The notes under the pieces: generated by a model | Told to the model about the DNA's origin: nothing | Database searches by the model: none | The model's input: only the letters and a program-made list of their open reading frames with translations | Shown: one piece after another, positions 1 through 64,000 of the stretch | Position numbering within the stretch: position 1 is the stretch's first letter | Layout of the letters: each line of letters begins with the position of its first letter | Program-made: the position numbers and the translations under genes | DNA from: Escherichia coli 042 | GTDB lineage: Bacteria; Pseudomonadota; Gammaproteobacteria; Enterobacterales; Enterobacteriaceae | Length of the DNA: 64,000 nucleotides | NCBI RefSeq assembly: GCF_000027125.1 | Contig: NC_017626.1 | Direction: 5' to 3' (one strand)

Positions 1-374
1 TTACCGAAAGCCAGTGCTACCAACTGGAACAAAATCTTCACCAGCAACGCATTGCCATTGAGCGCAAGCAACTGGATGATTTTTTTGAACTTGATGACAA
101 CTTCCATCAACTCCTGACGCAGATTGCCGACTGTCAACTGGCGTGGGATACCATTGAGAACCTGAAAGCGACCGTTGATCGCGTGCGCTATATGAGTTTC
201 GACCACGTTTCTCCACCAGAAATGCTGTTACGCCAGCATCTTGAGATTTTCTCTGCCCTGCAAAAACGTGATGGCGATGCGGTAGAACGTGCAATGACGC
301 AACATTTGCAGGAAATCAGCGAATCCGTGCGCCAGATCCGCCAGGAAAACAGCGACTGGTTTAGCGAAGAGTAA
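1..374 (+). CDS. ydfH: GntR/FadR-family transcriptional regulator, C-terminal part (5' end lies outside window)
   Basis: Frame is open from the window start and continuous with ORF 183..374; position upstream of ydfZ-ydfI matches the K-12 ydfH locus. Confidence 0.65.
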
Positions 375-550
375 TTCATTTCCTCTCATCCCATTCGGGG
401 TGAGAGTCTCTCCCCCCGCCTTATGGCTCATGCATGCATCAAAAAAGATGTGAGCTTGATCAAAAACAAAAAATATTTCACTCGACAGGAGTATTTATAT
501 TGCGCCCGTTACGTGGGCTTCGACTGTAAATCAGAAAGGAGAAAACACCT

Positions 551-754
551 ATGACGACCTACGATCGTAACCGTAACGCAATCACCACTGGCAGCCGTGT
601 TATGGTTAGCGGCACCGGTCACACTGGCAAGATCCTGTCGATTGATACTGAAGGTCTGACCGCTGAGCAAATCCGCCGCGGAAAAACCGTAGTTGTTGAA
701 GGTTGTGAAGAGAAACTGGCACCTCTGGACCTGATTCGTCTCGGCATGAACTAA
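551..754 (+). CDS. ydfZ: small protein YdfZ (67 aa)
   Basis: ORF 551..754, [21 protein letters not shown]..., length and sequence as remembered for YdfZ; followed by hairpin plus T-run. Confidence 0.85.
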
Positions 755-762
755 GCGTGTGA

Positions 763-792
763 ATGCCGCCGATGGCGGCATTGCTTTTTTTA
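763..792. terminator. hairpin (gccgccgatggcggc) plus T-run between convergent ydfZ and ydfI
   Basis: GC-rich inverted repeat followed by TTGCTTTTTTT, immediately after the ydfZ stop and at the ydfI stop. Confidence 0.5.
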
Positions 793-2250
793 CTTCACGG
801 AATATTTCGCAACGGTCGCTTTCGCACCATGCGCTAATAAAGACAAGTACGCTTCCGTCACTTTTGCAGTAAACAAGCTATTGTCTGGCAAATCATCACC
901 AAAGATCGCCTTAATCGCCAGCAATGACTGGACGCGCGCTTTCCCTTCGGCACTACTTTGTACAGCCTTCTGAATAACAGGTAACAGTGGGTCACTGATT
1001 TCTATCGGATTTCCCTGTTCATCAACACCACCGACATAACGCATCCAACCTGCGACGCCCAGCGCCAGCAGATCGAACTTGCTGTCATGCGCCAGATGCC
1101 AGCGAACAGAATCCAACATCCGCTGTGGCAATTTCTGGCTGCCATCCATCGCAATCTGCCAGGTTCGATGACGTAGCGCCGGGTTGCTATAGCGTTCAAT
1201 TAATCGGTTAGCGTAATCTTGCAAATCAACGCCCTGCACTTTCAACGTCGGCGCTTGTTCCTGCAACATCAAGGCATACGCTGCATGACGATAATGTTCA
1301 TCTTCCATGCAGTCATTAATGTGCTGATATCCGGCAAGATACCCCAGATACGCCAGGAATGAATGACTGCCGTTGAGCATGCGCAACTTCATCTCTTCAT
1401 AAGGCAGCACATCACTAACCAGTTCGGCTCCCGCTTTTTCCCATTCCGGACGTCCGGCAACAAAGTTATCTTCTATTACCCACTGGCGGAAAGGTTCACA
1501 GGCAACGCCAGCAGGATCGCGCACACCGGTAAGTTGTTCGATTTTCGCCAGCGTATCCTCTGTCACTGCGGGCACAATACGGTCCACCATTGTTGATGGG
1601 AAAGTCACGTTTACTTCGATCCATTGTGCCAGTTTTACATCAACAGCTTGCGCGTAGGAAGTGACAACGTCACGCATAACATGACCGTTTTCTGGCATGT
1701 TGTCACATGACATGACGGTAAATGCGGGAAGTCCTGCCGCTTTACGGCGAGCCAGCGCCTCAACAATCACCCCTGTTGCAGTTTTCGGCTGGTGGGGATT
1801 TTGCACGTCGGCAGCGACCATCGGGTGATCGAGCATTAACTGTCCGGTCGCCGGAGAGTGGAAATACCCTTTTTCGGTGATTGTCAGAGAGACAATCGCG
1901 ATTTGCGGTTCACACATCGCAGCCAACACGGTTTCTAAGCCATCTATCTGTACGTGCAAGGCTTTTTTAACGACGCCAACGACGCGAGCCGTCCACACAT
2001 CGGCCGACATTTCCGCAACGGTATAAAGATTATCTTGCTGTTGTAAATCGGCAATTTGCTGTTCGCCGCCGATTAAATTGACCTCATAATATCCCCAATC
2101 ACTGAAATGTTTTGTAGCAAGAATATCGGCATACACGCCCTGATGCGCACGGTGAAATGCGCCAAAGCCTAAATGAACAATTCTTGGGGCCAAGTTATTA
2201 CGATCATAAACAGGGAGCGTCGCTTTTGCTGATAACAAATTATTTCCCAT
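790..2250 (-). CDS. ydfI: mannitol dehydrogenase-family oxidoreductase (putative D-mannonate oxidoreductase)
   Basis: 486-aa ORF; N-terminal Rossmann motif ([12 protein letters not shown]); synteny. Confidence 0.9.
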
Positions 2251-2339
2251 AACAATTCCTTAAATTTAAATATGGCAAGCTGCATGTTTTGTTATATGAA
2301 TAAAAAATCCCCTCTCCGGTAAGAGAAGGGATGGAGGAT

Positions 2340-3623
2340 TTACAGACTTCTTGAAGGTTGCGCAGCTGTTACAACACGCGGTTGATCTTCCGCGGCATCT
2401 TCCAGTGCACTTAAATCACGGTCTCTCACTTCTGGCATTTTCAGCGCAGAGATTAAACCAATCACTGAATATGCCATGATCATAATGGCGATCGGATACC
2501 AGGATTCCGTCATGGTGCAGAAAATACCCGCCAGGATAGGACCAAAACCGGAAGCGATAAGACCACCAATTTCTTTAGAAATCGCCATCCGGGTAAAGCG
2601 GTTTTTACAGCCGAACATTTCTGCCATGGTAATGTTTTCCAGAGCAAATAATCCCAGCACCGCACAGTTATGAATCACAATCAGTGCAACCATAATGGTG
2701 CTCGGGGCATAGCTTTTATCTACGATGATAGAAAGCATTGGCCACGCCAGCACAATCGCAGAGGTATTCATAATAATATACGGGATCCGGCGACCTATTT
2801 TATCGGATAACCAACCAAGGAACGGAATGGTCATAAAGCCGAGAATCGAACTGATCATCAATGCATCTGTTGGAATTGCTTTGTTAAACAATAACGTCTG
2901 CACTAAATAGCCTGCAAGGAAAGTCTGAATTAAACCGGAGTTACCAGCCTGACCAAAACGCAGCCCTGTTGCCAGCCAGAAGGATTTGCTCTGGAACATG
3001 CTACCAGCAGGTGCAGGTTTTGCTGTCGGTTGGTTGCTGTCGTTAACCTTCTCAAAGACCGGGCTTTCTTTCAGATTCATACGCAACCAGATAGCAAAGA
3101 CCATCACGACAACGCTCGCCAGGAACGGTATACGCCATCCCCACGCAAGCAGTTCCTCTTTACTGAGAATGAAGAACATAAAGGCCCAGATTGCCGTTGC
3201 GCTCAAGGTTCCGCAGTTAGTCCCCATAGCAACAAATGAGGAGATAATTCCGCGCTTACCTTTTGGTGCATATTCCGCCAGCATCGTGCCGGCACCGGAA
3301 ATTTCCGCGCCTGCCCCCAGCCCCTGAATAATACGCAGCGTCACCAGCAAAATTGGCGCAAACACACCAATTTGTGCATAGGTCGGCAGCACACCAATTA
3401 AGGTAGTACAGATCCCCATCATAGTGATGGTAATAAAGAGCACTTTTTTACGCCCGATTCTGTCGCCCATTTTGCCGAAAATAAATGCTCCGACAATACG
3501 CGCCACATAACCTGCACCGTAGGTTCCCATTGCCAGAATTAACGCCATTGCCGTTGATGATTCAGGAAAAAATATTTCATGAAACACTAACGCTGCGCCG
3601 AGCGAATATAACTGGAAATCCAT
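2340..3623 (-). pseudogene. ydfJ: MFS transporter YdfJ, C-terminal 427 codons; N-terminal ~34 codons separated by the prophage
   Basis: ORF starts MDFQLYSLGAALVF, which is internal to typical MFS N-termini; the missing N-terminus (MTIEKHERSTKDLVKAAVSGWLGTALEFMDF) is encoded at 51200..51310 on the same strand. Confidence 0.85.
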
Positions 3624-3625
3624 AA
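3615..3625. repeat. prophage attachment-site core, left junction (GAAATCCATAA)
   Basis: Identical 11-mer at 51218..51228; both lie on the ATG GAT TTC (MDF) codons of ydfJ. Confidence 0.6.
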
Positions 3626-4226
3626 TTCACAGGTGTTTTTTCCCATCCTGTGGTTTCCTTGGCGTTTTCTAGGTTTTTTCAGATAGTTGCATTTTTTAAA
3701 AAGCATCCTAAGTTCGATCTCAGTGTCTATCTGGGGCCTATTTCTGTCCCATATATGCCCCAAAAAAACTCCCCAACAGATAAGTAGTTTTTTCATGGAT
3801 TTATGCGTAAAATCAAGAACGGCTGGAAATCATTCAATACTCACACTATCGAAAAATTTACCAGCCAACCGCAGCACGTTCTTGCATAAGGCGTGTCTGC
3901 GTTTTTTCAACTATTCAGATACATCACTCCCATCACAGTCATTCCTCCGCATCAAAGGCATATAGGCTATATCACCTTGATATTTTTCTTTTTCAGATAA
4001 AAACTGTTATCTATGTATACTTTTAAACCCAATCCGTGTAGAGTCTCTGCATAAGATAGTTTGCAGTTGCCGCTTCAGCTTGCGCCATAAACCGCCTGAT
4101 TTTTGCTGCCACCTGCTAGCATTCCTGTATACCTGAAACGACAATGTTTATCTACGAACTTTAAAAACACCCAAGATAAAAATTGTCAACTATATCATAT
4201 ATAACACATTACTAATTCGAGGCTAT

Positions 4227-4340
4227 ATGAACAGCATACTGATAATCACTTCTCTCCTTATCATATTCAGCATTTTTAGTCATGCCCTAATAAAATTAGG
4301 GATTGGCATATCCAATAACCCAGACAAAACCGATGTATAA
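4227..4340 (+). CDS. hypothetical 37-aa hydrophobic peptide ([37 protein letters not shown])
   Basis: ATG preceded by GAGG about 6 nt upstream; single predicted TM helix; below the ORF-track length cutoff. Confidence 0.3.
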
Positions 4341-4408
4341 GTCAACATATCCTGAATCAGACATACAATATCGCAATGAAAATCAATAATATTTTAAGGA
4401 ATATCTTC

Positions 4409-4642
4409 ATGAAATCAAAAGACACCCTAAAGTGGTTCCCTGCGCAGCTTCCTGAAGTAAGAATTATCCTAGGGGATGCTGTAGTGGAAGTAGCAAAACA
4501 GGGAAGACCTATTAATACCAGAACATTGCTTGATTACATTGAAGGAAACATAAAGAAAAAATCATGGCTGGATAACAAAGAATTATTACAAACAGCGATA
4601 TCAGTTCTTAAAGACAACCAAAATTTAAATGGTAAAATGTAA
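4409..4642 (+). CDS. ydfK: Qin prophage small protein YdfK (YnaE/YdfK family)
   Basis: ORF 4376..4642; start chosen at MKSKDTLKWFPAQLPEV to give the 77-aa YdfK length. Confidence 0.75.
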   Translation: MKSKDTLKWFPAQLPEVRIILGDAVVEVAKQGRPINTRTLLDYIEGNIKKKSWLDNKELLQTAISVLKDNQNLNGKM

Positions 4643-4959
4643 TATAATAAACTTACTTTTTTATCATTTTTCCACTTTAACAACATTTTGCTCCACTTTT
4701 CCACGTCCAAACAACTTGAAATCTGGTTAAAATAACACGCAACACTATTCTTCTTCCTTGAGCCCGCCCGGAACTCGAAAAACAAACCGAGTTAAAGCCA
4801 TTTTTCACAAAATCGATTTTGGGTCTCACCAAAAATTACGGGGTTGCATACGCATTCGTTTATTTTCGAACGTGTACATACAAATATGCACAAAAATAAT
4901 CATAATTATTTTCTGAGATGCATTATGATATGAACACCAATTTCGAATAGAGTCTCACT

Positions 4960-5550
4960 ATGTCTCGAATTTTTGCTTACTGTCGGATATCAACGCTGGA
5001 TCAGACCACCGAAAATCAACGCCGGGAAATCGAAAGTGCAGGTTTTAAAATCAAACCTCAGCAAATAATCGAAGAACACATTAGCGGCTCAGCAGCAACC
5101 AGTGAGCGTCCTGGTTTTAACCGGTTGCTTGCTCGCCTGAAATGTGGTGATCAATTGATTGTGACAAAACTGGATCGCCTTGGTTGTAATGCAATGGATA
5201 TCAGGAAAACAGTGGAACAACTGACCGAAACAGGTATCAGAGTGCATTGCTTAGCATTGGGTGGCATTGACCTGACCAGTCCAACAGGAAAAATGATGAT
5301 GCAAGTAATTTCAGCAGTCGCTGAATTTGAACGAGACCTTTTACTTGAACGCACTCATTCCGGGATAGTAAGAGCCCGCGGCGCAGGGAAACGTTTTGGT
5401 CGACCACCTGTGTTAAATGAAGAACAGAAACAGGTGGTATTCGAACGAATTAAGTCAGGTGTAAGTATAAGTGCCATTGCCCGGGAATTCAAAACCTCGC
5501 GGCAAACCATTTTAAGAGCCAAAGCAAAACTTCAGACACCTGACATATAA
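4960..5550 (+). CDS. pinQ: serine recombinase, DNA invertase Pin (Hin/Gin/Cin family)
   Basis: 196-aa [23 protein letters not shown]...; catalytic Ser region and C-terminal HTH; adjacent to tail-fibre genes. Confidence 0.9.
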
Positions 5551-5647
5551 AAAATAATCTCGGTGTGAGATGCTTTACGTGTTCCAAGCCCCCTTCCTTG
5601 CCGTAAATGGAAAGATACATCTAATTATAGAATTTATATGTTTTACC

Positions 5648-6223
5648 CTACGGCAGTGCTGGCCATTCAATATCCTGTGCAGTTGACGTATCAACACGGT
5701 TCAGCAATACCCGATACTTTTTCCATGCTTCCAGCAACGAGATTTCTTCCTCCGTTGCAATTTCCAGATCTGCAGCATCCTGAAGCGGCGCAATATGCTC
5801 ACTGGCTACCTGCATCAGGTTGTTTTTTGTTTCTTCCGCCTCCCGGATCCGGAACAGTTTTTCTGCTTCCGTATCCTTCACCCAGGCTGTGCCGTTCCAC
5901 TTCTGAAACTCCCCTTCCGGCGATAACCAGGTAACATTTTCCGGTAACGGACCGAGTTCAGAAATAAATAACGCGTCGCCGGAAGCCACGTCATAGACGG
6001 TTTTTCCCCGATGATCTTCAACGAGATGCCACGATGCCTCATCACTGTTGAAAACAGCCACGAAGCCTGCCGGAATATCTGGCGGTGCAATATCGGTACT
6101 GTTTGCTGGCAGACCTGTATGAGGCGGAATATATGCGTCACCTTCACCAATAAATTCATTAGTTCCGGCCAGCAGATTATAAATTTTTATGGTCTGTGGT
6201 TGTTCACTCATTCTGAATGCCAT
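5648..6223 (-). CDS. tfaQ: tail fibre assembly protein (Tfa)
   Basis: 191-aa ORF immediately downstream of and overlapping stf; Tfa-like sequence. Confidence 0.85.
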
Positions 6224-9192
6224 TATGCAAGCCTCACAATATAGTTAAATGCGATGTTTTTGACGGTGTTTTCCGCGTTACCAGCAGCGTTAACGGTGAT
6301 GGTGTGTCCATGTGAACCAATCGCAACGGAGTGCGTATGAGCACCAATACCGACAGTATGTGCATGTGCGCCTGCGCTTGCAGCAGTGCCGGACAGCGAG
6401 TGGGTATGAGCACCATCTGATGATGTCTTCCCTGCATTACGAGTCTGGCCACTACCGCTTGTTGTGCTCATAATCCCCGCGCTTAGATTTGAAATCGCGG
6501 TATAACCATTAGGGAAAATGCTCGTGTTCGTGCCACCAAATGCACCGGAACTCTTGTGTTGGTGCGCACCGGCACTATTTGCAGTCCCGCTAATACTATG
6601 GGTATGCGCCCCGGTGTTATTCGTGGATTTGGTTCCGTAATCAAACGACGATGTGTTTTTCGTCCCCAAATCCGTACTGGATGCGCTGGCGCTGTGGGTG
6701 TGCGATTTAATGCCGTCCTGTTCCTGAGACAATACGGCACGACCACTGGCGGGTTTGCCCTTAATCGTCCAGCCACGCATATCAGGGATCACGCCTGACG
6801 GATAAGCGGCTGCAAGTTTCGGGTATGCAGATTTGTCAAAAGTCTGCCCCTGCATCAGGGCATAGCCAGACGGAACGGTATCTGATGGCCACGGGATTGG
6901 TGCGCCAGGCGGATAAAACTGCTCTGATGGCGTATAGAGTGAATAAACTGTACCGTCCGTTAACCCTTCCGGCTTATTAGCAGAATATGCTGGTGACGTA
7001 TGAATCGTCACGCTGGCATTACTGGTATAATCCCATTGAATATTTACACCAGTCGCATAATTTCCGATTGCAACGTAAATATCGTAAGTATCACCAGATG
7101 TATTGACCCAGGCAAAATTTGTAAACCCTGTCGATGTGCGCTGCCATAAAGCACCAGTAATCCCCTTCGGATTACCATTACCTGCACGCAAAACAAGTTC
7201 AGATATACCTGCCTGTTGAGGTGACCCCACGTTAAATCCCGCGCCACCAATCAACGTAATTGAAACAACAGAACTCGCCTGTGGCATGGTTACCGTTGCT
7301 AATTTGAACCAACCAGCACCACCGCTGAATGACATTGTTGTTGAGTTAAGCGTACCAATATCTTTCGGCGTCAGTGTTATATCCGCTGAAAGCGCCTTAC
7401 CATTCACCTTACGGGCAGAAGGTACCCGACCATTCGCATTATCATTAGCTGCTTTCACTGCTTTCGGTGTCGCGGCAAGCGTTTCAGATGCGCTGTTGGT
7501 TGCACTACTGAGCTGGACAATTCCTTTTTGTGCTGTCGTAGCGTTCTGAGCAGTATATTTCCCGTTAGCAAGGTCATAGGCTGCCTTTACCGACTTTGGC
7601 GTTGCCGCCAGCATTTCAGATGTGCTGTTGGTCGCGTTGCTAAGCTGAACTATCCCTTTCTGTGCTGTCGTTGCATCCTGTGCGGTGTATTTCCCGTTAG
7701 CCAGCTCATACGCGGCCTTAACGGCTTTTGGTGTTGCCGCCAGTGACTCGGAAGTGCTGTTAGTCGCACTGCTGAGCTGTACTATCCCCTTTTTCGTCGT
7801 GCTCGCATCCTCAAGCGCGACGGCGGATGCAATATCCTCTGCCCGTTTTGCCGCTGTCTCGGCGCGCGTTGCCGCGGATTCCGCCGTACTTTTGCTCTGA
7901 GCTGCCGCCGTCGCACTGCCAGCTGCCTCTGTCGCCTTCGTGGATGCCGTCGTGGCGCTGCCCTTTGCTGCTGACGCCTGTCTGGTCGCCTCATCTTTTG
8001 AAGCAGACGCAGATAATGCCGATGACGCCGCCGAACTGGCGGACGATGCGGCAGCCGTTTTTGAGGATTCTGCGCTGGTTTCCGACGCTTTCGCGTTCGT
8101 CTCGGATGTCTTCGCTGCGGAAGCAGACCTCGCTGCTGCGCTGGCCTGTACAGCGGCTTCGCCAGCCTTCGTTGTGGCTGTTGAAGCGGACGATGCAGCA
8201 CTTTCTGCCGATTTTCCGGCGGCGGTGGCACTGGCTGAGGCCTGCCCGGCATTTGTTGACGCGGCGCTGGCAGATGAGGCAGCCGCTGTTTTTGAGTCTG
8301 CTGCTGCGGAGGCACTCTGTGCTGCTGCCGTCTCAGAAGACTTAGCGTTCGTCTCGGACGTTTTTGCCGCCTTCGCGGAATTTCCTGCCGCTGTTGCCGA
8401 GGAGGCTGCACTACTGGCGCTCGAGGCTGCGCTCGTTTCTGATGATTTTGCCGCCTCTTTTGAGGCCGCCGCATCCCGGGCTGAGGTGGCAGCTTCTGAC
8501 GCCTTCGTGGTCGCGGCGGATGCAGAAGTGGCTGCTGATTGTTGTGACGCTGCCGCATTCGTTTCTGACGTTTTCGCGGCACTGGCACTGGTAGCTGCCG
8601 CGCTTTTTGAGGACTCTGCAGCGGCAGCACTTTTTGATGCTTCAGTAGCCTTTGTTGATGCCGTTCCTGCGCTGGAAGACGCTGACTGAGCCGACGTCGC
8701 GGCCTGCCCGGCTGATGTGCTGGCTGCACGTGCTGAGCCTGCAGCATCAGTCGCATGGGTTGCCGCCTCACGGGCTGATGTGCTGGCATCGCTGGCTGAC
8801 TTCTTCGCGGCTGCTGTGTTCTGCGCCACTGCGGACGCGTTACGCGCCACCTCTTCCACCATCAGTTCAAAACGGCGCAGTGCCTCAGGACGGGCATCAT
8901 CCTCCGTCATGGCACCGAGAAAATCATTCAGCGTACCGGGTCGGGAATCTTCATACACGGTGATGGTCCCGGCATGTGACGGCGGGAATCCTTCCACCAA
9001 CAGAATAACGCTGTACTGACCGTACTCAACGTCCATGCTGTAACGCCCGGCCTCATCCGGATTTTCTGAGGCCAGCGTGTTCACCACCACCGTGGTGCTG
9101 TTACGTTTTGCTTTCAGCTGGATTGTGCAGTTCTGTACCGGTTTTCCTGTGCCGTCTTTCAGTACACCTGAAATCTTTACTGCCATATTCAC
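6223..9192 (-). CDS. stfQ: side tail fibre protein (Stf), 989 aa, with expanded Ala/Ser/Thr-rich repeat region
   Basis: N-terminus [26 protein letters not shown]... like lambda Stf; low-complexity A/S/T-rich stretch; three ~43-aa tandem repeats; His-rich HxH motifs near the C-terminus. Confidence 0.85.
7455..7830. repeat. three tandem ~129-bp repeats inside stf
   Basis: Repeated protein unit TAQ(D/N)[12 protein letters not shown](N/S)ATNS(T/A)SE(M/T)LAATPK(A/S)VKAA seen three times, with matching near-identical DNA blocks. Confidence 0.7.
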
Positions 9193-9202
9193 CCCACAAA
9201 AA

Positions 9203-9222
9203 AGCCCGCCTGAACAGGCGGG
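9203..9222 (-). terminator. hairpin plus T-run downstream of lom (minus strand)
   Basis: gcccgcctgaacaggcgggc stem-loop followed by a T-run on the minus strand. Confidence 0.45.
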
Positions 9223-9250
9223 CTGTCATAACACTGTGTTACCTGGCTAA

Positions 9251-9850
9251 TCAGAACTTATAACCGACACCCACGATGAAACCGTCAGTGCGCCAGTCGC
9301 CACTGCCGGAGCCTTCATAAGCAATATCAATGGCCACGGATTCGGTCGGGTTAAACTGCACGCCAGCTCCCCACGCCAGAGACGTGTTGCTGTGGCGACC
9401 GTCATCACTTCCGGTCAGCACGTCGTGCGTTTTCCCCTTGTTGTCAGTTACGCGGAGATAATCCCCGGAGAAAGTCGACACACGGCTGTAAGCCACACCC
9501 GCCATCGCATACGCGCTGAACCATTCATTCACGCGCACAGACGGCCCCACCATCACGCTGAACCAGCGGTTACGCACGGAATCTTCATGCCAGCGGGTAT
9601 CGCTGTAACGGGTAAGCTGGCGATTCTTGTCTCCTGCATAGCTGAATGACGTCACCAGCCCCAGTGTGTCCGTAAACTCATAACGGTATTTCACGTTAAT
9701 CCCGTTAAGATCATCGCTGCCGGGAACGTTCGTCGAGGCATGAAGATACCCCGCGCTCAGCGTGGACTGATGTTCAGATGCCCATGCAGGCGCACCGGAT
9801 ACGGCCAGACAAATGGCTGCGGACAAAATGGCGGCATAAAGTTTACGCAT
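9251..9850 (-). CDS. lom: Lom-like outer membrane protein (Ail/Lom family)
   Basis: 199-aa ORF with signal peptide and beta-barrel-like C-terminal ...GVGYKF; position after J as in lambda. Confidence 0.85.
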
Positions 9851-9876
9851 AATTACCTCTCGCTTTTCTGCAATAA

Positions 9877-9900
9877 AAAAGGCACCATTTCTGGTGCCCT
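9877..9900 (-). terminator. hairpin plus T-run downstream of J (minus strand)
   Basis: ggcaccatttctggtgcc stem followed by T-run on the minus strand. Confidence 0.4.
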
Positions 9901-9919
9901 TATATGGGTTATAACAATT

Positions 9920-12900
9920 TCAACGAATACTGATGCCGGAAGCGGCTTTTTTGGTCACAATCACCGTACAGTCGGTGATATTACCTGCCCACTGATTGCC
10001 TTTATGGAAAACCTTAAACTCCAGAGTGACGCTTCCCCTGCCACTCGGCATATCAATAACCGCACTGTAGCTACCGGGAATGGCCCCTTTAGTTTCTCTG
10101 GATGCGATTAATACACCGTTTTGGCGAACTTCAAAACCATAACCCGTGTATCTTGTACCTCCCGGGTTATTACCACTTCCCGGATCGCTATACGCTATTC
10201 CGTTAAAGATAATGGGCGGAATAATGATTTGACGGTCAAAGTTATGATCATCGCTTATGGTGACTGTAACCGTCCCGTTTGGTGTTTCCGTGTTACCCCA
10301 CGTACCAGCCTGTTTCGGAAATGATTTGGATACAGCTTTAACGAAATCCCCTCTGACCTGAGTCGCCTCCAGCATGCCCTTAATCGTACAGTTTTCATTT
10401 ACCGTGACATTGTTGAGCGTCCCGGCGTTCGCATTCACACTGCCACTGATATCCGCATTTTTAGCGGTCAGCTTTCCGTCTGATGTCAGGGAAAATACCG
10501 GTGGATTTCCACCGCTGGTAATGGTGGGGGCCGTCAGGCGCTTCAGGAACACGTCGTTCATGAATATCTGGTTGCCCTGCGCCACAAACATCGGCGTTTC
10601 ATTCCCGTTTGCCGGATCAATAAACGCGATACGATTGGCGGCAACCAGAAACTGGCTCAGTTTGCCTTCCTCTGTATCCTCCATGCTGAGGCCAATACCC
10701 GCGACATAATGTTTGCCGTCTTTGGTCTGCTCAATTTTGACGCCCCACATGGCATTCCACTTATCGTTAGCATCCTTCCACTCTTTCGAAAACTGCTCCA
10801 GTCTGCTGGCGTTATCCTCCGTCAGGTCGACTTTTTCCAGCAGCTCTTTACCGAGATGGGATTCGGTTATCAGGCCTTTGAAAAAATCCAGGTAACCTTC
10901 GGCATCATCGCTCGCCCGACCAACAGCCTCCACGAATGCCGATTTGCCAACGGTGTTCACACTGCGAACGTAAAAATAATAATTATGGCCCGGCCTGATA
11001 TTGATACTGGCGGCTATCCAGTACAGCGCCGTGCCAAGATAGCGTGCTGTGGTTTCAACCTGCCTGATATCCGCAATCCGCTTTTCCGAGAACCAGAACT
11101 CAAACTGTACCGTCGGGTCATAAACCGCAAGATGCGGCGTGGCGGTTATCTGAAAATAGCCCGGCGTCAGCTCAATCCGCGACGGCGCTGCCGGTGCGGC
11201 AATCCGGAACGATACCGACGCCGGATCGCCCTGCTGCTCCCACGCATTTACTGCCCGGACTGTCAGCCTGTAGTTCCCCAGAGCCAGTTGTGTGAAGCGG
11301 TAAGTGGTTTCCGTCGTCCGGGCCGTGCTGACCAGCCGCTCACTGCCGTCATCCGCTGCCACGGTCAGGCGAAGCATGAAACTCACGCCCTTCACCACCT
11401 TCGGCGTGTCCCAGCGGGCCAGTACCTGATACTCCCCGCTGTCTGCGGTGACTTCGGCAGTCAGGTGCTGCACTGCTGGCGGCGTGACACCATTCACCGT
11501 GCCGCTCTGGTCGCCGTCAAAGTGCGCCCCGTTATCCACGATAGCTTCTTTTTCCGGTACATGCTGCACGGCGGTGATGGCATACGTGCCGTCGTCGTTC
11601 TCACGGATACTCACGCAGCGGAACAGGCGCTGGCGCAGCGTCGGCAGCTTCAGCCCCCATACGCTGTATCCGGCAACGCCGTCAGGAACACGGCTCACTT
11701 TTACCTTCACGCCGTCGGTGACGGACTGGACCTCCACGCTGACCGGATTGCCACTTCCGTCAACCAGGCTTATCAGCGTGGTACCGGAGGATGGCAGCGT
11801 GATTTCACGGTCGAGCGTCAGCGTCCGGGTCTGGCTGTTCACCGCCAGCACGCGCCCGCCGGTGCTGATCCCCGCATAGTCATCATCGCAGATTTCAATG
11901 ACATCGCCCGGCACATGGCGAAGCCCTTCCGCACCCACGCTGAAGTCCACGGTCTGCGTTTCCAGTAGTTCCGTTTTAATCAGCCACAGCCCGGCGCGGT
12001 GCGCCTGCCCCCGGCTGGTACAGCCAAAGGCATCCATCTTCGTGACGTTACGACCGTAACGGAGAATGGCCTGCGTATCTTCAACAAGCTCTGTCGCCGT
12101 CTCCCAGCCGTTATCCGGGTCAATCCAGTTCACCTCAACGGCATTATGACGGTCCTTCAGGGCACTGAAGCTGTAGCGGAACGGCGCGCCATCATCCGGC
12201 ATCACCACATTACTGCGGTTATAGGTCCACACCTTATCCGACGGTCGGTCCTGCACGAACGTCAGCGTCTGCCCGTTCCATACCGGCATACAGCGCATCG
12301 CCGAGCAGAAATCACTGAGAACATCCCACGCCTTGCGCTGTGTGGTCAGGTAGGCATTACAGGTGATGCGCGGCTCCGTGCCACCAAAGCCATCCGGCAC
12401 CGACTGGTCGCAATTCTGGCCGATGACATACAGCGCCCATTTGTCCACATCCGCCGCACCGAGACGCTTCCCCATGCCGTAGCGCGGATGGGTCAGCATA
12501 TCCCACAGACACCAGGCCATGTTGTTGCTGTATGCTGGCTTAAACGTTCCGTCCCAGATACCGCTGTATTGCCGCGTCTGCGGGTTATAGTTCGACGGCA
12601 CCTGCAGAATGCGCCCGCGAAGATGATAATTACGGCTCACCTGCTGGCTGCCGAACTGTTCCGAGTCCACCTGCACGCCGACCAGTGCCGTGTTCGGGTA
12701 GCACTGTTTCACATCGATGATTTCGGTGTATGACGACCAGAGCGTTTTGTTCTGCAGCTGGTCTGTGGTGCTGTCCGGCGTCATCCTGCGCATCCGGATA
12801 TTAAACGGGCGCGGCGGCAGGTTACCCACCACCACCGAGGCCAGATACTGCGAGGTGGTTTTGCCCTTAATGGTGATGTCTTTTTCCGTCACCCAGCCAC

Positions 12901-13333
12901 CGTTACGCTGTATCTGAACCAGCAGACGGACTTCCGACGGATTCCTGTCACCCTTTGAGGTGGTTTCCACCAGTGCCTGTACACCGAAGGTAAAGCGCAG
13001 TCGGTCGATGTTTGCCGACGTGATGGCGCGGGTGATCGGCGTGTCGTATTTCACTTCCGTACCCAACACCGTCTCGGAGCCGGAGGATTCAAATCCCTCC
13101 GGCGGAGTCTGCTCCTGCTCACCAGCCCGGAACACCACCGTGACACCGGCGATGTTGGTATTCCCATCACTGTCCAGCACCGGCGTACTGTTCAGCAGCA
13201 CGCTTTTTAATCCATCCACCGGACCTTCAATCGGCCCTTCACTGATGGCATCAATCACACTCAGCAACTGCGTGGACTTCAGGTTGTCCTTCGCTTCGCG
13301 CGGGGTATGCCCCTTACTGCTTCCTTTACCCAT
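9920..13333 (-). CDS. J: tail tip host-specificity protein J
   Basis: 1137-aa ORF; length and order (I-J-lom) as in lambda. Confidence 0.95.
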
Positions 13334-13393
13334 TCCTCACGCTCCATAAACGACAAAACCGCCCGCAGGCGGTTTCACATAAAACATTTTGCA

Positions 13394-14065
13394 TCAGCGA
13401 CCAATCACCACAACCTGACCACCGTCCCCTTCGTCTGCCGTGCTGATCTCCTGAGAAACCACGCGTGACCCCACGCGCATTTCCCCGTACAGAACAGGCA
13501 GAACATTGCCCTGGGCAACCATGTTATCCAGTGAGGAGAAATAGGTGTTCTGCTTACCGTTATCCGTTGTCTGTGTACGGGGAGTTCTGGCTTTCGGTGC
13601 CAGCATCTGCGCCACACCACCGAGCACCATACTGGCACCGAGAGAAAACAGGATGCCGGTCATACCACCGGCCCCAATGGCTGCCCCCCATGCTGCAAGG
13701 GTGGCTCCGGCGGTAAAGAATGATCCGGCAATGGCGGCAGCCCCCAGGACAATCTGGAATACGCCACCTGACTTGGCCCCGGCGACTCTGGGAACAATAT
13801 GAATCACAGCGCCATCAGGCAGAGTCTCATGTAACTGCGCCGTTAACCCGGACGTGCTGACGTCCCGCCCGGCAATCCGTACCTGATACCAGCCGTCGCT
13901 CAGTTTCTGACGAAACGCCGGGAGCTGTGTGGCCAGTGCCCGGATGGCTTCAGCCCCCGTTTTCACACGAAGGTCGATGCGGCGACCAAATCGTTGTAAA
14001 TCCCCGTAAAGGCAGATGCGCGCCATGCCCGGTGACGCCAGAGGGAGTGTGTGCGTCGCTGCCAT
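13394..14065 (-). CDS. I: tail assembly protein I
   Basis: 223 aa, same length as lambda gpI; overlaps K by ~100 bp as in lambda. Confidence 0.9.
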   Translation of the reverse strand: MAATHTLPLASPGMARICLYGDLQRFGRRIDLRVKTGAEAIRALATQLPAFRQKLSDGWYQVRIAGRDVSTSGLTAQLHETLPDGAVIHIVPRVAGAKSGGVFQIVLGAAAIAGSFFTAGATLAAWGAAIGAGGMTGILFSLGASMVLGGVAQMLAPKARTPRTQTTDNGKQNTYFSSLDNMVAQGNVLPVLYGEMRVGSRVVSQEISTADEGDGGQVVVIGR

Positions 14066-14706
14066 TTGTCGGTGTACCTCTCTCGTTTGCTCAGTTGTTC
14101 AGGAATATGGTGCAGCAGCTCGCCGTCGCCGCAGTAAATTGCGGCGTGATTCGGCACCGATGAACCAAAACAGCACAGCAGCACATCGCCCGGCTGTGCC
14201 GCTGACAACGGCACCTGATACAGCCCCGTCGCCTCCAGATTATCCAGATAGAGATTCTGGCCGTTACGCCACCAGTCATCCTCACGATGAAAGTCCGGCA
14301 TCTCAATCCCCGCCAGATGATAAGCATCCCGGAACAGTGTGTAACAGTCCGTCACACCGTGCTCAAAGCGCCGCCCGGTGAGATGCGGCACACAGCGGAA
14401 CTTATGAATCGTCCCCCGGCAGACCAGCCACCACGGCAAATCACTCTGCACCTGCAGCCGCCGGTCGGCCTCACTCAGCCAGGGCAGACCACCGGGGTGG
14501 CTGTGGACCAGCGCCACAATCTCACCCTGCATTTCTGCCTGCAGCCAGTCTTCCGGCGACATACGGAAATACGCCTCCGGCTCACCGGAGATATTCACGC
14601 AGGGGAAATATCTTTCCCCCTCCGGCGTGCTTACCACGAAGCCGCACGACTCCGCTGGCGCACATCGCCGGGCGTGCGCCAGAATCGCTGATTCTGTCTG
14701 TGTCAT
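13963..14706 (-). CDS. K: tail assembly protein K (NlpC/P60 plus JAB-like)
   Basis: 247-aa ORF; the start as I recall lambda annotation (199 aa) would be at 14562, the longer ORF abuts L. Confidence 0.9.
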   Translation of the reverse strand: MTQTESAILAHARRCAPAESCGFVVSTPEGERYFPCVNISGEPEAYFRMSPEDWLQAEMQGEIVALVHSHPGGLPWLSEADRRLQVQSDLPWWLVCRGTIHKFRCVPHLTGRRFEHGVTDCYTLFRDAYHLAGIEMPDFHREDDWWRNGQNLYLDNLEATGLYQVPLSAAQPGDVLLCCFGSSVPNHAAIYCGDGELLHHIPEQLSKRERYTDKWQRRTHSLWRHRAWRASAFTGIYNDLVAASTFV

Positions 14707-14711
14707 GGGAT

Positions 14712-15410
14712 TTACTGCGAAAGTTTGTTAATGGAAAGGAAGCCGCCAAAGTTGCCGACGTTATTGCGGAACTTACAACCGCTCAGGCATTTGCTGCATT
14801 TATCCTTCGTGATATCGGACGTTGGCTGGTCATATTCATCCGCGACAGCCGGACCGCTATAACCGCACTCGTCACCGCGATAGGTCCAGGTGCAGGTGTT
14901 GGCCAGCATGATACGTCCCGGAAAAACAGCGCCATCCGTTTCCGTCGGCGTGGACAGTACAAAGGAGGCACTCACCGCGCTCAGTTCGCTGCACTGCTCA
15001 ATGCGCCAGCGGCTGATCACCTCCTGCTCCGGATCGGCGCCACTGTTTCCGTTGACGAAGTTCACCGCATCCAGAAAACGGGCGTAAACCTTACGCCGGA
15101 CCACCGTTCCACCGACCAGACTCTGCAGATCTTCCGCCATCCCGGTGACCATACCGTACAGGTTAGAAACCGTCAGTGTGGGGCGCGTACTGGTGCCTTT
15201 GCCATTCAGTTCAAAACCACTCCCCTGAATGGGATACGGCTGATACTGTCGCCCCTGCCAGGTGACCGGCTCACCTTTTTCGTTCTGCTCATTACAGAAA
15301 AAATAACGTTCTCCACCGACCTCTGTCAGGTCGATTTCCCAGAGCACCACGCTGGCCGACTGCTCCGCACGGGTGCATTCATTCAGTGTTTCCTGCCGGA
15401 TATCCTGCAT
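14712..15410 (-). CDS. L: minor tail protein L
   Basis: 232 aa, same length as lambda gpL. Confidence 0.9.
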   Translation of the reverse strand: MQDIRQETLNECTRAEQSASVVLWEIDLTEVGGERYFFCNEQNEKGEPVTWQGRQYQPYPIQGSGFELNGKGTSTRPTLTVSNLYGMVTGMAEDLQSLVGGTVVRRKVYARFLDAVNFVNGNSGADPEQEVISRWRIEQCSELSAVSASFVLSTPTETDGAVFPGRIMLANTCTWTYRGDECGYSGPAVADEYDQPTSDITKDKCSKCLSGCKFRNNVGNFGGFLSINKLSQ

Positions 15411-15739
15411 CAGTTCACCACCTGTTCAAACTCTGCGCTGAACTCAACACGCAGCATACTGACCCGCGACGACCATTTTGCGCAGGTCACCTTTATCTGC
15501 CGCCACTCATAAGGCGGCGTCCACAGAAAGGCTTTCCAGCCCCCGTGCTCAGCCAGAAACGACTCCAGCGCCGTGGCCTCCCAACGGGGAACAGAAAGCG
15601 TCACGCTGTACGTTTTCAGGTCGGCATTCAGCCCGGCAGGCGCTCGCTGGGAATAGCCATCACCAAAGCGCACTTTCCTGACGGAAGGGGCCGAAGCCAC
15701 ATCCATACCGGGTTTCACTTTCCAGCGGAAGGTCTTCAT
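15410..15739 (-). CDS. M: minor tail protein M
   Basis: 109 aa, same length as lambda gpM. Confidence 0.9.
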   Translation of the reverse strand: MKTFRWKVKPGMDVASAPSVRKVRFGDGYSQRAPAGLNADLKTYSVTLSVPRWEATALESFLAEHGGWKAFLWTPPYEWRQIKVTCAKWSSRVSMLRVEFSAEFEQVVN

Positions 15740-18314
15740 CGTCCACCTCCGGAGAACAGACCACCATCGCGCATCTGTGCCTGAATTTCATCACGGGCAC
15801 CCTTGCGGGCCATGTCATACACTGCCTTCATCATCTGTGGACCTGGCAGACCATTCGTACCGTCGTTCTGAATCACCACGTGATTGTTCTGATTAAAATT
15901 AATGCCTTCAGCCCGCCGCATCTGCGCCGGACTTCCGGCACCGCCCACATAACCACCTTCCGCATAGCCCCGCATCAGGCGGTACAGGTTGCCGACACCA
16001 ATTCGGCTGGTTGCCTCCTTCGTGAAGACAAATTCACCACGGTGAACAATCCCCGCTGGCTCATATTTGCCGCCGGTTCCCGTAAATCCTCCGGTTGCAA
16101 AATGGAATTTCGCCGCAGCTGCCTGAATGGCTGTACCGCCTGATGCGGATGCGCCGCCACCAACAGCCCCGCCAATGGCGCTACCGATACTCCCGACAAT
16201 CCCCACCATTGCCTGCTTAAGCAGAATTTCTGTCATCATGGACAGCACGGAACGGGTGAAGCTGCGCCAGTTCTGCTCACTGCCGGTCAGCATCGCCGCC
16301 ATATTCTGCGCAATACCATCAAAGGTCTGCGTGGCTGCACTTTTAACCTGCGACATACTGTCCGTGGCGCTCTCTTCCCACTCACTCCAGCCGGACCTGA
16401 GGCCTGCCATCCAGCTCCCGCGAAGCTGGTCTTCAGCCGCCCAGGTCTTTTTCTGCTCTGACATGACGTTATTCAGCGCCAGCGAATTATCGCCATACTG
16501 TTCCTTCAGGCGCTGTTCTGTGGCTTCCCGCGCTGCCTGCCGGTCAGTAAGCCCCCGGTTTTTCGCCTCAATGGCTGCCCGTTTTGCCCGTTGTTGCTGT
16601 GCGAACTTATCCGCCTGCTGCGCCAGCGCGTTCAGGCGCTCCTGATACGTAACCTTGTCGCCAAGTGCAGCCAGCTGGCGTTTGTACTCCAGCGTCTCAT
16701 CTTTATGCGCCAGCAGGGATTTCTCCTGTGCGGACAGCTGGCGACGTTGCGCCGCCTCCTCCAGTACCGCGAACTGACTCTCCGCCTTCCACAAATCCCG
16801 GCGCTGCTGGCTGATTTTCTCATTTGCTCCGGCATGCTTCTCCAGCGTCCGGAGTTCAGCCTGAAGCGTCAGCAGGGCAGCATGAGCACTGTCTTCCTGA
16901 CGATCGCCCGCAGACACTTTCACGCCGGACTGTTTCGGCTTTTTCAGCGTCGCTTCATAATCCTTTTTCGCCGCCGCCATCAGCGTGTTGTAATCTGCCT
17001 GCAGGATTTTCCCGTCTTTCAGTGCCTTGTTCAGTTCTTCCTGACGGGCGGTATATTTCTCCAGCGGCGTCTGCAGGCGTTCGTAAGCCTTCTGCGCCTC
17101 TTCGGTATATTTCAGCCGTGATGCCTCAGACTCGGCCCAGTCCTTTGCTGCCATCTCTCTGGCCTTTTCAAGATCGGCCTGCAACGTGGCGGCTGAAAGC
17201 CCAAGTTGCGCATTCGCTCTGTCCTCCCATGCTCCCCGGAGATTGGCAAGAAATGCTGAGGTTTTACCGCGCCGGTGGCTTCGGCTCTGATACCACTGCC
17301 ATTTTTTGTCCGCCTCATCAAAAGCCTTTTCTGCTTTCTCCAGCATTCCCTGGGCAGTGTCCGGGCGACCAATATCCAGCACCGAATCCCACATGGATTT
17401 GAATGCCCGTGCTGTCCTGTCTGCCCAGGTCTCCAGCGTGCCCATGTTCTCTTTCAGGCGGCGGGTCTGGTCATCAAACCCTTTCGTTGCGGCCTCGTTC
17501 GCCGCCTGCAATGCCCCGGCCTCATCTCCGGAACGCTGCAACTGAGCAACATACGCAATCTGCTCCGCCGTCACGTTATGGAACTGACGTGCCATCGCTG
17601 TCAGTCCCGACGTCGGGTCTGTGGTCAGCTTCCCGAAGGCTTCAGCGACCTTGTCCACCTCCACGCCGGATGCAGAGGAGAAACGCGCCACACTCTGGCT
17701 GATCGCCTCAAACTGCTCACCACCACGCACACCGGCATTCACCAGCGCCGTCAGTGACTCGCTGGTCTGGTTAAACGTCAGCCCTGCCGCCTGCCCGGCT
17801 CTGGACAGGGCCAGAATACGATCTGCCGTCAGTCCCGCCTGATTGCCGGAAAGGACCAGCGTTTTGTTGAAATCGGACAGGGTTGAGTTGCCCTGATACC
17901 AGGCATACGCCAGCGCACCGGTCGCCACCGCCAGCGAGGTGGCCCCACCATCGGCAGGGTGATCGCACCGGCAAGCCCCCTGAACATGGGGATCATCCCG
18001 CCGAAGGAGTCCTTAACCTGACCACCCTGTTGCAGCAGGATCAGCCACGGACTTTGCCCGCCTGCAAGCTGCGTGGCCACGTCGGTGAACTGTGCAGGCA
18101 GCATACGCATGGCGGCTTTATACTGCCCGACGGAAATCCCCGCTTTCTGTGCAGCCAGCGCCTGTCGGCTCAGCGACTGTTCAACGACTGCCGCTGTTTT
18201 TTTCGCATCAGTTTCCGTACCGGAAAAATGACGCCTGACTCTGGCCATCTGCTCGTCAAATCTGGCCGCATCCAGACTCAAATCAACGACCAGATCGCCT
18301 ACCGGTTCAGCCAT
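15736..18314 (-). pseudogene. H: tail tape-measure protein H, interrupted by an apparent 1-nt deletion (frameshift)
   Basis: Two overlapping ORFs (17829..18314 N-terminal MAEPVGDLVVDLSLDAARF...; 15736..17928 remainder) both match lambda gpH as I remember it; frames switch after ...ITLPMVG near 17940. Confidence 0.8.
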
Positions 18315-18741
18315 ACCGGACTCCTCCTGCGATCCCTTCTGATACTGTCATCAGCATTACGTCATCCTCCGTCATGTCCGCCACATCCGGGGAAGCGGGG
18401 ATAACTTCATTCCCGTCCGGGCCAAAGCGGACACCTCCGGCAAGCCCTGCCGCTTTCTGCATCAGCACATCATCTTCAGGCTCTTCGTCAGCCTCGCGCC
18501 GGTTCAGCAGACTGAAATCCAGCGGATGCATATCCGGATCGCTGAAAAACAGGCTGAGTACGGTGTACGTCAGCCCGGAAAAGTGCATATCCAGCAGAAC
18601 ATCATGAAAATAATGGGTACTGTAAAAGCGGTGCCAGTCGGCATACTCCGTGGATGACATCCCGGCAAGCATGGCACGCCAGTCGGGTCGCCCCATCTCG
18701 CGCGCCAGTTTCAGGGCAAAACTCAGCTCACCGTCGAACAC
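18307..18741 (-). CDS. T: tail assembly chaperone T segment (made as G-T fusion by programmed -1 frameshift)
   Basis: ORF in the -1 frame relative to G starting at the slippery site; lambda G/GT arrangement. Confidence 0.8.
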   Translation of the reverse strand: MFDGELSFALKLAREMGRPDWRAMLAGMSSTEYADWHRFYSTHYFHDVLLDMHFSGLTYTVLSLFFSDPDMHPLDFSLLNRREADEEPEDDVLMQKAAGLAGGVRFGPDGNEVIPASPDVADMTEDDVMLMTVSEGIAGGVRYG

Positions 18742-19145
18742 TTTCCCGCAGAAACAGGCTCTGCGGGCCCGGCGTCCTCTGTCTGTTCAGGGGCATTATT
18801 CACCACAAACTCATACATACCAGACAGCCGGTACACCACGTTTTCAGCATGAGAAATTGCCTCCGTGGGCCAGGTGGTAAGCACTTCCTGCTCAATCTGT
18901 TTAACGGCTTCATTCATGGACGGCATCTGCGTCTTCTGCGGATGGTTATGCCACAGGGACATCGCCACCAGAAACGCGCCGGTTCTGATGGCGTCTTCCA
19001 CAGTAAACTTCCGGTTGCTGTCTGACTCCGCCTGTTCTGCCTGCCGTTTCATCAGGGCGAGATGCTCAATGCGCTGCAGGGCTGACAGTTCAGAAAGCGT
19101 GACGGTCACACCGTTATGTTCAAATGATTCGGTTTTCAGGAACAT
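18723..19145 (-). CDS. G: tail assembly chaperone G
   Basis: 140 aa, same length as lambda gpG. Confidence 0.9.
   Translation of the reverse strand: MFLKTESFEHNGVTVTLSELSALQRIEHLALMKRQAEQAESDSNRKFTVEDAIRTGAFLVAMSLWHNHPQKTQMPSMNEAVKQIEQEVLTTWPTEAISHAENVVYRLSGMYEFVVNNAPEQTEDAGPAEPVSAGKCSTVS
18741..18747 (-). other. programmed -1 ribosomal frameshift slippery heptamer G GGA AAG (G to G-T)
   Basis: Minus-strand GGGAAAG seven codons before the G stop; the -1 frame continues as KVFDGELSFALKLAREM... Confidence 0.8.
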
Positions 19146-19160
19146 CGCTGACTCTCCGGA

Positions 19161-19901
19161 TTAACTGGCGGTGACGGTAATTTCTGCAACCGCAGCAAAC
19201 TCACCATTACCGGATACAACCGGAATGTTGACCTTGCCTGCAGCAACGCCGTTCACGGTGATGGTCATACCACTGACCGACACGGTGGCTTTTGTTTTAT
19301 CCGCAGACACCGCACGAAAGCTCTTGTCGGTTACGCCCTCCGGCTGGAAGGCCACGGTCAGCGTGGTGCTCTGCCCTTTCACCACCGAGGTGCTGGCAGG
19401 CGTCACGGTCATGCCGGTTGCCGCTGTTACCGTGCTGCGATCTTCTGCCATCGACGGACGTCCCACATTGGTGACTTTCACCGTGCGGGTGATCACTTCC
19501 TTCGCCGTCACCGCCTTACCGATACTGCTCACCCAGCCACGGAACACATCGACCGTGCCGTTCGGGAAGCGGATTTTATAGACACGGGTATCGCCTTCAT
19601 TAAACCACGCCAGCAGCGCCTGCTGCCCCTGCTCTCCGGGCATCCACGCCAGCGTGAAGCTGGTATCTCCGGCGGATTTCTGCCCCTGCCCGGTCGCAGT
19701 CCAGTCTGCATCTTCATCATCGAGATAGCTGTCGTCATAGGACTCAGCGGTCAGTTCGCCGGGCGTCAGGTCTTTAACTTTTGCCAGACGCGACCAGTCA
19801 ACGTCTGAAAGCGGATTCGCATAAGGGTCACCGCTCCCCTTATAAACCCACAGGGTGGTCCCGGCACCTTTCACCGGCATTGTAGGATTTGGTACAGGCA
19901 T
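19161..19901 (-). CDS. V: major tail protein V (with C-terminal Ig-like domain)
   Basis: ORF 19161..19931; start chosen at [16 protein letters not shown]... as in lambda V (246 aa). Confidence 0.9.
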
Positions 19902-19908
19902 AGCGTCC

Positions 19909-20304
19909 TCACATTTCATAGGTAATGACATAAGTCAGATCGGCTGAACTCCACAGGCCCGCATCATCGTCGCGCCGGTAGTCATAGCCGCTGGCCACCA
20001 TACTGGTGATCAAATCTGACAGTGCCGGGATATCGCTCATCACCGGATAAATCCGGGACTCCATCCACGCATCCAGCTCTGAATCCGGCACCTGAGCAGG
20101 CAGGAAAACTTCGATATGCAGCTCCGCCTGCCAGGTATCGCTGTCCAGCTCTTCGCCCGTGTATTCAGCGCCGGTGAGATAAACGGCAACTGCCGGAAAA
20201 TCCGCCTCATCAAAAACAGCGGGGCGACCATCAAAAAACGTCGCCCCGGTGTCATGCTTCTCCAGTGCATCCAGTACGGCTGCACGGAGTTCAGTATGTT
20301 TCAT
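19909..20304 (-). CDS. U: tail terminator protein U
   Basis: 131 aa, same length as lambda gpU. Confidence 0.9.
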
Positions 20305-20879
20305 CGCTTTATTACCATCCTCAGTTGATGCTGCAGCGCATAGCCCAGCTCTTTCGGAAGACGTTCACGCCGTATCCGCTCAATATTTTGTTTAAACGCC
20401 GTGGTCAGCGGCACCGCCATCGGGATTTTCACCACATCAATGGGGTAACGGTTTTTCCCGGCCACACGCTGCATGACATGCCACCGGCCATTTTTCAGTT
20501 GCTGAATAAACGCGCCGGGAATACGACGGTTACCCACCACAAGCACGCTGCCGCCACCTTTCAGGGCTGAACGTTGCCCCTTTTTACGACGCCTGCGGCG
20601 CGAAAGGACAACCCGCGCATTACCCAGCTTGATTACGGGCAAATCCCCCCGGTTAACTTTGATTCTGGCCTGCGGATTTTTGACCGTGGCCCTTTTCAGC
20701 CTGGCCCTTTCCTTTACCAGTTTCCGGCGTACCTTTGTCTCACGGGCAACCTGTGACGCCGACTGCGATATCGCGGATGAAGCAACGCGGTTAATGGCCA
20801 TTGCGGCGGCACCAGGCACCGCCGTTTTGCTGATACGGCTGAGGTTTTCAACGGCCTGCTCAAGACCTTTTATGGCCAT
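20301..20879 (-). CDS. Z: tail completion protein Z
   Basis: 192 aa, same length as lambda gpZ. Confidence 0.9.
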   Translation of the reverse strand: MAIKGLEQAVENLSRISKTAVPGAAAMAINRVASSAISQSASQVARETKVRRKLVKERARLKRATVKNPQARIKVNRGDLPVIKLGNARVVLSRRRRRKKGQRSALKGGGSVLVVGNRRIPGAFIQQLKNGRWHVMQRVAGKNRYPIDVVKIPMAVPLTTAFKQNIERIRRERLPKELGYALQHQLRMVIKR

Positions 20880-20890
20880 ACATCCCCCTT

Positions 20891-21244
20891 TCAGCGGCGA
20901 CGGTTAACGGCAGGCGGTACGCCCCGTCCAAGCCAGAGATGACAACTTCCGCCATCATCCGGCGAAACCCGATCTACCCAGAAATTTTCCTCACCGATGG
21001 TCAGCGTGTCTCCACGCCGCAGCTGCCGCACCTCATCAGTCCGGACAAACAGGGACGGGCTGGAGCCTTCAACGCGCACGCCCTGTCCGGCATAGCTGAT
21101 ATTTTCAGGGTCATCAAAAACACCACGTATCACCGCACCTGACTGCTCACCGGATGTCATGGTGGCTGACGTTCCCATGTACCCGCGTATCGTTTCATCG
21201 GCGCGGGCAATGGCAGCATCGAACAGGTTATCGAAATCAGCCAC
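20891..21244 (-). CDS. FII: head-tail connector protein FII
   Basis: 117 aa, same length as lambda gpFII. Confidence 0.9.
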   Translation of the reverse strand: MADFDNLFDAAIARADETIRGYMGTSATMTSGEQSGAVIRGVFDDPENISYAGQGVRVEGSSPSLFVRTDEVRQLRRGDTLTIGEENFWVDRVSPDDGGSCHLWLGRGVPPAVNRRR

Positions 21245-21255
21245 AGCGCCTCCCG

Positions 21256-21654
21256 TTATTGCATTCTGGCCAGGCCGCGCTCTGTCATTTCGGCTGCCAC
21301 ACCGGCAGAGACACGAAACGCCGTTCCCGGCAGCACAAATGCCACAGGTTCATCCCGCGTGACGTGAAGTGCATCAGTATGCAGCTTCACCAGTGCCACG
21401 ACCGTGACCAGTTCAGACGTATCCAGAATCACGGTATCCGGCTGCGCTGATCCCACCTCATTTTCATGTCCGGTCAGCACATTTTCCCGGCTGAGAGGGG
21501 TGTCCTGACCGGCAGTTTCATCCGTGTCATCAAGCTCCTCTTCCAGCTCTGCCACACGGAGCGCCAGTTCTTCTTTCGTCCCCGTCAGGCTGACATCACG
21601 GTTCAGTTGTTCACCCAGCGAGCGGAGACGGGCAATCAGTTCATCTTTCGTCAT
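21256..21654 (-). CDS. FI: DNA packaging protein FI
   Basis: ORF 21256..21693; start chosen at MTKDELIARLRSLGEQL... Confidence 0.85.
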   Translation of the reverse strand: MTKDELIARLRSLGEQLNRDVSLTGTKEELALRVAELEEELDDTDETAGQDTPLSRENVLTGHENEVGSAQPDTVILDTSELVTVVALVKLHTDALHVTRDEPVAFVLPGTAFRVSAGVAAEMTERGLARMQ

Positions 21655-21695
21655 GGACTCCTCCACAGAGAAACAATGGCCCCGAAGGGCCATGA

Positions 21696-22721
21696 TTACG
21701 CCAGTTGTACGGACACGAACTCATCAGGGTCAGCCAGCAGCATCAGCGGTGCTGACTGAATCATGGTGAACTCACGCGCCGGATCGCCGGTGGTCACCCA
21801 GTTTTTCGGGTAACGGGCAGAGGCGTTAATGCCTTCGCGCTGTGCGTCCGCATCCTGAATGCAGCCATAGGTGCGCAGACCGCGTGCCTGAGTGTTACCC
21901 AGCACCATCGTGTTGTCCGGCAGGAAGTTCTTTTTGACGCCGTTTTCCACGTACTGTCCGGAATACACGACGATGGCCACATCGCCATACATTCCCTTAT
22001 AAGACACCGCTTTGCCCAGGTCTTTTACCGCTGTCTCCAGCTCGGAATGAGAGCCGCGACGGGTATCCAGCTTCTCCTTGACGGCTTTGAAGGAACGGAA
22101 CAGCGCCCAGCCTTTCGGATCGAACACGATGATATTCACCACACCGCTGGCATTCAGCGCGTAGGCTTCGATATCGTCGGTCGGGTCATACGTGGACTTG
22201 TCGCGCTTGCTCCACTCCGTGCCGCCGGACTGCGTGATGTTATTCTCCTCACTGCGGCCCATATCCACCTCAACCGGATCGAAGGCTTCACCGGTCATGG
22301 TGTATTTGCCCTTAAGCACGGCAGAAACTGCCTGCATCTCTTCGACCTGAGCAATGGCCAGCTCTTCGTCACGCATGTTCTGCATGATGATGCGACGGCG
22401 GCGGTAAGCCGGGTCCGCCAGATTCTGCGGATCTTCATCCGGCAGGCGACGCAGGGTCATCTGCGGATTCACTTCATGCTTCGGCTTGACATATCCCGGC
22501 GTAAATTCAGAGGTGGAGCCGCCACGGGAACGGATAACCTCACCGGAAACAATCGGCGAAACGTACAGCGCCATGTTTACCAGTCCCGGAATTTGTGAGA
22601 GATAGACTTTCTCCGTGGTGAAGGGATAGCTCTCACGGAAAAAGAGACGCAGAAACAGCGGATCAAACTTAAATTTCTGCTCATTTGCCGCCAGCAGTTG
22701 GGCGGTTGTGTACATCGACAT
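21696..22721 (-). CDS. E: major capsid protein E
   Basis: Start at MSMYTTAQLLAANEQKFKFDPLFL... (341 aa), as in lambda gpE. Confidence 0.95.
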   Translation of the reverse strand: MSMYTTAQLLAANEQKFKFDPLFLRLFFRESYPFTTEKVYLSQIPGLVNMALYVSPIVSGEVIRSRGGSTSEFTPGYVKPKHEVNPQMTLRRLPDEDPQNLADPAYRRRRIIMQNMRDEELAIAQVEEMQAVSAVLKGKYTMTGEAFDPVEVDMGRSEENNITQSGGTEWSKRDKSTYDPTDDIEAYALNASGVVNIIVFDPKGWALFRSFKAVKEKLDTRRGSHSELETAVKDLGKAVSYKGMYGDVAIVVYSGQYVENGVKKNFLPDNTMVLGNTQARGLRTYGCIQDADAQREGINASARYPKNWVTTGDPAREFTMIQSAPLMLLADPDEFVSVQLA

Positions 22722-22776
22722 AAAAAAATCCCGTAAAAAAAGCCGCACAGGCGGCCTTTAGTGATGAAGGGTAAAG

Positions 22777-23109
22777 TTAAACGATGCTGATTGCCGTTCC
22801 GGCAAACGCGGTCCGTTTTTTCGTCTCGTCGCTGGCAGCCTCCGGCCAGAGCACATCCTCATAACGGAACGTGCCGGACTTGTAGAACGTCAGCGTGGTG
22901 CTGGTCTGGTCAGCAGCAACCGCAAGAATGCCAACGGCAGCACCGTCGGTGGTGCCATCCCACGCAACCAGCTTACGGCTGGAGGTGTCCAGCATCAGCG
23001 GGGTCATTGCAGGCGCTTTCGCACTCAATCCGCCGGGCGCGGTTGCGGTATGAGCCGGGTCACTGTTGCCCAGCGGCTGGTAATGGGTAAAGGTTTCTTT
23101 GCTCGTCAT
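22777..23109 (-). CDS. D: head decoration protein D
   Basis: Start at [27 protein letters not shown]... (110 aa). Confidence 0.9.
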
Positions 23110-23118
23110 AAACATCCC

Positions 23119-24418
23119 TTACACTGGTGTGTTCAGCAAATCGTTAACGGCATCAGATGCCGGGTTACCTGCAGCCAGCGGTGCCGGTGCCCCCTGCATC
23201 AGACGATCCAGCGCAGTGTCACTGCGCGCCTGTGCACTCTGTGGTGCTGCGGCCAGAATGCGGCGGGCCGTTTCCACGGTCATACCGGGGGTTTCTGCCA
23301 GCACGCGTGCCTGTTCTTCGCGTCCGTGAGCCTCCTCACAGTTGAGGATCCCCATAATGCGGCTGTTTTCTGCCGCAACCGCTGCGGTGATCTGCGCGTT
23401 CACGTCCGGCTGCGCAGCGCTGGCGTTCTCGCCCTCCGTCGCTTGCACCACGCCAGTAACGTCAGCCTGCGAAGCAGTGGCTGAAACAGTTGTTGATTGA
23501 GTCTCTTTGGTCATTCGCCCTCCTGAGAGACGGGATTTACGTGCATCCAGTGCATCACGCATGACGGTGATCGCATCGGTACTGTTAACAAGTTCATCAG
23601 CCAGTCCGGCATCAATGGCCTCCTGACCGCTGTACACTGCAGCCTCGGTATCCAGCACAGCCTGCACGGACAGGCCGGTATATGCCGACACCTTCTGTGC
23701 AAACATCCGGCGGGTTGCATCCATCCGGGACTGCAGTGTTTCCCGGACATCATCCGGTAGATGGCTGTAGGGGTTGCCATCCACCTTATGGCTGCCGCTG
23801 TAAATCAGCGTGATTTCCACGCCCTGTTTCTCCAGCGCAGCACCGTAATTACTGTGAGCCATCATGACGCCGATGGAGCCTGTCCGGGCGGTCTGCGTGA
23901 CCAGACGTCGGGAGGCGGCGCTGGCAAGCAACTGACCTGCACTGCAGTTCATGTCGTTGGCCAGCGCCCATACCGGCTTTATGTCACGCACACGGGCGAT
24001 GATGTCAGCGCAGTCAAATGCCCCTGCCACCATCCCGCCTGGCGTATCCATATCGAGCAGAATGCCGTCCACCATCGGGTCGCTGGCAGCCTGTTGCAGA
24101 CGGGCGATAATGCCGTTGTAACCGGTCATCCCCGAATACGGCTGCAGCGCTCGCGTCCGACTGACCAGCGTGCCGGACACCGGCAGCACGGCGATGCCGT
24201 TCATGACCTGATAACTGCGGGCCTGTCGTGGTCCGTCATCATCAACGGATAACGCCAGCGCCGCGGGTGCCTCTCCGGCAGTCAGGCTGTCGCCGGATAC
24301 CGCATCCGTCAGGCGGCTGATCCCAAGCTGGCCTGCAAGCGCACAAAAGAAAACCCGCGCATAGGCGGGTTCAAGCATCAGCGGCTCATTAAAGGCCATA
24401 CTGGCAATATGCGGGAGA

Positions 24419-24438
<20 letters not shown>
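23119..24438 (-). CDS. C: capsid protease/scaffold C (S49 family; Nu3 scaffold expected nested in-frame)
   Basis: ORF 23119..24573; probable GTG start giving 439 aa (VTAELRNLPHIASMAFNEPL...). Confidence 0.9.
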
Positions 24439-26219
<1,781 letters not shown>

Positions 26220-26223
<4 letters not shown>

Positions 26224-28145
26224 TCATCCTCTCCGGATAAGGCACGGGCGTAATCTGCCAGTGTTTTCTTGTTGGTTGCTGCACCATCCTCTTCCTGCAG
26301 GCTCGCCAGCAGTGCACTGAGATCCAGCTGCCAGCGGGAAATACTGATGCGCAGCGCCGCCAGCGCATAAACGAAGCAGTCGAGCGCCTCATTGCGTCGC
26401 TTTTTGCTGTCCCACAGTATTTTTTTCCTGCCATCCACCCATTTTTCGACCTGCTCTTCAGCAGTCAGCTGCTGCGCTTCGGTCAGATCAAAAATATCCG
26501 GGTTATTCGGGAAGTGAACGGCACCGGGAAGCGGTTCATCCCCTTCCGGCGTCAGTGTGAAGCGGTTATAAATCTGCTCTTTCGCGGTATCCGTACCGAT
26601 TTCGGTAAGGTAAACCCCGTTTTTGTTTCGCTTACGAGGCATGCTGGCCACCGGCTTACCGTAGACGGATGCCCCTTTAATGGGGATCACCCGGAACAGC
26701 CCATGCTTTTTCGAGCGTTCATACACAATGGTCGGGTCAATCCCGCCAATATCCCAGCAGATACGGGATATCGACATTTCTGCACCATTCCGGCGGGTAT
26801 AGGTTTTATTGATGGCCTCATCCACACGCAGCAGCGTCTGTTCATCGTCGTGGCGGCCCATAATAATCTGCCGATCAATCAGCCAGCTTTCCTCACCCGG
26901 CCCCCATCCCCATACGCGCATTTCGTAGCGATCCAGCTGGGAGTCGATACCGGCGGTCAGGTAAGCCACACGGTCAGGAACGGGCGCTGAATAATGCTCT
27001 TTCCGCTCTGCCATCACTTCAGCATCCGGACGTTCGCCAATTTTCGCCTCCCACGTCTCACCGAGCGTGGTGTTTACGAAGGTTTTACGTTTTCCCGTAT
27101 CCCCTTTCGTTTTCATCCAGTCTTTGACAATCTGCACCCAGGTGGTGAACGGGCTGTACGCTGTCCAGATGTGAAAGGTCACACTGTCAGGTGGCTCAAT
27201 CTCTTCACCGGATGACGAAAACCAGAGAATGCCATCACGGGTCCAGATCCCGGTCTTTTCGCAGATATAACGGGCATCAGTAAAGTCCAGCTCCTGCTGG
27301 CGGATGACGCAGGCATTATGCTCGCAGAGATAAAACACGCTGGAGGGGTCATCCGGCGTCCATTTGAGGCCAAACGGCGTCTCTTTGTCGCCAAATTTAA
27401 GATACTGCTCCTCCCCGCAGTGCGGGCAGACAACATGAAAACGCATAAAATGCGGGGATTCACTGGCTGCACGCTCAATCTGGCAGGTGCCTCTCACTTT
27501 GGGCGTGGAGCCACGGATGGACTTTGGCCAGACCGAGCCTTCAATACGTTTGTCGCCAAGGAACGTCGGAGAGCCTTCCTGTTCAATATCCTCATCAAAG
27601 GCAGCAAGTTCATCATAACCCGCCACATCCACCGACTTTTCACGGTAGTTTTTTGCCGCTTTACCGCCCAGGCACCAGAAGCCACGACCATTGGTAAAAC
27701 GCTTCATGGTGAGCGTGTTATCCCGGTGCTTTTTGCCATACCACGGTGCCAGCGCCAGCAGCGACGGAATATCACGGATAGTCGGCTCAACGTGGGTTTT
27801 CATAAAGTTCTCGGCATCACCATCCGTCGGCAACCAGATAAGGGTGTTGCGCTGCTTATGCTCTATGAAGTAGGCATAAACACCCAACAGCATTTTGGAA
27901 TAACCGACACGGGCAGACTTCACCACATTCACCTCACGGATGTAGTCGCTGCCCATCGCATTCATGATGGCCCGCTGAAAGGGCAGTGTTTCCCAGCGCC
28001 CTTCCTGGTATGCGGATTCTTTCGGGAGATAGTAATTGGCATCCGCCCATTCAACGGCGGTCTGTGGCTCCGGCCTGAACAGTGAGCGAAGCCCGGCGCG
28101 GACAAAATGCCGCAGCCTGTTAACCTGACTGTTCGATATATTCAC
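26220..28145 (-). CDS. A: terminase large subunit A
   Basis: 641 aa, same length as lambda gpA. Confidence 0.95.
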
Positions 28146-28665
28146 TCAGCAACCCCGGTATCAGTTCATCCAGCGCGGCTGCTTTGTTCATGGCTTTGAT
28201 GATATCCCGTTTCAGGAAATCAACATGTCGGTTTTCCAGTTCCGGAAAACGCCGCTGCACCGACAGGGGGATCCCGTCGAGAATACTGGCAATTTCACCT
28301 GCGATCCGCGACAGCACGAAAGTACAGAATGCGGTTTCCACCACTTCAGCGGAGTCTCTGGCATTTTTCAGCTCCTGTGCGTCGGCCTGCGCACGCGTAA
28401 GTCGATGGCGTTCGTACTCAATAGTTCCTGGCTGGAGATCTGCCTCGCTGGCCTGCCGCAGTTCTTCAACCTCCCGGCGCAGCTTTTCGTTCTCAATTTC
28501 AGCATCCCTTTCGGCATACCATTTTATGACGGCGGCAGAGTCATAAAGCACCTCATTACCCTTGCCACCGCCTCGCAGAACGGGCATTCCCTGTTCCTGC
28601 CAGTTCTGAATGGTACGGATACTCGCACCGAAAATGTCAGCCAGCTGCTTTTTGTTGACTTCCAT
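28120..28665 (-). CDS. nu1: terminase small subunit Nu1
   Basis: 181 aa MEVNKKQLADIFGASIRTIQNWQEQGMPV... as in lambda Nu1. Confidence 0.9.
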   Translation of the reverse strand: MEVNKKQLADIFGASIRTIQNWQEQGMPVLRGGGKGNEVLYDSAAVIKWYAERDAEIENEKLRREVEELRQASEADLQPGTIEYERHRLTRAQADAQELKNARDSAEVVETAFCTFVLSRIAGEIASILDGIPLSVQRRFPELENRHVDFLKRDIIKAMNKAAALDELIPGLLSEYIEQSG

Positions 28666-28669
28666 TGTT

Positions 28670-28900
28670 CATTCCACGGACAAAAACAGAGAAAGGAAAC
28701 GACAGAGGCCAAAAAGCTCGCTTTCAGCACCTGTCGTTTCCTTTCTTTTCAGAGGGTATTTTAAATAAAAACATTAAGTTATGACGAAGAAGAACGGAAA
28801 CGCCTTAAACCGGAAAATTTTCATAAATAGCGAAAACCCGCGAGGTCGCCGCCCCGTAACCTGTCGGATCACCGGAAAGGACCCGTAAAGTGATAATGAT
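28670..28900 (-). other. cos region; cosN 12-nt cohesive end at 28843..28854
   Basis: Reverse complement of 28661..28854 matches the lambda left end (GGGCGGCGACCTCGCGGGTTTTCGCTATTTATGAAAATTTTCCGG...) as I remember it, directly upstream of nu1. Confidence 0.8.
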
Positions 28901-29053
28901 TATCATCTACATATCACAACGTGCGTGGAGGCCATCAAACCACGTCAAATAATCAATTATGACGCAGGTATCGTATTAATTGATCTGCATCAACTTAACG
29001 TAAAAACAACTTCAGACAATACAAATCAGCGACACTGAATACGGGGCAACCTC

Positions 29054-29287
29054 ATGTCAACGAAGAACAGAACCCGCAGAACAACAACCCGCAACATCCG
29101 CTTTCCTAACCAAATGATTGAACAAATTAACATCGCTCTTGAGCAAAAAGGGTCCGGGAATTTCTCAGCCTGGGTCATTGAAGCCTGCCGCCGGAGACTG
29201 TGCTCAGAAAAAAGAGTTTCTTCTGAAGCAAACAAAGAAAAGAGTGACATTACTGAATTGCTCAGAAAACAGGTCAGACCAGATTGA
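29054..29287 (+). CDS. hypothetical 77-aa protein, possible ribbon-helix-helix DNA-binding fold
   Basis: ORF with basic N-terminus (MSTKNRTRRTTTRNIRFPNQMIEQINIALEQKGSG...) about 200 bp beyond cos. Confidence 0.4.
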   Translation: MSTKNRTRRTTTRNIRFPNQMIEQINIALEQKGSGNFSAWVIEACRRRLCSEKRVSSEANKEKSDITELLRKQVRPD

Positions 29288-29344
29288 AGCAATTTAGATA
29301 ATCGTGCAGACTACGCCCCCTCATATCACATGGAAGGTTTATCT

Positions 29345-29755
29345 ATGGATCAGGTAGTCATTTTTAAACAAATATTTGATAAAGTTCGAAACGATTTAAA
29401 CTATCAATGGTTTTATTCTGAGCTAAAACGTCACAATGTCTCACATTACATTTACTATTTAGCCACAGAGAATGTTCATATTGTATTAAAAAATGATAAT
29501 ACAGTGTTATTAAAGGGCCTAAAAAACATTGTGTCTGTCAAATTTTCAAAGGATAGGCATCTTATAGAAACGACCTCTAATAAGCTGAAATCCAGAGAGA
29601 TCACATTTCAGGAATACAGAAGAAACCTTGCTAAAGCAGGAGTTTTTCGGTGGGTTACAAATATCCACGAACAAAAAAGATATTACTATACCTTTGATAA
29701 TTCATTACTATTTACTGAAAGCATCCAGAAAACTACACAGATCTTACCACGCTAA
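29345..29755 (+). CDS. ydfO: DUF1398-family prophage protein YdfO
   Basis: ORF 29330..29755; start chosen at [11 protein letters not shown]... for ~136 aa; synteny with Qin ydfO-gnsB. Confidence 0.7.
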
Positions 29756-29906
29756 ACCATAACGTCCGGCTTCTCTCACTCCTGAGCCGGACTGCATTGG
29801 TTTAATAAAAACCATCAACAATTGTGATTTAGATATTCGGAACCATTCAAATATAACAAAACCCCGTAAAAACGAGGTTTATGGATAAATTTTATTATTG
29901 AATACA

Positions 29907-30083
29907 TCAGATTAAATTAATCTTGACATCATAGCTTTCAAGACCCGTCATTTTTTCCCGTGCGGTAAACTGAATACTGGTAACTTCTTTCCCGGTCTTT
30001 TTCTTAAGTTCAATAATTTTTTTTGTTATATATTCAGAAATATCTGCTTCTGCTTTTGTTTTTAAGTTTTCAATATTCATCAT
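29907..30083 (-). CDS. gnsB: Gns-family protein (GnsB-like), 58 aa
   Basis: Manual translation MMNIENLKTKAEADISEYITKKIIELKKKTGKEVTSIQFTAREKMTGLESYDVKINLI; below ORF-track cutoff. Confidence 0.7.
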   Translation of the reverse strand: MMNIENLKTKAEADISEYITKKIIELKKKTGKEVTSIQFTAREKMTGLESYDVKINLI

Positions 30084-30251
30084 TTCCTCTTTTAGTCTGT
30101 TATGACTTTCCAGTTACACAGTAAGTCGATTATATGGTGCAAACGTGTAAAAGATAAGATGAAACATCGCAATAATCAACATACGATAGTCTAAATTTTA
30201 CACAAACAGACAAAGAGAATTTTCCTGAATTATCAATGCAATAGCATCAAA

Positions 30252-30482
30252 TTAACTCAAGAGCCTTATTGCTGCTTCCAGAATTTCTTCTGAAGTAACA
30301 TGTCGATCCGCGGCTACATAAATGACTTTATGATCTCCGGTCAGAGATGGAAACCCTGCGGCCATTACAGTAAGGTGTGTTTTTTCGCCATTTGGATATT
30401 CACGCATGATGGTGTTAACTCCAGTCATCGCTGGCACTACCACTGCTGGTTCAGAGTTAAAAAAAACTATGATTTTTTTCAT
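30252..30482 (-). CDS. ynfN: small prophage protein, YnfN-like (start uncertain; 51-76 aa)
   Basis: ORF 30252..30524; position between gnsB and cspI as in Qin; internal Met starts would give 51 or 76 aa. Confidence 0.45.
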   Translation of the reverse strand: MKKIIVFFNSEPAVVVPAMTGVNTIMREYPNGEKTHLTVMAAGFPSLTGDHKVIYVAADRHVTSEEILEAAIRLLS

Positions 30483-30753
30483 GATGTTACCGTAGTATGT
30501 GAGTATCCATCGAATAGACACCAAGCAAAAAAGCTCCCGAAGGAGCCTTCATTTTCACTTTTTTAAATCCAACGACAGACGGCTGGCATTTAAGTATTGT
30601 GAAATATTATCAAATGTAATCATCATTGATTTACAAAAGATACATTTTGCCCCGAAAGGATTCATGTCAGAAACATCAAAAGATGATGTTCTATACTGGG
30701 AACCATGACAACACGGGCATCTAAAGTGAATATGGTTTGTAATATTGTCTACC

Positions 30754-30966
30754 TCAAAGCGCCACTACATGAACAGCGGCAGGACCTTTAGGTCCGTTCT
30801 CAATACCAAATTCAACTTCCTGATTCTCAGTTAATGTTTTGAAATCGTTGCTCTGAATTGCTGAGAAATGGACAAACACATCTTTGCTGCCATCTTTCGG
30901 CGTGATGAAACCAAAACCTTTTTCAGGGTTAAACCATTTCACTAAACCAGTCATTGTGTTAGACAT
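30754..30966 (-). CDS. cspI: cold-shock protein CspI
   Basis: 70-aa CSD protein [38 protein letters not shown]... Confidence 0.9.
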
Positions 30967-31328
30967 AATTATTACCTTTTGAAGAAATTAGCCCTTGGGC
31001 AGAATGGTCCGAAAAAAAATATCAGAGAGAAAAACCAACAAGGAAATCTCAAGAGGTACAAATAATAAAATTATAACAATGACTGCTTCAGATAAATTTG
31101 TAACAAACCAGAACACCATTAACGCATGATTAACCACCCATAGCAAGGATTACTTTTGTAAAGAAAAACACAGCAATGAAAGAATAGCTTTATTTATTAA
31201 TAAAACGTGTCATTCTGATTAAGACCTTTTATCTTACCCTTAAGATTTCAGGAATTTTGGCTCATGGAAGAGTCCTTTTTATTTAAATTTTACATTCCGC
31301 GATGTAAATGTTCCGATTTAATATTACC

Positions 31329-32244
<916 letters not shown>

Positions 32245-32248
<4 letters not shown>

Positions 32249-32556
32249 AGATATTTATGATGAGGACGCTCGTGCTTATTGGCAGGATTTTCAATCTTAA
32301 AGGAGTACTGATGCTGCAGATAAGACTCAACTTTTTCTGACAATTTTTCTGCTACTTCCAGGAAGACTTGCCGGACGCTCCTTCTGGCTGCTGCCTCATA
32401 AAACTCCAGCGCAGCTCCTTCAACACGGTCCATGGCGACATCTAGGTCAAAAATTTCACCGTCAAAGCGTTCTTTGTCCTGTAAGGCTACAGTTACCGTA
32501 ACTTTATTCTCAAAATTACGGACTCCTTTCACAACCAGTTCATAGTCTTGAGTCAT
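32245..32556 (-). CDS. ydfR: DUF1327-family prophage protein YdfR
   Basis: 103-aa ORF between holin and endolysin as in Qin. Confidence 0.75.
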
Positions 32557-32560
32557 TGGA

Positions 32561-32776
32561 TTACTCTCCTCTCGCAGCCTTACGCCTGTCTTCTTTAATC
32601 TTGAAATAAAGATTTGTCAGATACGTCAGCAGGCCAAAAACCAGGCTACCCAGCACACCGATTGCAGCCCACTGTGACGGAGTTACTTTATCGAGTAACT
32701 GCAATGCCCAGAAACCAGCATTACCCGCCGATGTGCCATAGGCAACACCTGTTGTTAACTTATCCATTGATTTCAT
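32561..32776 (-). CDS. essQ: class II holin (phage 21 S-like), dual-start MKSMDK
   Basis: ORF 32561..32851; start chosen at [28 protein letters not shown]... (71 aa) with two TM segments. Confidence 0.85.
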
Positions 32777-32995
32777 ATCCTCACCCCGATGTACACGGAT
32801 GGTGCAATATGTTTGAAAAGATCGGAGTCTACGGGGTAGTTTTGACAGCACACGTTGTTCTCAACGGCGCTAAAAAAACATACACATTAAAAATGTGGGT
32901 AATTATTTTGAAAGAAAGTCATATATAAAATAATAATACGAGAAATGTTTTCATATTTAGTGTACTGTATACGGCCATTTATACAGGAAAAGCCT

Positions 32996-33166
32996 ATGTC
33001 AGAACGTAAAAACTCAAAATCACGCCGTAATTATCTCGTTAAATGTTCCTGCCCAAACTGCACCCAAGAGTCAGAACACAGTTTTTCAAGAGTACAAAAA
33101 GGTGCCCTTTTGATCTGCCCTCATTGCAACAAAGTATTCCAGACAAATCTTAAAGCTGTAGCCTGA
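32996..33166 (+). CDS. hypothetical 56-aa zinc-ribbon protein (CPNC...CPHC)
   Basis: ORF 32945..33166; internal ATG with AGGAAA SD gives MSERKNSKSRRNYLVKCSCPNCTQESEHSFSRVQKGALLICPHCNKVFQTNLKAVA. Confidence 0.45.
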   Translation: MSERKNSKSRRNYLVKCSCPNCTQESEHSFSRVQKGALLICPHCNKVFQTNLKAVA

Positions 33167-33223
33167 TTGATTTTATTAGTAACAAGTATTTTTTATATTT
33201 TAATAATATATTTAAAGCAGATA

Positions 33224-33250
33224 ATAAAAAACCCGCCTGAGCGGGTTTGA
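33224..33250. terminator. hairpin (acccgcctgagcgggt) with flanking A/T runs; candidate bidirectional terminator or late-operon tR'
   Basis: Perfect 6-bp GC-rich stem flanked by AAAAAA upstream and T-rich sequence downstream. Confidence 0.4.
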
Positions 33251-33529
33251 GATTGTGGTGCTTTTTGTGGGAGTCATCCACTTACGCACTTTGTTTTGCC
33301 ATGCCAGCAGTTAGCTTCTGCTGTAAAACTATTCATGCAGCAAACCTGCACTTCACCACAATGGTTAGCATACTTTTCCTGATTAAGATTTTGCCAAATA
33401 TGCTAGCCATTGTTTCATGTATTGGACCTCCTTACTTTTTATTAAAGAGATCCAATATTCACTACTCTGTCCGTATCTCTACTCAGGCATCAGCCTTCTT
33501 CGTTATCGTATACAGACGAGCGATGAATT

Positions 33530-33745
33530 TTAATCAGTAATGATGACATTTGCTGCTGCAGGACCTTTAGCACCACTCTCTATAGAGAAGGTAACCTTTT
33601 GACCTTCAAATAAGGTTCGATAATTATCATTCTGAATCGCAGAAAAATGCACAAACACATCTTTACTACCATCAACAGGAGAAATAAAGCCGAAACCTTT
33701 ATCAGCGTTAAACCATTTTACTAAACCAGTCATTTTATTTGACAT
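33530..33745 (-). CDS. cspB: cold-shock protein CspB
   Basis: 71-aa CSD protein [34 protein letters not shown]... Confidence 0.9.
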
Positions 33746-34045
33746 TCTACATTCCTTAACTTGAGCCTTTCGGCATAAATGGTTTGCATAACAGAAACGA
33801 CTTCGTACTTAATTGGAGAGACTCAAAGAAGGAATAAGTGAATAACACCTGAAATGAGAACTGCTTTAGTAAACTACTTCGTATATCGTCTGTTCTTCAA
33901 ACCGACGCAATCATTAACGCATAGTTGAACATATGAAGCAATGTTTATTTTAGACATCCAGCCATCTTCAACCCCATCAAAAAACTATAGCTTTCTTCAG
34001 GAACGTGTGTATAGTGCGCCAAGTTATCAGTATTAAGGAATTTTT

Positions 34046-34258
34046 TTGTCCCGTAAAATGACAGGAATTGTCAAAACCTTTGACGGCAAAAGCGGCAAGG
34101 GTCTTATCACCCCATCCGATGGTCGTATCGATGTCCAGCTTCATGTTTCAGCGCTCAATCTCCGCGATGCAGAAGAAATTACCACCGGATTACGCGTGGA
34201 ATTTTGCCGGATAAATGGTCTGCGTGGCCCTTCAGCTGCCAATGTTTACCTTTCATGA
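34046..34258 (+). CDS. cspF: cold-shock protein CspF
   Basis: 70-aa CSD-like protein [34 protein letters not shown]... Confidence 0.85.
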
Positions 34259-34549
34259 GCTATATTAAAGCTTTAATTTCAGGCCCCATCGGATCACACA
34301 TGGAGAGTTTTTATGAATAACCCCGTCTGTCTTGATGACTGGTTGATTGGCTTTAAAAGCTTATGCTGTACTTTGGCCGTAATAGCTCTGCTAATAATAT
34401 AATAAGCAGACTCATTGTGTTTAGGGACATTGTACTGGAAGAAAACATTTTAAACATCAGGCAAATAACCAAGTCACCAGCTAAATAATAAGTTAACAGA
34501 CATGAGTCCCGGGATGAGATTCAACATTACCATTGCCCCATTTAAAGCA

Positions 34550-34580
34550 CAAAACCCGCTCATCAGCGGGTTTTCTACTT
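34550..34580. terminator. hairpin plus T-run downstream of quuQ
   Basis: aaaacccgctcatcagcgggtttt stem-loop with T-rich flanks. Confidence 0.5.
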
Positions 34581-34679
34581 TTTCTTAACGTCGGGTATAC
34601 AAAGCCCATCGTTGAAAAAATTTTATCCATATTTTTTGAAAAATGCAAACATCATGTCGCCATCTTCAGCAAAAATCAT

Positions 34680-35432
34680 TTATCTCGTCACCTTCCTCAA
34701 TTGCGCTTCCGCGTATGCTTCTTCCTGCCAGCACTTTGTTACCAGTTTACCAATGACGTCCGCATACCCCTTATACCACTGATAATCGGTCAGGTCTGGT
34801 ACCAGCTTCTGGACATGACGTCGTGCCAGCGTGGTCGGTAAACGACTAAACCGGTTTCCATTACAACGCCCACAAATCTTATATACCGGTACGCCATGAA
34901 ACCGGGTTCTTTTTTCATCCAGAACAATCCCTTTACCCTTACACCCTCTGCACGCTGTGCTGGCTTCGCCCTTACCATGGCAATGCTGACATAGTTCCTT
35001 CACCCATTCTTCCTTGATTACAGATTCCCCGCGTCTGTAGTGTTTCACCACTTCGCGCAATACATTATAAAATCCCGTACCTGAACAATGCTCACAGCGA
35101 GCCTTACTTGCCGCAGACCTGGAGTAATCAGCAAAGGCAAAACTCACGAGGTAAGGAATAATCTGTAACCGGATTTCTTCACTCAATTTGTTCAATGTCG
35201 GGTTATCCAGTGCCATCGCGTAATTTAGCAGGCCTTCAATCGCAAACTGAGGGTCCTGAACACCAACTTTTGCCAGAAATAAGGCCAACCCAAGTGGTGC
35301 TTTCGACTGCACCATCCCCTGCGCTGCCATTACATCCGTAATTGTTAAACAACCGGTGCCTGTCGCTGGAGCGTCATCGCTCAATTTTGGAGATTTTGGG
35401 GAGTAATATTTTGGTAAGGCTTCAAGGTTCAT
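34680..35432 (-). CDS. quuQ: late-gene antiterminator Q
   Basis: ORF 34680..35462; start chosen at MNLEALPKYYSPK... (250 aa); Cys-rich zinc-binding region; synteny. Confidence 0.85.
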   Translation of the reverse strand: MNLEALPKYYSPKSPKLSDDAPATGTGCLTITDVMAAQGMVQSKAPLGLALFLAKVGVQDPQFAIEGLLNYAMALDNPTLNKLSEEIRLQIIPYLVSFAFADYSRSAASKARCEHCSGTGFYNVLREVVKHYRRGESVIKEEWVKELCQHCHGKGEASTACRGCKGKGIVLDEKRTRFHGVPVYKICGRCNGNRFSRLPTTLARRHVQKLVPDLTDYQWYKGYADVIGKLVTKCWQEEAYAEAQLRKVTR

Positions 35433-35445
35433 GCTCGTTCTCCAC

Positions 35446-36534
35446 TTACGCCAGTACGCCAATTGCCAGCGCGCGATCGATAAAACGAAATATCAGCTCC
35501 AGTTGGGAGCCATACTTATCTTCAAATGCCACTGTATCCGTATGCAGCTCGTTGTGATGCTTTCTGCACAAAGGCAACACAAAGAGATCATGTGCTTTTG
35601 TTCCCATTCCGCCCTGCCCGTGACCAATCAGATGATGCGGATCGTCGGCTGGCATACCGCAGCAAGCACACGGCTGTGTCTTAACCCAACGTGTGTATTT
35701 CTCCTTAACCCAGCGGCGACGTTTAGGCAGCTTCATGAAAGATTCCGGAGACTCTGGATCAACGGTGATGCTTACCACCGTCTTTTCCTGTGGTGATTTT
35801 TGTTGCTGGTGGGCGTAAGGCAACGGTGCAAGATTTTTTGTGCGTTGTTTCAATATGCTGGTGGCGGTCTGCTCTCCCGGTACGATGTCGCTTTCGCGGT
35901 ACACCGAGCAGATTTTTTCCGCTGGTAATCCCAGCGAACGACGCGATACAGCCTCAGGTAGTGCATCCACCACCTGATTGCAGACCGCCCACCAGGATAA
36001 TTCAGCCAAAGATAATTCCCGCTCCTGCGTACCGCTTATTGCGTGACGGATGACGTCAATCACCCATGCTGTCAGATTTTGTTGAGCAAGCAGCTCCAGT
36101 GATTCCGATGTCTGGTCACGCAGTTGGTTGTCGCAGTGCCAGCACAACACCATTGCGCCGGTACCATAACGGTGAATGACTGTTTCAGTGTGATGGTAAT
36201 CGCCATTAGGCCACTGGCAGGATGTAACATGACGTAATAGCCAGTCGGACAATGCGCCAACGCCGCCAGCAGCACGAATCACCCGTTCGTTACTAAAAAA
36301 CGGCAGCAATGTTTTGTCTTCCGCCAGCGGCTGGCGAACGGCAGGAACGACTCCGGATGGCAGATTACGCATGCTTTTTGGTTCCGGTTCCACCAGCACT
36401 CGAGGATTATGAAATATCTGTATGGATTCACGGCCCGGCTTAAGGACCACCAGCCCAAGCTCAGGCACCAGAACAGGTCTAAGTAATACCCGCACGTTAC
36501 CTCCAGATCCGTTGCTGGAAAGTGCGGGACGCAC
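35446..36534 (-). CDS. ydfU: DUF968-family prophage protein YdfU
   Basis: 362-aa ORF with C-terminal HNH-like Cys/His cluster (CACCGMPADDPHHLIGHG...CRKHHNELH); synteny. Confidence 0.75.
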   Translation of the reverse strand: MRPALSSNGSGGNVRVLLRPVLVPELGLVVLKPGRESIQIFHNPRVLVEPEPKSMRNLPSGVVPAVRQPLAEDKTLLPFFSNERVIRAAGGVGALSDWLLRHVTSCQWPNGDYHHTETVIHRYGTGAMVLCWHCDNQLRDQTSESLELLAQQNLTAWVIDVIRHAISGTQERELSLAELSWWAVCNQVVDALPEAVSRRSLGLPAEKICSVYRESDIVPGEQTATSILKQRTKNLAPLPYAHQQQKSPQEKTVVSITVDPESPESFMKLPKRRRWVKEKYTRWVKTQPCACCGMPADDPHHLIGHGQGGMGTKAHDLFVLPLCRKHHNELHTDTVAFEDKYGSQLELIFRFIDRALAIGVLA

Positions 36535-36775
36535 GTGGTGGGCGTTCGGAATAAGGCAGCCTGACAGAGATTATCCAGTGCCGATAGTCGAGACTGAGAG
36601 CTTTCTTAACCTCGAACCCGCGCCTGCGGTAAGAATGAATCAGCCATTCGGCCTGTTCTGCAGTGCATGGAGGGTGCTGGAACCATTCAGACTTGAATGC
36701 GTGAGAATACCGCCCGTGCGTGCAGGCAAGAACGGGCGAATTATCAGAATTGTAATATTTTGCGTTGCGTGCCAT
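36497..36775 (-). CDS. rem: small prophage protein Rem
   Basis: 92-aa ORF; position between ydfU and hokD as in Qin; start uncertain. Confidence 0.5.
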   Translation of the reverse strand: MARNAKYYNSDNSPVLACTHGRYSHAFKSEWFQHPPCTAEQAEWLIHSYRRRGFEVKKALSLDYRHWIISVRLPYSERPPRASRTFQQRIWR

Positions 36776-36841
36776 CGGTTTTCTCCGGTGGCACGGTGTT
36801 ACTCAGCGGGAGTTCAGCCCCGCGCAAGATTGTAGATGAGT

Positions 36842-37093
36842 TTATTCTCCTGAAAAAGCAGAAAAGCCAGCTTTTATTCCGATCTCTTTCAATGCCTGTA
36901 ATGAAGTGACAAACTCACCTTCGCGCAAGATAAATCCGTCCGTGACCCGAGCATCCACAAAATTAATTAACGCAGCCCCATTCTTTCGCAAACACATAAT
37001 GCGGTAATGACTAACAAGATTTCCATTTTCAACGCACACAGCATAGAGGCCATCTTCACAAAAAATTTTACGCAGTTCTTCGATGTTCATCAT
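36842..37093 (-). CDS. hypothetical 83-aa protein
   Basis: ORF MMNIEELRKIFCEDGLYAVCVENGNLVSHYRIMCLRKNGAALINFVDARVTDGFILREGEF...; between the relBEF terminator and rem. Confidence 0.4.
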   Translation of the reverse strand: MMNIEELRKIFCEDGLYAVCVENGNLVSHYRIMCLRKNGAALINFVDARVTDGFILREGEFVTSLQALKEIGIKAGFSAFSGE

Positions 37094-37214
37094 CAGAATC
37101 CTTCCGGATAATTAGCTCTCCCCTTTAAGGGACCATCCCTCTTATCCCTGCGCGCTACTTAAGTATTTTTGATTCTATTCCGGCACCGTCCAGAACTTCA
37201 AACGCGTTGAAAAT

Positions 37215-37245
37215 AAAAACAAAAACCCGCCGAAGCGGGTTAAGT
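37215..37245 (-). terminator. rho-independent terminator of the relB-relE-hokD operon
   Basis: Minus-strand hairpin aacccgcttcggcgggtt followed by TTTGTTTTTATTTTC. Confidence 0.6.
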
Positions 37246-37309
37246 GCGGGTGCGTTGAGGATGCCTGCCACATCAGAGGTGGCGAGGGATTTCTCCCCCG
37301 CCGGGTCTC

Positions 37310-37465
37310 TTACTCCTCAGGTTCGTAAGCTGTGAAGACAGCGACCTCCGTCTGGCCGGTTCGGATTCGTACCTCGCAGAGGTCTTTCCTCGTTACCAGT
37401 GCCGTCACTATGACGGTTAAACAGATGACGATCAGGGCGATTAACATCGCCTTTTGCTGCTTCAT
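37310..37465 (-). CDS. hokD: type I toxin HokD (RelF), 51 aa
   Basis: Manual translation MKQQKAMLIALIVICLTVIVTALVTRKDLCEVRIRTGQTEVAVFTAYEPEE; below ORF-track cutoff. Confidence 0.85.
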   Translation of the reverse strand: MKQQKAMLIALIVICLTVIVTALVTRKDLCEVRIRTGQTEVAVFTAYEPEE

Positions 37466-37536
37466 AGCCTGCTTCTCCTGTCAACGCAAAGCAGAAGTGT
37501 CACCTTCGGTGCGAAACAGAGATGTCATGCTTTGGT

Positions 37537-37824
37537 TCAGAGAATGCGTTTGACCGCCTCGCTATATACTTCCGAGCGTTCTCTTTTCCCAACAGAAATC
37601 ACGAAAACGACAACTTTCTCGTCTATAACCTGGTATACAAGGCGATAGCCTGAAGACCGGAGCTTAATCTTGTAACAATCAGGCATACCACGGAGCTTGT
37701 TTGCTTCAATCCGGGGTGACTCAAGTACTTCAACCAGCTTCTTTTTCAACTGTTCACGTACCGTCGAGCCCAGCTTTCGCCATTCCTTTAGTGCCCGCTC
37801 GTCAAAATCCAGAAAATACGCCAT
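37537..37824 (-). CDS. relE: type II toxin RelE (mRNA interferase)
   Basis: 95-aa ORF MAYFLDFDERALKEWRKLGSTVREQLKKKL... Confidence 0.9.
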   Translation of the reverse strand: MAYFLDFDERALKEWRKLGSTVREQLKKKLVEVLESPRIEANKLRGMPDCYKIKLRSSGYRLVYQVIDEKVVVFVISVGKRERSEVYSEAVKRIL

Positions 37825-38063
37825 CAGAGTTCATCCAGCGTCACACGTACTGGCTTAGGATTACGAAGCCGTTCTTTCACTATCTCCACAAGTTCAGCAT
37901 CTTCATCACTCAGGAGTGTCTGTTTGAACGGCAAGCGTTCATTGTCAGCGATATACTCGAGCATGAGACGAAGCGCTTCAGAAGGAGTTACACCCATTTT
38001 TTCAAGCGCGGCGTAAGAACGCGCTTTAAGTTCATCGTCAATACGCAGGTTAATGCTACCCAT
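37824..38063 (-). CDS. relB: type II antitoxin RelB
   Basis: 79-aa ORF MGSINLRIDDELKARSYAALEKMGVTPSEALRLML...; stop overlaps relE start. Confidence 0.9.
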   Translation of the reverse strand: MGSINLRIDDELKARSYAALEKMGVTPSEALRLMLEYIADNERLPFKQTLLSDEDAELVEIVKERLRNPKPVRVTLDEL

Positions 38064-38087
38064 GTCTTACACCTCTTGTAATTACAA

Positions 38088-38393
38088 ATGTCATTACAAG
38101 TATCGCACTACAACATGCTTAGGGCAAGTCACGAAGGAAGTCAGAAAGTAGTCGTAAGAACGGTGATCACTGTCCGCTTTGTGCCAGGAGCAGCCATTGC
38201 TAAGTCCATCCTGTATTGTGCAGGTCAGCTCGTTTTTAAAGAGTCCGGCCATCATCTTACTGGTACAGACACCATATACTTTGTGACGGTCAGGCTACAT
38301 ATGCACAACTCAACTTATTCATCTATTTTTTGCTTTAGCATGTCAGTGTTGCTTTCTCGTCGGCGGGTGAGCGGTGACCTGACCTGTCGATAA
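38088..38393 (+). CDS. ydfV: possible YdfV-like ORF (101 aa), weakly supported
   Basis: Length and position between relB and flxA match K-12 ydfV; composition not strongly protein-like. Confidence 0.3.
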   Translation: MSLQVSHYNMLRASHEGSQKVVVRTVITVRFVPGAAIAKSILYCAGQLVFKESGHHLTGTDTIYFVTVRLHMHNSTYSSIFCFSMSVLLSRRRVSGDLTCR

Positions 38394-38595
38394 AGGAACG
38401 TAACACGTTTTATGCAACACCCGCATGCGGCAGAAAATTATTGCCGAACGTTTACCCCTGTCAACAAGCTTTACTTTCTGAGGCGCGCCAGCCCGCGAGG
38501 AAAACAATCTGAACATCAAACAATTAATGACACAAGAAATACGATTAAAGATTTTTTTGTGCATGCCGATAGTGCTTTTTTAAAAGGAGAAATCT

Positions 38596-38928
38596 ATGTC
38601 TGTCACAATTCAGGGAAATACCTCAACCGTTATTTCAAACAACTCCGCCCCGGAAGGAACATCAGAAATAGCCAAAATCACAAGACAAATTCAGGTGCTG
38701 ACTGAAAAGCTTGGGAAAATCTCATCGTAAGAGGGGATGACGACACAGCAGAAAAAAGAAATGGCTGCATTGGTACAGAAGCAAATTGAAAGCCTCTGGG
38801 CTCAACTGGAGCAGTTGTTAAGGCAGCAGGCAGAGAAAAAGAATGAAGACGCGACAGTTCAGCCTGATAAAAAAGAAGAGAAAAAAGACGATACAAATAC
38901 CGCTGGCACCATTGATATTTACGTCTAA
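38596..38928 (+). pseudogene. flxA: FlxA-like protein interrupted by in-frame TAA at codon 45
   Basis: MSVTIQGNTSTVISNNSAPEGTSEIAKITRQIQVLTEKLGKISS, stop, EG, then ORF-track 38737..38928 MTTQQKKEMAALVQ... in the same frame. Confidence 0.7.
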
Positions 38929-38942
38929 GTGACAGCCGTATT

Positions 38943-38968
38943 GTGGCCCTCATCGGGCCACTTTTCGC
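38943..38968 (+). terminator. hairpin plus T-run after flxA
   Basis: tggccctcatcgggcca stem followed by CTTTTCG. Confidence 0.5.
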
Positions 38969-39299
38969 CATCAGCCTTTTCTTTAAAGACATATTATCTT
39001 TGTATCATTTCTGATAGTTAACATTACAAGATATAAGTAATGGACGCACTCCCAATTAGTCTATTTAAATCGCCACGAGTTTAACTGACAACCCATGATC
39101 AATTATGAATTGCAACTATTTCTGTAGTCACTTTTGTGGGGACAGTCCACAAAACTGCCAACTTCCGCTTCTTGCTCTTAGCGGACATTAGCATAGGCTA
39201 TTTACCATAACGCCTCATTACGCGCACCGCCCAGACTGACTCAGCGCGTTTCTGGCATATCCCCGGTAAAACAAGTAACAAACCACCCGAAAATGAACA

Positions 39300-40760
39300 C
39301 CAGAAACGCGACTTAAGAATCTACCCTATGAATGGATATGCACTCAACCGAATCGATCTTGGTTTCAATCTTTTTTATCGGGATCAGGCTTCTTTTTAGG
39401 TAACTTCGGGGGCTTAACTTGCTGATGACTTTGCGTTCGGCGCGTAAGCCAGGGATGGTCAGCTTTAGGTTTAACATAGTATTTTGAGCGTAAATCAATA
39501 CGGGCATTATCCACTCGTTCATGGACACTCTTTTCATCATCCAGTGGTATAGGCTCCGGGCCATCAACATACTTTTCCCAGCCCAGCGCTTTCCCGTCAT
39601 ACAGAACGTTAATTTCACCGTCAAAGTTCTCGCATACAGTAACAACCGAATGCCTAAGTCGATATCCCCGGCCCTCACTGCGTACCTGAAACGCACTGCT
39701 TTTGTACTGGAAAGTGAGATTTTTAGACAGAACGCGCTTCGCCTGTAGGCTGAAGATATAACCCAGTTCCTCTTCAGAATGGTGCACATCAAGATGAGCA
39801 TTATCAGTAGTACGAGGCGACGTAGCGAACCGGTTGTTATAGGCTTCAATAAAGGTCGGCAACCATGCATTTGCTGTTTCAATATCACTGATATTCTGAA
39901 GCCGCATTTCTTTGACCAGCCTGTCCTGTAGTGTCTGATTGGCGCGCTCTACCCGCCCTTTTGCCTGCGGGCTGTTGGCATGGATTGGCTCGATGCCCAG
40001 TGTCTTTATCGCACGAGTGAACTGGGTCAGCTCACCTTCCCGCTCTGGGTTATTTACCCTGAATATACTGTGTCTATCAGAGTAGAGAGCGAGCGGTACG
40101 CCATGATCATTAAGGTAACCCCGGAGGGTTTCCATGTAAGCCCGGGTTGTTTCAGCAGGCACAAAACGCAACGCCATCAACGCACTGGTGGCATCATCAA
40201 TGAAAACGATCAGTGTACATCTGGGGCCTCGATTTTCAAACCAGTCATGAGGTGAGCCATCAATCTGGATCAGTTCACCGTAAGATGGTCGTCGCATGCG
40301 GCGTTGATATATACGGGCAATTTTACGACGGCGTTCACGCCATAACCCCTCTTCTACCATCCACTTTCTGAGAGTTTCAACGGATAAAGATAAACCGTGT
40401 ATCTCGCGCAATTTTTCGCACGCAAACGTAGGTCCAAAATCAGCGTAACGGCCTTTGAGGAGTGAAATTACTGTTGCTCTGAATTCAGTAGAAAAGGAAT
40501 TATTAGGACGCTTTCCACGTCGGTGGGAAACCAGACCAGAAGGCCCTTCATTTCTATACCGTTGCACCAGACGTTTAACCTGCCGAATAGAAATGCCAAT
40601 GCGTGCCGCAGCTTGTTCCTGAATAATCTGAAGTCGGTGGAGTTCCTTATGACTCATCGTAACAGTCTCTTTGATCATGAAAAATCCCCCAGAGAATTGT
40701 CTGGGGACATTTTAGAATGGTTCAAAGGGGACATTACAGCTTGGTGTTAACAATAGCCTG
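39300..40760. mobile_element. insertion sequence (boundaries approximate) carrying a DDE transposase
   Basis: Single 437-aa transposase gene in a ~1.45 kb block that interrupts prophage gene order between flxA and the replication genes; terminal inverted repeats not resolved by eye. Confidence 0.5.
39365..40678 (-). CDS. DDE (rve-fold) transposase with N-terminal HTH, IS481/ISNCY-like
   Basis: 437-aa ORF MIKETVTMSHKELHRLQIIQEQAAARIGISIRQVKRLVQRYRNEG... with integrase-core-like region. Confidence 0.8.
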   Translation of the reverse strand: MIKETVTMSHKELHRLQIIQEQAAARIGISIRQVKRLVQRYRNEGPSGLVSHRRGKRPNNSFSTEFRATVISLLKGRYADFGPTFACEKLREIHGLSLSVETLRKWMVEEGLWRERRRKIARIYQRRMRRPSYGELIQIDGSPHDWFENRGPRCTLIVFIDDATSALMALRFVPAETTRAYMETLRGYLNDHGVPLALYSDRHSIFRVNNPEREGELTQFTRAIKTLGIEPIHANSPQAKGRVERANQTLQDRLVKEMRLQNISDIETANAWLPTFIEAYNNRFATSPRTTDNAHLDVHHSEEELGYIFSLQAKRVLSKNLTFQYKSSAFQVRSEGRGYRLRHSVVTVCENFDGEINVLYDGKALGWEKYVDGPEPIPLDDEKSVHERVDNARIDLRSKYYVKPKADHPWLTRRTQSHQQVKPPKLPKKKPDPDKKD

Positions 40761-41012
40761 CTTCTCCGTGCCTTTCGGCACGTAAGAGGCTAACCTACAT
40801 GTGTCTAGCATGAAATTGGCCTCAGATTAATGTTAAGCGTCTTGCAGGACGCGTAATGTTAACTGGGGCTTTTCTCTATCTGCCGTTGGTGTCCATGCCC
40901 GAGGCAGATAGCCTCAAGCACCCGCAGTCATTCTACTTAACTAAGATTTCCCCGCAAACCGTTTTTGTCCAGCACAGTAAATATCCAACTAAACCAATGG
41001 AGTTCGCTGTAT

Positions 41013-41231
41013 TTACCGCCAGTATTCAATGCACATGACCGCCATGAACACCCCTAAAAAAAGGGCATTTATATATCCAAATATTAATATCAAAACATCA
41101 ACTTTTTCCATATACCTTGCTGTGAAGATGATGGGCATACATGATGCGAACAACCAGAACGCAACAAACAAAAACTGCAATGCGTTTTTCATTATTCCTC
41201 CTACAATCAATGTGCAATTACATTTAAACAC
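41013..41231 (-). CDS. hypothetical small membrane protein (two predicted TM helices)
   Basis: 72-aa ORF ...MKNALQFLFVAFWLFASCMPIIFTARYMEKVDVLILIFGYINALFLGVFMAVMCIEYWR. Confidence 0.35.
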   Translation of the reverse strand: MFKCNCTLIVGGIMKNALQFLFVAFWLFASCMPIIFTARYMEKVDVLILIFGYINALFLGVFMAVMCIEYWR

Positions 41232-42344
41232 ACCTCAATTTGGCCGGACATATAAATATCTAAACCAGAAAAAATCACTTACATAGCGTTACAAACTCTT
41301 TAGTCTAAAGGTTCATCGTAAAACATTCCCCATACTTATCAGTCCGTTCCGCGCCAGGTAGCTCATTGCCTTATCTGGCAACCTGTAATCAGGTTTCCGC
41401 TTTTTCAGTTGGCTGGTCGTTTAACCGACATAGTTAATCCATTAATCTAGTTGCCGGATGTTGGTGGATTTTCGCGTTTTAGTTGTTCATAAAAGTGCAC
41501 AGCTTTAACCAGTTCTTCTGATGTAACTGGGACTGGTGAGGCAGTGAATAAGGCCTGAATTTGATAGTTCGGCCTGTCGTTACAATCCTCTTTTTTCGGT
41601 ACATATTTCCAGTCACCAGACCACTACTTCCCCTGAAAGTCCGTAACGCCTTTTTTCACGTAGCGATATCGCCATGCCACTGGTTTTGCTTGCCCCGCCG
41701 TTTCATGCCCTTCCTGATAATTAATCTCGCTCATTCATCGCCCCACTCATCACAATATGCTTCGACCGGAGTTTTTCCCGCTTCATAGTCATCACGCTAG
41801 GATTCGACATCAGCAGCACTTCCACCGCGTAACTCACCATAGTCCATTAATAGTTCATCCCGCTCTTCAAAACTGATGTTATATTTAGCTGAACAAAAAT
41901 CAGCCACTTTGTTCTTCCTCATCGTCTTTTATTTCGTGGTATGAGTAATTGCAGTAGTTAAAGAAAATTTCTTATGCTCCGTCATGAATTTCCTCAGGTG
42001 TTGCGTCATCGTCCACTTCGAATACATCCTCAAAATCTCCACCAGCTATTCCCGTTTCAATAATAATTTTGAACTTTCGCATTTCACTACCGCCCTTTCG
42101 GGCGGCCTCCTGATGTTCTGAGGGTGCAGAAATCCATCCGGTTAAGGATTAAATTTTATTTACAGAACTGAATTTAATTATTCAGATATACGTATCTGTA
42201 GCCTTACGAATCTACTCACTGGATGCCTCTTTCATAAAAATAATCCAGTGGGTTTTATCGTTTTTTCCCTGTTCGTTGACAGATAACAGGTTTTCTGTCT
42301 GTCAGTGCCAGAATCTGGCTTACCGGTATTTGCGTTTCATTCCA

Positions 42345-42701
42345 TTAAAAAATCAGAACGCCGTGCGGCCTCAACACCCGAAAGGCTTCTTTAAATCTCT
42401 GTCGCGAATCATCACGCCAGGCATCTTTATTCAGCCGTCCATATTTCTTTCCCATCCAGGCGTTATCACCAACACTCTCAAGATGCGGAGGGTCTAATAC
42501 AACCATCGAAAAAGATGCGTCTGCAAATGATAATGCACGAAAATCTGCGATAATGTCAGGGCTGATAATCAAGCGTCTCCCATTGCGTAATGTGTATCCT
42601 TCTTTTCTGATATCGCTGAATATCGCCCGTTCGTCAGACTTATCGAACCAGAACATGCGGCTGCCACAGCACATATCAAGAATGGTTGCCGGTGCACTCA
42701 C
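42345..42701 (-). pseudogene. SAM-dependent DNA methyltransferase-like ORF, apparently truncated (118 aa)
   Basis: Motif I-like DMCCGSRMFWFD and motif IV-like VVLDPPH; ends at TAA after ...HGVLIF, frame continues protein-like (WNETQIPVSQILALTDRKPVICQRTGKKR). Confidence 0.45.
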
Positions 42702-43120
42702 TGCGCCACGTCCTGAAAATTACCCTGATAGAAAGCCAGTATGCGCTGCATAACTTCGCTCTTCCGGCACTCGCGACAGATTATGTTTAGGCGACTGTCG
42801 TAGCGACGTATTTCTCCGTCAGGTGATGACCAGATAAGGTCCGGATCAACCACAGCAGGTTTCTTCACCTTTGCCCTCGAGAGTTTTTTGCGGGCGTTTT
42901 GCCAGTCCTTACGCGCCTGTTCAGAGGGGAATAACCCGTAGCCGGAGTTGTATACATCGCCACTGGCTACCAGCTCTCTGGCAAGAACGCTCATCAGATA
43001 TCTAGTCGCACCTGTTTTAGCTTCCAGTTGCCGTAACGTCTCACGGCCGCTCTGGCGCACGAGTTCCACCACCTGCCATTTAATTTTTTCCCGCTCTTCT
43101 TGTGTAAAAACTTTTGCCAC
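42698..43120 (-). CDS. hypothetical prophage early protein (140 aa)
   Basis: ORF in the replication module downstream of the initiator gene; start overlaps methyltransferase-like ORF. Confidence 0.5.
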   Translation of the reverse strand: MAKVFTQEEREKIKWQVVELVRQSGRETLRQLEAKTGATRYLMSVLARELVASGDVYNSGYGLFPSEQARKDWQNARKKLSRAKVKKPAVVDPDLIWSSPDGEIRRYDSRLNIICRECRKSEVMQRILAFYQGNFQDVAQ

Positions 43121-43160
43121 AAGTCCCCCTTAAAATTACCTCATGACCTGAAATCAACAC

Positions 43161-44180
43161 TTATCCTCTGAAACCAGGCGGAATTTCTGTATCCGGTTCA
43201 GAAATATGATTAACACAACGCTGTACAGGTGAACGTCCCAGGCGGATGACCAGTTCGTCCCATTTTTCGCGGAGCTTTGACGGGCTCATGATGTTTTTGA
43301 CCCAGAATGGATCTCGCTGAACCCGACCAAACATTTCGCAAATTTGTCTGTGGCTTCTGCCATCCAGCATCCGCATTGTGCGCACGTCATTGGCCCAGGC
43401 AGTCCAGTTAGGCTCTTTTGGTCGCATGATCTCGCCATCATCACTGGCTGCCTGTTCGTAGAGACCCACGATCCGCCCCCAGATCCACTGCGCACACGCC
43501 AAATCCTCCCTGCTACCCCACTGGCGTTTTTTCGCACTAAACACAACCGCGTCGGAGTTCCGGGTTAAAAAATCCTGTTCAGTCGTCTGCGGGTCCGGTT
43601 GCGAAGCTTCCGGACGAAAAGTGTTTTTATTCTCTGTAGTAGTCTCTGTTGTATTCTCTGTAAGATCATCAGGCCATTTTGACCCGATGACATTGGGTCG
43701 TTTTGAACCAATGGAGCGTTTCATTTTGACCTCTTCCATCGTGTCATTTTGACCTGATGGAGCGGCGCATTTTGAACCGATGGATTCGCTCAATTTGCCA
43801 CCATCTAAAAGCTCGCTCCCATAGTTGATCGTGTAGAAATTGGTCATATCGCGCTTTGATTTATTGAGCTTTTCACAACGCAAAAGCCCCAGCGTTTTCA
43901 GACTTGCAAACGCGCGCTTTAACGTTGACTCTGACCAGAATGGGAACTGTTCCAGCCATTGTTCCGTTGTGTTATAAATCCAGCGAACACCATCACATTC
44001 CATGCCGGAGTTGGTATCTCTCAACCAGTAGTGCAGTTGTTGCAAAACAATGGCTTCGTTTAAGCCAATTTTCATTGCCAGCTGCGTGTTTATAACCAGT
44101 GGGCGTTCAGCAAAAAGAAGGCTCATAATTCCATCCAGCTTTTTGTTGGTATTGCTGTCGATACGCAAGTTTGAAAGCAA
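43161..44180 (-). CDS. putative phage replication initiator (lambda O position) with internal iteron origin
   Basis: 339-aa ORF at the position of lambda O relative to the Cro-like gene; contains a block of direct repeats inside the coding sequence. Confidence 0.55.
   Translation of the reverse strand: MLSNLRIDSNTNKKLDGIMSLLFAERPLVINTQLAMKIGLNEAIVLQQLHYWLRDTNSGMECDGVRWIYNTTEQWLEQFPFWSESTLKRAFASLKTLGLLRCEKLNKSKRDMTNFYTINYGSELLDGGKLSESIGSKCAAPSGQNDTMEEVKMKRSIGSKRPNVIGSKWPDDLTENTTETTTENKNTFRPEASQPDPQTTEQDFLTRNSDAVVFSAKKRQWGSREDLACAQWIWGRIVGLYEQAASDDGEIMRPKEPNWTAWANDVRTMRMLDGRSHRQICEMFGRVQRDPFWVKNIMSPSKLREKWDELVIRLGRSPVQRCVNHISEPDTEIPPGFRG
43675..43790. repeat. putative replication origin: ~5 direct repeats (iterons) of cattttga(a/c)c...atgga, period ~23 bp
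   Basis: Repeats cattttgacccgatgacattgggtcg / ttttgaaccaatggagcg / cattttgacctcttccatcg / cattttgacctgatggagcgg / cattttgaaccgatggattcg inside the initiator gene. Confidence 0.5.
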
Positions 44181-44628
44181 TTGCTTTTTCTATAAGTTCG
44201 TCAGTTTCACGATCCACTACGGCAGGATCAGCAAAAAGCAGTCCGGACTCCACCACATCGCCATATTCTTTGTTTAACCCGGCGATCATGCACGTGATGC
44301 TTTTTCCGTCAGTAATTTCACGATACAACCTGAAATCATTAATCCGGATAGCCTCCATAATTGCAGGCACTAGCGCCGTGAACTTTTCACGCTTATCCCT
44401 GGTGTCGATAGCCTTCCAGCGTTCAAATATCTTCACTCGATTAACGCCAAGCGCTCGCTGATCAATCGCGCCACCTTCATATGTGACACGCTGAACATCG
44501 ATGTTCGGGCGCTCTTTCAAAGCCCAGAATGCTTCAGTGATTAATATCGTCGCCTGCTCCTGTGTCATTCCTGGTCGACATATCCAGGCATCCAGAGCCT
44601 CACGAGCCTGTTCAGGAGTGATTTTCAT
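44107..44628 (-). CDS. YdaT-like prophage regulatory protein (cII position)
   Basis: 173-aa ORF directly downstream of the Cro-like dicC; pattern ...IFERWKAIDTRDKREKFTALVPAIMEAI... resembles YdaT-family proteins. Confidence 0.45.
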   Translation of the reverse strand: MKITPEQAREALDAWICRPGMTQEQATILITEAFWALKERPNIDVQRVTYEGGAIDQRALGVNRVKIFERWKAIDTRDKREKFTALVPAIMEAIRINDFRLYREITDGKSITCMIAGLNKEYGDVVESGLLFADPAVVDRETDELIEKAIAFKLAYRQQYQQKAGWNYEPSFC

Positions 44629-44842
44629 TGTTCAACCGCCCCGCCCGCTTCGTCTTACGATATTCATCATAAACTTTGGGATCATACTGAAGCTCCCCGC
44701 CAGATGCCTCCTGTAGACGCATCGCGCGACCTTCGGGAACTAAATCCCCTTTCCAGCTATAAAGCGAAGCCAAACGAATACCTGCTGCTTGTGCAAGTTT
44801 TGTTTTTGAACCGAAATACAAAAGAGCGTCAGTTTTAAGCAT
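44612..44842 (-). CDS. dicC: Cro-like regulator DicC
   Basis: 76-aa ORF MLKTDALLYFGSKTKLAQAAGIRLASLYSWKGD... divergent from dicA. Confidence 0.85.
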   Translation of the reverse strand: MLKTDALLYFGSKTKLAQAAGIRLASLYSWKGDLVPEGRAMRLQEASGGELQYDPKVYDEYRKTKRAGRLNNENHS

Positions 44843-44925
44843 TTAAAACACCTTTATTGTTAGCCATAACTAACAAGATAGATGTTAACAAAAACATAGT
44901 CAATACGATTTAGCATTAGCTAACT
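44843..44925. promoter_or_regulatory. dicA-dicC divergent promoter/operator region
   Basis: Intergenic region with palindromic operator-like elements (tgttagccataactaaca; ttagcattagctaa). Confidence 0.55.
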
Positions 44926-45333
44926 ATGGAAACAAAAAATTTAACTATCGGCGAACGCATCAGGTATCGTCGGAAAAACCTCAAACACACCCAAAGGTCT
45001 CTTGCTAAAGCCCTGAAAATCTCCCATGTGTCTGTATCACAATGGGAACGGGGTGATAGTGAACCTACAGGGAAGAACCTTTTTGCCCTCAGCAAAGTAT
45101 TGCAATGCTCACCAACATGGATTCTATTTGGCGATGAAGACAAGCAACCAACACCACCTGTTGAGAAGCCAGTTGCCTTATCCCCCAAAGAACTAGAGCT
45201 CCTTGAGCTGTTTAATGCACTGCCAGAATCAGAACAGGATACCCAGCTCGCCGAAATGCGAGCTCGAGTAAAAAACTTCAATAAACTCTTTGAAGAATTA
45301 CTAAAAGCCCGTCAGCGGACAAATAAAAGATAA
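44926..45333 (+). CDS. dicA: XRE-family repressor DicA
   Basis: 135-aa ORF METKNLTIGERIRYRRKNLKHTQRSLAKALKISHVSVSQWERG... (HTH). Confidence 0.9.
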   Translation: METKNLTIGERIRYRRKNLKHTQRSLAKALKISHVSVSQWERGDSEPTGKNLFALSKVLQCSPTWILFGDEDKQPTPPVEKPVALSPKELELLELFNALPESEQDTQLAEMRARVKNFNKLFEELLKARQRTNKR

Positions 45334-45499
45334 CATCATCAATGAGTTATCTTTTACCACATCAATTATGTTAGCTATAGCATACAAAATCACTTGACCG
45401 ATATGTTAGTCATGGCTAATCTTGTTTGCATCAACACACCGCACGGTGTTCTCAGCAAACAGTTCCGCTACCCCAGCGTTAAGGGGAAATGAGGTCAGC

Positions 45500-45655
45500 A
45501 TGGATACTATCGATCTTGGCAACAACGAATCTCTGGTGTACGGCGTGTTTCCAAACCAGGACGGCACGTTCACCGCAATGACGTATACCAAAAGCAAAAC
45601 GTTTAAAACCGAAAATGGTGCCCGTCGCTGGCTGGAAAGAAACTCAGGTGAGTGA
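45500..45655 (+). CDS. ydfA: small protein YdfA (51 aa)
   Basis: Internal start MDTIDLGNNESLVYGVFPNQDG... within ORF 45422..45655. Confidence 0.8.
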   Translation: MDTIDLGNNESLVYGVFPNQDGTFTAMTYTKSKTFKTENGARRWLERNSGE

Positions 45656-45656
45656 T

Positions 45657-45785
45657 ATGGATTTCGACACAATCATGGAAAAGGCTTACGAAGAATACTT
45701 CGAAGGCCTTGCCGAAGGCGAAGAAGCTCTCAGCTTCAGTGAGTTTAAACAGGCGCTTTCCAGTTCGGCAAAATCTAACGGCTGA
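45657..45785 (+). CDS. ydfB: small protein YdfB (42 aa)
   Basis: Manual translation MDFDTIMEKAYEEYFEGLAEGEEALSFSEFKQALSSSAKSNG; below ORF-track cutoff. Confidence 0.75.
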   Translation: MDFDTIMEKAYEEYFEGLAEGEEALSFSEFKQALSSSAKSNG

Positions 45786-45814
45786 TAAGCGAAACAGCAC
45801 CGCGAGGAATCAGT

Positions 45815-46033
45815 ATGCAGAAACGAGAACCCGTCATCATCGCGCCAGACTATACCGATGATGAACTTTATGAGTGGATGCGCCAGAAAATTAATGCAGC
45901 GCAGGATCTGAAATGGGCTAATGAAGCCAGGGCTAAGCAGGCTGAAAATCTGTCCGCTCTGGAGCAGGATATCACCAATCTGGAAAAAGCAGCGGCATTA
46001 AGCATTGCCAGAATGATTACATACCCGCGTTAG
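45815..46033 (+). CDS. ydfC: small protein YdfC (72 aa)
   Basis: ORF MQKREPVIIAPDYTDDELYEWMRQKINAAQDLKW... Confidence 0.8.
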   Translation: MQKREPVIIAPDYTDDELYEWMRQKINAAQDLKWANEARAKQAENLSALEQDITNLEKAAALSIARMITYPR

Positions 46034-46373
46034 TAGCTAATCAACAAAGCTAAGGTTAGTAATTAAGGAGTTCTCCACGGGTGAGGTGGAGTGCGTGCGC
46101 CGGACACGGGTGCGCATCCGGAACTGACAGTTTACTGAAAGGATATTTCCCTGAAAAGTCAGACCATAACGCGAAAGCGCACGGCGAGGTAGCTGGTTCA
46201 TAGATAGCCTGTCGTTAAATTTTCGTCGACCGTGCGCTTCCGGTTGTGGCAACCCGCGAAATGGCGCGGCGGTAAGTATGGCGGGGTTATTCCTTCCCCG
46301 TTGAGGACACCGGGTTGTCAGGTTGACCATACGCTTAAGTGACAACCCCGCTGCAACGCCCTCTGTTATCAAT

Positions 46374-46432
46374 TTTCTGGTGACGTTTGGCGGTATCAGT
46401 TTTACTCCGTGACTGCTCTGCCGCCCTTTTTA
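46374..46432 (+). ncRNA. dicF: DicF small regulatory RNA (cell-division inhibitor, ftsZ antisense)
   Basis: tttctggtgacgtttggcggtatcagttttactccgtgactgctctgccgccc followed by TTTTT; matches DicF as I remember it; lies between ydfC and dicB. Confidence 0.8.
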
Positions 46433-46600
46433 AAGTGAATTTTGTGATGTGGTGAATGCGGCTGAGCGCACGCGGAACAGTTAAAACCAAAAACAGTGTT
46501 ATGGGTGGATTCTCTGTATCCGGCGTTAATTGTTAACTGGTTAACGTCACCTGGAGGCACCAGGCACTGCATCACAAAATTCATTGTTGAGGACGCGATA

Positions 46601-46789
46601 ATGAAAACGTTATTACCAAACGTTAATACGTCTGAAGGTTGTTTTGAAATTGGTGTCACTATCAGTAACCCAGTATTTACTGAAGATGCCATTAACAAGA
46701 GAAAACAAGAACGGGAGCTATTAAATAAAATATGCATTGTTTCAATGCTGGCTCGTTTACGTCTGATGCCAAAAGGATGTGCACAATGA
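46601..46789 (+). CDS. dicB: cell-division inhibitor DicB (62 aa)
   Basis: Internal start MKTLLPNVNTSEGCFEIGVTISNPVF... within ORF 46496..46789. Confidence 0.85.
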   Translation: MKTLLPNVNTSEGCFEIGVTISNPVFTEDAINKRKQERELLNKICIVSMLARLRLMPKGCAQ

Positions 46790-46977
46790 ATTCAGCATTT
46801 GTGCTTGTTCTGACAGTTTTTCTTGTTTCCGGAGAGCCAGTTGATATTGCAGTCAGTGTTCACAGGACAATGCAGGAGTGTATGACTGCAGCAACCGAAC
46901 AGAAAATTCCCGGTAACTGTTACCCGGTCGATAAAGTTATTCACCAGGATAATATCGAAATCCCGGCAGGTCTTTAA
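46786..46977 (+). CDS. ydfD: small lysis-associated protein YdfD (63 aa)
   Basis: Start MNSAFVLVLTVFLVSGEPV... overlapping dicB stop; hydrophobic N-terminus. Confidence 0.8.
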   Translation: MNSAFVLVLTVFLVSGEPVDIAVSVHRTMQECMTAATEQKIPGNCYPVDKVIHQDNIEIPAGL

Positions 46978-47069
46978 AACAGTTCCGTAATAAATATCCG
47001 GTTTCATTCTTATATGCCAGCAATGGCAGGGATTTGTTCATCCTTAAATCTGTCATGAGGTTAAAACAA

Positions 47070-49541
47070 ATGAGTAAAGTCTTTATTTGCGCCGCTATTC
47101 CTGACGAACTGGCAACAAGGGAAGAAGGCGCTGTGGCTGTAGCCACAGCCATTGAAGCTGGCGACGAACGCCGTGCTCGAGCAAAATTTCACTGGCAATT
47201 CCTGGAACATTATCCGGCTGCTCAGGACTGCGCTTATAAATTTATTGTCTGCGAGGATAAACCTGGCATACCCCGCCCTGCCCTCGATTCATGGGATGCT
47301 GAATATATGCAGGAAAACCGCTGGGATGAGGAGTCTGCTTCTTTTGTCCCGGTTGAGACTGAATCCGATCCGATGAACGTCACTTTTGACAAGCTGGCCC
47401 CTGAAGTACAGAACGCTGTCATGGTTAAGTTCGACACATGTGAAAACATCACCGTTGATATGGTTATTAGCGCACAGGAATTGTTGCAGGAAGACATGGC
47501 AACATTCGACGGACATATCGTTGAAGCGTTGATGAAAATGCCAGAAGTTAACGCCATGTATCCGGAGCTTAAGTTGCACGCCATTGGGTGGGTTAAGCAT
47601 AAATGTATTCCTGGTGCTAAATGGCCCGAAATTCAGGCAGAGATGCGCATCTGGAAAAAACGTCGCGAAGGTGAACGCAAGGAAACCGGAAAATACACGT
47701 CTGTTGTTGATCTCGCCCGCGCCAGAGCCAATCAACAGTACACTGAAAATTCAACAGGAAAAATCAGCCCGGTCATTGCTGCCATTCATCGCGAATACAA
47801 GCAGACATGGAAAACACTGGATGACGAACTGGCCTACGCTCTCTGGCCTAGTGATGTGGATGCCGGAAACATTGACGGCAGCATCCATCGCTGGGCAAAA
47901 AAAGAAGTTATCGACAACGACCGCGAAGACTGGAAGCGTATCTCGGCATCAATGCGCAAACAGCCTGATGCCCTTCGCTACGACCGCCAAACTATTTTTG
48001 GCCTTGTCCGTGAGCGTCCGATCGACATTCACAAAGATCCCGTAGCACTGAACAAATATATCTGCGAATACCTGACGACAAAGGGCGTGTTTGAGAATGA
48101 AGAAACAGACCTGGGCACTGTTGATGTTCTCCAGTCATCAGAAACACAAACTGATGCAGTGGAAACTGAGGTATCTGATATCCCAAAAAATGAAACCGCG
48201 CCGGAAGCTGAACCATCTGTAGAGCGTGAGGGGCCGTTCTATTTCCTCTTCGCAGATAAGGACGGAGAAAAATACGGTCGCGCAAACAAACTCTCTGGTC
48301 TGGATAAGGCACTGGCTGCTGGCGCCACTGAAATCACAAAAGAAGAATATTTTGCCCGAAAAAATGGCACATACACGGGCTTACCGCAAAATGTAGATAC
48401 CGCTGAAGATTCAGAACAACCAGAGCCGATAAAAGTTACCGCTGACGAAGTAAACAAAATTATGCAGGCAGCCAATATCAGCCAGCCTGACGCCGATAAG
48501 TTGCTTGCTGCATCACGTGGTGAATTTGTTGAAGGGATTAGTGACCCGAATGATCCGAAATGGGTTAAGGGGCTCCAGACCCGCGATTCTGTGAACCAGA
48601 ACCAGCATGAATCGGAACGGAACTACCAAAAAGCGGAACAAAACAGTCCAAATGCGTTACAAAACGAGCCAGAAACGAAACAGCCTGAACCAGTAGCGCA
48701 ACAGGAAGTGGAAAAAGTCTGCACCGCCTGCGGTCAGACCGGCGGCGGCAACTGCCCTGATTGTGGCGCGGTGATGGGCGACGCAACATACCAAGAAACA
48801 TTCGATGAAGAGTATCAGGTTGAAGTTCAGGAAGATGATCCGGAGGAAATGGAAGGCGCTGAACATCCACACAAGGAGAACACTGGCGGCAATCAGCATC
48901 ACAATAGCGATAATGAAACTGGCGAGACGGCAGATCACCCAATTAAGGTGAACGGTCATCACGAAATCACATCCACCAGCAGGACGTGTGACCATCTAAT
49001 GATCGACCTTGAAACCATGGGAAAAAATCCTGATGCCCCGATCATCTCAATAGGTGCAATATTTTTCGATCCGCAAACCGGAGATATGGGACCGGAATTT
49101 AGTAAGACTATCGATCTGGAAACTGCTGGCGGAGTCATTGATCGGGACACCATTAAATGGTGGCTTAAGCAATTACGCGAAGCGCAATCTGCCATTATGA
49201 CCGATGAAATCCCGTTAGATGATGCACTGTTACAATTGCGAGAATTTATCGACGAAAACTCCGGTGAATTTTTTGTTCAGGTTTGGGGAAATGGAGCCAA
49301 CTTCGACAACACGATTTTGCGCCGTTCATACGAACGGCAGGGGATCCCCTGCCCGTGGCGTTACTACAACGATCGCGATGTACGCACAATCGTTGAGCTG
49401 GGGAAAGCCATAGACTTCGATGCCAGAACGGCTATTCCATTCGAAGGTGAGCGCCATAATGCACTTGATGACGCCCGTTACCAGGCAAAATACGTTTCAG
49501 TTATCTGGCAAAAACTGATCCCGAGTCAGGCTGATTCTTAA
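47070..49541 (+). CDS. ydfE: YdfE-family prophage protein, full length, with central zinc ribbon and C-terminal DEDDh (DnaQ-like) 3'-5' exonuclease domain
   Basis: ORF 47034..49541; start chosen at MSKVFICAAIPDELATRE...; CxxC...CxxC (CTACGQTGGGNCPDCG); exonuclease motifs DLETMG, GANFDNTIL, HNALDDARYQA. Confidence 0.8.
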   Translation: MSKVFICAAIPDELATREEGAVAVATAIEAGDERRARAKFHWQFLEHYPAAQDCAYKFIVCEDKPGIPRPALDSWDAEYMQENRWDEESASFVPVETESDPMNVTFDKLAPEVQNAVMVKFDTCENITVDMVISAQELLQEDMATFDGHIVEALMKMPEVNAMYPELKLHAIGWVKHKCIPGAKWPEIQAEMRIWKKRREGERKETGKYTSVVDLARARANQQYTENSTGKISPVIAAIHREYKQTWKTLDDELAYALWPSDVDAGNIDGSIHRWAKKEVIDNDREDWKRISASMRKQPDALRYDRQTIFGLVRERPIDIHKDPVALNKYICEYLTTKGVFENEETDLGTVDVLQSSETQTDAVETEVSDIPKNETAPEAEPSVEREGPFYFLFADKDGEKYGRANKLSGLDKALAAGATEITKEEYFARKNGTYTGLPQNVDTAEDSEQPEPIKVTADEVNKIMQAANISQPDADKLLAASRGEFVEGISDPNDPKWVKGLQTRDSVNQNQHESERNYQKAEQNSPNALQNEPETKQPEPVAQQEVEKVCTACGQTGGGNCPDCGAVMGDATYQETFDEEYQVEVQEDDPEEMEGAEHPHKENTGGNQHHNSDNETGETADHPIKVNGHHEITSTSRTCDHLMIDLETMGKNPDAPIISIGAIFFDPQTGDMGPEFSKTIDLETAGGVIDRDTIKWWLKQLREAQSAIMTDEIPLDDALLQLREFIDENSGEFFVQVWGNGANFDNTILRRSYERQGIPCPWRYYNDRDVRTIVELGKAIDFDARTAIPFEGERHNALDDARYQAKYVSVIWQKLIPSQADS

Positions 49542-49613
49542 TGTTCAACTGTCGCCGGTTGTGACTGGTATTCTGCAACCGGCGCTCGTCTGATGTAAGA
49601 GATAAAGAAATCG

Positions 49614-49865
49614 ATGAGCGAAGTAATCATGATTGTCTCTCCCGGCAAATGGGTATCCGAAGAGCAGTTAATTGCGCTGAAAGGAATAAAAAAAGGTACG
49701 TTAAAAAAGGCCCGAGAAAAATCGTTTATGGAAGGAAGGGAATATAAGTATGTCGCTCATGACGGTATGCCATGGGATAACAGTCCATGCTTTTACAACC
49801 TGGAAGAAATTGATCGCTGGATTGAGCGCCAGGCATCAGCGAGACCAAGACGTCATCTTACTTGA
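49614..49865 (+). CDS. putative excisionase
   Basis: 83-aa ORF immediately upstream of the integrase. Confidence 0.55.
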   Translation: MSEVIMIVSPGKWVSEEQLIALKGIKKGTLKKAREKSFMEGREYKYVAHDGMPWDNSPCFYNLEEIDRWIERQASARPRRHLT

Positions 49866-49884
49866 CTAAAAGCCACACTAACTA

Positions 49885-51180
49885 ATGAGAGAAGTTGAAA
49901 TGAAATATCCGACAGGCGTGGAAAACCATGGAGGGAAATTACGTATCTGGTTTGTTTATAAAGACGTAAGAGTCAGGGAAAATCTGGGGGTTCCTGACAC
50001 AGCAAAAAACAGGCGCGTTGCAGGTGAACTACGCTCCTCTGTTTGTTACGCAATAAAAACTGGTGTTTTCGACTATGCAAAACAGTTTCCCTCCTCACGC
50101 AATCTGGAAAAATTTGGTGAGGCCCGACAAGATTTAACCATAAAAGAACTGGCTGAAAAATTTCTGGCACTGAAAGAAACTGAAGTCGCCAAAACATCAC
50201 TCAACACATACCGTGCCGTCATCAAAAATATCCTGAGCATAATCGGTGAAAAAAATCTTGCCTCATCGATTAATAAAGAAAAATTACTGGAGGTTCGTAA
50301 AGAGTTACTGACTGGATACCAGATCCCCAAAAGTAACTATATTGTTACACAACCAGGGAGATCGGCTGTAACTGTAAATAATTACATGACAAATCTTAAC
50401 GCCGTGTTCCAGTTTGGTGTTGATAACGGTTACCTGGCAGATAATCCGTTTAAGGGGATCTCGCCATTAAAGGAATCAAGAACCATTCCGGATCCTCTTT
50501 CGCGGGAAGAATTTATCCGTCTTATCGATGCGTGCAGAAATCAGCAAGCAAAAAATTTATGGTGTGTTTCTGTTTATACTGGAGTTCGCCCTGGTGAGCT
50601 GTGTGCACTTGGATGGGAGGACATAGATCTGAAAAATGGAACAATGATGATCAGGAGAAATTTAGCAAAAGACCGTTTCACGGTACCAAAAACACAGGCG
50701 GGAACCAATCGGGTCATTCATCTTATTAAGCCAGCAATCGACGCTCTCCGGAGTCAGATGACATTAACGAGACTGAGCAAAGAGCATATCATTGATGTTC
50801 ACCTCAGAGAGTATGGCAGAACAGAAAAACAAAAATGCACCTTTGTTTTTCAACCTGAAGTGTCAGCGAGAGTAAAAAATTATGGTGACCATTTTACCGT
50901 TGACTCAATAAGGCAGATGTGGGACGCAGCGATAAAACGTGCCGGACTCCGCCATCGAAAATCATATCAGTCGAGACATACTTATGCCTGCTGGTCGCTG
51001 ACAGCTGGTGCTAACCCGGCATTTATAGCAAACCAGATGGGCCATGCAGATGCGCAAATGGTATTTCAGGTATACGGAAAATGGATGTCTGAAAACAATA
51101 ATGCACAGGTAGCTTTGTTAAATACACAGTTAAGCGAGTTTGCCCCAACCATGCCCCATAACGAAGCAATGAAAAATTAA
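49885..51180 (+). CDS. intQ: tyrosine-type phage integrase (start uncertain)
   Basis: 431-aa ORF at the prophage end with catalytic-domain-like C-terminus (...HTYACWSLTAGANPAFIANQMGHADAQM...). Confidence 0.9.
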   Translation: MREVEMKYPTGVENHGGKLRIWFVYKDVRVRENLGVPDTAKNRRVAGELRSSVCYAIKTGVFDYAKQFPSSRNLEKFGEARQDLTIKELAEKFLALKETEVAKTSLNTYRAVIKNILSIIGEKNLASSINKEKLLEVRKELLTGYQIPKSNYIVTQPGRSAVTVNNYMTNLNAVFQFGVDNGYLADNPFKGISPLKESRTIPDPLSREEFIRLIDACRNQQAKNLWCVSVYTGVRPGELCALGWEDIDLKNGTMMIRRNLAKDRFTVPKTQAGTNRVIHLIKPAIDALRSQMTLTRLSKEHIIDVHLREYGRTEKQKCTFVFQPEVSARVKNYGDHFTVDSIRQMWDAAIKRAGLRHRKSYQSRHTYACWSLTAGANPAFIANQMGHADAQMVFQVYGKWMSENNNAQVALLNTQLSEFAPTMPHNEAMKN

Positions 51181-51199
51181 TTTAATATTTATCAAATAG

Positions 51200-51310
51200 T
51201 TAACACGCATGACTCTTGAAATCCATAAATTCAAGCGCAGTGCCCAGCCATCCCGATACTGCTGCTTTCACCAAATCCTTAGTGCTTCTTTCGTGTTTTT
51301 CTATTGTCAT
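51200..51310 (-). pseudogene. ydfJ: N-terminal fragment of ydfJ (first ~34 codons) displaced by the prophage
   Basis: Minus-strand translation MTIEKHERSTKDLVKAAVSGWLGTALEFMDF then KSHAC-stop; MDF repeats at the other junction. Confidence 0.8.
51218..51228. repeat. prophage attachment-site core, right junction (GAAATCCATAA)
   Basis: Identical to 3615..3625. Confidence 0.6.
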
Positions 51311-51367
51311 AATGGTTATCTCTAAAAAAGAGGTAAGATGCGTACTACTTACTCGCCGTTATTGGTA

Positions 51368-52387
51368 TTATTCAGAAAAAGTGAGTAAGACTTTGCAGCA
51401 ATGCTTTTGATCCTGTTCAAATAAACTAATGGCATCAGCAACATGCTGGAAATCAAACGTATGGGTAATTAGTTTTTCTGGTTTAATTAACCCTTTACTT
51501 AACCAGTCGATAACGACCGGGAATTTATTTGCATTTAAGCGTGAAGAGAAAATAGAGAGTTCTTTTCCGGTAATTCCTTGCTGAATCACTTCAGACGGTT
51601 CACTGGAGAAGCCCATCAATACAATACGTGCCGCTGGAGAAGCCAGCGTTACGGCTTCTTTCAGGATTGAAGGATGACAAGCCGCATCGATAATTAATGT
51701 CGGCTTTATGCCTTTTTCAGCGAAAATCTCGCCAAGCGGTGTCTGGCTGTTATTAATCGCCCAGTCTGCCCCGCTCTCTTTCGCTTTTTCCAGTCGTTCA
51801 TCAATGCGATCGGCAACAATCACATTCTTAACGTTATAGACGCCTTTTAATACCTGAACGATCGTCAGGCCGATTGGACCTGCACCGTAAACCAGAACGG
51901 TATCATTTTCAGTCGGTTGCCCATGACCGGTAACGTTAGCCGCAATGGTAAAAGGTTCGATCATCACCGCATATTGATCGGCCACTGCTTCAGGAATTTT
52001 CCACGCATTTTTTGCCGGCACCATGGCATATTCACTGAAACCACCGTCAGCGTGCACACCTAATACAGCCAGTGTCGTACAAACGTTCGGCTTACCTATA
52101 GAGCACGGATAGCAATGCCCACAGCTGACCACCGGATCGACAGCAACGCGTTCACCGACTCTGGCGCTTTCCACGCCTTCACCCACTGCATCAATGACGC
52201 CAAAGAATTCATGACCAATGACGCGCGGATATTTCGCAAAAGGATTATGCCCACGATAAATATGGCTATCTGAACCACAAATTCCGGCAAGTTTCACTTT
52301 TACTCGTACTTCACCCGCTGACGGGGTGGGTATTTCACGTTCGATAATTGCCAGTTGATTCGGTTTTTCAATTAAAATGCTTTTCAT
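51368..52387 (-). CDS. rspB: Zn-dependent alcohol dehydrogenase-family starvation-sensing protein RspB
   Basis: ORF 51368..52411; start chosen at MKSILIEKPNQLAIIEREIP...; GHE and Cys motifs. Confidence 0.9.
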   Translation of the reverse strand: MKSILIEKPNQLAIIEREIPTPSAGEVRVKVKLAGICGSDSHIYRGHNPFAKYPRVIGHEFFGVIDAVGEGVESARVGERVAVDPVVSCGHCYPCSIGKPNVCTTLAVLGVHADGGFSEYAMVPAKNAWKIPEAVADQYAVMIEPFTIAANVTGHGQPTENDTVLVYGAGPIGLTIVQVLKGVYNVKNVIVADRIDERLEKAKESGADWAINNSQTPLGEIFAEKGIKPTLIIDAACHPSILKEAVTLASPAARIVLMGFSSEPSEVIQQGITGKELSIFSSRLNANKFPVVIDWLSKGLIKPEKLITHTFDFQHVADAISLFEQDQKHCCKVLLTFSE

Positions 52388-52398
52388 TATCTTACTCC

Positions 52399-53613
52399 TT
52401 ACCAGTTCCACAGCGTGCCATCTTCCAGACGTGCGACTGGCAGATAAGCAGGTTCATAGGGATATTTCGCCGCCAGCTTTTCATCGAATTCGATGCCAAG
52501 ACCCGGTTTGTCTCCCGGATGCATATAGCCGTTATCGAAAGTCCAGTTGTGCGGGAAGACTTCGAGCATTTGTTCGGAATAACCCATGTATTCCTGGACA
52601 CCGAAATTGGGGACCCACAGATCAAAGTGCAGCGCCGCAGCCATGCAGACTGGTGACAAATCGGAAGGACCGTGTGAGCCAGTACGTACCTGATACAACG
52701 AAGCAAAATCGGCAATCCGGCGCATACCGGTAATTCCGCCTGCATGGGTCAGCGTGGTGCGGATATAATCGATAAGTTGCTCTTCAATCAGTTGCTTGCA
52801 GTCCCAGATGCTGTTGAAGACTTCACCCACCGCGATGGGTGTGACGGTATGTTGGCGAATGAGACGGAAGCATTCCTGGTTTTCCGCAGGCGTCGGGTCT
52901 TCCATCCAGAACATGCGATAATCTTCAATGCTTTTACCAAAGCGCGCCGCTTCAATAGGCGTTAAGCGATGGTGCATGTCATGCAGCAAATGTTCATTAA
53001 AACCAAACTTGTTACGTACCGCGTCAAACAATTTCGGCATGAAATCGAGGTATTTCTCCGTCGACCACAGCTGCTCTTCCGGCCACTGTCCTTTGGTTGC
53101 GGGTTCATAAGCCAGACCTTTACCTTTCGACATGCCGTAGGTGGTTTTCATACCAGGGATTCCGCACTGCACGCGGATGGCTTTGAATCCCAGCTCCTGA
53201 TGACGGGCATAATCATCCAGAGCTTCATCAATACTGTGACCGGTGGTATGGCAATAAACCATCACCCCTTCACGAGACGCGCCGCCGAGTAACTGGTAAA
53301 GCGGCATGTTGGCAGCTTTGGCTTTAATATCCCACAGCGCCATATCAACCGCTGAAATGGCCGACATCGTCACCGGGCCGCGACGCCAGTAAGCTCCTTT
53401 ATAGAAAAACTGCCAGATATCTTCGATACGGTGTGCATCGCGACCAATAAGCTGCGGACAAAGGTGATCCTGCAAATAAGAGGCCACGGAAAGCTCACGT
53501 CCATTGAGGGTGGCATCCCCAAGGCCCGTAATACCGTCCTCAGTGGTGATTTTTAATGTGACGAAATTACGCCCCGGACAGGTAACAAAAACTTCAGCCT
53601 TTACGATCTTCAT
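52399..53613 (-). CDS. rspA: enolase-superfamily mannonate/altronate dehydratase-like RspA
   Basis: ORF 52399..53646; start chosen at [27 protein letters not shown]... Confidence 0.9.
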
Positions 53614-53818
53614 GTTCGATTCCTTGCATCGCTTGTCGTGATGCATGAAATCTACGCAACTGAGCTACTACCATACAAGTATGAAAATCGAAAAAAGCCG
53701 GAGTGATCACAAAAAAAGGCGTATATTTGCGCCGTGAATGGTTGACAAAAGATGAAATAGAATACCTTTTGTCAGCTGACACTTCCTTGTATCTTATTGA
53801 TAAAATGGATTTATGTCC

Positions 53819-54145
53819 TTACGCGCGCCCCCAGCCCGCAACAATGATCAACATGCCGCAAAGCGCAATCAACGCCCCCGTCCAGTCATAAAGACTCAGT
53901 TTCACGCCATCCACAACGCGCAGCCAAATCAATGCCGTGCAGACATAAACGCCACCATAAGCCGCGTAAACACGCCCACTCGCCGCAGGATGCAACGTTA
54001 ACAACCAGACAAACAGTGCCAGAGAAATCCCCGCCGGAAGCAACAGCCAGATACTGGCGTTTCGTTTTAACCACAACCAGGGCAGAAAGCATCCAATAAT
54101 TTCACACAGCGCAGTAGCAAAAAATAGTAACGTTGTTTTAATCAT
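53819..54145 (-). CDS. ynfA: UPF0060 inner-membrane protein YnfA
   Basis: ORF 53819..54154; start chosen at [20 protein letters not shown]... (108 aa). Confidence 0.85.
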
Positions 54146-54279
54146 CTTTGTCACTTATTGACATCATGTATAGTTATAGGACGACATAATATCATCAATA
54201 TAAACATCCTCCTGGTACGTTTTGCGTTCGCAGTGGATGGTGTAGAATCACCTTTAATCATTCATACAGGGAATGAATT

Positions 54280-54621
54280 ATGAAAATTACTCTCAGCAAA
54301 CGAATTGGCCTGCTCGCTTTTCTGCTGCCTTGCGCAATGGCATTGAGCACAACTGTTCATGCCGAAACTAACAAACTGGTGATTGAGTCTGGCGACAGTG
54401 CACAAAGCCGCCAGCACGCCGCTATGGAAAAAGAGCAATGGAATGAAACGCGCAATCTGCGCCAGAAAGTGAATAAACGCACTGAAAAAGAGTGGGATAA
54501 AGCCGACGCCGCTTTTGATAACCGCGATAAATGTGAGCAAAGCGCCAACATCAATGCCTACTGGGAGCCAAATACTTTGCGCTGCCTGGACCGTCGAACT
54601 GGCCGCGTTATTACCCCCTAA
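54280..54621 (+). CDS. ynfB: secreted protein YnfB (UPF0482)
   Basis: 113-aa ORF with signal peptide [28 protein letters not shown]. Confidence 0.85.
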
Positions 54622-54655
54622 CCTGTTATTGATTTAAGGAATGTAAGGACACGTT

Positions 54656-55216
54656 ATGCCAAGCGCCCACAGTGTTAAGCTACGCCCGCTGGAGCGTGAA
54701 GATTTACGCTATGTACATCAACTCGACAATAACGCCAGTGTGATGCGTTACTGGTTTGAGGAACCCTACGAAGCCTTTGTTGAACTCTCTGATCTGTATG
54801 ATAAGCATATTCACGATCAGAGCGAACGGCGCTTTGTGGTGGAATGTGACGGCGAAAAAGCCGGTCTGGTGGAGCTGGTGGAAATTAACCATGTTCATCG
54901 CCGCGCAGAATTTCAGATAATTATCTCCCCGGAGTATCAAGGGAAAGGTCTGGCAACCCGTGCCGCCAAATTAGCAATGGACTATGGCTTCACCGTTCTC
55001 AATCTCTATAAGCTGTATCTGATCGTTGATAAAGAGAATGAAAAAGCGATTCACATTTACCGCAAGCTTGGCTTTACGGTTGAAGGTGAATTGATGCATG
55101 AGTTTTTTATTAATGGTCAATATCGTAATGCTATTCGCATGTGTATATTCCAGCATCAGTATCTGGCAGAGCACAAAACACCGGGTCAGACTCTCCTGAA
55201 GCCGACCGCACAATAG
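54656..55216 (+). CDS. speG: spermidine N1-acetyltransferase
   Basis: 186-aa [46 protein letters not shown]... Confidence 0.95.
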
Positions 55217-55218
55217 CA

Positions 55219-55929
55219 TTAATAATAATCGATAGTATTTTTGATGGTGTAAACCCGTTCGACGGCGGGTTTTACTCCTTCATCAACAATGATTAGCTGA
55301 CAGTCCACCGGATTGGCGTGACTGTCATATTCACAGCTCTGTTTTACATTACCAACCCTTTGATTATTCAGTAAAGTAACCGCTGTGTAATCTAATTTTT
55401 TGATCGGATCCGTTGATGGCGTGGCGCTGACAGATAATGTTTTGTCGTTACTTTTCGTGGTTTTACCCAGCGGATACCCCTGATCATCATAGCGATATTC
55501 CATCTGCATCTGTTTGCTGCTGGCTTTAATCACAAAGCCATTATCATCGGTTTCCCAACTCACCCCGGCAGAAGGTAATTCTGCTAGCTGGCATTTTCCC
55601 TGCAAACGAACTCTTTTCTCCAGTGTCTGGGCATCACGGTAATAATTGGCGTCCAGTACCAGGGCAACCACGGTATTATTTTCCAGATCCAGTAATTCGA
55701 GTGAATCAAAACAGCCTTCTTCCGACAAAGTCCCCGAAACACGTTTCGTCACTTCACCTTGCTCATCCATTAATGTCTGAGTGAAATCTTTTACCGGACC
55801 ACGCAGCGGATCAAAATCGAATTCATTAGAGAAACTGGCCATCTCAGGGGTAAAGGAAAGTGTTACCTCTGTGCGGTCACATCCTGTGAGGAATATCGCG
55901 AGTAAGCATGGCAGTAATTTGTATTTCAC
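55219..55929 (-). CDS. ynfC: UPF0257 lipoprotein YnfC
   Basis: ORF 55219..55965; probable GTG start (V)KYKLLPCLLAIFLTGC with lipobox. Confidence 0.8.
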   Translation of the reverse strand: MKYKLLPCLLAIFLTGCDRTEVTLSFTPEMASFSNEFDFDPLRGPVKDFTQTLMDEQGEVTKRVSGTLSEEGCFDSLELLDLENNTVVALVLDANYYRDAQTLEKRVRLQGKCQLAELPSAGVSWETDDNGFVIKASSKQMQMEYRYDDQGYPLGKTTKSNDKTLSVSATPSTDPIKKLDYTAVTLLNNQRVGNVKQSCEYDSHANPVDCQLIIVDEGVKPAVERVYTIKNTIDYY

Positions 55930-56036
55930 AACAGTCACCAGAGAGTAGAGATGATTCTCAATCATAGTAGCAAATACAGTACTTTACACGTTAAATGCTA
56001 TGCTTAAAGAAGTTATCTTCGCGTAAGGAGCTTATG

Positions 56037-56342
56037 ATGAAACTCTCAACCTGCTGTGCCGCGCTTCTGCTCGCCCTCGCCTCACCCGCGGTACTCGCCG
56101 CGCCGGGATCCTGTGAGCGCATACAGAGCGATATATCACAGCGCATTATCAATAATGGCGTACCCGAAAGCAGCTTCACGTTAAGTATTGTACCCAATGA
56201 CCAGGTTGATCAGCCTGATTCCCAGGTCGTCGGGCATTGCGCTAATGATACGCATAAAATTCTCTACACCCGCACCACCAGCGGTAACGTCTCTGCTCCC
56301 GCGCAGTCTACCCAGGATGGCGCGCCTGCCGAACCGCAGTAA
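56037..56342 (+). CDS. ynfD: secreted small protein YnfD (DUF1161)
   Basis: ORF 55995..56342; start chosen at MKLSTCCAALLLALASPAVLAAPGS... Confidence 0.8.
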   Translation: MKLSTCCAALLLALASPAVLAAPGSCERIQSDISQRIINNGVPESSFTLSIVPNDQVDQPDSQVVGHCANDTHKILYTRTTSGNVSAPAQSTQDGAPAEPQ

Positions 56343-56540
56343 CACATTATCGACTGAACGCCGGATACGACACATCCGGCGATTTGAACATACAACATAA
56401 TCCCACCTTATTACTCATACCCTTCTATTGATATGGATTAATAATTCTTAACCCAAAATAGGTAGACTTCCTCTATTGTTAGCGCGCTAAATATTCAATA
56501 TATAAACTTTTATATAACGATAAAGAACAGGGAGTGAGTT

Positions 56541-58967
56541 ATGTCCAAAAATGAACAAATGGTGGGCATCAGCCGCAGAACACTCGTTAAATCTACCGCG
56601 ATAGGTTCTCTGGCGCTGGCTGCAGGCGGTTTTTCTTTACCGTTCACCCTGCGCAGTGCAGCGGCAGCGGTACAACAGGCCAGCGAGAAAGTGGTCTGGG
56701 GTGCCTGTTCCGTCAACTGTGGTAGCCGCTGTGCACTTCGTCTGCATGTTAAAGATAATGAAGTGACCTGGGTGGAAACTGACAACACCGGCAGCGATGA
56801 GTATGGCAATCATCAAGTACGTGCCTGTTTGCGCGGTCGCTCCATCCGTCGGCGTATTAATCATCCCGATCGCTTGAATTACCCAATGAAACGCGTGGGC
56901 AAACGCGGCGAAGGCAAATTCGAACGGATTAGCTGGGATGAAGCCCTGGATACTATCGCCAGTAGCCTGAAAAAAACCGTCGAACAATATGGCAATGAGG
57001 CTGTATATATTCAGTACTCTTCGGGGATTGTTGGCGGCAATATGACCCGCTCTTCACCATCAGCCTCGGCGGTCAAACGCCTGATGAACTGCTACGGCGG
57101 TTCACTCAATCAGTATGGCTCCTACAGCACCGCGCAAATTTCCTGTGCCATGCCCTACACCTACGGCAGTAATGATGGCAACAGCACCACGGATATTGAA
57201 AACAGCAAGCTGGTCGTGATGTTTGGTAACAACCCGGCAGAAACCCGCATGAGCGGCGGTGGCATCACTTATCTTCTTGAAAAAGCGCGCGAGAAATCGA
57301 ACGCCAAAATGATTGTTATCGATCCGCGATATACCGATACAGCTGCTGGTCGTGAAGACGAATGGCTACCTATTCGCCCGGGCACCGATGCCGCGCTGGT
57401 TGCGGGTATTGCCTGGGTATTGATTAACGAAAATCTCGTTGATCAACCTTTTCTCGATAAATACTGCGTCGGCTATGACGAAAAAACCTTACCCGCAGAT
57501 GCACCAAAAAATGGTCACTATGAAGCCTATATTCTTGGTGAAGGTGACGATAAAACAGCGAAAACGCCGCAGTGGGCTTCGCAAATTACCGGTATCCCGG
57601 TGGAGCGTATCATCAAACTGGCGCGTGAAATTGGCACAGCAAAACCCGCTTATATCTGCCAGGGCTGGGGACCGCAACGCCAGGCAAACGGCGAGCTGAC
57701 TGCACGTGCTATTGCGATGTTGCCTATTCTGACGGGCAATGTCGGCATCAGCGGCGGGAGTAGTGGCGCGCGTGAATCGACCTATACCATTACCATAGAA
57801 CGCCTGCCGGTGCTGGATAATCCGGTCAAAACGTCAATCTCCTGCTTCAGCTGGACGGATGCTATCGATCATGGCCCGCAAATGACGGCAATCCGCGACG
57901 GTGTCCGGGGCAAAGATAAACTGGATGTGCCCATTAAGTTCATCTGGAACTACGCGGGAAATACCCTGGTTAATCAGCATTCTGACATCAACAAAACGCA
58001 TGAAATTCTGCAGGACGAATCGAAATGCGAAATGATTGTGGTCATCGAAAACTTTATGACCTCATCGGCAAAATATGCCGACATTCTGCTGCCAGACCTG
58101 ATGACCGTTGAGCAGGAAGATATTATTCCTAACGACTACGCCGGTAACATGGGATATCTCATTTTCCTTCAGCCAGTCACCAGCGAAAAATTCGAACGCA
58201 AACCGATTTACTGGATCCTGAGTGAGGTCGCGAAACGTCTTGGACCTGACGTCTATCAAAAGTTCACAGAAGGTCGCACGCAGGAACAATGGTTGCAACA
58301 TCTGTACGCCAAAATGCTTGCCAAAGATCCGGCGTTACCGTCTTACGACGAACTGAAAAAAATGGGTATCTATAAGCGTAAAGATCCTAATGGTCATTTT
58401 GTCGCCTACAAAGCATTTCGTGACGACCCCGAGGCAAATCCACTTAAAACGCCTTCCGGTAAGATTGAAATTTATTCCAGCAAGCTGGCGGAAATTGCCC
58501 GTACCTGGGAACTGGAAAAAGATGAAGTGATAAGCCCACTGCCGGTTTATGCCTCAACCTTTGAAGGCTGGGACTCCCCTGAACGTAGTACCTTTCCACT
58601 GCAACTGTTTGGTTTCCATTACAAATCCCGTACTCACTCGACCTACGGCAACATTGATGTCCTGAAGGCTGCCTGCCGTCAGGAGGTGTGGATCAACCCT
58701 ATAGACGCACAGAAACGTGGGATTGCCAACGGCGATATGGTGCGGGTGTATAACCATCGTGGCGAAGTTCGGCTACCAGCCAAAGTGACACCACGCATTC
58801 TCCCTGGGGTTAGCGCTATGGGCCAGGGAGCCTGGCACGAGGCCAATATGTCTGGCGATAAAATCGACCATGGCGGCTGTGTGAATACGCTAACCACTCT
58901 GCGCCCTTCACCACTGGCGAAGGGAAACCCGCAGCACACTAATCTGGTCGAGATCGAAAAAATATAA
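56541..58967 (+). CDS. ynfE: Tat-exported molybdopterin oxidoreductase, DmsA paralog
   Basis: 808-aa ORF; twin-arginine signal SRRTLVK; Cys cluster CSVNCGSRC; synteny. Confidence 0.9.
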   Translation: MSKNEQMVGISRRTLVKSTAIGSLALAAGGFSLPFTLRSAAAAVQQASEKVVWGACSVNCGSRCALRLHVKDNEVTWVETDNTGSDEYGNHQVRACLRGRSIRRRINHPDRLNYPMKRVGKRGEGKFERISWDEALDTIASSLKKTVEQYGNEAVYIQYSSGIVGGNMTRSSPSASAVKRLMNCYGGSLNQYGSYSTAQISCAMPYTYGSNDGNSTTDIENSKLVVMFGNNPAETRMSGGGITYLLEKAREKSNAKMIVIDPRYTDTAAGREDEWLPIRPGTDAALVAGIAWVLINENLVDQPFLDKYCVGYDEKTLPADAPKNGHYEAYILGEGDDKTAKTPQWASQITGIPVERIIKLAREIGTAKPAYICQGWGPQRQANGELTARAIAMLPILTGNVGISGGSSGARESTYTITIERLPVLDNPVKTSISCFSWTDAIDHGPQMTAIRDGVRGKDKLDVPIKFIWNYAGNTLVNQHSDINKTHEILQDESKCEMIVVIENFMTSSAKYADILLPDLMTVEQEDIIPNDYAGNMGYLIFLQPVTSEKFERKPIYWILSEVAKRLGPDVYQKFTEGRTQEQWLQHLYAKMLAKDPALPSYDELKKMGIYKRKDPNGHFVAYKAFRDDPEANPLKTPSGKIEIYSSKLAEIARTWELEKDEVISPLPVYASTFEGWDSPERSTFPLQLFGFHYKSRTHSTYGNIDVLKAACRQEVWINPIDAQKRGIANGDMVRVYNHRGEVRLPAKVTPRILPGVSAMGQGAWHEANMSGDKIDHGGCVNTLTTLRPSPLAKGNPQHTNLVEIEKI

Positions 58968-59027
58968 CCCACTACAACCATAAATTCTGGCATGACATTT
59001 TGTTTGAAAAGCAATAAGTGAGTAATG

Positions 59028-61451
59028 ATGAAAATCCATACCACAGAGGCGCTCATGAAGGCTGAAATCAGCCGTAGAAGTCTGATGAAAACCTCCGCAC
59101 TTGGCAGTCTCGCGCTGGCAAGCAGTGCTTTCACTCTGCCATTTTCCCAAATGGTCCGAGCGGCAGAGACACCGGTAGAAGAGAAAGCGGTCTGGAGTTC
59201 CTGCACCGTTAACTGCGGGAGCCGCTGTCTGTTACGTTTGCATGTGAAAGATGACACCGTGTACTGGGTGGAGTCTGATACGACAGGAGACGACGTCTAC
59301 GGTAATCATCAGGTTCGAGCGTGTTTACGCGGGCGCTCTATCCGTCGACGGATGAATCATCCTGATAGGTTGAAATATCCCATGAAGCGCGTCGGCAAGC
59401 GCGGTGAAGGTAAATTTGAACGGATAAGTTGGGATGAAGCCCTGGATACCATCAGTGATAATCTTCGGCGGATCCTTAAAGATTACGGCAATGAGGCTGT
59501 ACATGTTCTCTATGGAACAGGCGTAGATGGCGGAAACATCACCAACTCAAACGTCCCGTACCGTCTGATGAACTCTTGCGGTGGTTTTCTCAGTCGCTAT
59601 GGCAGCTACAGTACCGCTCAAATCAGTGCCGCAATGAGTTATATGTTCGGTGCCAATGATGGCAACAGCCCGGATGATATCGCCAATACGAAACTGGTCG
59701 TTATGTTCGGAAATAACCCGGCAGAAACGCGGATGAGCGGCGGTGGTGTCACTTACTACGTCGAGCAAGCCCGAGAACGTTCAAACGCACGCATGATCGT
59801 CATCGATCCACGTTATAACGACACTGCTGCCGGGCGTGAAGATGAATGGCTGCCAATTCGCCCAGGCACCGATGGCGCACTGGCCTGTGCGATTGCCTGG
59901 GTACTGATTACTGAAAACATGGTCGATCAGCCATTTCTCGACAAATATTGTGTTGGTTACGATGAAAAAACGCTGCCCGCCAACGCACCACGTAACGCGC
60001 ATTATAAAGCCTATATTCTGGGCGAAGGGCCTGACGGCATAGCTAAAACGCCGGAATGGGCAGCAAAAATCACCAGCATCCCGGCAGAAAAAATTATCCA
60101 GTTGGCACGAGAGATCGGTTCAGCAAAACCTGCTTATATTTGTCAGGGTTGGGGGCCACAACGACACTCCAACGGCGAGCAAACGTCCCGCGCTATTGCC
60201 ATGCTTTCCGTTCTCACCGGTAACGTCGGCATAAACGGCGGCAACTCAGGTGTACGCGAAGGTAGCTGGGATCTGGGGGTAGAATGGTTCCCGATGCTCG
60301 AGAATCCTGTTAAAACGCAGATTTCCGTCTTTACATGGACAGATGCCATCGACCATGGTACGGAAATGACCGCGACCCGTGATGGTGTTCGTGGAAAAGA
60401 AAAACTGGATGTCCCCATCAAGTTTTTATGGTGCTACGCCAGTAACACATTGATCAATCAACATGGCGACATCAATCACACCCATGAGGTGCTTCAGGAT
60501 GACAGCAAGTGCGAGATGATTGTTGGCATTGACCACTTCATGACGGCCTCGGCTAAGTATTGCGATATCCTGTTGCCCGACCTGATGCCAACAGAGCAAG
60601 AAGACCTTATCTCTCATGAATCTGCAGGGAATATGGGCTATGTGATCCTCGCCCAACCCGCAACCTCAGCAAAATTTGAACGCAAACCCATCTACTGGAT
60701 GCTGAGTGAAGTCGCCAAACGCTTAGGACCGGACGTTTATCAAACCTTTACTGAAGGTCGCAGTCAGCATGAATGGATCAAATATCTCCATGCGAAAACG
60801 AAGGAACGTAACCCTGAGATGCCCGACTACGAGGAGATGAAAACGACCGGGATCTTTAAGAAAAAATGCCCGGAAGAACACTACGTCGCTTTCCGCGCAT
60901 TCCGTGAAGATCCACAGGCAAACCCGTTGAAAACACCTTCGGGGAAAATCGAAATTTATTCTGAACGACTGGCGACGATTGCGGATACCTGGGAATTGAA
61001 AAAAGATGAAATTATTCATCCCCTTCCTGCGTATACCCCAGGTTTTGATGGCTGGGACGATCCCCTGCGGAAAACCTATCCACTGCAGTTAACGGGCTTC
61101 CACTACAAAGCGCGTACCCACTCCAGCTACGGCAATATTGATGTGTTACAGCAGGCCTGCCCACAAGAGGTGTGGATCAACCCTATTGATGCTCAGGCAC
61201 GCGGTATCCGTCATGGCGATACCGTGCGGGTATTTAACAATAATGGAGAAATGCTGATTGCCGCAAAAGTGACTCCGCGTATTCTGCCTGGCGTTACCGC
61301 CATCGGGCAAGGTGCGTGGCTTAAAGCGGATATGTTTGGTGACCGGGTCGATCACGGCGGCAGTATCAATATTCTGACCTCTCACCGCCCTTCACCGCTG
61401 GCAAAGGGAAACCCGTCGCACAGCAATCTTGTCCAGATCGAAAAGGTTTAA
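59028..61451 (+). CDS. ynfF: Tat-exported molybdopterin oxidoreductase, DmsA paralog
   Basis: ORF 59025..61451; twin-arginine signal SRRSLMK; highly similar to the ynfE product. Confidence 0.9.
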   Translation: MKIHTTEALMKAEISRRSLMKTSALGSLALASSAFTLPFSQMVRAAETPVEEKAVWSSCTVNCGSRCLLRLHVKDDTVYWVESDTTGDDVYGNHQVRACLRGRSIRRRMNHPDRLKYPMKRVGKRGEGKFERISWDEALDTISDNLRRILKDYGNEAVHVLYGTGVDGGNITNSNVPYRLMNSCGGFLSRYGSYSTAQISAAMSYMFGANDGNSPDDIANTKLVVMFGNNPAETRMSGGGVTYYVEQARERSNARMIVIDPRYNDTAAGREDEWLPIRPGTDGALACAIAWVLITENMVDQPFLDKYCVGYDEKTLPANAPRNAHYKAYILGEGPDGIAKTPEWAAKITSIPAEKIIQLAREIGSAKPAYICQGWGPQRHSNGEQTSRAIAMLSVLTGNVGINGGNSGVREGSWDLGVEWFPMLENPVKTQISVFTWTDAIDHGTEMTATRDGVRGKEKLDVPIKFLWCYASNTLINQHGDINHTHEVLQDDSKCEMIVGIDHFMTASAKYCDILLPDLMPTEQEDLISHESAGNMGYVILAQPATSAKFERKPIYWMLSEVAKRLGPDVYQTFTEGRSQHEWIKYLHAKTKERNPEMPDYEEMKTTGIFKKKCPEEHYVAFRAFREDPQANPLKTPSGKIEIYSERLATIADTWELKKDEIIHPLPAYTPGFDGWDDPLRKTYPLQLTGFHYKARTHSSYGNIDVLQQACPQEVWINPIDAQARGIRHGDTVRVFNNNGEMLIAAKVTPRILPGVTAIGQGAWLKADMFGDRVDHGGSINILTSHRPSPLAKGNPSHSNLVQIEKV

Positions 61452-61461
61452 GGAGTAGCCC

Positions 61462-62079
61462 ATGACCACACAATATGGATTTTTTATCGATTCCAGCCGC
61501 TGTACTGGCTGTAAAACCTGCGAACTGGCGTGCAAAGATTTTAAAGATCTTGGCCCGGAAGTCAGTTTCCGCCGTATTTATGAATATGCTGGCGGCGACT
61601 GGCAGGAAGATAATGGCGTCTGGCACCAGAACGTGTTCGCTTATTATCTCTCCATCTCCTGTAACCATTGCGATGACCCCGCATGTACAAAAGTCTGCCC
61701 CAGCGGCGCAATGCATAAGCGTGAAGATGGCTTTGTGGTGGTTGATGAAAATGTTTGTATCGGCTGCCGCTACTGCCACATGGCTTGTCCGTACGGCGCG
61801 CCACAGTACAATGCTGAAAAAGGGCACATGACGAAGTGCGATGGTTGTTATTCGCGCGTCGCCGAGGGGAAACAACCCATATGTGTCGAATCCTGCCCGC
61901 TGCGTACACTTGAGTTCGGTCCAATTGAAGAGCTGCGCCAGAAGCACGGCACTCTTGCTGCCGTCGCGCCACTGCCGCGCGCGCATTTCACAAAACCCAA
62001 TATCGTTATCAAACCTAACGCCAACAGCCGCCCGACCGGCGATACCACTGGTTATCTGGCTAATCCGGAGGAAGTGTAA
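61462..62079 (+). CDS. ynfG: 4Fe-4S ferredoxin-type subunit (DmsB paralog)
   Basis: 205-aa ORF with four Cys clusters (CTGCKTCELAC, CNHCDDPACTKVCPSG, CIGCRYCHMACPYG, CDGC...CVESCP). Confidence 0.9.
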   Translation: MTTQYGFFIDSSRCTGCKTCELACKDFKDLGPEVSFRRIYEYAGGDWQEDNGVWHQNVFAYYLSISCNHCDDPACTKVCPSGAMHKREDGFVVVDENVCIGCRYCHMACPYGAPQYNAEKGHMTKCDGCYSRVAEGKQPICVESCPLRTLEFGPIEELRQKHGTLAAVAPLPRAHFTKPNIVIKPNANSRPTGDTTGYLANPEEV

Positions 62080-62080
62080 A

Positions 62081-62935
62081 ATGGGAAATGGATGGCATGA
62101 ATGGCCACTGGTTATCTTTACCGTATTGGGTCAATGCGTAGTAGGCGCGCTGATTGTTAGCGGAATTGGCTGGTTCGCCGCCAAAAATGACGCAGACCGT
62201 CAGCACATTGTTCGTGGCATGTTTTTCCTCTGGCTGTTGATGGGCATCGGGTTTATTGCCTCTGTCATGCACCTGGGATCGCCACTGCGGGCGTTTAACT
62301 CGCTGAATCGAATCGGAGCTTCTGGTCTGAGTAACGAGATTGCTGCCGGTTCAATATTTTTTGCCGTAGGCGGATTATGGTGGCTGGTGGCGGTCATCGG
62401 TAAAATGCCGCAAGCGTTGGGGAAACTCTGGTTACTTGTCAGCATGGCGCTCGGCGTCATTTTCGTCTGGATGATGACCTGCGTGTATCAAATCGACACA
62501 GTGCCAACCTGGCATAACGGTTACACTACGCTGGCTTTCTTCCTGACAGTATTGTTGAGCGGTCCAATACTTGCTGCCGCAATTCTGCGGGCAGCCCGCG
62601 TTACATTTAATACCACACCATTTGCCATCATTAGCGTTCTGGCGCTGATCGCTTGTGCCGGGGTGATTGTGCTGCAAGGTTTGTCTCTGGCGTCTATTCA
62701 CTCATCCGTACAACAAGCCAGCGCACTGGTACCAGATTACGCCTCCTTACAGGTCTGGCGTGTGGTATTGTTATGCACAGGTCTAGGATGCTGGCTTTGT
62801 CCGCTCATTCGTCGCCGTGAACCTCACGTTGCCGGACTTATTCTGGGGCTAATCCTCATACTTGGCGGTGAGATGATCGGGCGTGTGCTCTTTTATGGCC
62901 TGCACATGACGGTAGGAATGGCCATTGCAGGTTAA
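62081..62935 (+). CDS. ynfH: membrane anchor subunit (DmsC paralog)
   Basis: ATG at 62081 two nt after the ynfG stop (MGNGWHEWPLVIFTVLGQCVV...); 284 aa, multi-TM. Confidence 0.85.
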   Translation: MGNGWHEWPLVIFTVLGQCVVGALIVSGIGWFAAKNDADRQHIVRGMFFLWLLMGIGFIASVMHLGSPLRAFNSLNRIGASGLSNEIAAGSIFFAVGGLWWLVAVIGKMPQALGKLWLLVSMALGVIFVWMMTCVYQIDTVPTWHNGYTTLAFFLTVLLSGPILAAAILRAARVTFNTTPFAIISVLALIACAGVIVLQGLSLASIHSSVQQASALVPDYASLQVWRVVLLCTGLGCWLCPLIRRREPHVAGLILGLILILGGEMIGRVLFYGLHMTVGMAIAG

Positions 62936-62977
62936 CAAATTGGTGCGGGGCAACCCGCACATTTCAGGATGTTAGGA

Positions 62978-63592
62978 ATGACCCATTTTTCACAGCAAGA
63001 TAATTTTTCTGTCGCGGCGCGCGTGTTGGGCGCGCTGTTTTATTACGCTCCAGAGAGTGCGGAAGCCGCACCACTGGTTGCGGTACTCACCAGTGACGGC
63101 TGGGAAACTCAGTGGCCTCTACCAGAAGCGTCATTAGCGCCGCTGGTGACGGCTTTTCAGGCACAGAGTGAAGAGACTCGCGCCCAGGCCTGGCAACGTT
63201 TGTTTGTCGGTCCGTGGGCTCTGCCATCACCGCCGTGGGGGTCGGTCTGGCTGGATCGCGAATCTGTGCTGTTTGGCGATTCAACATTGGCACTTCGTCA
63301 GTGGATGCGCGAGAAAGGCATTCAGTTTGAAATGCAGCAAAACGAACCGGAAGATCATTTTGGTTCACTGCTGTTGATGGCTGCGTGGTTGGCGGAGAAT
63401 GGTCGCCAGACAGAATGCGAAGAATTGCTGGCATGGCACCTTTTTCCGTGGTCAACACGTTTTCTTGACGTTTTTATCGAAAAAGCAGAACACCCTTTCT
63501 ACCGTGCACTGGGTGAACTGGCTCGCTTAACGCTGGCGCAATGGCAATCACAACTGTTAATTCCTGTCGCGGTTAAACCACTCTTTCGATAG
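62978..63592 (+). CDS. dmsD: Tat proofreading chaperone DmsD
   Basis: ORF 62969..63592; start chosen at MTHFSQQDNFSVAARVLGALFYYAPES... (204 aa). Confidence 0.9.
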   Translation: MTHFSQQDNFSVAARVLGALFYYAPESAEAAPLVAVLTSDGWETQWPLPEASLAPLVTAFQAQSEETRAQAWQRLFVGPWALPSPPWGSVWLDRESVLFGDSTLALRQWMREKGIQFEMQQNEPEDHFGSLLLMAAWLAENGRQTECEELLAWHLFPWSTRFLDVFIEKAEHPFYRALGELARLTLAQWQSQLLIPVAVKPLFR

Positions 63593-63786
63593 GATCACCG
63601 TAATATTGCCGGATGGTGGCGATTACGCGCAATTCGGCAATAATAGGTTACAGTGTCACGTTTTTTATCTCTTAAAGCACGCACTGCTTTTGCGTCTGGC
63701 TTCTTTTGCCGCAAAATAGTCGCCCGTGTTTCATTGCCCATTTCTGCTCATGCATCATCTACACATCTATCCGGATCTGCGCACTA

Positions 63787-64000
63787 TGTTCCGCCGTCTG
63801 CTTATCGCAACAGCTGTCGGTATTCTCGCGGCCTTTGCCGTTGCCGGGTTTCGTCATGCGATGCTGCTACTGGAGTGGTTGTTCCTCAATAATGACTCGG
63901 GCAGTCTGGTCAATGCAGCGACAAATCTTTCCCCGTGGCGACGGCTTCTAACTCCGGCGCTCGGCGGACTGGCGGCGGGTTTGTTGTTGATGGGCTGGCA
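63787..64000 (+). CDS. clcB: ClC-family voltage-gated chloride channel, 5' part (continues beyond window)
   Basis: ATG at 63787, [33 protein letters not shown]..., frame open to the window end; synteny after dmsD. Confidence 0.7.

Follow-up and report, generated by a model that had tools for sequence, protein, structure and literature searches.

The window analysed here, a stretch of 64,000 nucleotides of Escherichia coli 042 DNA, carries a Qin-type lambdoid prophage inserted between ydfJ and rspB, and within this prophage lies flxA, interrupted by an in-frame stop. The left flank of the prophage is formed by ydfI, ydfJ, pinQ and tfaQ and the right flank by rspBA, ynfA-C, speG and ynfEFGH. 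Between these flanks are found tail, head, lysis, cold-shock, ydfT/U, rem, hokD, relBE, ydfV, flxA, ISNCY element, dicC/dicA, dicB, exo, xis and int genes. The ydfJ/rspB integration site, together with the mapped set of Qin genes (nohA, cspI/B/F, essD, ydfT/U, rem, hokD, relBE, flxA and dicABC), places the element in the Qin type. The gene itself had been taken for flxA in a sequence-only reading of the window, and this assignment holds, as 332 of its 333 bases match both K-12 and E. coli W and the neighbours are the same. The order relB-relE-ydfV-flxA-ydfW is kept and the DNA is near-identical to that of K-12 (1 mismatch in the 701 bp at flxA, and 3 over ∼7 kb leftwards, up to a K-12 deletion breakpoint at 39550), as expected of the orthologue of K-12 flxA. 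The features of the locus are as follows.

38546..38573, + strand: FliA (sigma-28) promoter of flxA, TAAAGATT-N11-GCCGATAG(T), matching the K-12 FliA motif
38584..38589, + strand: Shine-Dalgarno sequence AAGGAG of flxA, 6 nt before the ATG, read from the sequence
38596..38730, + strand: flxA 5' fragment, codons 1-44 and the premature TAA, from the translation and the ORF list
38728..38730, + strand: nonsense codon TAA (GAA, Glu45, in K-12 and W), mutated base 38728, from the comparison with K-12 and W
38737..38928, + strand: flxA 3' fragment, from Met48 to the native stop, normally codons 48-110, from the translation and the ORF list
38943..38965, + strand: terminator-like hairpin GTGGCCC-TCATC-GGGCCAC followed by TTTT, from direct folding

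The sequence, its translation and the list of open reading frames agree that the ATG at 38596 opens a frame of 44 codons, encoding MSVTIQGNTSTVISNNSAPEGTSEIAKITRQIQVLTEKLGKISS, which ends at the TAA at 38728-38730. Beyond this stop the reading frame stays open through GAG GGG (E G) to an ATG at 38737, from which a frame of 63 codons, starting MTTQQKKEMAALVQ and ending IDIYV, runs to the TAA at 38926-38928. This is the layout that the sequence-only reading had described, and its statement that the pieces add up to the FlxA length of about 110 residues was also correct: 44 codons, the stop, 2 codons and 63 codons give 110, the length of K-12 FlxA (333-bp CDS, WP_001301033.1). When positions 38400-39100 are compared with K-12 MG1655 without gaps, base by base, there is one difference, a T in the window against a G in K-12 at 38728, by which GAA (Glu45) becomes TAA; GAA is the original codon that had been guessed. 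The comparison with E. coli W gives the same single G-to-T change within the gene.

K-12 flxA (b1566, in the Qin cryptic prophage) is thus like the gene in the window in its promoter, Shine-Dalgarno sequence, terminator, neighbours (relB, relE and ydfV upstream, ydfW downstream) and position between ydfJ and rspB. It differs in having GAA at codon 45, whereas the TAA in the window bars synthesis of the 110-residue protein. Because of this in-frame TAA, which breaks the 110-codon frame, we file the flxA of the window as a pseudogene and not as a working member of its family. Judged by these alignments, the locus is a one-substitution nonsense allele of a known gene, and a chance pattern of open reading frames is discounted.

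Recoding or read-through of the stop at codon 45 was considered and rejected, the sequence bearing no sign of recoding; E. coli terminates efficiently at a TAA that precedes a G. The possibility of a recoded or engineered genome, Syn61 for instance, was likewise rejected, since the serine codons TCA and TCG adjoin the stop and natural isolates, as well as a metagenome, carry the allele. On the opposite strand, a mechanical ORF of 104 residues (38678-38992, −) runs antisense to flxA; it is annotated in neither K-12 nor W and is probably spurious.

The signals for expression of flxA are preserved. The sequence at 38546-38573, TAAAGATTTTTTTGTGCATGCCGATAGT, does not differ from the motif that FliA binds at flxA in K-12, at a ChIP-seq site, and has the form of the class 3-type promoters of the FliA regulon (TAAAGTTT-N11-GCCGATAA-like). 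The dependence on FliA is known from K-12, for which Fitzgerald et al. 2014 (PMC4183435) list a 28-nt FliA motif at flxA and give RNA levels of 280 in the wild type vs 2 when fliA is deleted. A second study (PMC1935009) reported that flxA expression falls 28-fold in a sigma-F deletion. The duplex of the AAGGAG with the 3' end of the 16S rRNA has a calculated energy of −8.7 kcal/mol, among the strongest 1% of + strand ATGs in the window. Downstream of the gene, the hairpin has a 7-bp GC-rich stem (−15.6 kcal/mol, z = −2.8) and is the same as in K-12; with only 4 T in its tail, it went unreported in a scan for consensus terminators. Promoter, Shine-Dalgarno sequence and hairpin are all free of differences from K-12, and it is therefore most likely that flxA mRNA is still made. 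Between ydfV and flxA there is also a strong match to the sigma-70 consensus (TTGACA-16-AATAAT, 11/12, at 38464-38437 on the − strand), which points antisense into ydfV, towards relBE; it is a consensus match only.

When the joined flxA translation is compared with the Pfam FlxA model (PF14282), it reaches 53.6 bits (E 2.7e-14) across positions 2-96 of the 101 in the profile, well over the gathering threshold of 26.3 bits, so that the conceptual read-through product belongs to the FlxA-like family. Each of the two pieces matches this model, the first in its N-terminal part and the second in its C-terminal part. The 44-residue product alone scores 17.4 bits, under this cutoff, and the 63-residue C-terminal ORF alone scores 27.8 bits over positions 42-96, above it. 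An NCBIfam search with intact FlxA gave no matching model. In a single-sequence AlphaFold model of the intact protein (mean pLDDT 71, with block means of 86-96 for residues 21-80), FlxA is predicted to form a helical hairpin, made of a helix at residues 20-44, a loop at 45-49 and a second helix at 50-85. According to this model the stop falls at the inter-helix loop. The 44-residue fragment would thus consist of a disordered N-terminus and helix 1 (residues 20-44), and the 63-residue fragment of helix 2 (residues 50-85) and the C-terminal tail. The stop deprives the product of helix 2 and the tail, which make up ∼60% of the FlxA protein and most of the Pfam domain.

A break located exactly in a predicted loop raises the idea that the gene is split rather than dead. 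According to this idea, translation would stop at 38728-38730 and restart at the ATG at 38737, and the helix-1 peptide of 44 residues and the helix-2 peptide of 63 residues would reassemble into a working hairpin, as a natural split-protein allele. The restart codon lies only 6 nt past the stop and is preceded by a Shine-Dalgarno-like run, GAGGGG, whose pairing with the anti-Shine-Dalgarno sequence (−7.0 kcal/mol) falls in the top 2.7% of + strand ATGs in the window; in addition, the 63-residue ORF passes the Pfam cutoff by itself. However, this run abuts the ATG, leaving a spacing of 0-2 nt, where 5-9 nt is usual. Furthermore, GAGGGGATG is present in wild-type flxA as well and therefore did not evolve for a restart, and the allele is confined to one lineage, as a random lesion would be. 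We consider a working split gene highly improbable.

The flxA region (701 bp, 38400-39100) is present in 1,203 of 5,426 complete RefSeq E. coli genomes, as found by megablast, and flxA is accordingly an accessory gene, missing from 78% of complete E. coli genomes. The matches are annotated as 'flxA: FlxA-like family protein' and the best of them is 99.9% identical; no match at 100% identity to the 701-bp query was found among the 5,426 genomes. With an 81-bp query centred on codon 45, every full-length match, in ∼1,195 complete genomes, is 98.8% identical and has one mismatch, and the T at 38728 is absent from these ∼1,195 flxA-holding complete RefSeq genomes. An exact 40-mer with the T allele had 0 matches in the GTDB species representatives, which is expected of a collection with only one genome per species.

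The two fragments are on public record: the exact 44-residue and 63-residue products both occur in a collection of 15 billion proteins. The former is found on 64 contigs, with some NCBI accessions named 'protein FlxA, partial', and the latter has been annotated as a separate gene by gene callers on public contigs. One record of a '44-aa FlxA' (L009) was rejected as a carrier of the allele, since it has the wild-type G and is merely truncated by the end of its contig; the figure of 64 contigs therefore overstates the frequency of the allele. At base level, where the check covered 5 of the 24 longest contigs carrying the 44-residue product, TAA at codon 45 was found in five or more assemblies of independent origin (two complete NCTC chromosomes, two drafts and one metagenome scaffold), which differ from the window by 0-33 mismatches per ∼20 kb:

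LR134238.1, NCTC chromosome: 0 mismatches and 13 gap openings vs the window
LR134246.1, NCTC chromosome: 0 mismatches and 11 gap openings vs the window
GCA_036599265.1, draft: 1 mismatch in 20,135 bp vs the window
GCA_036600635.1, draft: 2 mismatches in 17,373 bp vs the window
ERZ28598688, ENA metagenome scaffold: 33 mismatches, of which 31 fall within a single block at 45.5-47.9 kb

These assemblies bear directly on the concern that the T at 38728 is a sequencing or assembly error and that the true codon is GAA. A difference of a single base, absent from every complete RefSeq E. coli genome, would fit such an error. Yet five assemblies of different projects and kinds share the TAA on a near-identical haplotype, and the two NCTC records differ from the window by indels only, with no substitutions. 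The presence of TAA in five assemblies of near-identical background therefore indicates an allele common to a lineage and not a read error, and the error explanation, to which we leave next to no probability, is effectively refuted. No sense codon was seen at 38728..38730 in independent data from this lineage, all five assemblies reading TAA; GAA at codon 45 is found only in other lineages. No complete RefSeq E. coli genome matches the chromosomal flank at 51.2-64 kb with more than 99.2% identity, which explains why the lineage, and the allele with it, are missing from that set.

In the metagenome scaffold, which shares the TAA of flxA, the block of mismatches corresponds to positions 45553-47903 of the window, 2.4 kb from ydfA to the start of exo, and it looks like a recombined patch within the prophage. 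The prophage core (29000-45000) has ∼99.9% identity to K-12 and W, as against at most 99.2% to any complete RefSeq E. coli for the 51200-64000 region (rspAB, ynfA-H). Compared with the backbone of its host, the prophage is therefore much better conserved or was shared much more recently.

The closest point of comparison for the state of this prophage is the near-complete Qin-type prophage of E. coli W, whose flxA is WFL_RS08830. Its architecture is like that of the window (tail, head, lysis, relBE, flxA, ISNCY element, dicAC, exo, xis and int), with 99.6% identity over 31.7-56 kb and 11 differences in 30-45 kb. None of flxA, W, H and rrrQ/rzpQ is damaged in E. coli W, whereas each of the four has a lesion in the window. 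The lambda W-like head-tail joining gene (26017-26223, −) has a stop at codon 3 (MT*QEEL...), produced by a single base change at 26217 from CGA in E. coli W to TGA in the window (R3*). In the H-like tail tape-measure gene (15736-18314, −) one base pair of the E. coli W sequence is deleted at 17942/17943, and the resulting frameshift leaves overlapping ORFs of 161 residues (17829-18314) and 730 residues (15736-17928). Finally, 108 bp of the E. coli W sequence are deleted at 31722/31723, among them the rrrQ stop and the rzpQ start, after which the lysozyme (rrrQ) ORF has 182 residues instead of 177 and the Rz-like rzpQ (DUF2514) ORF is shortened. The stop in W, the frameshift in H and the deletion at rrrQ/rzpQ thus support several independent lesions in the same prophage. 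The sequence-only reading had proposed several independent inactivating point changes, citing W and H; the W substitution stands and H is indeed disrupted, but the H lesion is an indel of 1 bp and not a substitution.

Several further observations concern the same prophage. The H region includes a highly divergent, indel-rich stretch at 15.8-17.3 kb. The assemblies with the flxA TAA have the same ORF sizes at rrrQ/rzpQ (in GCA_036599265.1, a 137-residue DUF2514 protein and a 182-residue lysozyme). At 47720, a 6-bp deletion relative to E. coli W in the gene of an 823-residue exonuclease (YdfE-like) is in frame, and the frame is kept. At 39365-40678 (−) there is an intact ISNCY-type transposase-like ORF of 437 residues (HTH_28/29/32, with a faint rve_3), the last 49 codons of which are exactly K-12 'ydfW'. 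As K-12 diverges from the window at 39550, ydfW looks, on this alignment, like the C-terminal remnant of the 437-residue ORF, left by an internal deletion of the K-12 Qin prophage. On the E. coli W copy, RefSeq places an incomplete transposase and a separate ydfW.

Disruption of flxA has occurred elsewhere by other means. In strain Z1323CEC0013 (NZ_CP148427.1) the gene is disrupted by an IS1 insertion, and in the insertion variants P0018 and P0028 it is altered by insertion, whereas in the window a single nonsense substitution leaves the length unchanged. No obvious flagellar or motility function has been reported for flxA (PMC4183435, PMC1935009), the gene was still listed as uncharacterized in 2024 (PMC11551758), and it is part of a 62-gene region whose deletion in the laboratory is possible (PMC3018172).

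With these disruptions by IS elements and insertions in mind, one may ask whether the inactivation of flxA was advantageous, perhaps because it did away with a FliA-dependent product of high expression, so that selection and not drift fixed it. The strong dependence of flxA on FliA in the K-12 measurements (PMC4183435, PMC1935009) agrees with such a scenario, as does the persistence of the allele in several isolates and, in the metagenome scaffold, on a prophage haplotype with a different 45.5-47.9 kb block. Nevertheless, the promoter is intact, so the cost of transcription is not relieved; the change does not recur at this site among the ∼1,195 complete genomes; the neighbouring structural phage genes have lesions that look equally random; and no phenotype is known for the loss of flxA (PMC4183435, PMC1935009, PMC11551758). 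We therefore regard a selected loss as unlikely.

The explanation that we favour, and that is very probably correct, is that the flxA of this Qin-type prophage was inactivated by the G-to-T change at 38728, which arose once and was inherited by one E. coli lineage, with relaxed selection as the most likely reason. According to this explanation, the intact FliA-dependent promoter would cause flxA mRNA to be made whenever the flagellar regulon is on, and ribosomes would halt after residue 44, releasing the disordered N-terminus and helix 1 of the predicted two-helix hairpin. With helix 2 and the tail lost, intact FlxA would be absent and its function presumably lost as well. Selection to maintain flxA would be relaxed, the gene being accessory and dispensable and its prophage decaying through several other, independent lesions. 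We infer the continued transcription, the loss of function and the neutrality of the allele, and the flxA lesion is most simply read as part of the neutral decay of a defective prophage.

The flxA TAA allele is a pseudogene allele, both the gene and its prophage family being known, and it was already present in public records. The finding is an ordinary one, adding one more data point for the dispensability of flxA in nature. For annotation, it means that 38596-38928 should be marked as a pseudogene and not as two small genes. The allele could act as a marker of its lineage. The Qin-type prophage around it is partway through its decay, near-complete like that of E. coli W, yet already with four or more small lesions.

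Follow-up and report, generated by a model that had tools for sequence, protein, structure and literature searches.

Several described systems resemble the element analyzed here. ISEsa1 of Cronobacter sakazakii, listed by ISfinder in the ISNCY/IS1202 group, is recorded as a 1609-bp element with terminal inverted repeats (IRs) identical at 15 of 22 positions, no target-site duplication and a 439-aa transposase (PMC10132070). Elsewhere in the IS1202 family, whose duplications fall into length classes of 5–6, 15–17 and 27–28 bp, the ISAjo2/ISAba32 subgroup (“dif/xrs hunters”) contains elements of about 1.5 kb that generate 5–6-bp duplications and are located next to XerC/XerD sites. These insert in one orientation, with the left IR (IRL) beside the recognised site at duplication-length distance, and form tandem insertions at one site. 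The ISTde1 subgroup generates duplications of 15–17 bp, has no reported target preference and has one known plasmid-borne member. Passenger genes lie inside the IRs of the transporter ISs tISKpn21 and tISRel10 (one hypothetical gene). Tn7, to whose TnsB protein the IS1202-type DDE core is related (PMC10132070), combines TGT/ACA tips and multiple subterminal transposase-binding repeats with site-selective insertion and a 5-bp duplication.

The window (the whole 64-kb stretch of Escherichia coli 042 DNA that was analyzed) carries, within a Qin-type lambdoid prophage, a mobile unit of 3,274 bp (37479–40752) that encloses tnp, flxA, ydfV, relB and relE. We consider it very probable that this is a single cargo-carrying transposon of the IS1202 family, ISEsa1 lineage, inserted in a hok/sok locus. 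Its transposase gene and termini comprise the following features.

39365–40678, minus strand: transposase gene (tnp), 437 aa, identified by ORF, Pfam, NCBIfam and protein comparison
40686–40707, minus strand: terminator-like stem-loop and T-run (a candidate from a consensus scan, of presumed function), directly upstream of the tnp ATG and overlapping its ribosome-binding site
40725–40752, minus strand: IRL, TGTTAACACCAAGCTGTAATGTCCCCTT, tip at 40752
40702–40721, minus strand: inner subterminal repeat of the left end, 15/20 identical to the inner IRL and 24 bp from it; presumed second transposase-binding site
37479–37506, minus strand: right IR (IRR), tip inward TGTCAACGCAAAGCAGAAGTGTCACCTT, matching IRL in inverted orientation at 22/28 positions, better than any other sequence of the region
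37509–37527, minus strand: inner subterminal repeat of the right end, directly after the stop codon of relE and presumably bound by the transposase as its second site
37464–37478, no strand: right copy of the target-site duplication, ATAGCCTGCTTCTCC on the plus strand and GGAGAAGCAGGCTAT in gene orientation, i.e. the hok Shine-Dalgarno sequence and the “AT” of its ATG
40753–40767, no strand: left copy of the target-site duplication, perfect over 15 bp, abutting the IRL tip

The preliminary description of this region gave the coordinates and length of the transposase gene exactly, leaving its strand unstated, and called the product an rve-type transposase. A DDE transposase was indeed recognized, as the 437-aa protein matches NCBIfam model NF033594 (“ISNCY family transposase”) at 455 bits, the cut-off being 250; the rve_3 score (24.2 bits) is slightly under the Pfam cut-off of 26.5. 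Domains HTH_32, HTH_29 and HTH_28 exceed their Pfam thresholds, and the DDE motifs IQIDGS, YSDRHS and GRVERANQTLQ are present. Reading of the sequence placed a Q at E+7 in the last of these and a DD pair (FIDDAT) between the first two, both described as signatures of the IS1202 family (PMC10132070; bioRxiv 2022.12.17.520857). The general plan is also that of the family: HTH domains at the N-terminus precede a DDE/RNase-H core in one transposase of 400–500 aa (437 aa here, 446 aa in the form that lacks the deletion described below). Judged by these sequence characters, the protein is an IS1202-family (ISNCY, ISEsa1-like) DDE transposase. The earlier choice of an IS over a phage integrase-like ORF holds, since the transposase gave no Pfam or NCBIfam match to a Phage_integrase or Resolvase catalytic domain and its core is DDE and transposase-like. 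The sole PDB sequence match, which is marginal (E=0.0098), was to a retroviral-type integrase core.

Compared with the 446-aa form WP_004196353.1, which PGAP labels “IS1202-like element ISEsa1 family transposase”, the window protein lacks 9 aa (ESINRHITQ) of its first HTH domain through an in-frame deletion of 27 bp. This deletion suggests that the window copy is now probably inactive, a fossil; since its transposase lacks these residues, it may never move again. The median number of copies per E. coli genome is one, so recent activity in this species is not evident. Neither the genome scan nor the protein search yielded Cronobacter copies.

IRL and IRR are identical at 22 of 28 positions and carry TGT/ACA tips (TGTTAACACC... 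and ...GCGTTGACA), in agreement with the imperfect terminal repeats of the IS1202 family (~22–28 bp, outer bases 5′-TGT...ACA-3′). Subterminal repeats, also a family character, occur at both ends. The right one, aligned by eye with a one-base shift, is ~13/19 identical to the inner IRR at a distance of 23 bp and is weaker than the left one (15/20). The position of IRL is the exact start of homology in more than 15 independent loci, and its sequence has one match in the window (0 expected by chance); the IRR tip, ...TTTGCGTTGACA, is kept in other lineages. The search for a target-site duplication, which had been recommended earlier, revealed a perfect one of 15 bp (37464–37478 and 40753–40767). 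The 64-kb window contains just two copies of this 15-mer, one abutting each tip (0 expected by chance), and the duplication fits the 15–17-bp class of the family.

The interval first proposed for the IS (39300–40760) thus holds the left end, with the IRL tip at 40752, and misses the right end at 37479. The motifs tgtggggacag and ctggggacatt, noted at that stage near the two supposed ends, are present in direct orientation at 39135–39145 and 40701–40711. Neither of these GGGGACA motifs is an end of the element, the former lying in the cargo and the latter in the inner subterminal repeat by IRL.

Comparison with other copies divided the unit into two conserved arms and an exchangeable middle part, as listed below.

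39160–40752, minus strand: conserved left arm (IRL, transposase gene and ~205 bp downstream); the homology block ends at 39157–39170 in loci L010, L021, L072 and L094 and in 612 plasmid records
38192–39159, no strand: variable cargo segment, in the window copy flxA and most of the ydfV ORF
38596–38928, plus strand: flxA (Pfam FlxA, 53.8 bits), with a premature stop in the window copy
38088–38393, strand not given: ydfV ORF, mostly within the variable cargo segment
37479–38191, minus strand: conserved right arm (relB upstream region, relB, relE and IRR), 99% identical in elements with other cargo (L094, L072)
37824–38063, minus strand: relB, antitoxin (Pfam RelB, 112 bits), annotated as relB in identical loci
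37537–37824, minus strand: relE, type II toxin (Pfam ParE_toxin, 51 bits), annotated as relE (WP_000323025.1) in identical loci

The breakpoints of the right arm recur at 38184–38198. The cargo segment is replaced in L094 and L150 by 2.3 kb encoding a CDF transporter and cytochrome b561, in L072 by ~10.5 kb of nickel/chromate genes, and in L026 and L146 by other DNA. The arms have diverged unequally (in L094 the left arm is 90% and the right arm 99% identical to that of the window), which indicates that recombination between elements occurs.

The transposase had been attributed to a single-gene IS within the prophage. It does belong to a mobile element in a Qin-type prophage, although that element is the 3,274-bp unit with flxA, ydfV and relBE. 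A simple IS would measure ~1.5–1.6 kb (roughly 39157–40752, ISEsa1 as catalogued), and relBE, ydfV and flxA would be ordinary prophage or independent genes. This is in line with the conservation of 39160–40752 as a block in many contexts, with the loss of similarity among L010, L021 and the window at 39157–39160, and with the ISfinder entry for ISEsa1 (1609 bp, 439-aa transposase; PMC10132070). However, sequence at 39157–39160 matches IRL at only ~9 of 22 positions (alignment by eye), its 15-nt flanks are not repeated, and the ISfinder entry itself has an IR match of 15/22 and no detectable duplication. Past this boundary, wherever the DNA could be followed, the relBE right arm and IRR always came after different cargo, and the 3.27-kb unit has both an exact empty site and a duplication. 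A simple IS has no passenger genes between its IRs, whereas RelB, RelE and FlxA are encoded inside this unit and other cargo is found in other copies. We therefore regard a single-gene IS as very improbable.

The cargo-carrying transposon also offers a possible origin for the catalogued length, as its copy in plasmid pEC-IMPQ is interrupted by ISEsa2 at position 1599–1610, which would explain the 1609 bp. The left arm is probably the entry listed by ISfinder as ISEsa1, on the basis of the PGAP label and of lengths: a start at the second Met (MSHKEL...) shortens the 446-aa form to 439 aa, and the arm measures 1620 bp in its long form and, in pEC-IMPQ, 1610 bp as far as the point where ISEsa2 is inserted. 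While the left arm alone is comparable in length to the catalogued ISEsa1 (1609 bp, IR 15/22, no duplication, transposase as sole gene), the window unit differs from it in its 3,274 bp, its right end matching at 22/28 (...GTTGACA), its 15-bp duplication, its cargo and its preferred target, none of which is recorded for ISEsa1. For the distant lineages L010–L015, searches of the 2.5-kb flanks with their own reverse-complemented IRL and for an approximate duplication found no right end; their cargo probably extends past the fetched flanks, and longer loci did yield ends.

Like the transporter ISs, the unit combines a transposase and ends of IS type with passenger genes between the IRs, but instead of one hypothetical gene it has a conserved right arm bearing a toxin-antitoxin (TA) system and exchangeable cargo of 1–10 kb that includes metal-resistance operons. 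With Tn7 it has in common the TGT/ACA tips, the (presumed) multiple transposase-binding repeats and site-selective insertion. In contrast to Tn7, it contains a single transposase gene and none for TnsA, TnsC or a TnsD/TniQ/TnsE selector (the other ORFs are relB, relE, flxA and ydfV), and its duplication is 15 bp long rather than 5 bp.

The insertion had been placed between flxA and the replication/nin-like region; flxA proved to be inside the element, and the target is the hokD/sok locus rather than an intergenic site. The two halves of the split locus are as follows.

37310–37465, minus strand: hokD ORF, toxin half (Pfam HOK_GEF, 82.9 bits), now downstream of relBE
40753–40923, minus strand: orphaned hok leader and sok, regulatory half (full-length match to Rfam RF01794)

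The window HokD protein is identical to that of K-12 (WP_000813254.1). The match to RF01794 (sok), at 40752–40923, reached 104 bits (gathering score, 59; E=1.3e-23), with the terminal AUG of the model falling on the junction. When the stretch 38500–41500 was compared with the hokW/sokW leader of phage 933W, the match was confined to 40753–40969, with 92% identity from 40753. The structured leader with sok thus ends at the hok start, the Hok/Gef ORF lies on the other side of the element, and in the empty-site allele one half directly adjoins the other. In silico removal of 37479–40767 produced a sequence matched in one piece in many E. coli chromosomes (100% coverage, 99.2% identity). At the empty-site locus of strain 2 HS-C (L074) the 15-mer is single, and rem, hokD, the sok leader and then phage genes are collinear. 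A possible hok remnant directly left of 39160 (“TEIVAI”, of weak resemblance) was rejected, the real hok ORF being hokD behind IRR.

Another explanation, attributed to Ramisetty and Santhosh (2016), is that relBE alone was integrated upstream of hokD as a promoter-plus-TA module; the transposase gene would then be separate and the region a mosaic of at least two events. A plasmid-derived relBE has been reported to have truncated an ancestral mok/hokD ORF (PMC6379469), horizontally moving TA modules have been described as promoter plus ORFs (PMC5120126), and the unequal divergence of the arms noted above for L094 may be read in the same way. Yet one 15-bp duplication brackets all 3,274 bp, exact removal of the unit restores a natural allele, and the unit from IRL to IRR recurs at other hok loci with other duplications. 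Had there been two insertions, two duplications or none would be expected; one event is therefore favored, and the independent arrival of relBE seems to us scarcely credible.

The single insertion event could have proceeded as follows. The transposase would cut the ends at their TGT/ACA tips and join them to 15-bp staggered cuts in the hok/sok locus of the prophage. The duplicated 15 bp start directly after the conserved GGCA(A/C) of a hairpin upstream of the hok Shine-Dalgarno sequence and extend to the “AT” of the hok start codon. As a result, the IRL side holds the hok promoter and leader, the start of mok, and sok; the hok ORF keeps a copy of the Shine-Dalgarno sequence and ATG and lies behind relBE, in the arrangement relB-relE-hokD (“relBEF”). 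The “relBEF operon” would have arisen, then, because a relBE-carrying transposon sits on the hokD start codon. The activity of the element, its mechanism (copy-out/paste-in or cut-and-paste) and its target recognition are what we infer from nucleotide sequences.

The K-12 Qin prophage was said to carry other remnants at this position. There is indeed a remnant in K-12, namely the right part of the element itself: locus L073 corresponds to window positions 35365–39549 (1 mismatch in 4185 bp) joined to 44349–47836. The missing segment is given below.

39550–44348, no strand: segment deleted in K-12 (4,799 bp), which takes in 1129 bp from the 5′ end of tnp together with IRL, the sok leader and ~3.6 kb of prophage sequence

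K-12 ydfW represents the last 49 codons of the transposase gene (39365–39514); an old label of this remnant is “intK”. Later loss of 39550–44348 left K-12 with ydfW, a stump of the transposase gene, and with a hokD that has no sok.

Chromosomal hok/sok loci disabled by mobile elements are not confined to this case: K-12 hokA, hokC and hokE are reportedly inactivated by IS150/IS186, Pedersen and Gerdes being said to have described in 1999 ISs of unrelated families near these loci, with no claim of site-specific targeting. The window insertion differs in lying at the start codon, in being oriented and in recurring across hok homologues.

Apart from the window copy, five hok-type insertions were found in plasmids and metagenome contigs, and every one is flanked by a perfect duplication of its own, 15–16 bp long: those of pEnt261 (GGAGAAGAAGGCCAT), a Salmonella IncI plasmid (TGGAGGGGCTATGAT), the IncHI2 plasmid pEC-IMPQ (unit of 6093 bp), L094 (16 bp) and L093 (another lineage, 8109 bp). 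The non-hok insertions L146 and L026 have duplications matching at 15/15 and 13/15 positions, respectively, so that duplications of 15 or 16 bp are present at seven insertions besides the window copy. Hok leaders occur at 32 of the 54 distinct IRL flanks, all in one orientation. Among the 22 non-hok flanks, the distance from the end of a GCAA motif to the junction is exactly 15 nt in 7 and 16 nt in 3; distances of 10–14 or 18–21 nt do not occur. Since these 22 junctions are non-hok and about half of them have no GCAA motif, target choice reflects a preference rather than a strict rule. A DNA hairpin ~15–20 bp upstream, considered as a target feature, was found in hok and some non-hok sites and was inconsistent; the reproducible signal is GCAA-N15/16.

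The frequent association with hok could also reflect selection or hitch-hiking: the structure would be as described, and the insertions that survive and spread would be those by which a plasmid or prophage toxin is silenced. The left arm is present in 852 plasmid records of PLSDB, 620 of them conjugative, with Klebsiella, Enterobacter and Salmonella among the hosts and some copies carrying nickel/chromate or cation-efflux genes; hok loci are likewise borne on highly mobile replicons. Several junctions, such as L008 and L063, are recombinant, which shows that flanks may also be passed on or swapped with no transposition involved. Against this, the position of the insertion relative to the GGCAA hairpin arm varies by no more than 1 bp, both across hok homologues of differing sequence (hokD, R1-like hok, pnd-like and IncHI2) and across transposase lineages only ~70–80% identical in DNA. 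Moreover, the orientation is invariant, the non-hok sites have GCAA at exactly N15/16, and tandem IRR-15 bp-IRL arrays in L111 and L116 reuse one site. We find selection or hitch-hiking as the cause of the association unlikely.

The junction statistics strongly support the view that the ISEsa1 clade actively selects (G)GCAA-N15/16 sites in one orientation, hok start regions being the main example. Such insertion resembles that of the ISAjo2/ISAba32 subgroup, with which the element shares the transposase family, TGT/ACA tips, a second subterminal repeat at each end, oriented insertion with IRL at duplication-length distance from a recognised site, and tandem insertions at one site. The differences are the duplications (15–16 bp rather than 5–6 bp), the site ((G)GCAA at hok starts rather than XerC/XerD sites) and the length of about 1.5 kb in that subgroup. 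The ISTde1 subgroup agrees with the window unit in its duplication class and in the TGT start of both ends, but not in target preference or in abundance on plasmids. The junctions point to oriented target selection, a behavior so far unreported in this IS1202 subgroup.

On balance we favor, with some reserve, a wider reading in which the whole ISEsa1-lineage clade would be “hok hunters”. The transposase of its members would select, in one orientation, (G)GCAA with 15–16 bp after it, as offered by hok Shine-Dalgarno/start regions, and the elements would carry a type II TA system at the right end (relBE or TacA/GNAT) and exchangeable cargo including metal-resistance operons; one insertion would have made relB-relE-hokD as well as K-12 ydfW, flxA and ydfV, and the ISEsa1 entry would be a mis-delimited left arm. 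If so, the “no TSD, no target” anomaly noted in the subgroup would disappear, and a correction of the ISfinder entry is suggested.

The TA family to which relBE belongs was founded on the E. coli K-12 locus, and “relBEF” is a standard operon. Insertion of the transposon followed by the K-12 deletion would account for hokD without sok and mok, for the identity of ydfW (“intK”) and for the position of flxA and ydfV in K-12. Horizontal spread of relBE had been seen in earlier work, its vehicle remaining unidentified; relBE as transposon cargo on a hok start codon provides a concrete vehicle and mechanism. For the IS1202 family, a 15–16-bp duplication and a sequence- and orientation-specific target can be assigned to a subgroup in which two family papers found neither, and a cargo platform widespread on mostly conjugative plasmids is identified. 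Finally, a transposon that carries one addiction module and splits another is a testable case of conflict between selfish elements.

The 437-aa ORF around which the preliminary description had placed an IS element with an "rve-type" transposase (39300–40760, between flxA and the nin-like region) was found at exactly 39365–40678 on the minus strand. Its product matches nearly the whole of the NCBIfam model NF033594 "ISNCY family transposase" (455 bits, cut-off 250), and the NCBIfam IS481, IS21 and IS3 models gave weaker matches, all below their own cut-offs. Pfam analysis revealed HTH domains at the N terminus and, slightly below the cut-off (24.2 versus 26.5 bits), an rve_3 core, so that the term "rve-type" stands in the broad DDE sense. 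The catalytic D, D and E residues lie within IQIDGS, YSDRHS and GRVERANQTLQ, with Q at E+7 and a DD pair located between the first and second catalytic D, signatures described as features of the family (PMC10132070; bioRxiv 2022.12.17.520857). RefSeq copies of 446 aa (27 bp longer) are labelled "IS1202-like element ISEsa1 family transposase"; compared with this form, the first HTH of the window transposase lacks nine residues (ESINRHITQ). The gene and the family-level idea were thus borne out; in place of the element, borders, content and target proposed earlier, we found a cargo-carrying IS1202-family transposon inserted in the hokD start codon.

When the window was compared with 22 genome loci and a number of plasmids, homology began in every case at position 40752, from which the left terminal inverted repeat (IRL) reads, in gene orientation, TGTTAACACCAAGCTGTAATGTCCCC. 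A second block boundary recurs at 39157–39160 in the same comparison; neither inverted repeat nor duplication was present at this point. Within the surrounding DNA, the sequence that best matches IRL in inverted orientation lies 3.27 kb away at 37479–37506 (TGTCAACGCAAAGCAGAAGTGTCACCTT, 22/28 identical, ending ACA); it is the right repeat (IRR) and gives an element of 3,274 bp (37479–40752). At each end, the binding part of the repeat is present a second time further inward (15/20 identical on the left, approximately 13/19 on the right). Directly outside both tips lies an identical 15-mer (40767–40753 and 37478–37464; GGAGAAGCAGGCTAT in gene orientation); the 64-kb window contains exactly two copies of it, against none expected by chance. 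The two GGGGACA strings previously quoted near the ends are both present in direct orientation, but neither marks an end of the element.

An empty-site query, obtained by in silico removal of 37479–40767 (712-bp product), was searched against complete E. coli genomes. It was matched in a single piece in many chromosomes (100% coverage, 99.2% identity), and at least 80% of it was covered at one place in 1,070 genomes. In strain 2 HS-C, where hokD follows ydfU and rem and precedes phage genes, only one copy of the 15-mer is present, and the DNA on either side of it runs collinear with the window: positions 1797–3830 and 3815–4460 of this locus (L074) correspond to 35446–37479 and 40753–41399, respectively. 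The empty site and the single 15-mer are the classical signature of a transposon that duplicated 15 bp of target DNA on insertion.

The Rfam sok model RF01794, which extends over the hok leader as far as the hok AUG, matched 40752–40923 over its full length (104 bits, E=1.3e-23), with the terminal AUG coinciding with the element junction; the alignment with the hokW/sokW leader of phage 933W begins exactly at 40753. Beyond the opposite end, the duplication leads into G-AAG-CAG..., the HokD ORF (HOK_GEF, 82.9 bits). Therefore, the element split the hok/sok locus between "AT" and "G" of the hok start codon, and the duplication provides hokD with a Shine-Dalgarno sequence and ATG of its own. A weak Rfam isrK match in the terminator region downstream of hokD (37220–37301, minus strand; 25 bits, gathering score 50, E=0.023) is probably no more than a terminator hairpin.

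Genetic organization of the element (gene orientation)
From 40752: IRL
40686–40707: terminator-like hairpin covering the transposase ribosome-binding site (consensus scan)
39365–40678, minus strand: transposase gene
38596–38928, plus strand: flxA (Pfam FlxA)
Within the element: ydfV, unassigned ORF
Within the element: relB (Pfam RelB, 112 bits)
Within the element: relE (ParE_toxin, 51 bits)
37479–37506: IRR

Across the copies three modules were distinguished: a conserved left arm (40752–39160), a conserved right arm (38191–37479) and an exchangeable middle, with cargo exchange breakpoints always at 39157–39160 and 38184–38198. A 16-nt inverted repeat (GTAGTCACTTTTGTGG / CCACAAAACTGCCAAC) at 39124–39162 spans the cargo/left-arm boundary.

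Middle modules of the compared copies
Window copy: flxA
L094 and IncHI2 plasmid pEC-IMPQ: cation-efflux protein and cytochrome b561
Klebsiella plasmid pINF118_1: approximately 10.5 kb including genes for nickel and chromate resistance
L146 (2,180-bp derivative without transposase): SDR and hydrolase
L093 (more distant lineage): 8.1-kb cargo with a TacA/GNAT toxin-antitoxin pair at its end

In the window, flxA is a pseudogene, since a G-to-T change relative to K-12 at 38728 turns codon 45 (GAA) into TAA. In two clinical plasmids, K. pneumoniae pINF118_1 (L072, 200000–232000) and E. cloacae pEC-IMPQ (L150, 225000–248000), the same arms enclose metal-resistance cargo: ncrABCY, chrB and other genes in the former, whose IRR is shortened by 10 bp, and a CDF transporter with cytochrome b561 in the latter, where ISEsa2 sits at element position 1599–1610. 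In L093 (metagenome contig Ga0160455_100919; 8,109-bp element, transposase DNA identity of about 70%) the TacA antitoxin and GNAT toxin adjoin IRR in place of relBE; elements of this kind may repeatedly carry a type II TA module at their right end. L146 (metagenome contig Ga0160444_101287, 161–2340) has IRL, IRR and a duplication, encloses only the SDR gene, an alpha/beta-hydrolase-like ORF and relB, and contains no transposase gene; it represents either a non-autonomous element that is mobilised in trans or the product of a later deletion.

The IRL–IRR unit was also identified at other sites, each with a different duplication.

Flanking duplications of other copies
pEnt261 (L002): perfect, GGAGAAGAAGGCCAT; precedes an R1-like hok
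Salmonella IncI plasmid (L007): perfect, TGGAGGGGCTATGAT; precedes a pnd-like hok
pEC-IMPQ (L150): perfect, 15 bp; different hok homologue, 6,093-bp element with ISEsa2 inside
L094: perfect, 16 bp
L093: perfect, 15 bp, GGAGAAGTATGCTAT; other lineage, hok start
L146: 15/15, AAAATCCGGCGCAAA; non-hok site
L026: 13/15; non-hok site

Mismatched flanks of some copies (L008, L063) indicate recombination between elements. In the nickel-cargo plasmids (L003, L006, L072, L119, L143) the hok leader beside IRL is intact up to ...GGCAAGGAG; the following 12 bp (TTGTATGGGTCC), a small rearrangement of the junction, resemble no hok sequence, and a copy of the duplication was not found.

Target preference was examined with 54 distinct left-end flanks, a convenience sample biased towards Enterobacteriaceae, pooled from genome, viral and metagenome loci using a degenerate IRL pattern. 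Hok leaders make up 32 of them, in one orientation throughout, the duplication beginning directly after the GGCAA arm of the hairpin upstream of the hok Shine-Dalgarno sequence and ending with AT/ATG. The same position is used in lineages whose transposase DNA is approximately 70–80% identical to that of the window (L013, L087, L091, L093, L096). Of the remaining 22 flanks, seven have a GCAA that ends exactly 15 nt before the junction and three have one that ends at 16 nt, while none has it at offsets 10–14 or 18–21 nt; about 0.2 of 22 flanks would be expected by chance. From these junctions we conclude that the clade appears to prefer (G)GCAA-N15/16 sites, hok start regions being the main natural instance. 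Tandems of the form IRR-15 bp-IRL (L111, 2736/2752; L116, 11714/11730) are repeated insertions into the same hok site, as would follow if the feature that is recognised is situated on the IRL side and is not destroyed by insertion; this resembles the tandems reported for the dif-hunting IS1202 subgroup.

K-12 matches 35365–39549 with one mismatch in 4,185 bp, namely the flxA G-to-T position (38728), and resumes at 44349. The 4,799 bp deleted in between comprise the 5′ 1,129 bp of the transposase gene together with IRL, the sok leader and neighbouring phage DNA; this loss accounts for ydfW (the final 49 transposase codons), the retained right part (IRR, right duplication copy, relBE, ydfV and flxA) and a hokD without sok. 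Among 5,426 complete E. coli genomes, 1,165 carry transposase sequence, which is close to full length in 789, and the median copy number per genome is one; the HTH deletion and this single-copy distribution suggest that the window copy is a fossil. The left arm occurs on 852 PLSDB plasmids (620 conjugative), chiefly of Klebsiella and Enterobacter.

DDE transposases of the IS1202-type family bind two repeats per end and join the TGT/ACA tips to staggered cuts. The duplication together with the motif suggests a stagger of 15–16 bp here, counted from a (G)GCAA recognised by the transposition complex. After insertion, the hok promoter and leader read towards IRL, where the predicted hairpin may stop the read-through, and hokD would be placed under relBE control. 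The latter fits the report that relBEF is co-transcribed (Gotfredsen and Gerdes 1998, cited by PMC5120126).

ISEsa1 is catalogued as a 1609-bp element with 15/22 IRs, no duplication and no target (PMC10132070). Since ISEsa2 interrupts the pEC-IMPQ element at 1599–1610, such a junction may, as a conjecture, have set this border. A study of the family found no targeting beyond the 5-bp subgroup (bioRxiv 2022.12.17.520857), and a full-text literature search found no paper connecting hok with IS1202, ISNCY or ISEsa1. PMC6379469 cites Ramisetty and Santhosh 2016 for integration of relBE into mok/hokD from plasmids, and in PMC5120126 the mobile TA modules consist of a promoter and ORFs; a vehicle is named in neither. 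The element described here is a cargo-carrying IS1202-family transposon, and it brought relBE into the hokD start codon.

Follow-up and report, generated by a model that had tools for sequence, protein, structure and literature searches.

Premature stop codons and other lesions in the early genes of a Qin-type defective prophage of Escherichia coli, beside a mobile element

The locus and its prophage setting

Positions 41240 to 42701 of the window (the whole 64,000-nucleotide stretch of DNA analysed) are part of the early-right operon of a Qin-type defective lambdoid prophage of Escherichia coli. The early-right operon genes of this region all lie on the minus strand, and the stretch is flanked by replication genes on one side and by the antiterminator Q gene on the other. 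Qin markers around it include rem (36842-37093), the toxin ORF hokD (37310-37465), relE plus relB (37537-38063), flxA, dicC, dicA, and the DicF RNA (46375-46426; Rfam); the prophage also contains a YdaT/cII-like gene. Closer to the stretch are an IS1202/ISEsa1-family transposase gene (39365-40678), a DUF977 gene (42698-43120), and an O-like replication gene (43161-44180). The gene order in intact relatives (L003 and L004) is O, DUF977, the genes considered here, hok, ydfU, rusA, and Q.

Qin of K-12 MG1655 is the same prophage, with 99.9% identity over window positions 35001-39549 and 44349-47492, and has window positions 39550-44348 deleted. K-12 consequently lacks all five gene remnants described below, most of the transposase gene, the hok leader, the DUF977 gene, and the O-like gene. 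What is annotated in K-12 as ydfW is the 3′ end of the transposase ORF, while K-12 ydfX lies at the deletion joint.

A preliminary description, made from the sequence alone, had called 41240-42340 poor in ORFs. Indeed, the longest minus-strand ORFs there comprise 45, 41, 39, 37, 36, and 36 aa, and the ORFs of at least 60 aa in or at the stretch are all on the plus strand (41029-41286, 85 aa; 41561-41788, 75 aa; 42276-42497, 73 aa). Plus-strand ORFs (66 to 85 aa) gave no match to a Pfam or PHROG family, and their candidacy as genes was rejected in favor of antisense shadows. One of them is labelled "hornerin" in two phage records, a label that we consider spurious. Part of the ORF-poor appearance would be expected even with intact genes, because two of the genes encode only 60 and 58 aa in their natural form.

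The same description had reported protein-like pieces, translated by hand, in different minus-strand frames. Its example peptide, DWKYVPKKEDCNDRPNYQIQALFTASPVPVTSEELVKAVHFYEQLKREN (DWKYVPKK...), occurs letter for letter in one minus-strand frame and comes from a PHROG 660 pseudogene. Profile matches identify the remnants as real coding sequence (DUF7167 Pfam, E = 3e-13; PHROG 1997, E = 2e-28; PHROG 519, E = 2e-11; PHROG 660, E = 9e-29). The pieces are thus protein-like as described, and their frames are those of three separate genes with overlapping ends, each with one in-frame stop. Multiple frameshifts as the cause of the different frames were discarded after codon-level alignment. The lesions are mostly nonsense codons, the only true frameshift being located in the methyltransferase gene.

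Several other kinds of feature were sought. No structured RNA was matched in Rfam at E values up to 1 between 40924 and 46374, and predicted promoters and terminators were no more numerous in the stretch than in shuffled sequence. ARAGORN found no tRNA gene in the window, and reading of the stops by a suppressor tRNA or by recoding was accordingly rejected.

The methyltransferase pseudogene

A pseudogene of a small phage class I SAM-dependent methyltransferase (PHROG 954; ancestral length, 162 aa) occupies 42212-42701 on the minus strand. As previously described, its 118-aa ORF (42345-42701) ends at a TAA, and homology does go on beyond this stop, as judged by the PHROG 954 score and by intact phage proteins. 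The premature TAA (42345-42347) takes the place of codon 119, which is AAA (Lys119) in intact relatives. A 1-nucleotide insertion (GG to GGG, 42267-42269) shifts the frame 27 codons after the stop, and the ancestral stop is a TAG at 42212-42214. The repaired gene reads through to ...GKNDKTHWIIFMKEASSE, and reading through the premature stop increases the PHROG 954 score from 196.6 to 242.6 bits. Two intact phage proteins align across the stop, namely, QBP07693.1 of Klebsiella phage ST846-OXA48phi9.2 (160 aa, 82% identity) and gp30 of Erwinia phage vB_EhrS_49 (156 aa, 70% identity).

Intact relatives of the methyltransferase are 156 to 162 aa long, the closest from E. coli (P0001) having 162 aa and 88% identity. 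In a search of 1.84 billion representative sequences, most matches spanned query positions 5 to 158, and the best 120 of 6691 homologues were 133 to 279 aa long. The 133-aa homologue is 99% identical to the reconstructed sequence and therefore represents a truncated form of the same allele; likewise, a 118-aa member of the representative set (P0157, 97% identity) is a cluster of the truncated allele.

The 118-aa ORF keeps SAM-binding motif I (ILDMCCGS) and a motif IV-like DPPH. Among 80 diverse homologues, D9, C12, G13, and D70-P71-P72-H73 are invariant or nearly so, and all are present in the window ORF. K119, W120, P138, T150, F155, and K157, which are conserved in at least 90% of these homologues, all lie downstream of the stop. 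Phage methyltransferases of PHROG 954 share motif I, DPPH, and FKWNE, whereas the window copy ends early, at codon 119, and carries a frameshift. A complete domain (about 155 aa or more, with FKWNE and the last two strands of the sheet) is absent from the window ORF. In the AlphaFold model, the methyltransferase is predicted to adopt a compact class I fold (pLDDT, 94.6), with the strands at residues 138-144 and 150-156 falling after the stop. Given that motif I and DPPH are kept, some residual SAM binding by the 118-aa fragment is conceivable.

The nearest structural neighbor of the predicted fold in the PDB is the m2G tRNA methyltransferase Trm11 (6zxw_G; E = 3e-6, TM = 0.57), and no PDB entry was matched by the repaired methyltransferase at the sequence level. 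We note that "DNA methyltransferase" is a PHROG annotation label only, the nearest structure being that of a tRNA m2G methyltransferase.

Annotation of this gene varies. The NCBI pipeline records it as "frameshifted; internal stop" in strains C41 and GF31 and as an intact 118-aa CDS in ATCC 8739, and many RefSeq genomes carry the 118-aa fragment as an intact protein entry, WP_001310834.1. This entry, named "class I SAM-dependent methyltransferase," calls for correction to the product of a truncated pseudogene.

The small-gene remnants

The next gene of the series is preceded by a conserved 104-bp intergenic module (42082-42185, minus strand), upstream of the DUF7167 gene. The module consists of AGGAGG, a 6-bp G+C hairpin with a GAAA loop (CCGCCC-GAAA-GGGCGG, 42091-42106), 7 nucleotides, and the ATG. 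It is conserved in five relatives (L003, L007, L008, L012, and L013) and precedes other genes in other prophages. Its fold z-score of -2.3 is only modestly better than those of shuffled sequences, and it has no match in Rfam.

The DUF7167 pseudogene (60 codons; 41900-42082, minus strand; PF23768, PHROG 1997) has an in-frame TAA at codon 37 (41972-41974), where intact homologues have AAA. With the stop masked, PF23768 is matched over its full length at 50 bits, against a curated cutoff of 24.4. Relative to the DUF7167 and PHROG 1997 families, the window copy is cut at codon 37; intact 60-aa homologues are found in L003, L007, and L012, against which pN/pS is 0.13 to 0.19. The NCBI pipeline marks this gene "internal stop."

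Overlapping its end is the pseudogene of a 58-aa early gene (41731-41907, minus strand; PHROG 519). Its codon 37 is an in-frame TAG (41797-41799) in place of the TGG of intact homologues, and the start codon has changed from ATG to GTG at 41907. This 58-codon pseudogene carries no NCBI pipeline annotation in ATCC 8739, which leaves a gap in the annotation of the region.

The PHROG 660 pseudogene (41447-41734, minus strand) has an intact 119-aa form in phage vB_EcoS-689R5. The window copy has an in-frame TAG at codon 37 (41624-41626), where the intact form has CAG. It also differs at its 3′ end, where TSGN and a stop follow ...RENPP in place of the last 28 codons. The in-frame stop is also present in L003 and L007. 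In phage vB_EcoS-640R1, the gene is broken too, a 2-nucleotide insertion upstream giving a nonsense ORF of 85 aa. The PHROG 660 stop, common to the L007 prophage and phage 640R1, is older than the other stops. Between the window and L007, both of which carry the stop, there are one synonymous and six nonsynonymous differences, too few for a test of relaxed selection after inactivation. An additional 1-nucleotide deletion in GF31 points in the same direction as these counts.

Beyond the altered 3′ end lies a remnant of an Ea22-like coiled-coil gene (41313-41417, minus strand), which is 114 aa in vB_EcoS-689R5 and of which the last 34 codons and a TGA are left. In tblastn, 24 of the 34 residues are identical (E = 2e-15), and blastn gives 79% identity to L012 positions 3982-4086. 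The NCBI pipeline joins the PHROG 660 and Ea22-like remnants into one "frameshifted" pseudogene (41313-41734).

In all three of the overlapping small genes (DUF7167, 58-aa, and PHROG 660), the premature stop falls at codon 37. The agreement looks non-random; we treat it as a coincidence because the three stops arose by three types of mutation and are of different ages.

Inactivation of the early genes

Taken together, these features make it very likely that 41240-42701 is a block of inactivated early genes of Qin in the position of the nin region. Five genes with intact counterparts in related lambdoid phages that are still active have been knocked out here. Single-base nonsense mutations hit four of them (the methyltransferase, DUF7167, 58-aa, and PHROG 660 genes), with the 1-nucleotide insertion as an additional hit in the methyltransferase gene, and an internal deletion, relative to the vB_EcoS-689R5 arrangement, fused the PHROG 660 gene to the tail of the Ea22-like gene. 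The block would then have been inherited vertically with the prophage, still collecting lesions.

The changes themselves and their distribution are directly visible in the genomes. Every gene of the stretch carries damage that its intact homologues in other prophages lack, in agreement with the decay proposed in the preliminary description. All of the lesions are common to ATCC 8739, C41, and GF31, the last of which has an extra 1-nucleotide deletion. The lost conserved residues and the lost core strands of the fold suggest that the fragments have no current protein function.

The pN/pS values of the small genes against intact homologues are 0.13 to 0.27, which points to real genes that were under purifying selection for most of their divergence, with the stops as late events. 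An argument that four nonsense codons fit a neutral divergence of 7% was dropped, since by these same values most of the divergence accumulated before the genes were inactivated. Against the proposed explanation we count the predominance of nonsense codons over indels (four of the five point lesions) and the shared stop position of the three small genes.

The description of the region as nin-like holds by position and fails by homology. Like the lambda nin region, which runs from P to Q, the stretch lies in the early-right interval between replication genes and rusA/Q and has small, overlapping, non-essential genes that are closely packed. Its content differs, comprising methyltransferase, DUF7167, PHROG 519, PHROG 660, and Ea22-like genes, and scans of the reconstructed products of 41240-42701 against Pfam, NCBIfam, and PHROG brought up no lambda Nin family.

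The decay might instead have been selected. Under such domestication, the early genes would be harmful to the lysogen and their knock-outs favored, not merely tolerated. The early nonsense codons do remove most of each product, and the prophage is retained with this region in many E. coli lineages. Breakage elsewhere points the same way: a homologue of the methyltransferase gene in an O157:H7 prophage has independent stops at W95 and E158, and even the deposited phage vB_EcoS-640R1 has a broken PHROG 660 gene. However, there is no evidence of toxicity for any of these proteins, K-12 deleted the whole block outright, and neutral decay of genes left unexpressed under DicA repression predicts the same pattern equally well. 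We therefore regard selected inactivation as unlikely.

It is more improbable still that the stretch holds intact, naturally short genes, below a 60-aa cutoff, together with a naturally short methyltransferase. The preliminary description had named this as its refuting scenario, and the homologues contradict it. The natural lengths of the 60- and 58-aa genes and the presence of the 118-aa ORF as an intact protein in many RefSeq genomes do agree with it. Nevertheless, the small genes stop at codon 37 whereas their intact homologues run to 58, 60, or 119 codons, in-frame homology persists beyond every stop, and the lengths of the best 120 methyltransferase homologues begin at 133 aa, with the truncated allele itself.

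Sequencing or assembly error, which the homopolymer run adjoining one lesion might have suggested, can be dismissed: the stretch is present, over at least 80% of its length, in about 370 complete E. coli genomes, 503 records match it at at least 99% identity, and the identical sequence occurs in hundreds of independent complete genomes, including those of ATCC 8739, W, IAI39, CE10, and UMNK88, as well as in the phage record PhiR42_1.

Inactivation of these early genes is an ordinary finding, namely, the decay of a defective prophage, and is largely flagged in RefSeq already, the NCBI pipeline marking most genes of the stretch as pseudogenes.

The neighboring transposon and its hok/sok target

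The preliminary description had placed an insertion sequence at about 39300-40760. A mobile element is present, but its extent is different; the interval is the transposase end of a 3274-bp IS1202-family transposon with passenger genes (37479-40752, minus strand). From an inverted repeat at 37479, the order is relE, relB, ydfV, flxA, the transposase gene (39365-40678), and an inverted repeat at 40752. The ends are TGT...ACA, with imperfect terminal inverted repeats that agree in 19 of 26 positions. On either side of the element stands the 15-bp sequence ATAGCCTGCTTCTCC, repeated exactly and in direct orientation (37464-37478 and 40753-40767). A simple 1.6-kb ISEsa1 ending near 39144 was rejected, as no terminal repeat occurs there and the best-matching one lies at 37479. 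A relative with the transposase alone occurs elsewhere, in L019. The transposase ORF (437 aa) matches HTH_32, HTH_29, and rve_3, is labelled ISEsa1 family by the NCBI pipeline, and is 9 codons shorter than in plasmid copies of the element, the full form (for example, in pSA20064858.1) having 446 aa. The flxA gene of the window transposon has a GAA-to-TAA change at 38728.

Published members of the IS1202 family fall into target-duplication classes of 5 to 6, 15 to 17, and 27 to 28 bp, their reported passenger genes are single hypothetical ORFs only, and ISEsa1 itself is 1609 bp long with no detectable target duplication and no target preference (PMC10132070; bioRxiv 10.1101/2022.12.17.520857). 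The window element has the features by which the family is recognized, that is, 5′-TGT terminal inverted repeats and a DDE transposase of 400 to 500 aa with an N-terminal HTH. With the 15- to 17-bp subgroup it shares TGT...ACA ends, an ISEsa1-family transposase, and a target duplication of 14 to 16 bp. It differs from ISEsa1 in its length (3274 to 3304 bp), in carrying relB, relE, ydfV, and flxA, and in inserting at the Shine-Dalgarno/ATG of hok-family genes.

In the window, the insertion site is a hok/sok locus. Homology to intact relatives stops at 40753, within the ATG of the hok gene, and what follows is an orphan hok/sok 5′ leader (40753-40923, minus strand) that extends from the 5′ end of the hok mRNA to the "AT" of the hok start codon and includes a truncated mok reading frame (40734-40811, minus strand). 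The leader matches Rfam RF01794 over its whole length (104 bits, E = 3e-23). Both the leader and the hokD ORF are colinear with the intact hok locus of L007, where they are contiguous. In contrast to such an intact locus, the leader, with its Sok target, and the hokD ORF are here 3274 bp apart, and hokD lies downstream of relBE. With the transposon between them, hokD is left without its own leader and Sok target.

Two plasmid copies and the window element are 99% identical, while the flanks are divergent. The copy on an IncI plasmid (L015) is in a Hok/Gef-family (pnd-type) locus, and that on an IncF plasmid (L016) is in an Enterobacter hok locus; each has its own 14- to 15-bp duplication of the local Shine-Dalgarno/ATG sequence. 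In the hok sense, the duplications read GGAGAAGCAGGCTAT in the window, TGGAGGGGCTATGAT in the IncI plasmid, and GGAGAAGAAGGCCA in the IncF plasmid. The transposon is thus found in different sites, each with its own target duplication, as expected of movement as a unit.

As a survey of insertion sites, the 26-nucleotide element end was searched against a collection of one genome per species and a metagenome collection, and the window and the two plasmid copies were added, giving 30 distinct flanks. Classes were assigned by a simple pattern classification, and the finer split was made by reading the sequences. Most flanks (17/30) were hok leaders with the Shine-Dalgarno/ATG at the junction, and in three more a hok leader was joined a few bases past another ATG. 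One flank had the hairpin and the 15-mer, three had the 15-mer beside another element end (a tandem arrangement), and six were unrelated.

From these observations, the adjoining element is probably a relBE/ydfV/flxA-carrying transposon of the IS1202 family with site specificity for the hok Shine-Dalgarno/start codon. Insertion into the hok/sok locus of Qin would have parted the hokD ORF from the leader and Sok target that belong to it. The classical gene order relB-relE-relF(hokD) of K-12 would be the result, and K-12 would later have deleted the very transposon end that reveals this origin.

In the searchable literature, a scope outside which older subscription papers on hokD fall, we found no description of relBE as transposon cargo, of hok as a transposon target, or of the truncation of hokD. 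Chromosomal hok genes were reportedly treated by Pedersen and Gerdes in 1999. If the proposal is confirmed and proves to be undescribed, it would explain the origin of one model toxin-antitoxin locus of E. coli K-12 and provide the ISEsa1 branch of the IS1202 family with its first target specificity. It would also mean that a type II toxin-antitoxin system travels as transposon cargo and that relBE enters type I toxin-antitoxin loci of plasmids and prophages and rewires them. The decayed stretch matters little by comparison; this by-product of its analysis matters more.

Finally, one ORF near the stretch is intact. It is a candidate for a hydrophobic peptide of 59 codons (41013-41192, minus strand), is preceded by the ribosome-binding sequence AGGAGGAATAATG, and has no NCBI pipeline annotation. 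Its 35 homologues are nearly all at least 74% identical and, where the source is named, all from E. coli or Shigella; the comparison with L003 and L007 gives one nonsynonymous and zero synonymous differences.

A hok/sok locus split by a transposon

The hok/sok locus of this defective lambdoid prophage is interrupted by a 3,274-bp IS1202-family transposon (37479-40752) that carries relE, relB, ydfV, and flxA as cargo. On one side lies the full-length leader of a hok mRNA, including a truncated mok frame (40753-40923, minus strand); this leader matches the Rfam "sok" model RF01794 at 104 bits, and the alignment to the model is in the hok sense and extends as far as the hok AUG. The leader is orphaned, as the hokD open reading frame (ORF) belonging to the other half of the locus (37310-37478) is 3.3 kb away. 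Comparison with the intact hok locus of a related prophage (L007) showed that the two halves abut exactly. The transposon is bounded by direct repeats representing a 15-bp target duplication (37464-37478 and 40753-40767), and its inverted repeats match at 19 of 26 positions.

Copies of the same transposon with 99% identity were found within divergent hok-family loci, both in metagenomes and on plasmids of the IncI and IncF types. At each copy, the hok Shine-Dalgarno/ATG region is duplicated over 14 to 16 bp, with a sequence particular to that copy. By pattern classification and reading of the flank sequences by eye, 21 of the 30 distinct transposon flanks were hok type, and at a further three the same 15-mer was found beside another element end. 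The loci L017 (positions 3060-3130) and L054 contain head-to-tail junctions in which the transposase-side end is followed by a 15-bp hok-type target copy and then by the relE-side end. This arrangement suggests that the duplicated target received another insertion or that the element exists in tandem or circular form.

Lesions in the transposon and deletion in K-12

Relative to the plasmid copies, the transposase ORF in the window lacks 27 bp at 40616, corresponding to nine codons (SINRHITQE) in the N-terminal helix-turn-helix region, and encodes 437 rather than 446 amino acids. The window copy of the transposon may be immobile. A GAA-to-TAA change (38728) interrupts flxA at codon 45, which is GAA in K-12 and in the plasmid copies; it is one of just two differences between the window and K-12 over 4.5 kb. 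A 4.8-kb segment corresponding to 39550-44348 is deleted in K-12 MG1655, which therefore lacks both the transposase-side transposon end and the hok leader. What is annotated in K-12 as ydfW is the 3' part of the transposase ORF, and ydfX sits at the deletion joint, in the YdaT/cII-like gene.

Small genes upstream of the hok leader

An intact 59-codon ORF encoding a hydrophobic peptide (41013-41192, minus strand), with the ribosome-binding sequence AGGAGGAATAATG, is absent from the NCBI pipeline annotation. We found 35 homologues, all from E. coli or Shigella where the source is named, and nearly all with at least 74% identity. In two phage records the opposite strand is annotated as "hornerin," which looks spurious.

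Three consecutive small genes (DUF7167, the 58-amino-acid PHROG 519 gene, and PHROG 660) each end prematurely at codon 37 (41972-41974, 41797-41799, and 41624-41626), so the stops are spaced by 175 and 173 nt. The mutation types and ages differ, and the shared position is treated here as a coincidence. A homologue of the neighboring methyltransferase pseudogene in a prophage of E. coli O157:H7 FRIK2069 (L008, positions 2646-3119) carries two different nonsense codons, at W95 and E158, and so lost its function in a separate event.

In a conserved 104-bp intergenic module (42082-42185, minus strand), a 6-bp G+C hairpin closed by a GAAA loop lies between an AGGAGG sequence and the DUF7167 ATG. 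In other E. coli prophages this module is found ahead of different genes (Ea22-like and DUF4014). The module could bring the ribosome-binding site nearer the start codon; alternatively, it could be the border between exchanged phage modules.

Subthreshold Rfam matches

Two weaker Rfam matches were also observed: an isrK-like match just downstream of hokD (37220-37301; 25 bits, below the threshold of 50) and an STnc100-like match directly after DicF (46424-46633; 34 bits, below the gathering score of 47).

Follow-up and report, generated by a model that had tools for sequence, protein, structure and literature searches.

The window analysed here, to which all positions refer, is a stretch of 64,000 nucleotides from Escherichia coli 042 (NC_017626.1). 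It represents a Qin-type lambdoid prophage with dicA/dicC immunity, and the features given below with coordinates lie on its minus strand. A consensus scan alone, with 9/12 matches, placed a pR-like promoter between dicA and dicC (44875–44903), from where transcription would read through dicC, a ydaT-family gene and the initiator gene with its putative origin. The ydaT-family gene (44107–44628) occupies the cII position, carries the PHROG description ‘CII-like transcriptional activator’ and overlaps the 5′ start of the initiator gene. The replication initiator gene (43161–44126) encodes 321 amino acids plus stop (WP_000054512.1) and is called ‘hypothetical protein’ in RefSeq; phage records name it ‘DNA replication protein O’, ‘replication initiation O-like’ or ‘Primosomal protein I’. 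Its place in the gene order, after the cro-like dicC and the cII-like ydaT-family gene, is that of lambda O, as the initial annotation had proposed. A DUF977/‘Ren-like’ gene of 140 amino acids (42698–43120) follows at the position of lambda P.

The initial annotation had located a set of repeats inside an ORF of 339 amino acids. The repeats do lie inside the gene, but the 339-residue frame is a mechanical TTG-to-stop ORF. According to both RefSeq and the phage records, the initiator starts at the ATG at 44126.

Domain architecture of the initiator

The initiator matched phrog_391 with E = 6e-92 (residues 17–321 against positions 11–298 of the 298-position profile). The name of this family, ‘replication initiation O-like’, is an annotation label, and the function that it suggests for the initiator is a putative one. 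The match is not to a non-replication family and agrees with the earlier reading of the protein as a replication initiator. Searches of Pfam and NCBIfam returned no family for the initiator except a 20-residue DnaT tail. We found 4762 homologs at E ≤ 1e-5, almost none of which is named.

The N-terminal domain (amino acids 1–110, encoded by 43797–44126) was modelled by AF2 with pLDDT values of 75–91 and the topology H-H-E-E-H-H-E-E. Its best Foldseek matches were all winged helix-turn-helix (wHTH) structures, including the RepA_N structures 4pql, 4pt7 and 5kbj, although these matches were weak (E = 0.03–0.4). No Pfam family matched the domain at E ≤ 0.01, wHTH Pfam families appearing below threshold only, and PDB sequence searches with the initiator protein and the N-domain profile gave nothing usable. 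By analogy, and with this weak fold match, we presume that this putative winged-helix domain binds the repeats described below as iterons.

Amino acids 111–177 (43596–43796) form a disordered inter-domain linker with AF2 pLDDT values of 29–46. The DNA that encodes this linker contains all of iterons 1–5 and a set of 12-bp repeats; a degenerate iteron 0 overlaps it partly, with 9 bp reaching into the N-domain coding sequence. The linker is followed by the C-terminal domain (amino acids 178–298, 43233–43595; AF2 pLDDT 77–95), a homologue of the lambda O C-domain. BLASTP aligned residues 147–294 of the initiator to residues 135–270 of lambda O with 33% identity over 148 amino acids and E = 8e-26. 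The protein had been described as not recognisably lambda O; this holds for the N-domain, which belongs to another family, but not for the C-domain. The last 20 residues, QRCVNHISEPDTEIPPGFRG (43164–43223), resemble the tail of DnaT.

A 23-bp iteron array within the initiator gene

Five 23-bp repeats were found at 43667–43782 on the minus (coding) strand within the initiator gene, in a segment of approximately codons 108–153. Together they define a consensus, CATCGGGTC-AAAAT-GACCCGATG, that forms a perfect 9+5+9 palindrome. In the direction of transcription the array consists of iteron 1 (CATCGGTTCAAAATGCGCCGCTC, 43760–43782, dyad score 5/9), iteron 2 (CATCAGGTCAAAATGACACGATG, 43737–43759, 7/9), iteron 3 (GAAGAGGTCAAAATGAAACGCTC, 43714–43736, 4/9, with the core kept and the arms degenerate), iteron 4 (CATTGGTTCAAAACGACCCAATG, 43691–43713, 8/9) and iteron 5 (CATCGGGTCAAAATGGCCTGATG, 43667–43689, 7/9). 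The last of these is nearly invariant across 53 gene variants. The degenerate iteron 0 (GATGGTGGCAAATTGAGCGAATC, 43783–43805) precedes the array in the 23-bp phase and is identical to the consensus at 14/23 positions. A dyad score of at least 7 is reached by just 6 of the 943 23-mers of the gene; iterons 2, 4 and 5 score 7–8/9.

The core GKTCAAAAYG occurs five times on the minus strand, at 43675, 43699, 43722, 43745 and 43768, with spacings of 24, 23, 23 and 23 bp. The initial annotation had described about five direct repeats at roughly 23-bp spacing, to which our analysis adds the sixth, degenerate copy. Elsewhere in the 64 kb the core occurs twice; 0.97 occurrences are expected by chance per window, and seven were reached in none of 100 shuffles. 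The periodicity was likewise confirmed computationally. Tandem Repeats Finder (TRF) reported a period of 23 with 3.7 copies at 43701–43784, and a separate repeat search returned 23-nt copies at 43667–43689, 43691–43713, 43737–43759 and 43760–43782. The autocorrelation of 43667–43798 was 0.57 at lag 23, 0.56 at lag 46 and 0.51 at lag 69. The lag-23 value was reached by none of 5000 shuffles at lags 8 to 39, and the segment is the top periodic window in the 64 kb. Only four tandem arrays with a TRF score of at least 50 are present in the window, two of them at the origin segment, and no other such array lies in the prophage early region within the 64 kb. The five to six iterons, with their dimer-type dyads, would serve as initiator binding sites.

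A second repeat family at the least stable duplex of the gene

A second family of repeats, absent from the initial annotation, lies directly downstream of the iterons. TRF and the separate repeat search both detected it as three 12-bp copies, TACAGAGAATAC, AACAGAGACTAC and TACAGAGAATAA, at 43627–43663. The motif, (T)ACAGAGAnTAC, is purine-rich on the coding strand, and the copy number of the unit ranges from 2 to 5 among close relatives. Among the 40-bp windows of the gene, that at 43624–43663 is the least stable: its dG of -45.1 lies approximately 2.9 sd above the mean of the gene (-55.2, sd 3.5). The GC content of the repeat block is 0.325. We infer that the block is a candidate DNA-unwinding element at which the duplex would open.

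Alternatively, the ACAGAGAnTAC block could be a recombination linker at a module junction, kept for module shuffling and not for unwinding. Indeed, it is exactly at the 12-mer block that one N-domain with its iterons is linked to differing C-domains: the Qin-type and Klebsiella phage Kp4882 proteins share about 73% identity as far as TENTTE but no similarity beyond it, and C-domains of the lambda-O-like, Phg_2220_C and DnaB_2 types all occur in the superfamily. However, shuffling alone leaves unexplained that purifying selection, described below, covers all synonymous sites of the block in lineages with N-domains that have diverged to 46% identity. The block also coincides with the thermodynamic minimum of the gene, and it aligns with the AT-rich unwinding region of lambda by position and partly by sequence (ATTACAAAAGAAAA against ATTACAACAGAGA). 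Unwinding and recombination are not mutually exclusive roles, and we regard a linker function in place of unwinding as improbable.

Selection acts on the DNA of the repeats

Because the period of 23 bp is not divisible by three, the iteron core is translated in all three frames, as SIGSK, PSGQND and EEVKMK. We compared codon positions in 53 distinct gene variants, drawing on an N-domain alignment search whose results were, with few exceptions, close relatives at 95–100% identity. Variable sites at first, second and third codon positions numbered 11/9/61 in the N-domain and 19/15/59 in the C-domain, versus 11/13/11 in the iterons and 3/4/1 in the 12-mers. Third positions were variable at 12 of 56 sites in the origin segment versus 120 of 212 in the domains (p = 2e-6, where the relatedness of the compared sequences means that this p-value, like those that follow, overstates their independence). 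The use of three frames and the lack of a codon-position bias therefore indicate that the repeats are a DNA element and not a peptide repeat.

Homologs retrieved by protein similarity displayed a strong codon preference in the 12-mer. For glutamate, the ratio of GAG to GAA was 28:2 inside the 12-mer versus 102:114 outside (p = 7e-7), and for threonine the ratio of ACA+ACT to ACC+ACG was 56:2 inside versus 81:105 outside (p = 1e-14; both with the same limit on independence). The codon choice is fixed even in a Pseudomonas phage of 60% GC, and Bacillus phages carry the motif in another reading frame, as QRIPETT.

These data bear on the reading of the repeats as a low-complexity peptide linker shaped by protein selection, or as a product of slippage, with no role of the DNA. 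The segment does encode a disordered linker, and its 12-bp unit varies in copy number in close relatives in the manner of slippage-prone repeats. Neither protein selection nor slippage fits a single DNA core that yields unrelated peptides in three frames, the missing third-position excess that is seen in the flanking domains, or 12-mer codons that stay fixed at 60% GC and shift frame in Bacillus phages. We give this reading next to no weight. An internal promoter or terminator was rejected as an explanation, as a scan of the gene returned generic stem-loops only and no promoter-like site. A search of the initiator gene against Rfam found no RNA element.

Distribution of the module among prophages and phages

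The isolated phages HannyBb (98.1% nucleotide identity) and mEp460_ev081 (96.7%) have the same replication module, and approximately 330 of 5426 complete E. coli genomes contain the region nearly intact. In 042, the repressor, cro-like and cII-like genes and the initiator ORF are intact. Downstream of the initiator, the RefSeq annotation of the prophage lists a truncated ISNCY transposase and pseudogenes with frameshifts and internal stops. Since the prophage copy is defective in this way, the origin may never fire in 042. Qin prophages of the K-12 type are cryptic, and together with the disrupted downstream genes this would fit an origin and initiator that persist in the 042 chromosome as an inert relic. 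What argues against a relic is the intact initiator ORF, which differs from that of HannyBb by 3 residues, along with the intact regulatory genes and the purifying selection on the initiator domains across the 53 variants. We therefore consider an inert relic unlikely, though not to the degree of the alternatives weighed above.

The diversity of related loci was assessed by tblastn on phage records and by a DNA-pattern scan. Among 73 distinct viral loci, which were retrieved by the 12-mer DNA pattern so that the presence of the motif and its reading frame are forced in the set, the 200 nt upstream of the 12-mer had a best period of 23 bp in 51 and of 22–24 bp in 58. Iteron sequences were wholly different between N-domain subfamilies, whereas the 12-mer was constant. 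Beside unrelated iterons, the DNA sequence of the ACAGAGA element is conserved in phages of both Proteobacteria and Firmicutes. Literature searches with the TEITTE-type peptide motif and with 12-mer DNA words returned just unrelated primers and eukaryotic proteins, in a body of text that largely lacks the classic phage-origin literature, and a search for the Qin prophage origin returned nothing specific.

Helicase loading and the DnaT-like tail

The viable relatives lack a recognizable loader gene. In HannyBb, mEp460_ev081 and PhiR42_1, the annotation of the replication region lists neither P nor a DnaC or DnaB gene. In the window, the gene after the initiator is DUF977/Ren-like and gave no signal of a P/DnaC-like loader or a phage helicase by any test applied. 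We further examined related loci (including HannyBb and excluding the window) by BLAST with lambda P and by a Walker-A scan, which is a regular-expression heuristic and not a family assignment. HannyBb gave no match, and a lambda-P-like ORF was found in one locus only (L169). Because the module contains no P, DnaC or helicase gene, the helicase is probably recruited via the C-terminal part of the initiator.

Over its last 20 residues, the initiator is identical to the C-terminus of E. coli DnaT at 14 positions, and both proteins end exactly in ...IPPGFRG-COOH. The initiator as a whole was rejected as a DnaT: it scored 16.2 bits against the cut-off of 201 for the NCBIfam DnaT equivalog model NF002770, and residues 302–321 alone align. 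The N-domain of DnaT, its acidic linker and its three-helix ssDNA-binding domain are all absent from the initiator. ‘Primosomal protein I’, as some phage records call it, is a misnomer that some pipelines likely assign because of the short match to the DnaT tail.

Truncation of the DnaT tail lowers the cooperativity of ssDNA binding approximately 2-fold (PMC4132743), and the recruitment of DnaB/DnaC by DnaT ‘remains unknown’ (PMC13377028). Neither of these two papers defines a partner for DnaT residues 154–179. Lambdoid modules with O only have been described in phage LLS and in 34 of 314 lambdoid phages, in passages of a 2025 study that call their replication ‘not yet understood’ (Genome Res 2025, PMC12315714). 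The passages of that study on O-only replication say nothing of a C-terminal tail. A role of the DnaT-like tail in helicase recruitment is speculative, and we put it somewhat short of an even chance.

Discussion

Taken together, our data make it very probable that the segment is the replication origin of a Qin-type prophage, similar to the lambda origin and located within its own initiator gene. This conclusion is drawn from sequence and predicted structure. The lambda-like arrangement suggested by the initial annotation is borne out by the dyad-symmetric iterons, the least stable duplex downstream of them, the disordered linker encoded by the segment and the selection at the DNA level.

We propose the following mechanism. 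Transcription from the pR-like promoter would yield the 321-residue initiator, whose putative winged-helix N-domains would bind as dimers to the five to six contiguous 23-bp iterons, inverted repeats around an A-tract, and form an O-some-like nucleoprotein complex. Stress induced by this complex may open the adjacent least stable segment with its three ACAGAGAnTAC repeats. Host DnaB helicase would then be loaded at the opened 12-mers, probably recruited via the C-terminal part of the initiator, i.e. the lambda-O-like C-domain and the 20-residue copy of the DnaT tail. Operating in this way, the segment would be expected to act as an autonomous origin.

Iterons can also have another purpose. Plasmid iterons serve both initiation and control, and the array could likewise act mainly in control, by autoregulating the operon, by handcuffing or by excluding related phages, with the true origin elsewhere in the phage. 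Cloned fragments with lambda ori and O inhibit homologous phages, according to an earlier report (PMC3349717). Nevertheless, the iterons border directly on the gene's least stable duplex, in the same order as in lambda, the design of iterons followed by 12-mers recurs in most of the 73 loci, and the early region of the prophage within the window has no further TRF array at the score threshold used. A mainly regulatory array is, in our view, very improbable, and we retain the origin as the preferred reading.

A broader proposal combines two ideas. O-only initiators might mimic the last ~20 residues of DnaT (...P-x-G-F-R-G) and thereby plug into the PriA/PriB/DnaT–DnaC loading pathway of the host without a loader of their own. 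In addition, ACAGAGAnTAC might be a shared sequence-specific site of opening or helicase entry, used across a very large superfamily of origins embedded in phage initiator genes, in Proteobacteria and Firmicutes and with any iteron specificity. That both parts hold is a tentative suggestion, somewhat more doubtful than the role of the tail taken by itself. If true, the tail would mark a functional contact of that DnaT segment. The conserved DnaT-like peptide makes helicase loading by O-only lambdoid phages testable, and the O protein of the experimentally tractable phage LLS has it as well. The invariant ACAGAGAnTAC motif beside variable iterons offers a defined sequence for studying the opening of phage origins, and its simple signature could be used to search metagenomic phage contigs for such origins. 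The analysis also assigns a probable origin and function to a gene labelled ‘hypothetical protein’ in RefSeq.

The arrangement of an origin inside the initiator gene, as in lambda, is in itself ordinary. Lambda has four dyad-symmetric iterons (ATCCCTCAAAACGAGGGA) with spacings of 20, 24 and 23 bp in O codons 117–144, followed by an AT-rich region. The Qin-type origin likewise occupies the central part of its initiator gene, with codon positions close to those in lambda. Both origins have 4–6 iterons with a period of ~20–24 bp that are inverted repeats around a CAAAA(C/T)G A-tract, and in both an AT-rich, strand-asymmetric region follows directly downstream in the direction of transcription. 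In both, the origin segment also codes for the linker that connects a DNA-binding domain at the N-terminus to a C-terminal domain, the latter being homologous between the two proteins. Several features set them apart. The initiator N-domain has no match to PF04492 (Phage_rep_O) at E ≤ 0.01, which lambda O itself matches at 5.7e-36, and hhalign gave a probability of 0.09 for the N-domain against the O N-terminus, with a shallow profile (Neff 2.3) that leaves room for distant homology. The iteron arms differ, and the Qin-type iterons are contiguous 23-mers. Three exact 12-bp ACAGAGAnTAC repeats take the place of a general AT-rich stretch. The C-domain of lambda O binds P; the Qin-type initiator has no P gene after it and has a DnaT-like C-terminal tail added.

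RepA_N plasmids carry an iteron origin in the central part of the rep gene, where it encodes the linker that joins a DNA-binding N-domain to a host-specific C-domain. RepA_N initiators (the pSK41 and pTZ2162 RepA proteins; 4pql, 4pt7, 5kbj) have a winged-helix N-domain and are among the best fold matches of the N-domain of the 042 initiator. However, the initiator shows no sequence similarity to RepA_N, the fold match is weak (E = 0.05–0.26) and the iterons differ; moreover, RepA_N is found on Firmicutes plasmids and not in phages. We know of no ACAGAGA block in RepA_N origins.

Phage LLS offers a further comparison. Its O has a different N-domain from the 042 initiator, its iterons have a period of 18 bp (DASKSDASKT...), and all that it has of the 12-mer block is a degenerate trace. 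Judged by eye against Kp4882, the C-domain of LLS O resembles the C-domains of relatives that match Phg_2220_C. LLS is related to mEp460_4F5, whose initiator has the Qin-type N-domain at 75% identity. LLS O also ends in ...KIPEGFRG, and TCAAAA-core repeats lie within its gene. As in the Qin-type prophage, a single O-family gene makes up the whole replication module of LLS, with no helicase or loader.

A candidate lambda-type origin lies in a Qin-type prophage

Positions 42000-46000 of the window are 100% identical to several complete E. coli chromosomes, in which they are annotated as the early region of a Qin-type prophage. The annotated order is dicA, dicC, a "toxin YdaT family" gene, a "hypothetical protein" (WP_000054512.1), a DUF977 gene and a methyltransferase. 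The initial annotation had placed an iteron-type origin inside a 339-aa ORF. Such a mechanical ORF exists on the minus strand from a TTG at 44180, but in RefSeq and in three phage records the gene begins with the ATG at 44126 and encodes 321 aa (43161-44126, -). The initiator gene is also carried by the isolated phages HannyBb (98.1% nucleotide identity), mEp460_ev081 (96.7%) and PhiR42_1 (99.8%), among which it is named "replication initiation O-like", "Primosomal protein I" or "DNA replication protein O". The gene at the cII position (44107-44628, -) is a "toxin YdaT family protein" according to PGAP and a "CII-like transcriptional activator" according to PHROGs. Some database entries (P0001, P0002, P0004) show a 448-aa fusion of this gene with the initiator, which is probably a start-site or frameshift mis-annotation.

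The RefSeq annotation downstream of the replication module includes a truncated ISNCY transposase and frameshifted or internal-stop pseudogenes. The window's prophage copy is therefore defective, and its candidate origin may never fire. A transposase ORF with HTH and rve_3 domains occupies 39365-40678 (-) and is also found in locus L001 (3636-6083). Rfam matches at gathering level comprise DicF sRNA (46375-46426, +), sok antitoxin RNA adjoining hokD (40752-40923, -), two cspA-type thermoregulator leaders (30727-31112 and 33514-33906, both -) and IS009 (5682-5880, -).

The initiator gene contains five iterons followed by a 12-mer block

The repeats are confirmed. Where about five direct repeats at ~23 bp had been noticed initially, a pattern scan located five copies of GKTCAAAAYG (43675-43777), which follow one another at 24, 23, 23 and 23 bp; the chance expectation is ~1 per 64 kb. 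The 23-bp period was recovered by TRF and by an independent repeat search, and the autocorrelation at lag 23 reached 0.57 (0 of 5000 shuffles as high), making this the window's most periodic stretch. Numbered along the coding (minus) strand, iterons 1 to 5 are contiguous 23-mers at 43760-43782, 43737-43759, 43714-43736, 43691-43713 and 43667-43689, and a degenerate sixth copy lies in phase with the array at 43783-43805 (-). Together they span codons 108-153 approximately. The consensus, CATCGGGTC-AAAAT-GACCCGATG, is a perfect 9-5-9 palindrome, and iterons 2, 4 and 5 keep 7-8 of the 9 arm pairs.

Directly downstream in the direction of transcription, and absent from the initial annotation, are three 12-bp units, TACAGAGAATAC, AACAGAGACTAC and TACAGAGAATAA, at 43627-43663 (-). 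Iterons and 12-mers account for two of the four tandem arrays with a TRF score of at least 50 in the whole window. Of all 40-bp windows in the gene, that of the 12-mers is the least stable, with a nearest-neighbour dG of -45.1 kcal/mol vs a gene mean of -55.2 (sd 3.5). Qin-type genes that are more than 95% identical carry between 2 and 5 of the 12-bp units, and the variants (L065, L083 and L085 among the close relatives) encode 317, 321, 325 or 329 aa.

A single GATC (43664-43667) separates iteron 5 from the 12-mer block. The enterobacterial relatives mEp460_4F5, Kp4882 and ZX1 share it at this position, and the Erwinia and Pseudomonas members lack it; it could be a site for Dam/SeqA or have arisen by chance. 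Elsewhere in the window TRF found a 132-bp tandem repeat (2.4 copies, 7478-7788) and a 21-bp repeat (2 copies, 27354-27395), and two further stretches have a lag-21 autocorrelation of 0.53-0.57, at about 8300-8450 and, inside an 835-aa exonuclease ORF, about 48560-48730.

The repeats are constrained as DNA

Judged by reading frames, variation pattern and fixed codons, the repeats are a DNA element and not a peptide repeat. Because 23 is not a multiple of 3, the same iteron core is translated in three frames, as SIGSK, PSGQND and EEVKMK. We then compared 53 distinct 966-nt variants of the initiator gene from viral contigs and phages. Variable first, second and third codon positions numbered 11, 9 and 61 in the N-domain (112 sites per position) and 19, 15 and 59 in the C-domain (100 sites), a normal signature of purifying selection at the protein level. 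The origin segment lacked this protein-type pattern, with 11, 13 and 11 in the iterons (about 41 sites) and 3, 4 and 1 in the 12-mer block (15 sites). Third positions varied at 12 of 56 sites in the origin segment vs 120 of 212 in the domains (p = 2e-6), and iteron 5, which adjoins the 12-mers, was almost invariant.

Codon choice was compared in eleven homologs selected solely for protein similarity; they come from phages of E. coli, Klebsiella, Erwinia, Hafnia, Pseudomonas, Staphylococcus and Bacillus. Inside the 12-mer block Glu GAG:GAA was 28:2 vs 102:114 in the rest of these genes (p = 7e-7), and Thr ACA/ACT:ACC/ACG was 56:2 vs 81:105 (p = 1e-14); these p-values overstate independence since the sequences are related, although the flanking N-domains have nonetheless diverged to 46-75% amino acid identity. 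The Bacillus phages use a different reading frame for the motif, CAG AGA ATA CCA GAG ACT, giving QRIPET.

The initiator combines an N-domain of a different family with a lambda-O-like C-domain

Apart from a 20-residue DnaT-like tail, Pfam and NCBIfam returned no family for the initiator protein. PHROGs assigned it over its full length to a replication family, phrog_391 "replication initiation O-like" (6e-92). The initial view that it is not recognisably lambda O holds for the N-terminal domain, which BLASTP did not align with that of lambda O (J02459) and whose profile showed no relation to the O N-terminus (hhalign probability 0.09). It does not hold for the C-terminal half, as residues 147-294 share 33% identity with lambda O (E = 8e-26).

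From a 44-sequence alignment, AlphaFold2 predicted a folded N-domain (residues 6-110, pLDDT 75-91; helix-helix-strand-strand-helix-helix-strand-strand), a disordered stretch (111-177, pLDDT about 30-46), a helical C-domain (178-298) and a disordered tail. The disordered residues 111-177 are those encoded by the iterons and 12-mers. Foldseek matched the N-domain to winged-helix proteins alone in the PDB, with weak E-values (0.03-0.4), including the RepA_N plasmid initiator N-domains 4pql, 4pt7 and 5kbj; Pfam winged-helix families gave below-threshold matches alone. The iterons, the unstable window beside them, the disordered linker and phrog_391 thus support the proposal of a lambda-like candidate origin within the initiator gene.

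The 12-mer is shared by a wider superfamily

Scanning viral contigs with ACAGAGAYTACNACAGAGAYTAC, a pattern version that excludes the Qin-type genes themselves, gave more than 120 exact matches. In 80 loci among the matches listed, the motif is nearly always in frame as TE(I/T)TTE(I/T)T, at about residues 130-250 of a 250-430-aa ORF. BLAST links 72 of the 75 ORFs compared, by their N-terminal parts, into a single superfamily. In the 200 nt upstream of the motif, the best autocorrelation period was 23 bp in 51 of 73 distinct loci and 22-24 bp in 58. Iteron sequences differ wholly between subfamilies (ACAATGGA, GATGGCGGAAAACGCCAT, CCCCTGACATTTCCCGTCATA, AAAGCCCA and others) and the 12-mer is constant: the DNA sequence ACAGAGAnTAC is retained downstream of unrelated iterons in initiator genes of both proteobacterial and Firmicutes phages (L008-L015, L096-L175). 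Searches of the accessible literature turned up no account of this block, although one may exist. C-terminal domains include lambda-O-like, Phg_2220_C, DnaB_2 and others. With a shared N-domain family, changing iterons, a constant 12-mer and varied C-domains, the unit is modular: the constant "opening" block stands between a specificity module (N-domain with its own iterons) and a C-terminal module that can be exchanged.

A DnaT-like tail is a lead for helicase recruitment

Helicase recruitment is the weak step of the mechanism. Neither in the window nor in viable relatives is the initiator followed by a lambda P-, DnaC- or helicase-like gene; the gene at the lambda P position (42698-43120, -) encodes a 140-aa DUF977 protein (PHROG "Ren-like exclusion"). 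A 2025 paper (PMC12315714) reports that the O gene stands alone in phage LLS and in 34 of 314 lambdoid phages. Small ORFs of 150-164 aa that look like winged-helix proteins lie behind several further initiators with the tail (L104, L112).

Residues 302-321 of the initiator (43164-43223, -), QRCVNHISEPDTEIPPGFRG, are identical to the last 20 of E. coli DnaT at 14 of 20 positions. Both tails are terminal and end in IPPGFRG-COOH (E about 1e-3 against all PDB sequences), and no DnaT resemblance was found elsewhere in the initiator. The name "Primosomal protein I" in some phage records probably stems from this short match. Initiators whose N- and C-domains are unrelated to these also have the P-x-G-F-R-G ending, and the LLS O protein ends in KIPEGFRG. 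By a heuristic count, a P-loop ORF lies just downstream of 2 of 11 tail-bearing vs 23 of 35 tail-less initiators (p = 0.013), and both tail-bearing exceptions have a DnaC-like P-loop ORF. In the IMG/VR contigs L107 and L142 the gene after a tail-bearing initiator encodes a DnaC/IstB-like ATPase of 246 aa whose Walker-A motif is a GKN variant; this hints that the tail may act together with a DnaC-type loader. Neither the contacts of DnaT residues 154-179 nor recruitment of DnaB/DnaC by DnaT is established in PMC13377028 and PMC4132743. The tail could dock on PriA, DnaC or DnaB; it is a lead rather than a mechanism, and we propose a helicase-recruitment role for it only tentatively.

The LLS O gene (PQ299149, gene 44; L216 8500-8620) has repeats with a period of 18 bp, GA(Y)GC(N)TCAAAA(W)C, which are translated as DASKSDASKTDASKSEASK. 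They too have a TCAAAA core and are probably iterons of this gene, embedded in it; of the 12-mer block no more than a degenerate trace follows.

Comparison with ori-lambda

In lambda the annotated iterons are 18-mers, ATCCCTCAAAACGAGGGA and its variants, whose start positions are 39034, 39054, 39078 and 39101 (spacing 20, 24 and 23 bp); an AT-rich stretch follows them. As in lambda, the window's iterons lie mid-gene (codons about 108-153 here, 117-144 in O) and precede an easily melted stretch, here the 12-mers. Both sets share inverted repeats around a CAAAA(C/T)G centre, and part of the lambda AT-rich region, ATTACAAAAGAAAA, resembles by eye the window's 12-mer junction ATTACAACAGAGA. A pR-like promoter in the dicA-dicC gap, a consensus match only, would direct transcription through the candidate origin as in lambda. 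On sequence grounds, the element is best filed in the lambda-type class, with a putative origin inside its initiator gene; from these parallels we infer origin activity, iteron binding and 12-mer unwinding. Unlike the lambda O-P family, the initiator has no PF04492 N-domain and the module no P partner. The element would therefore work like ori-lambda/O, but it does not fully belong to the lambda O-P family.
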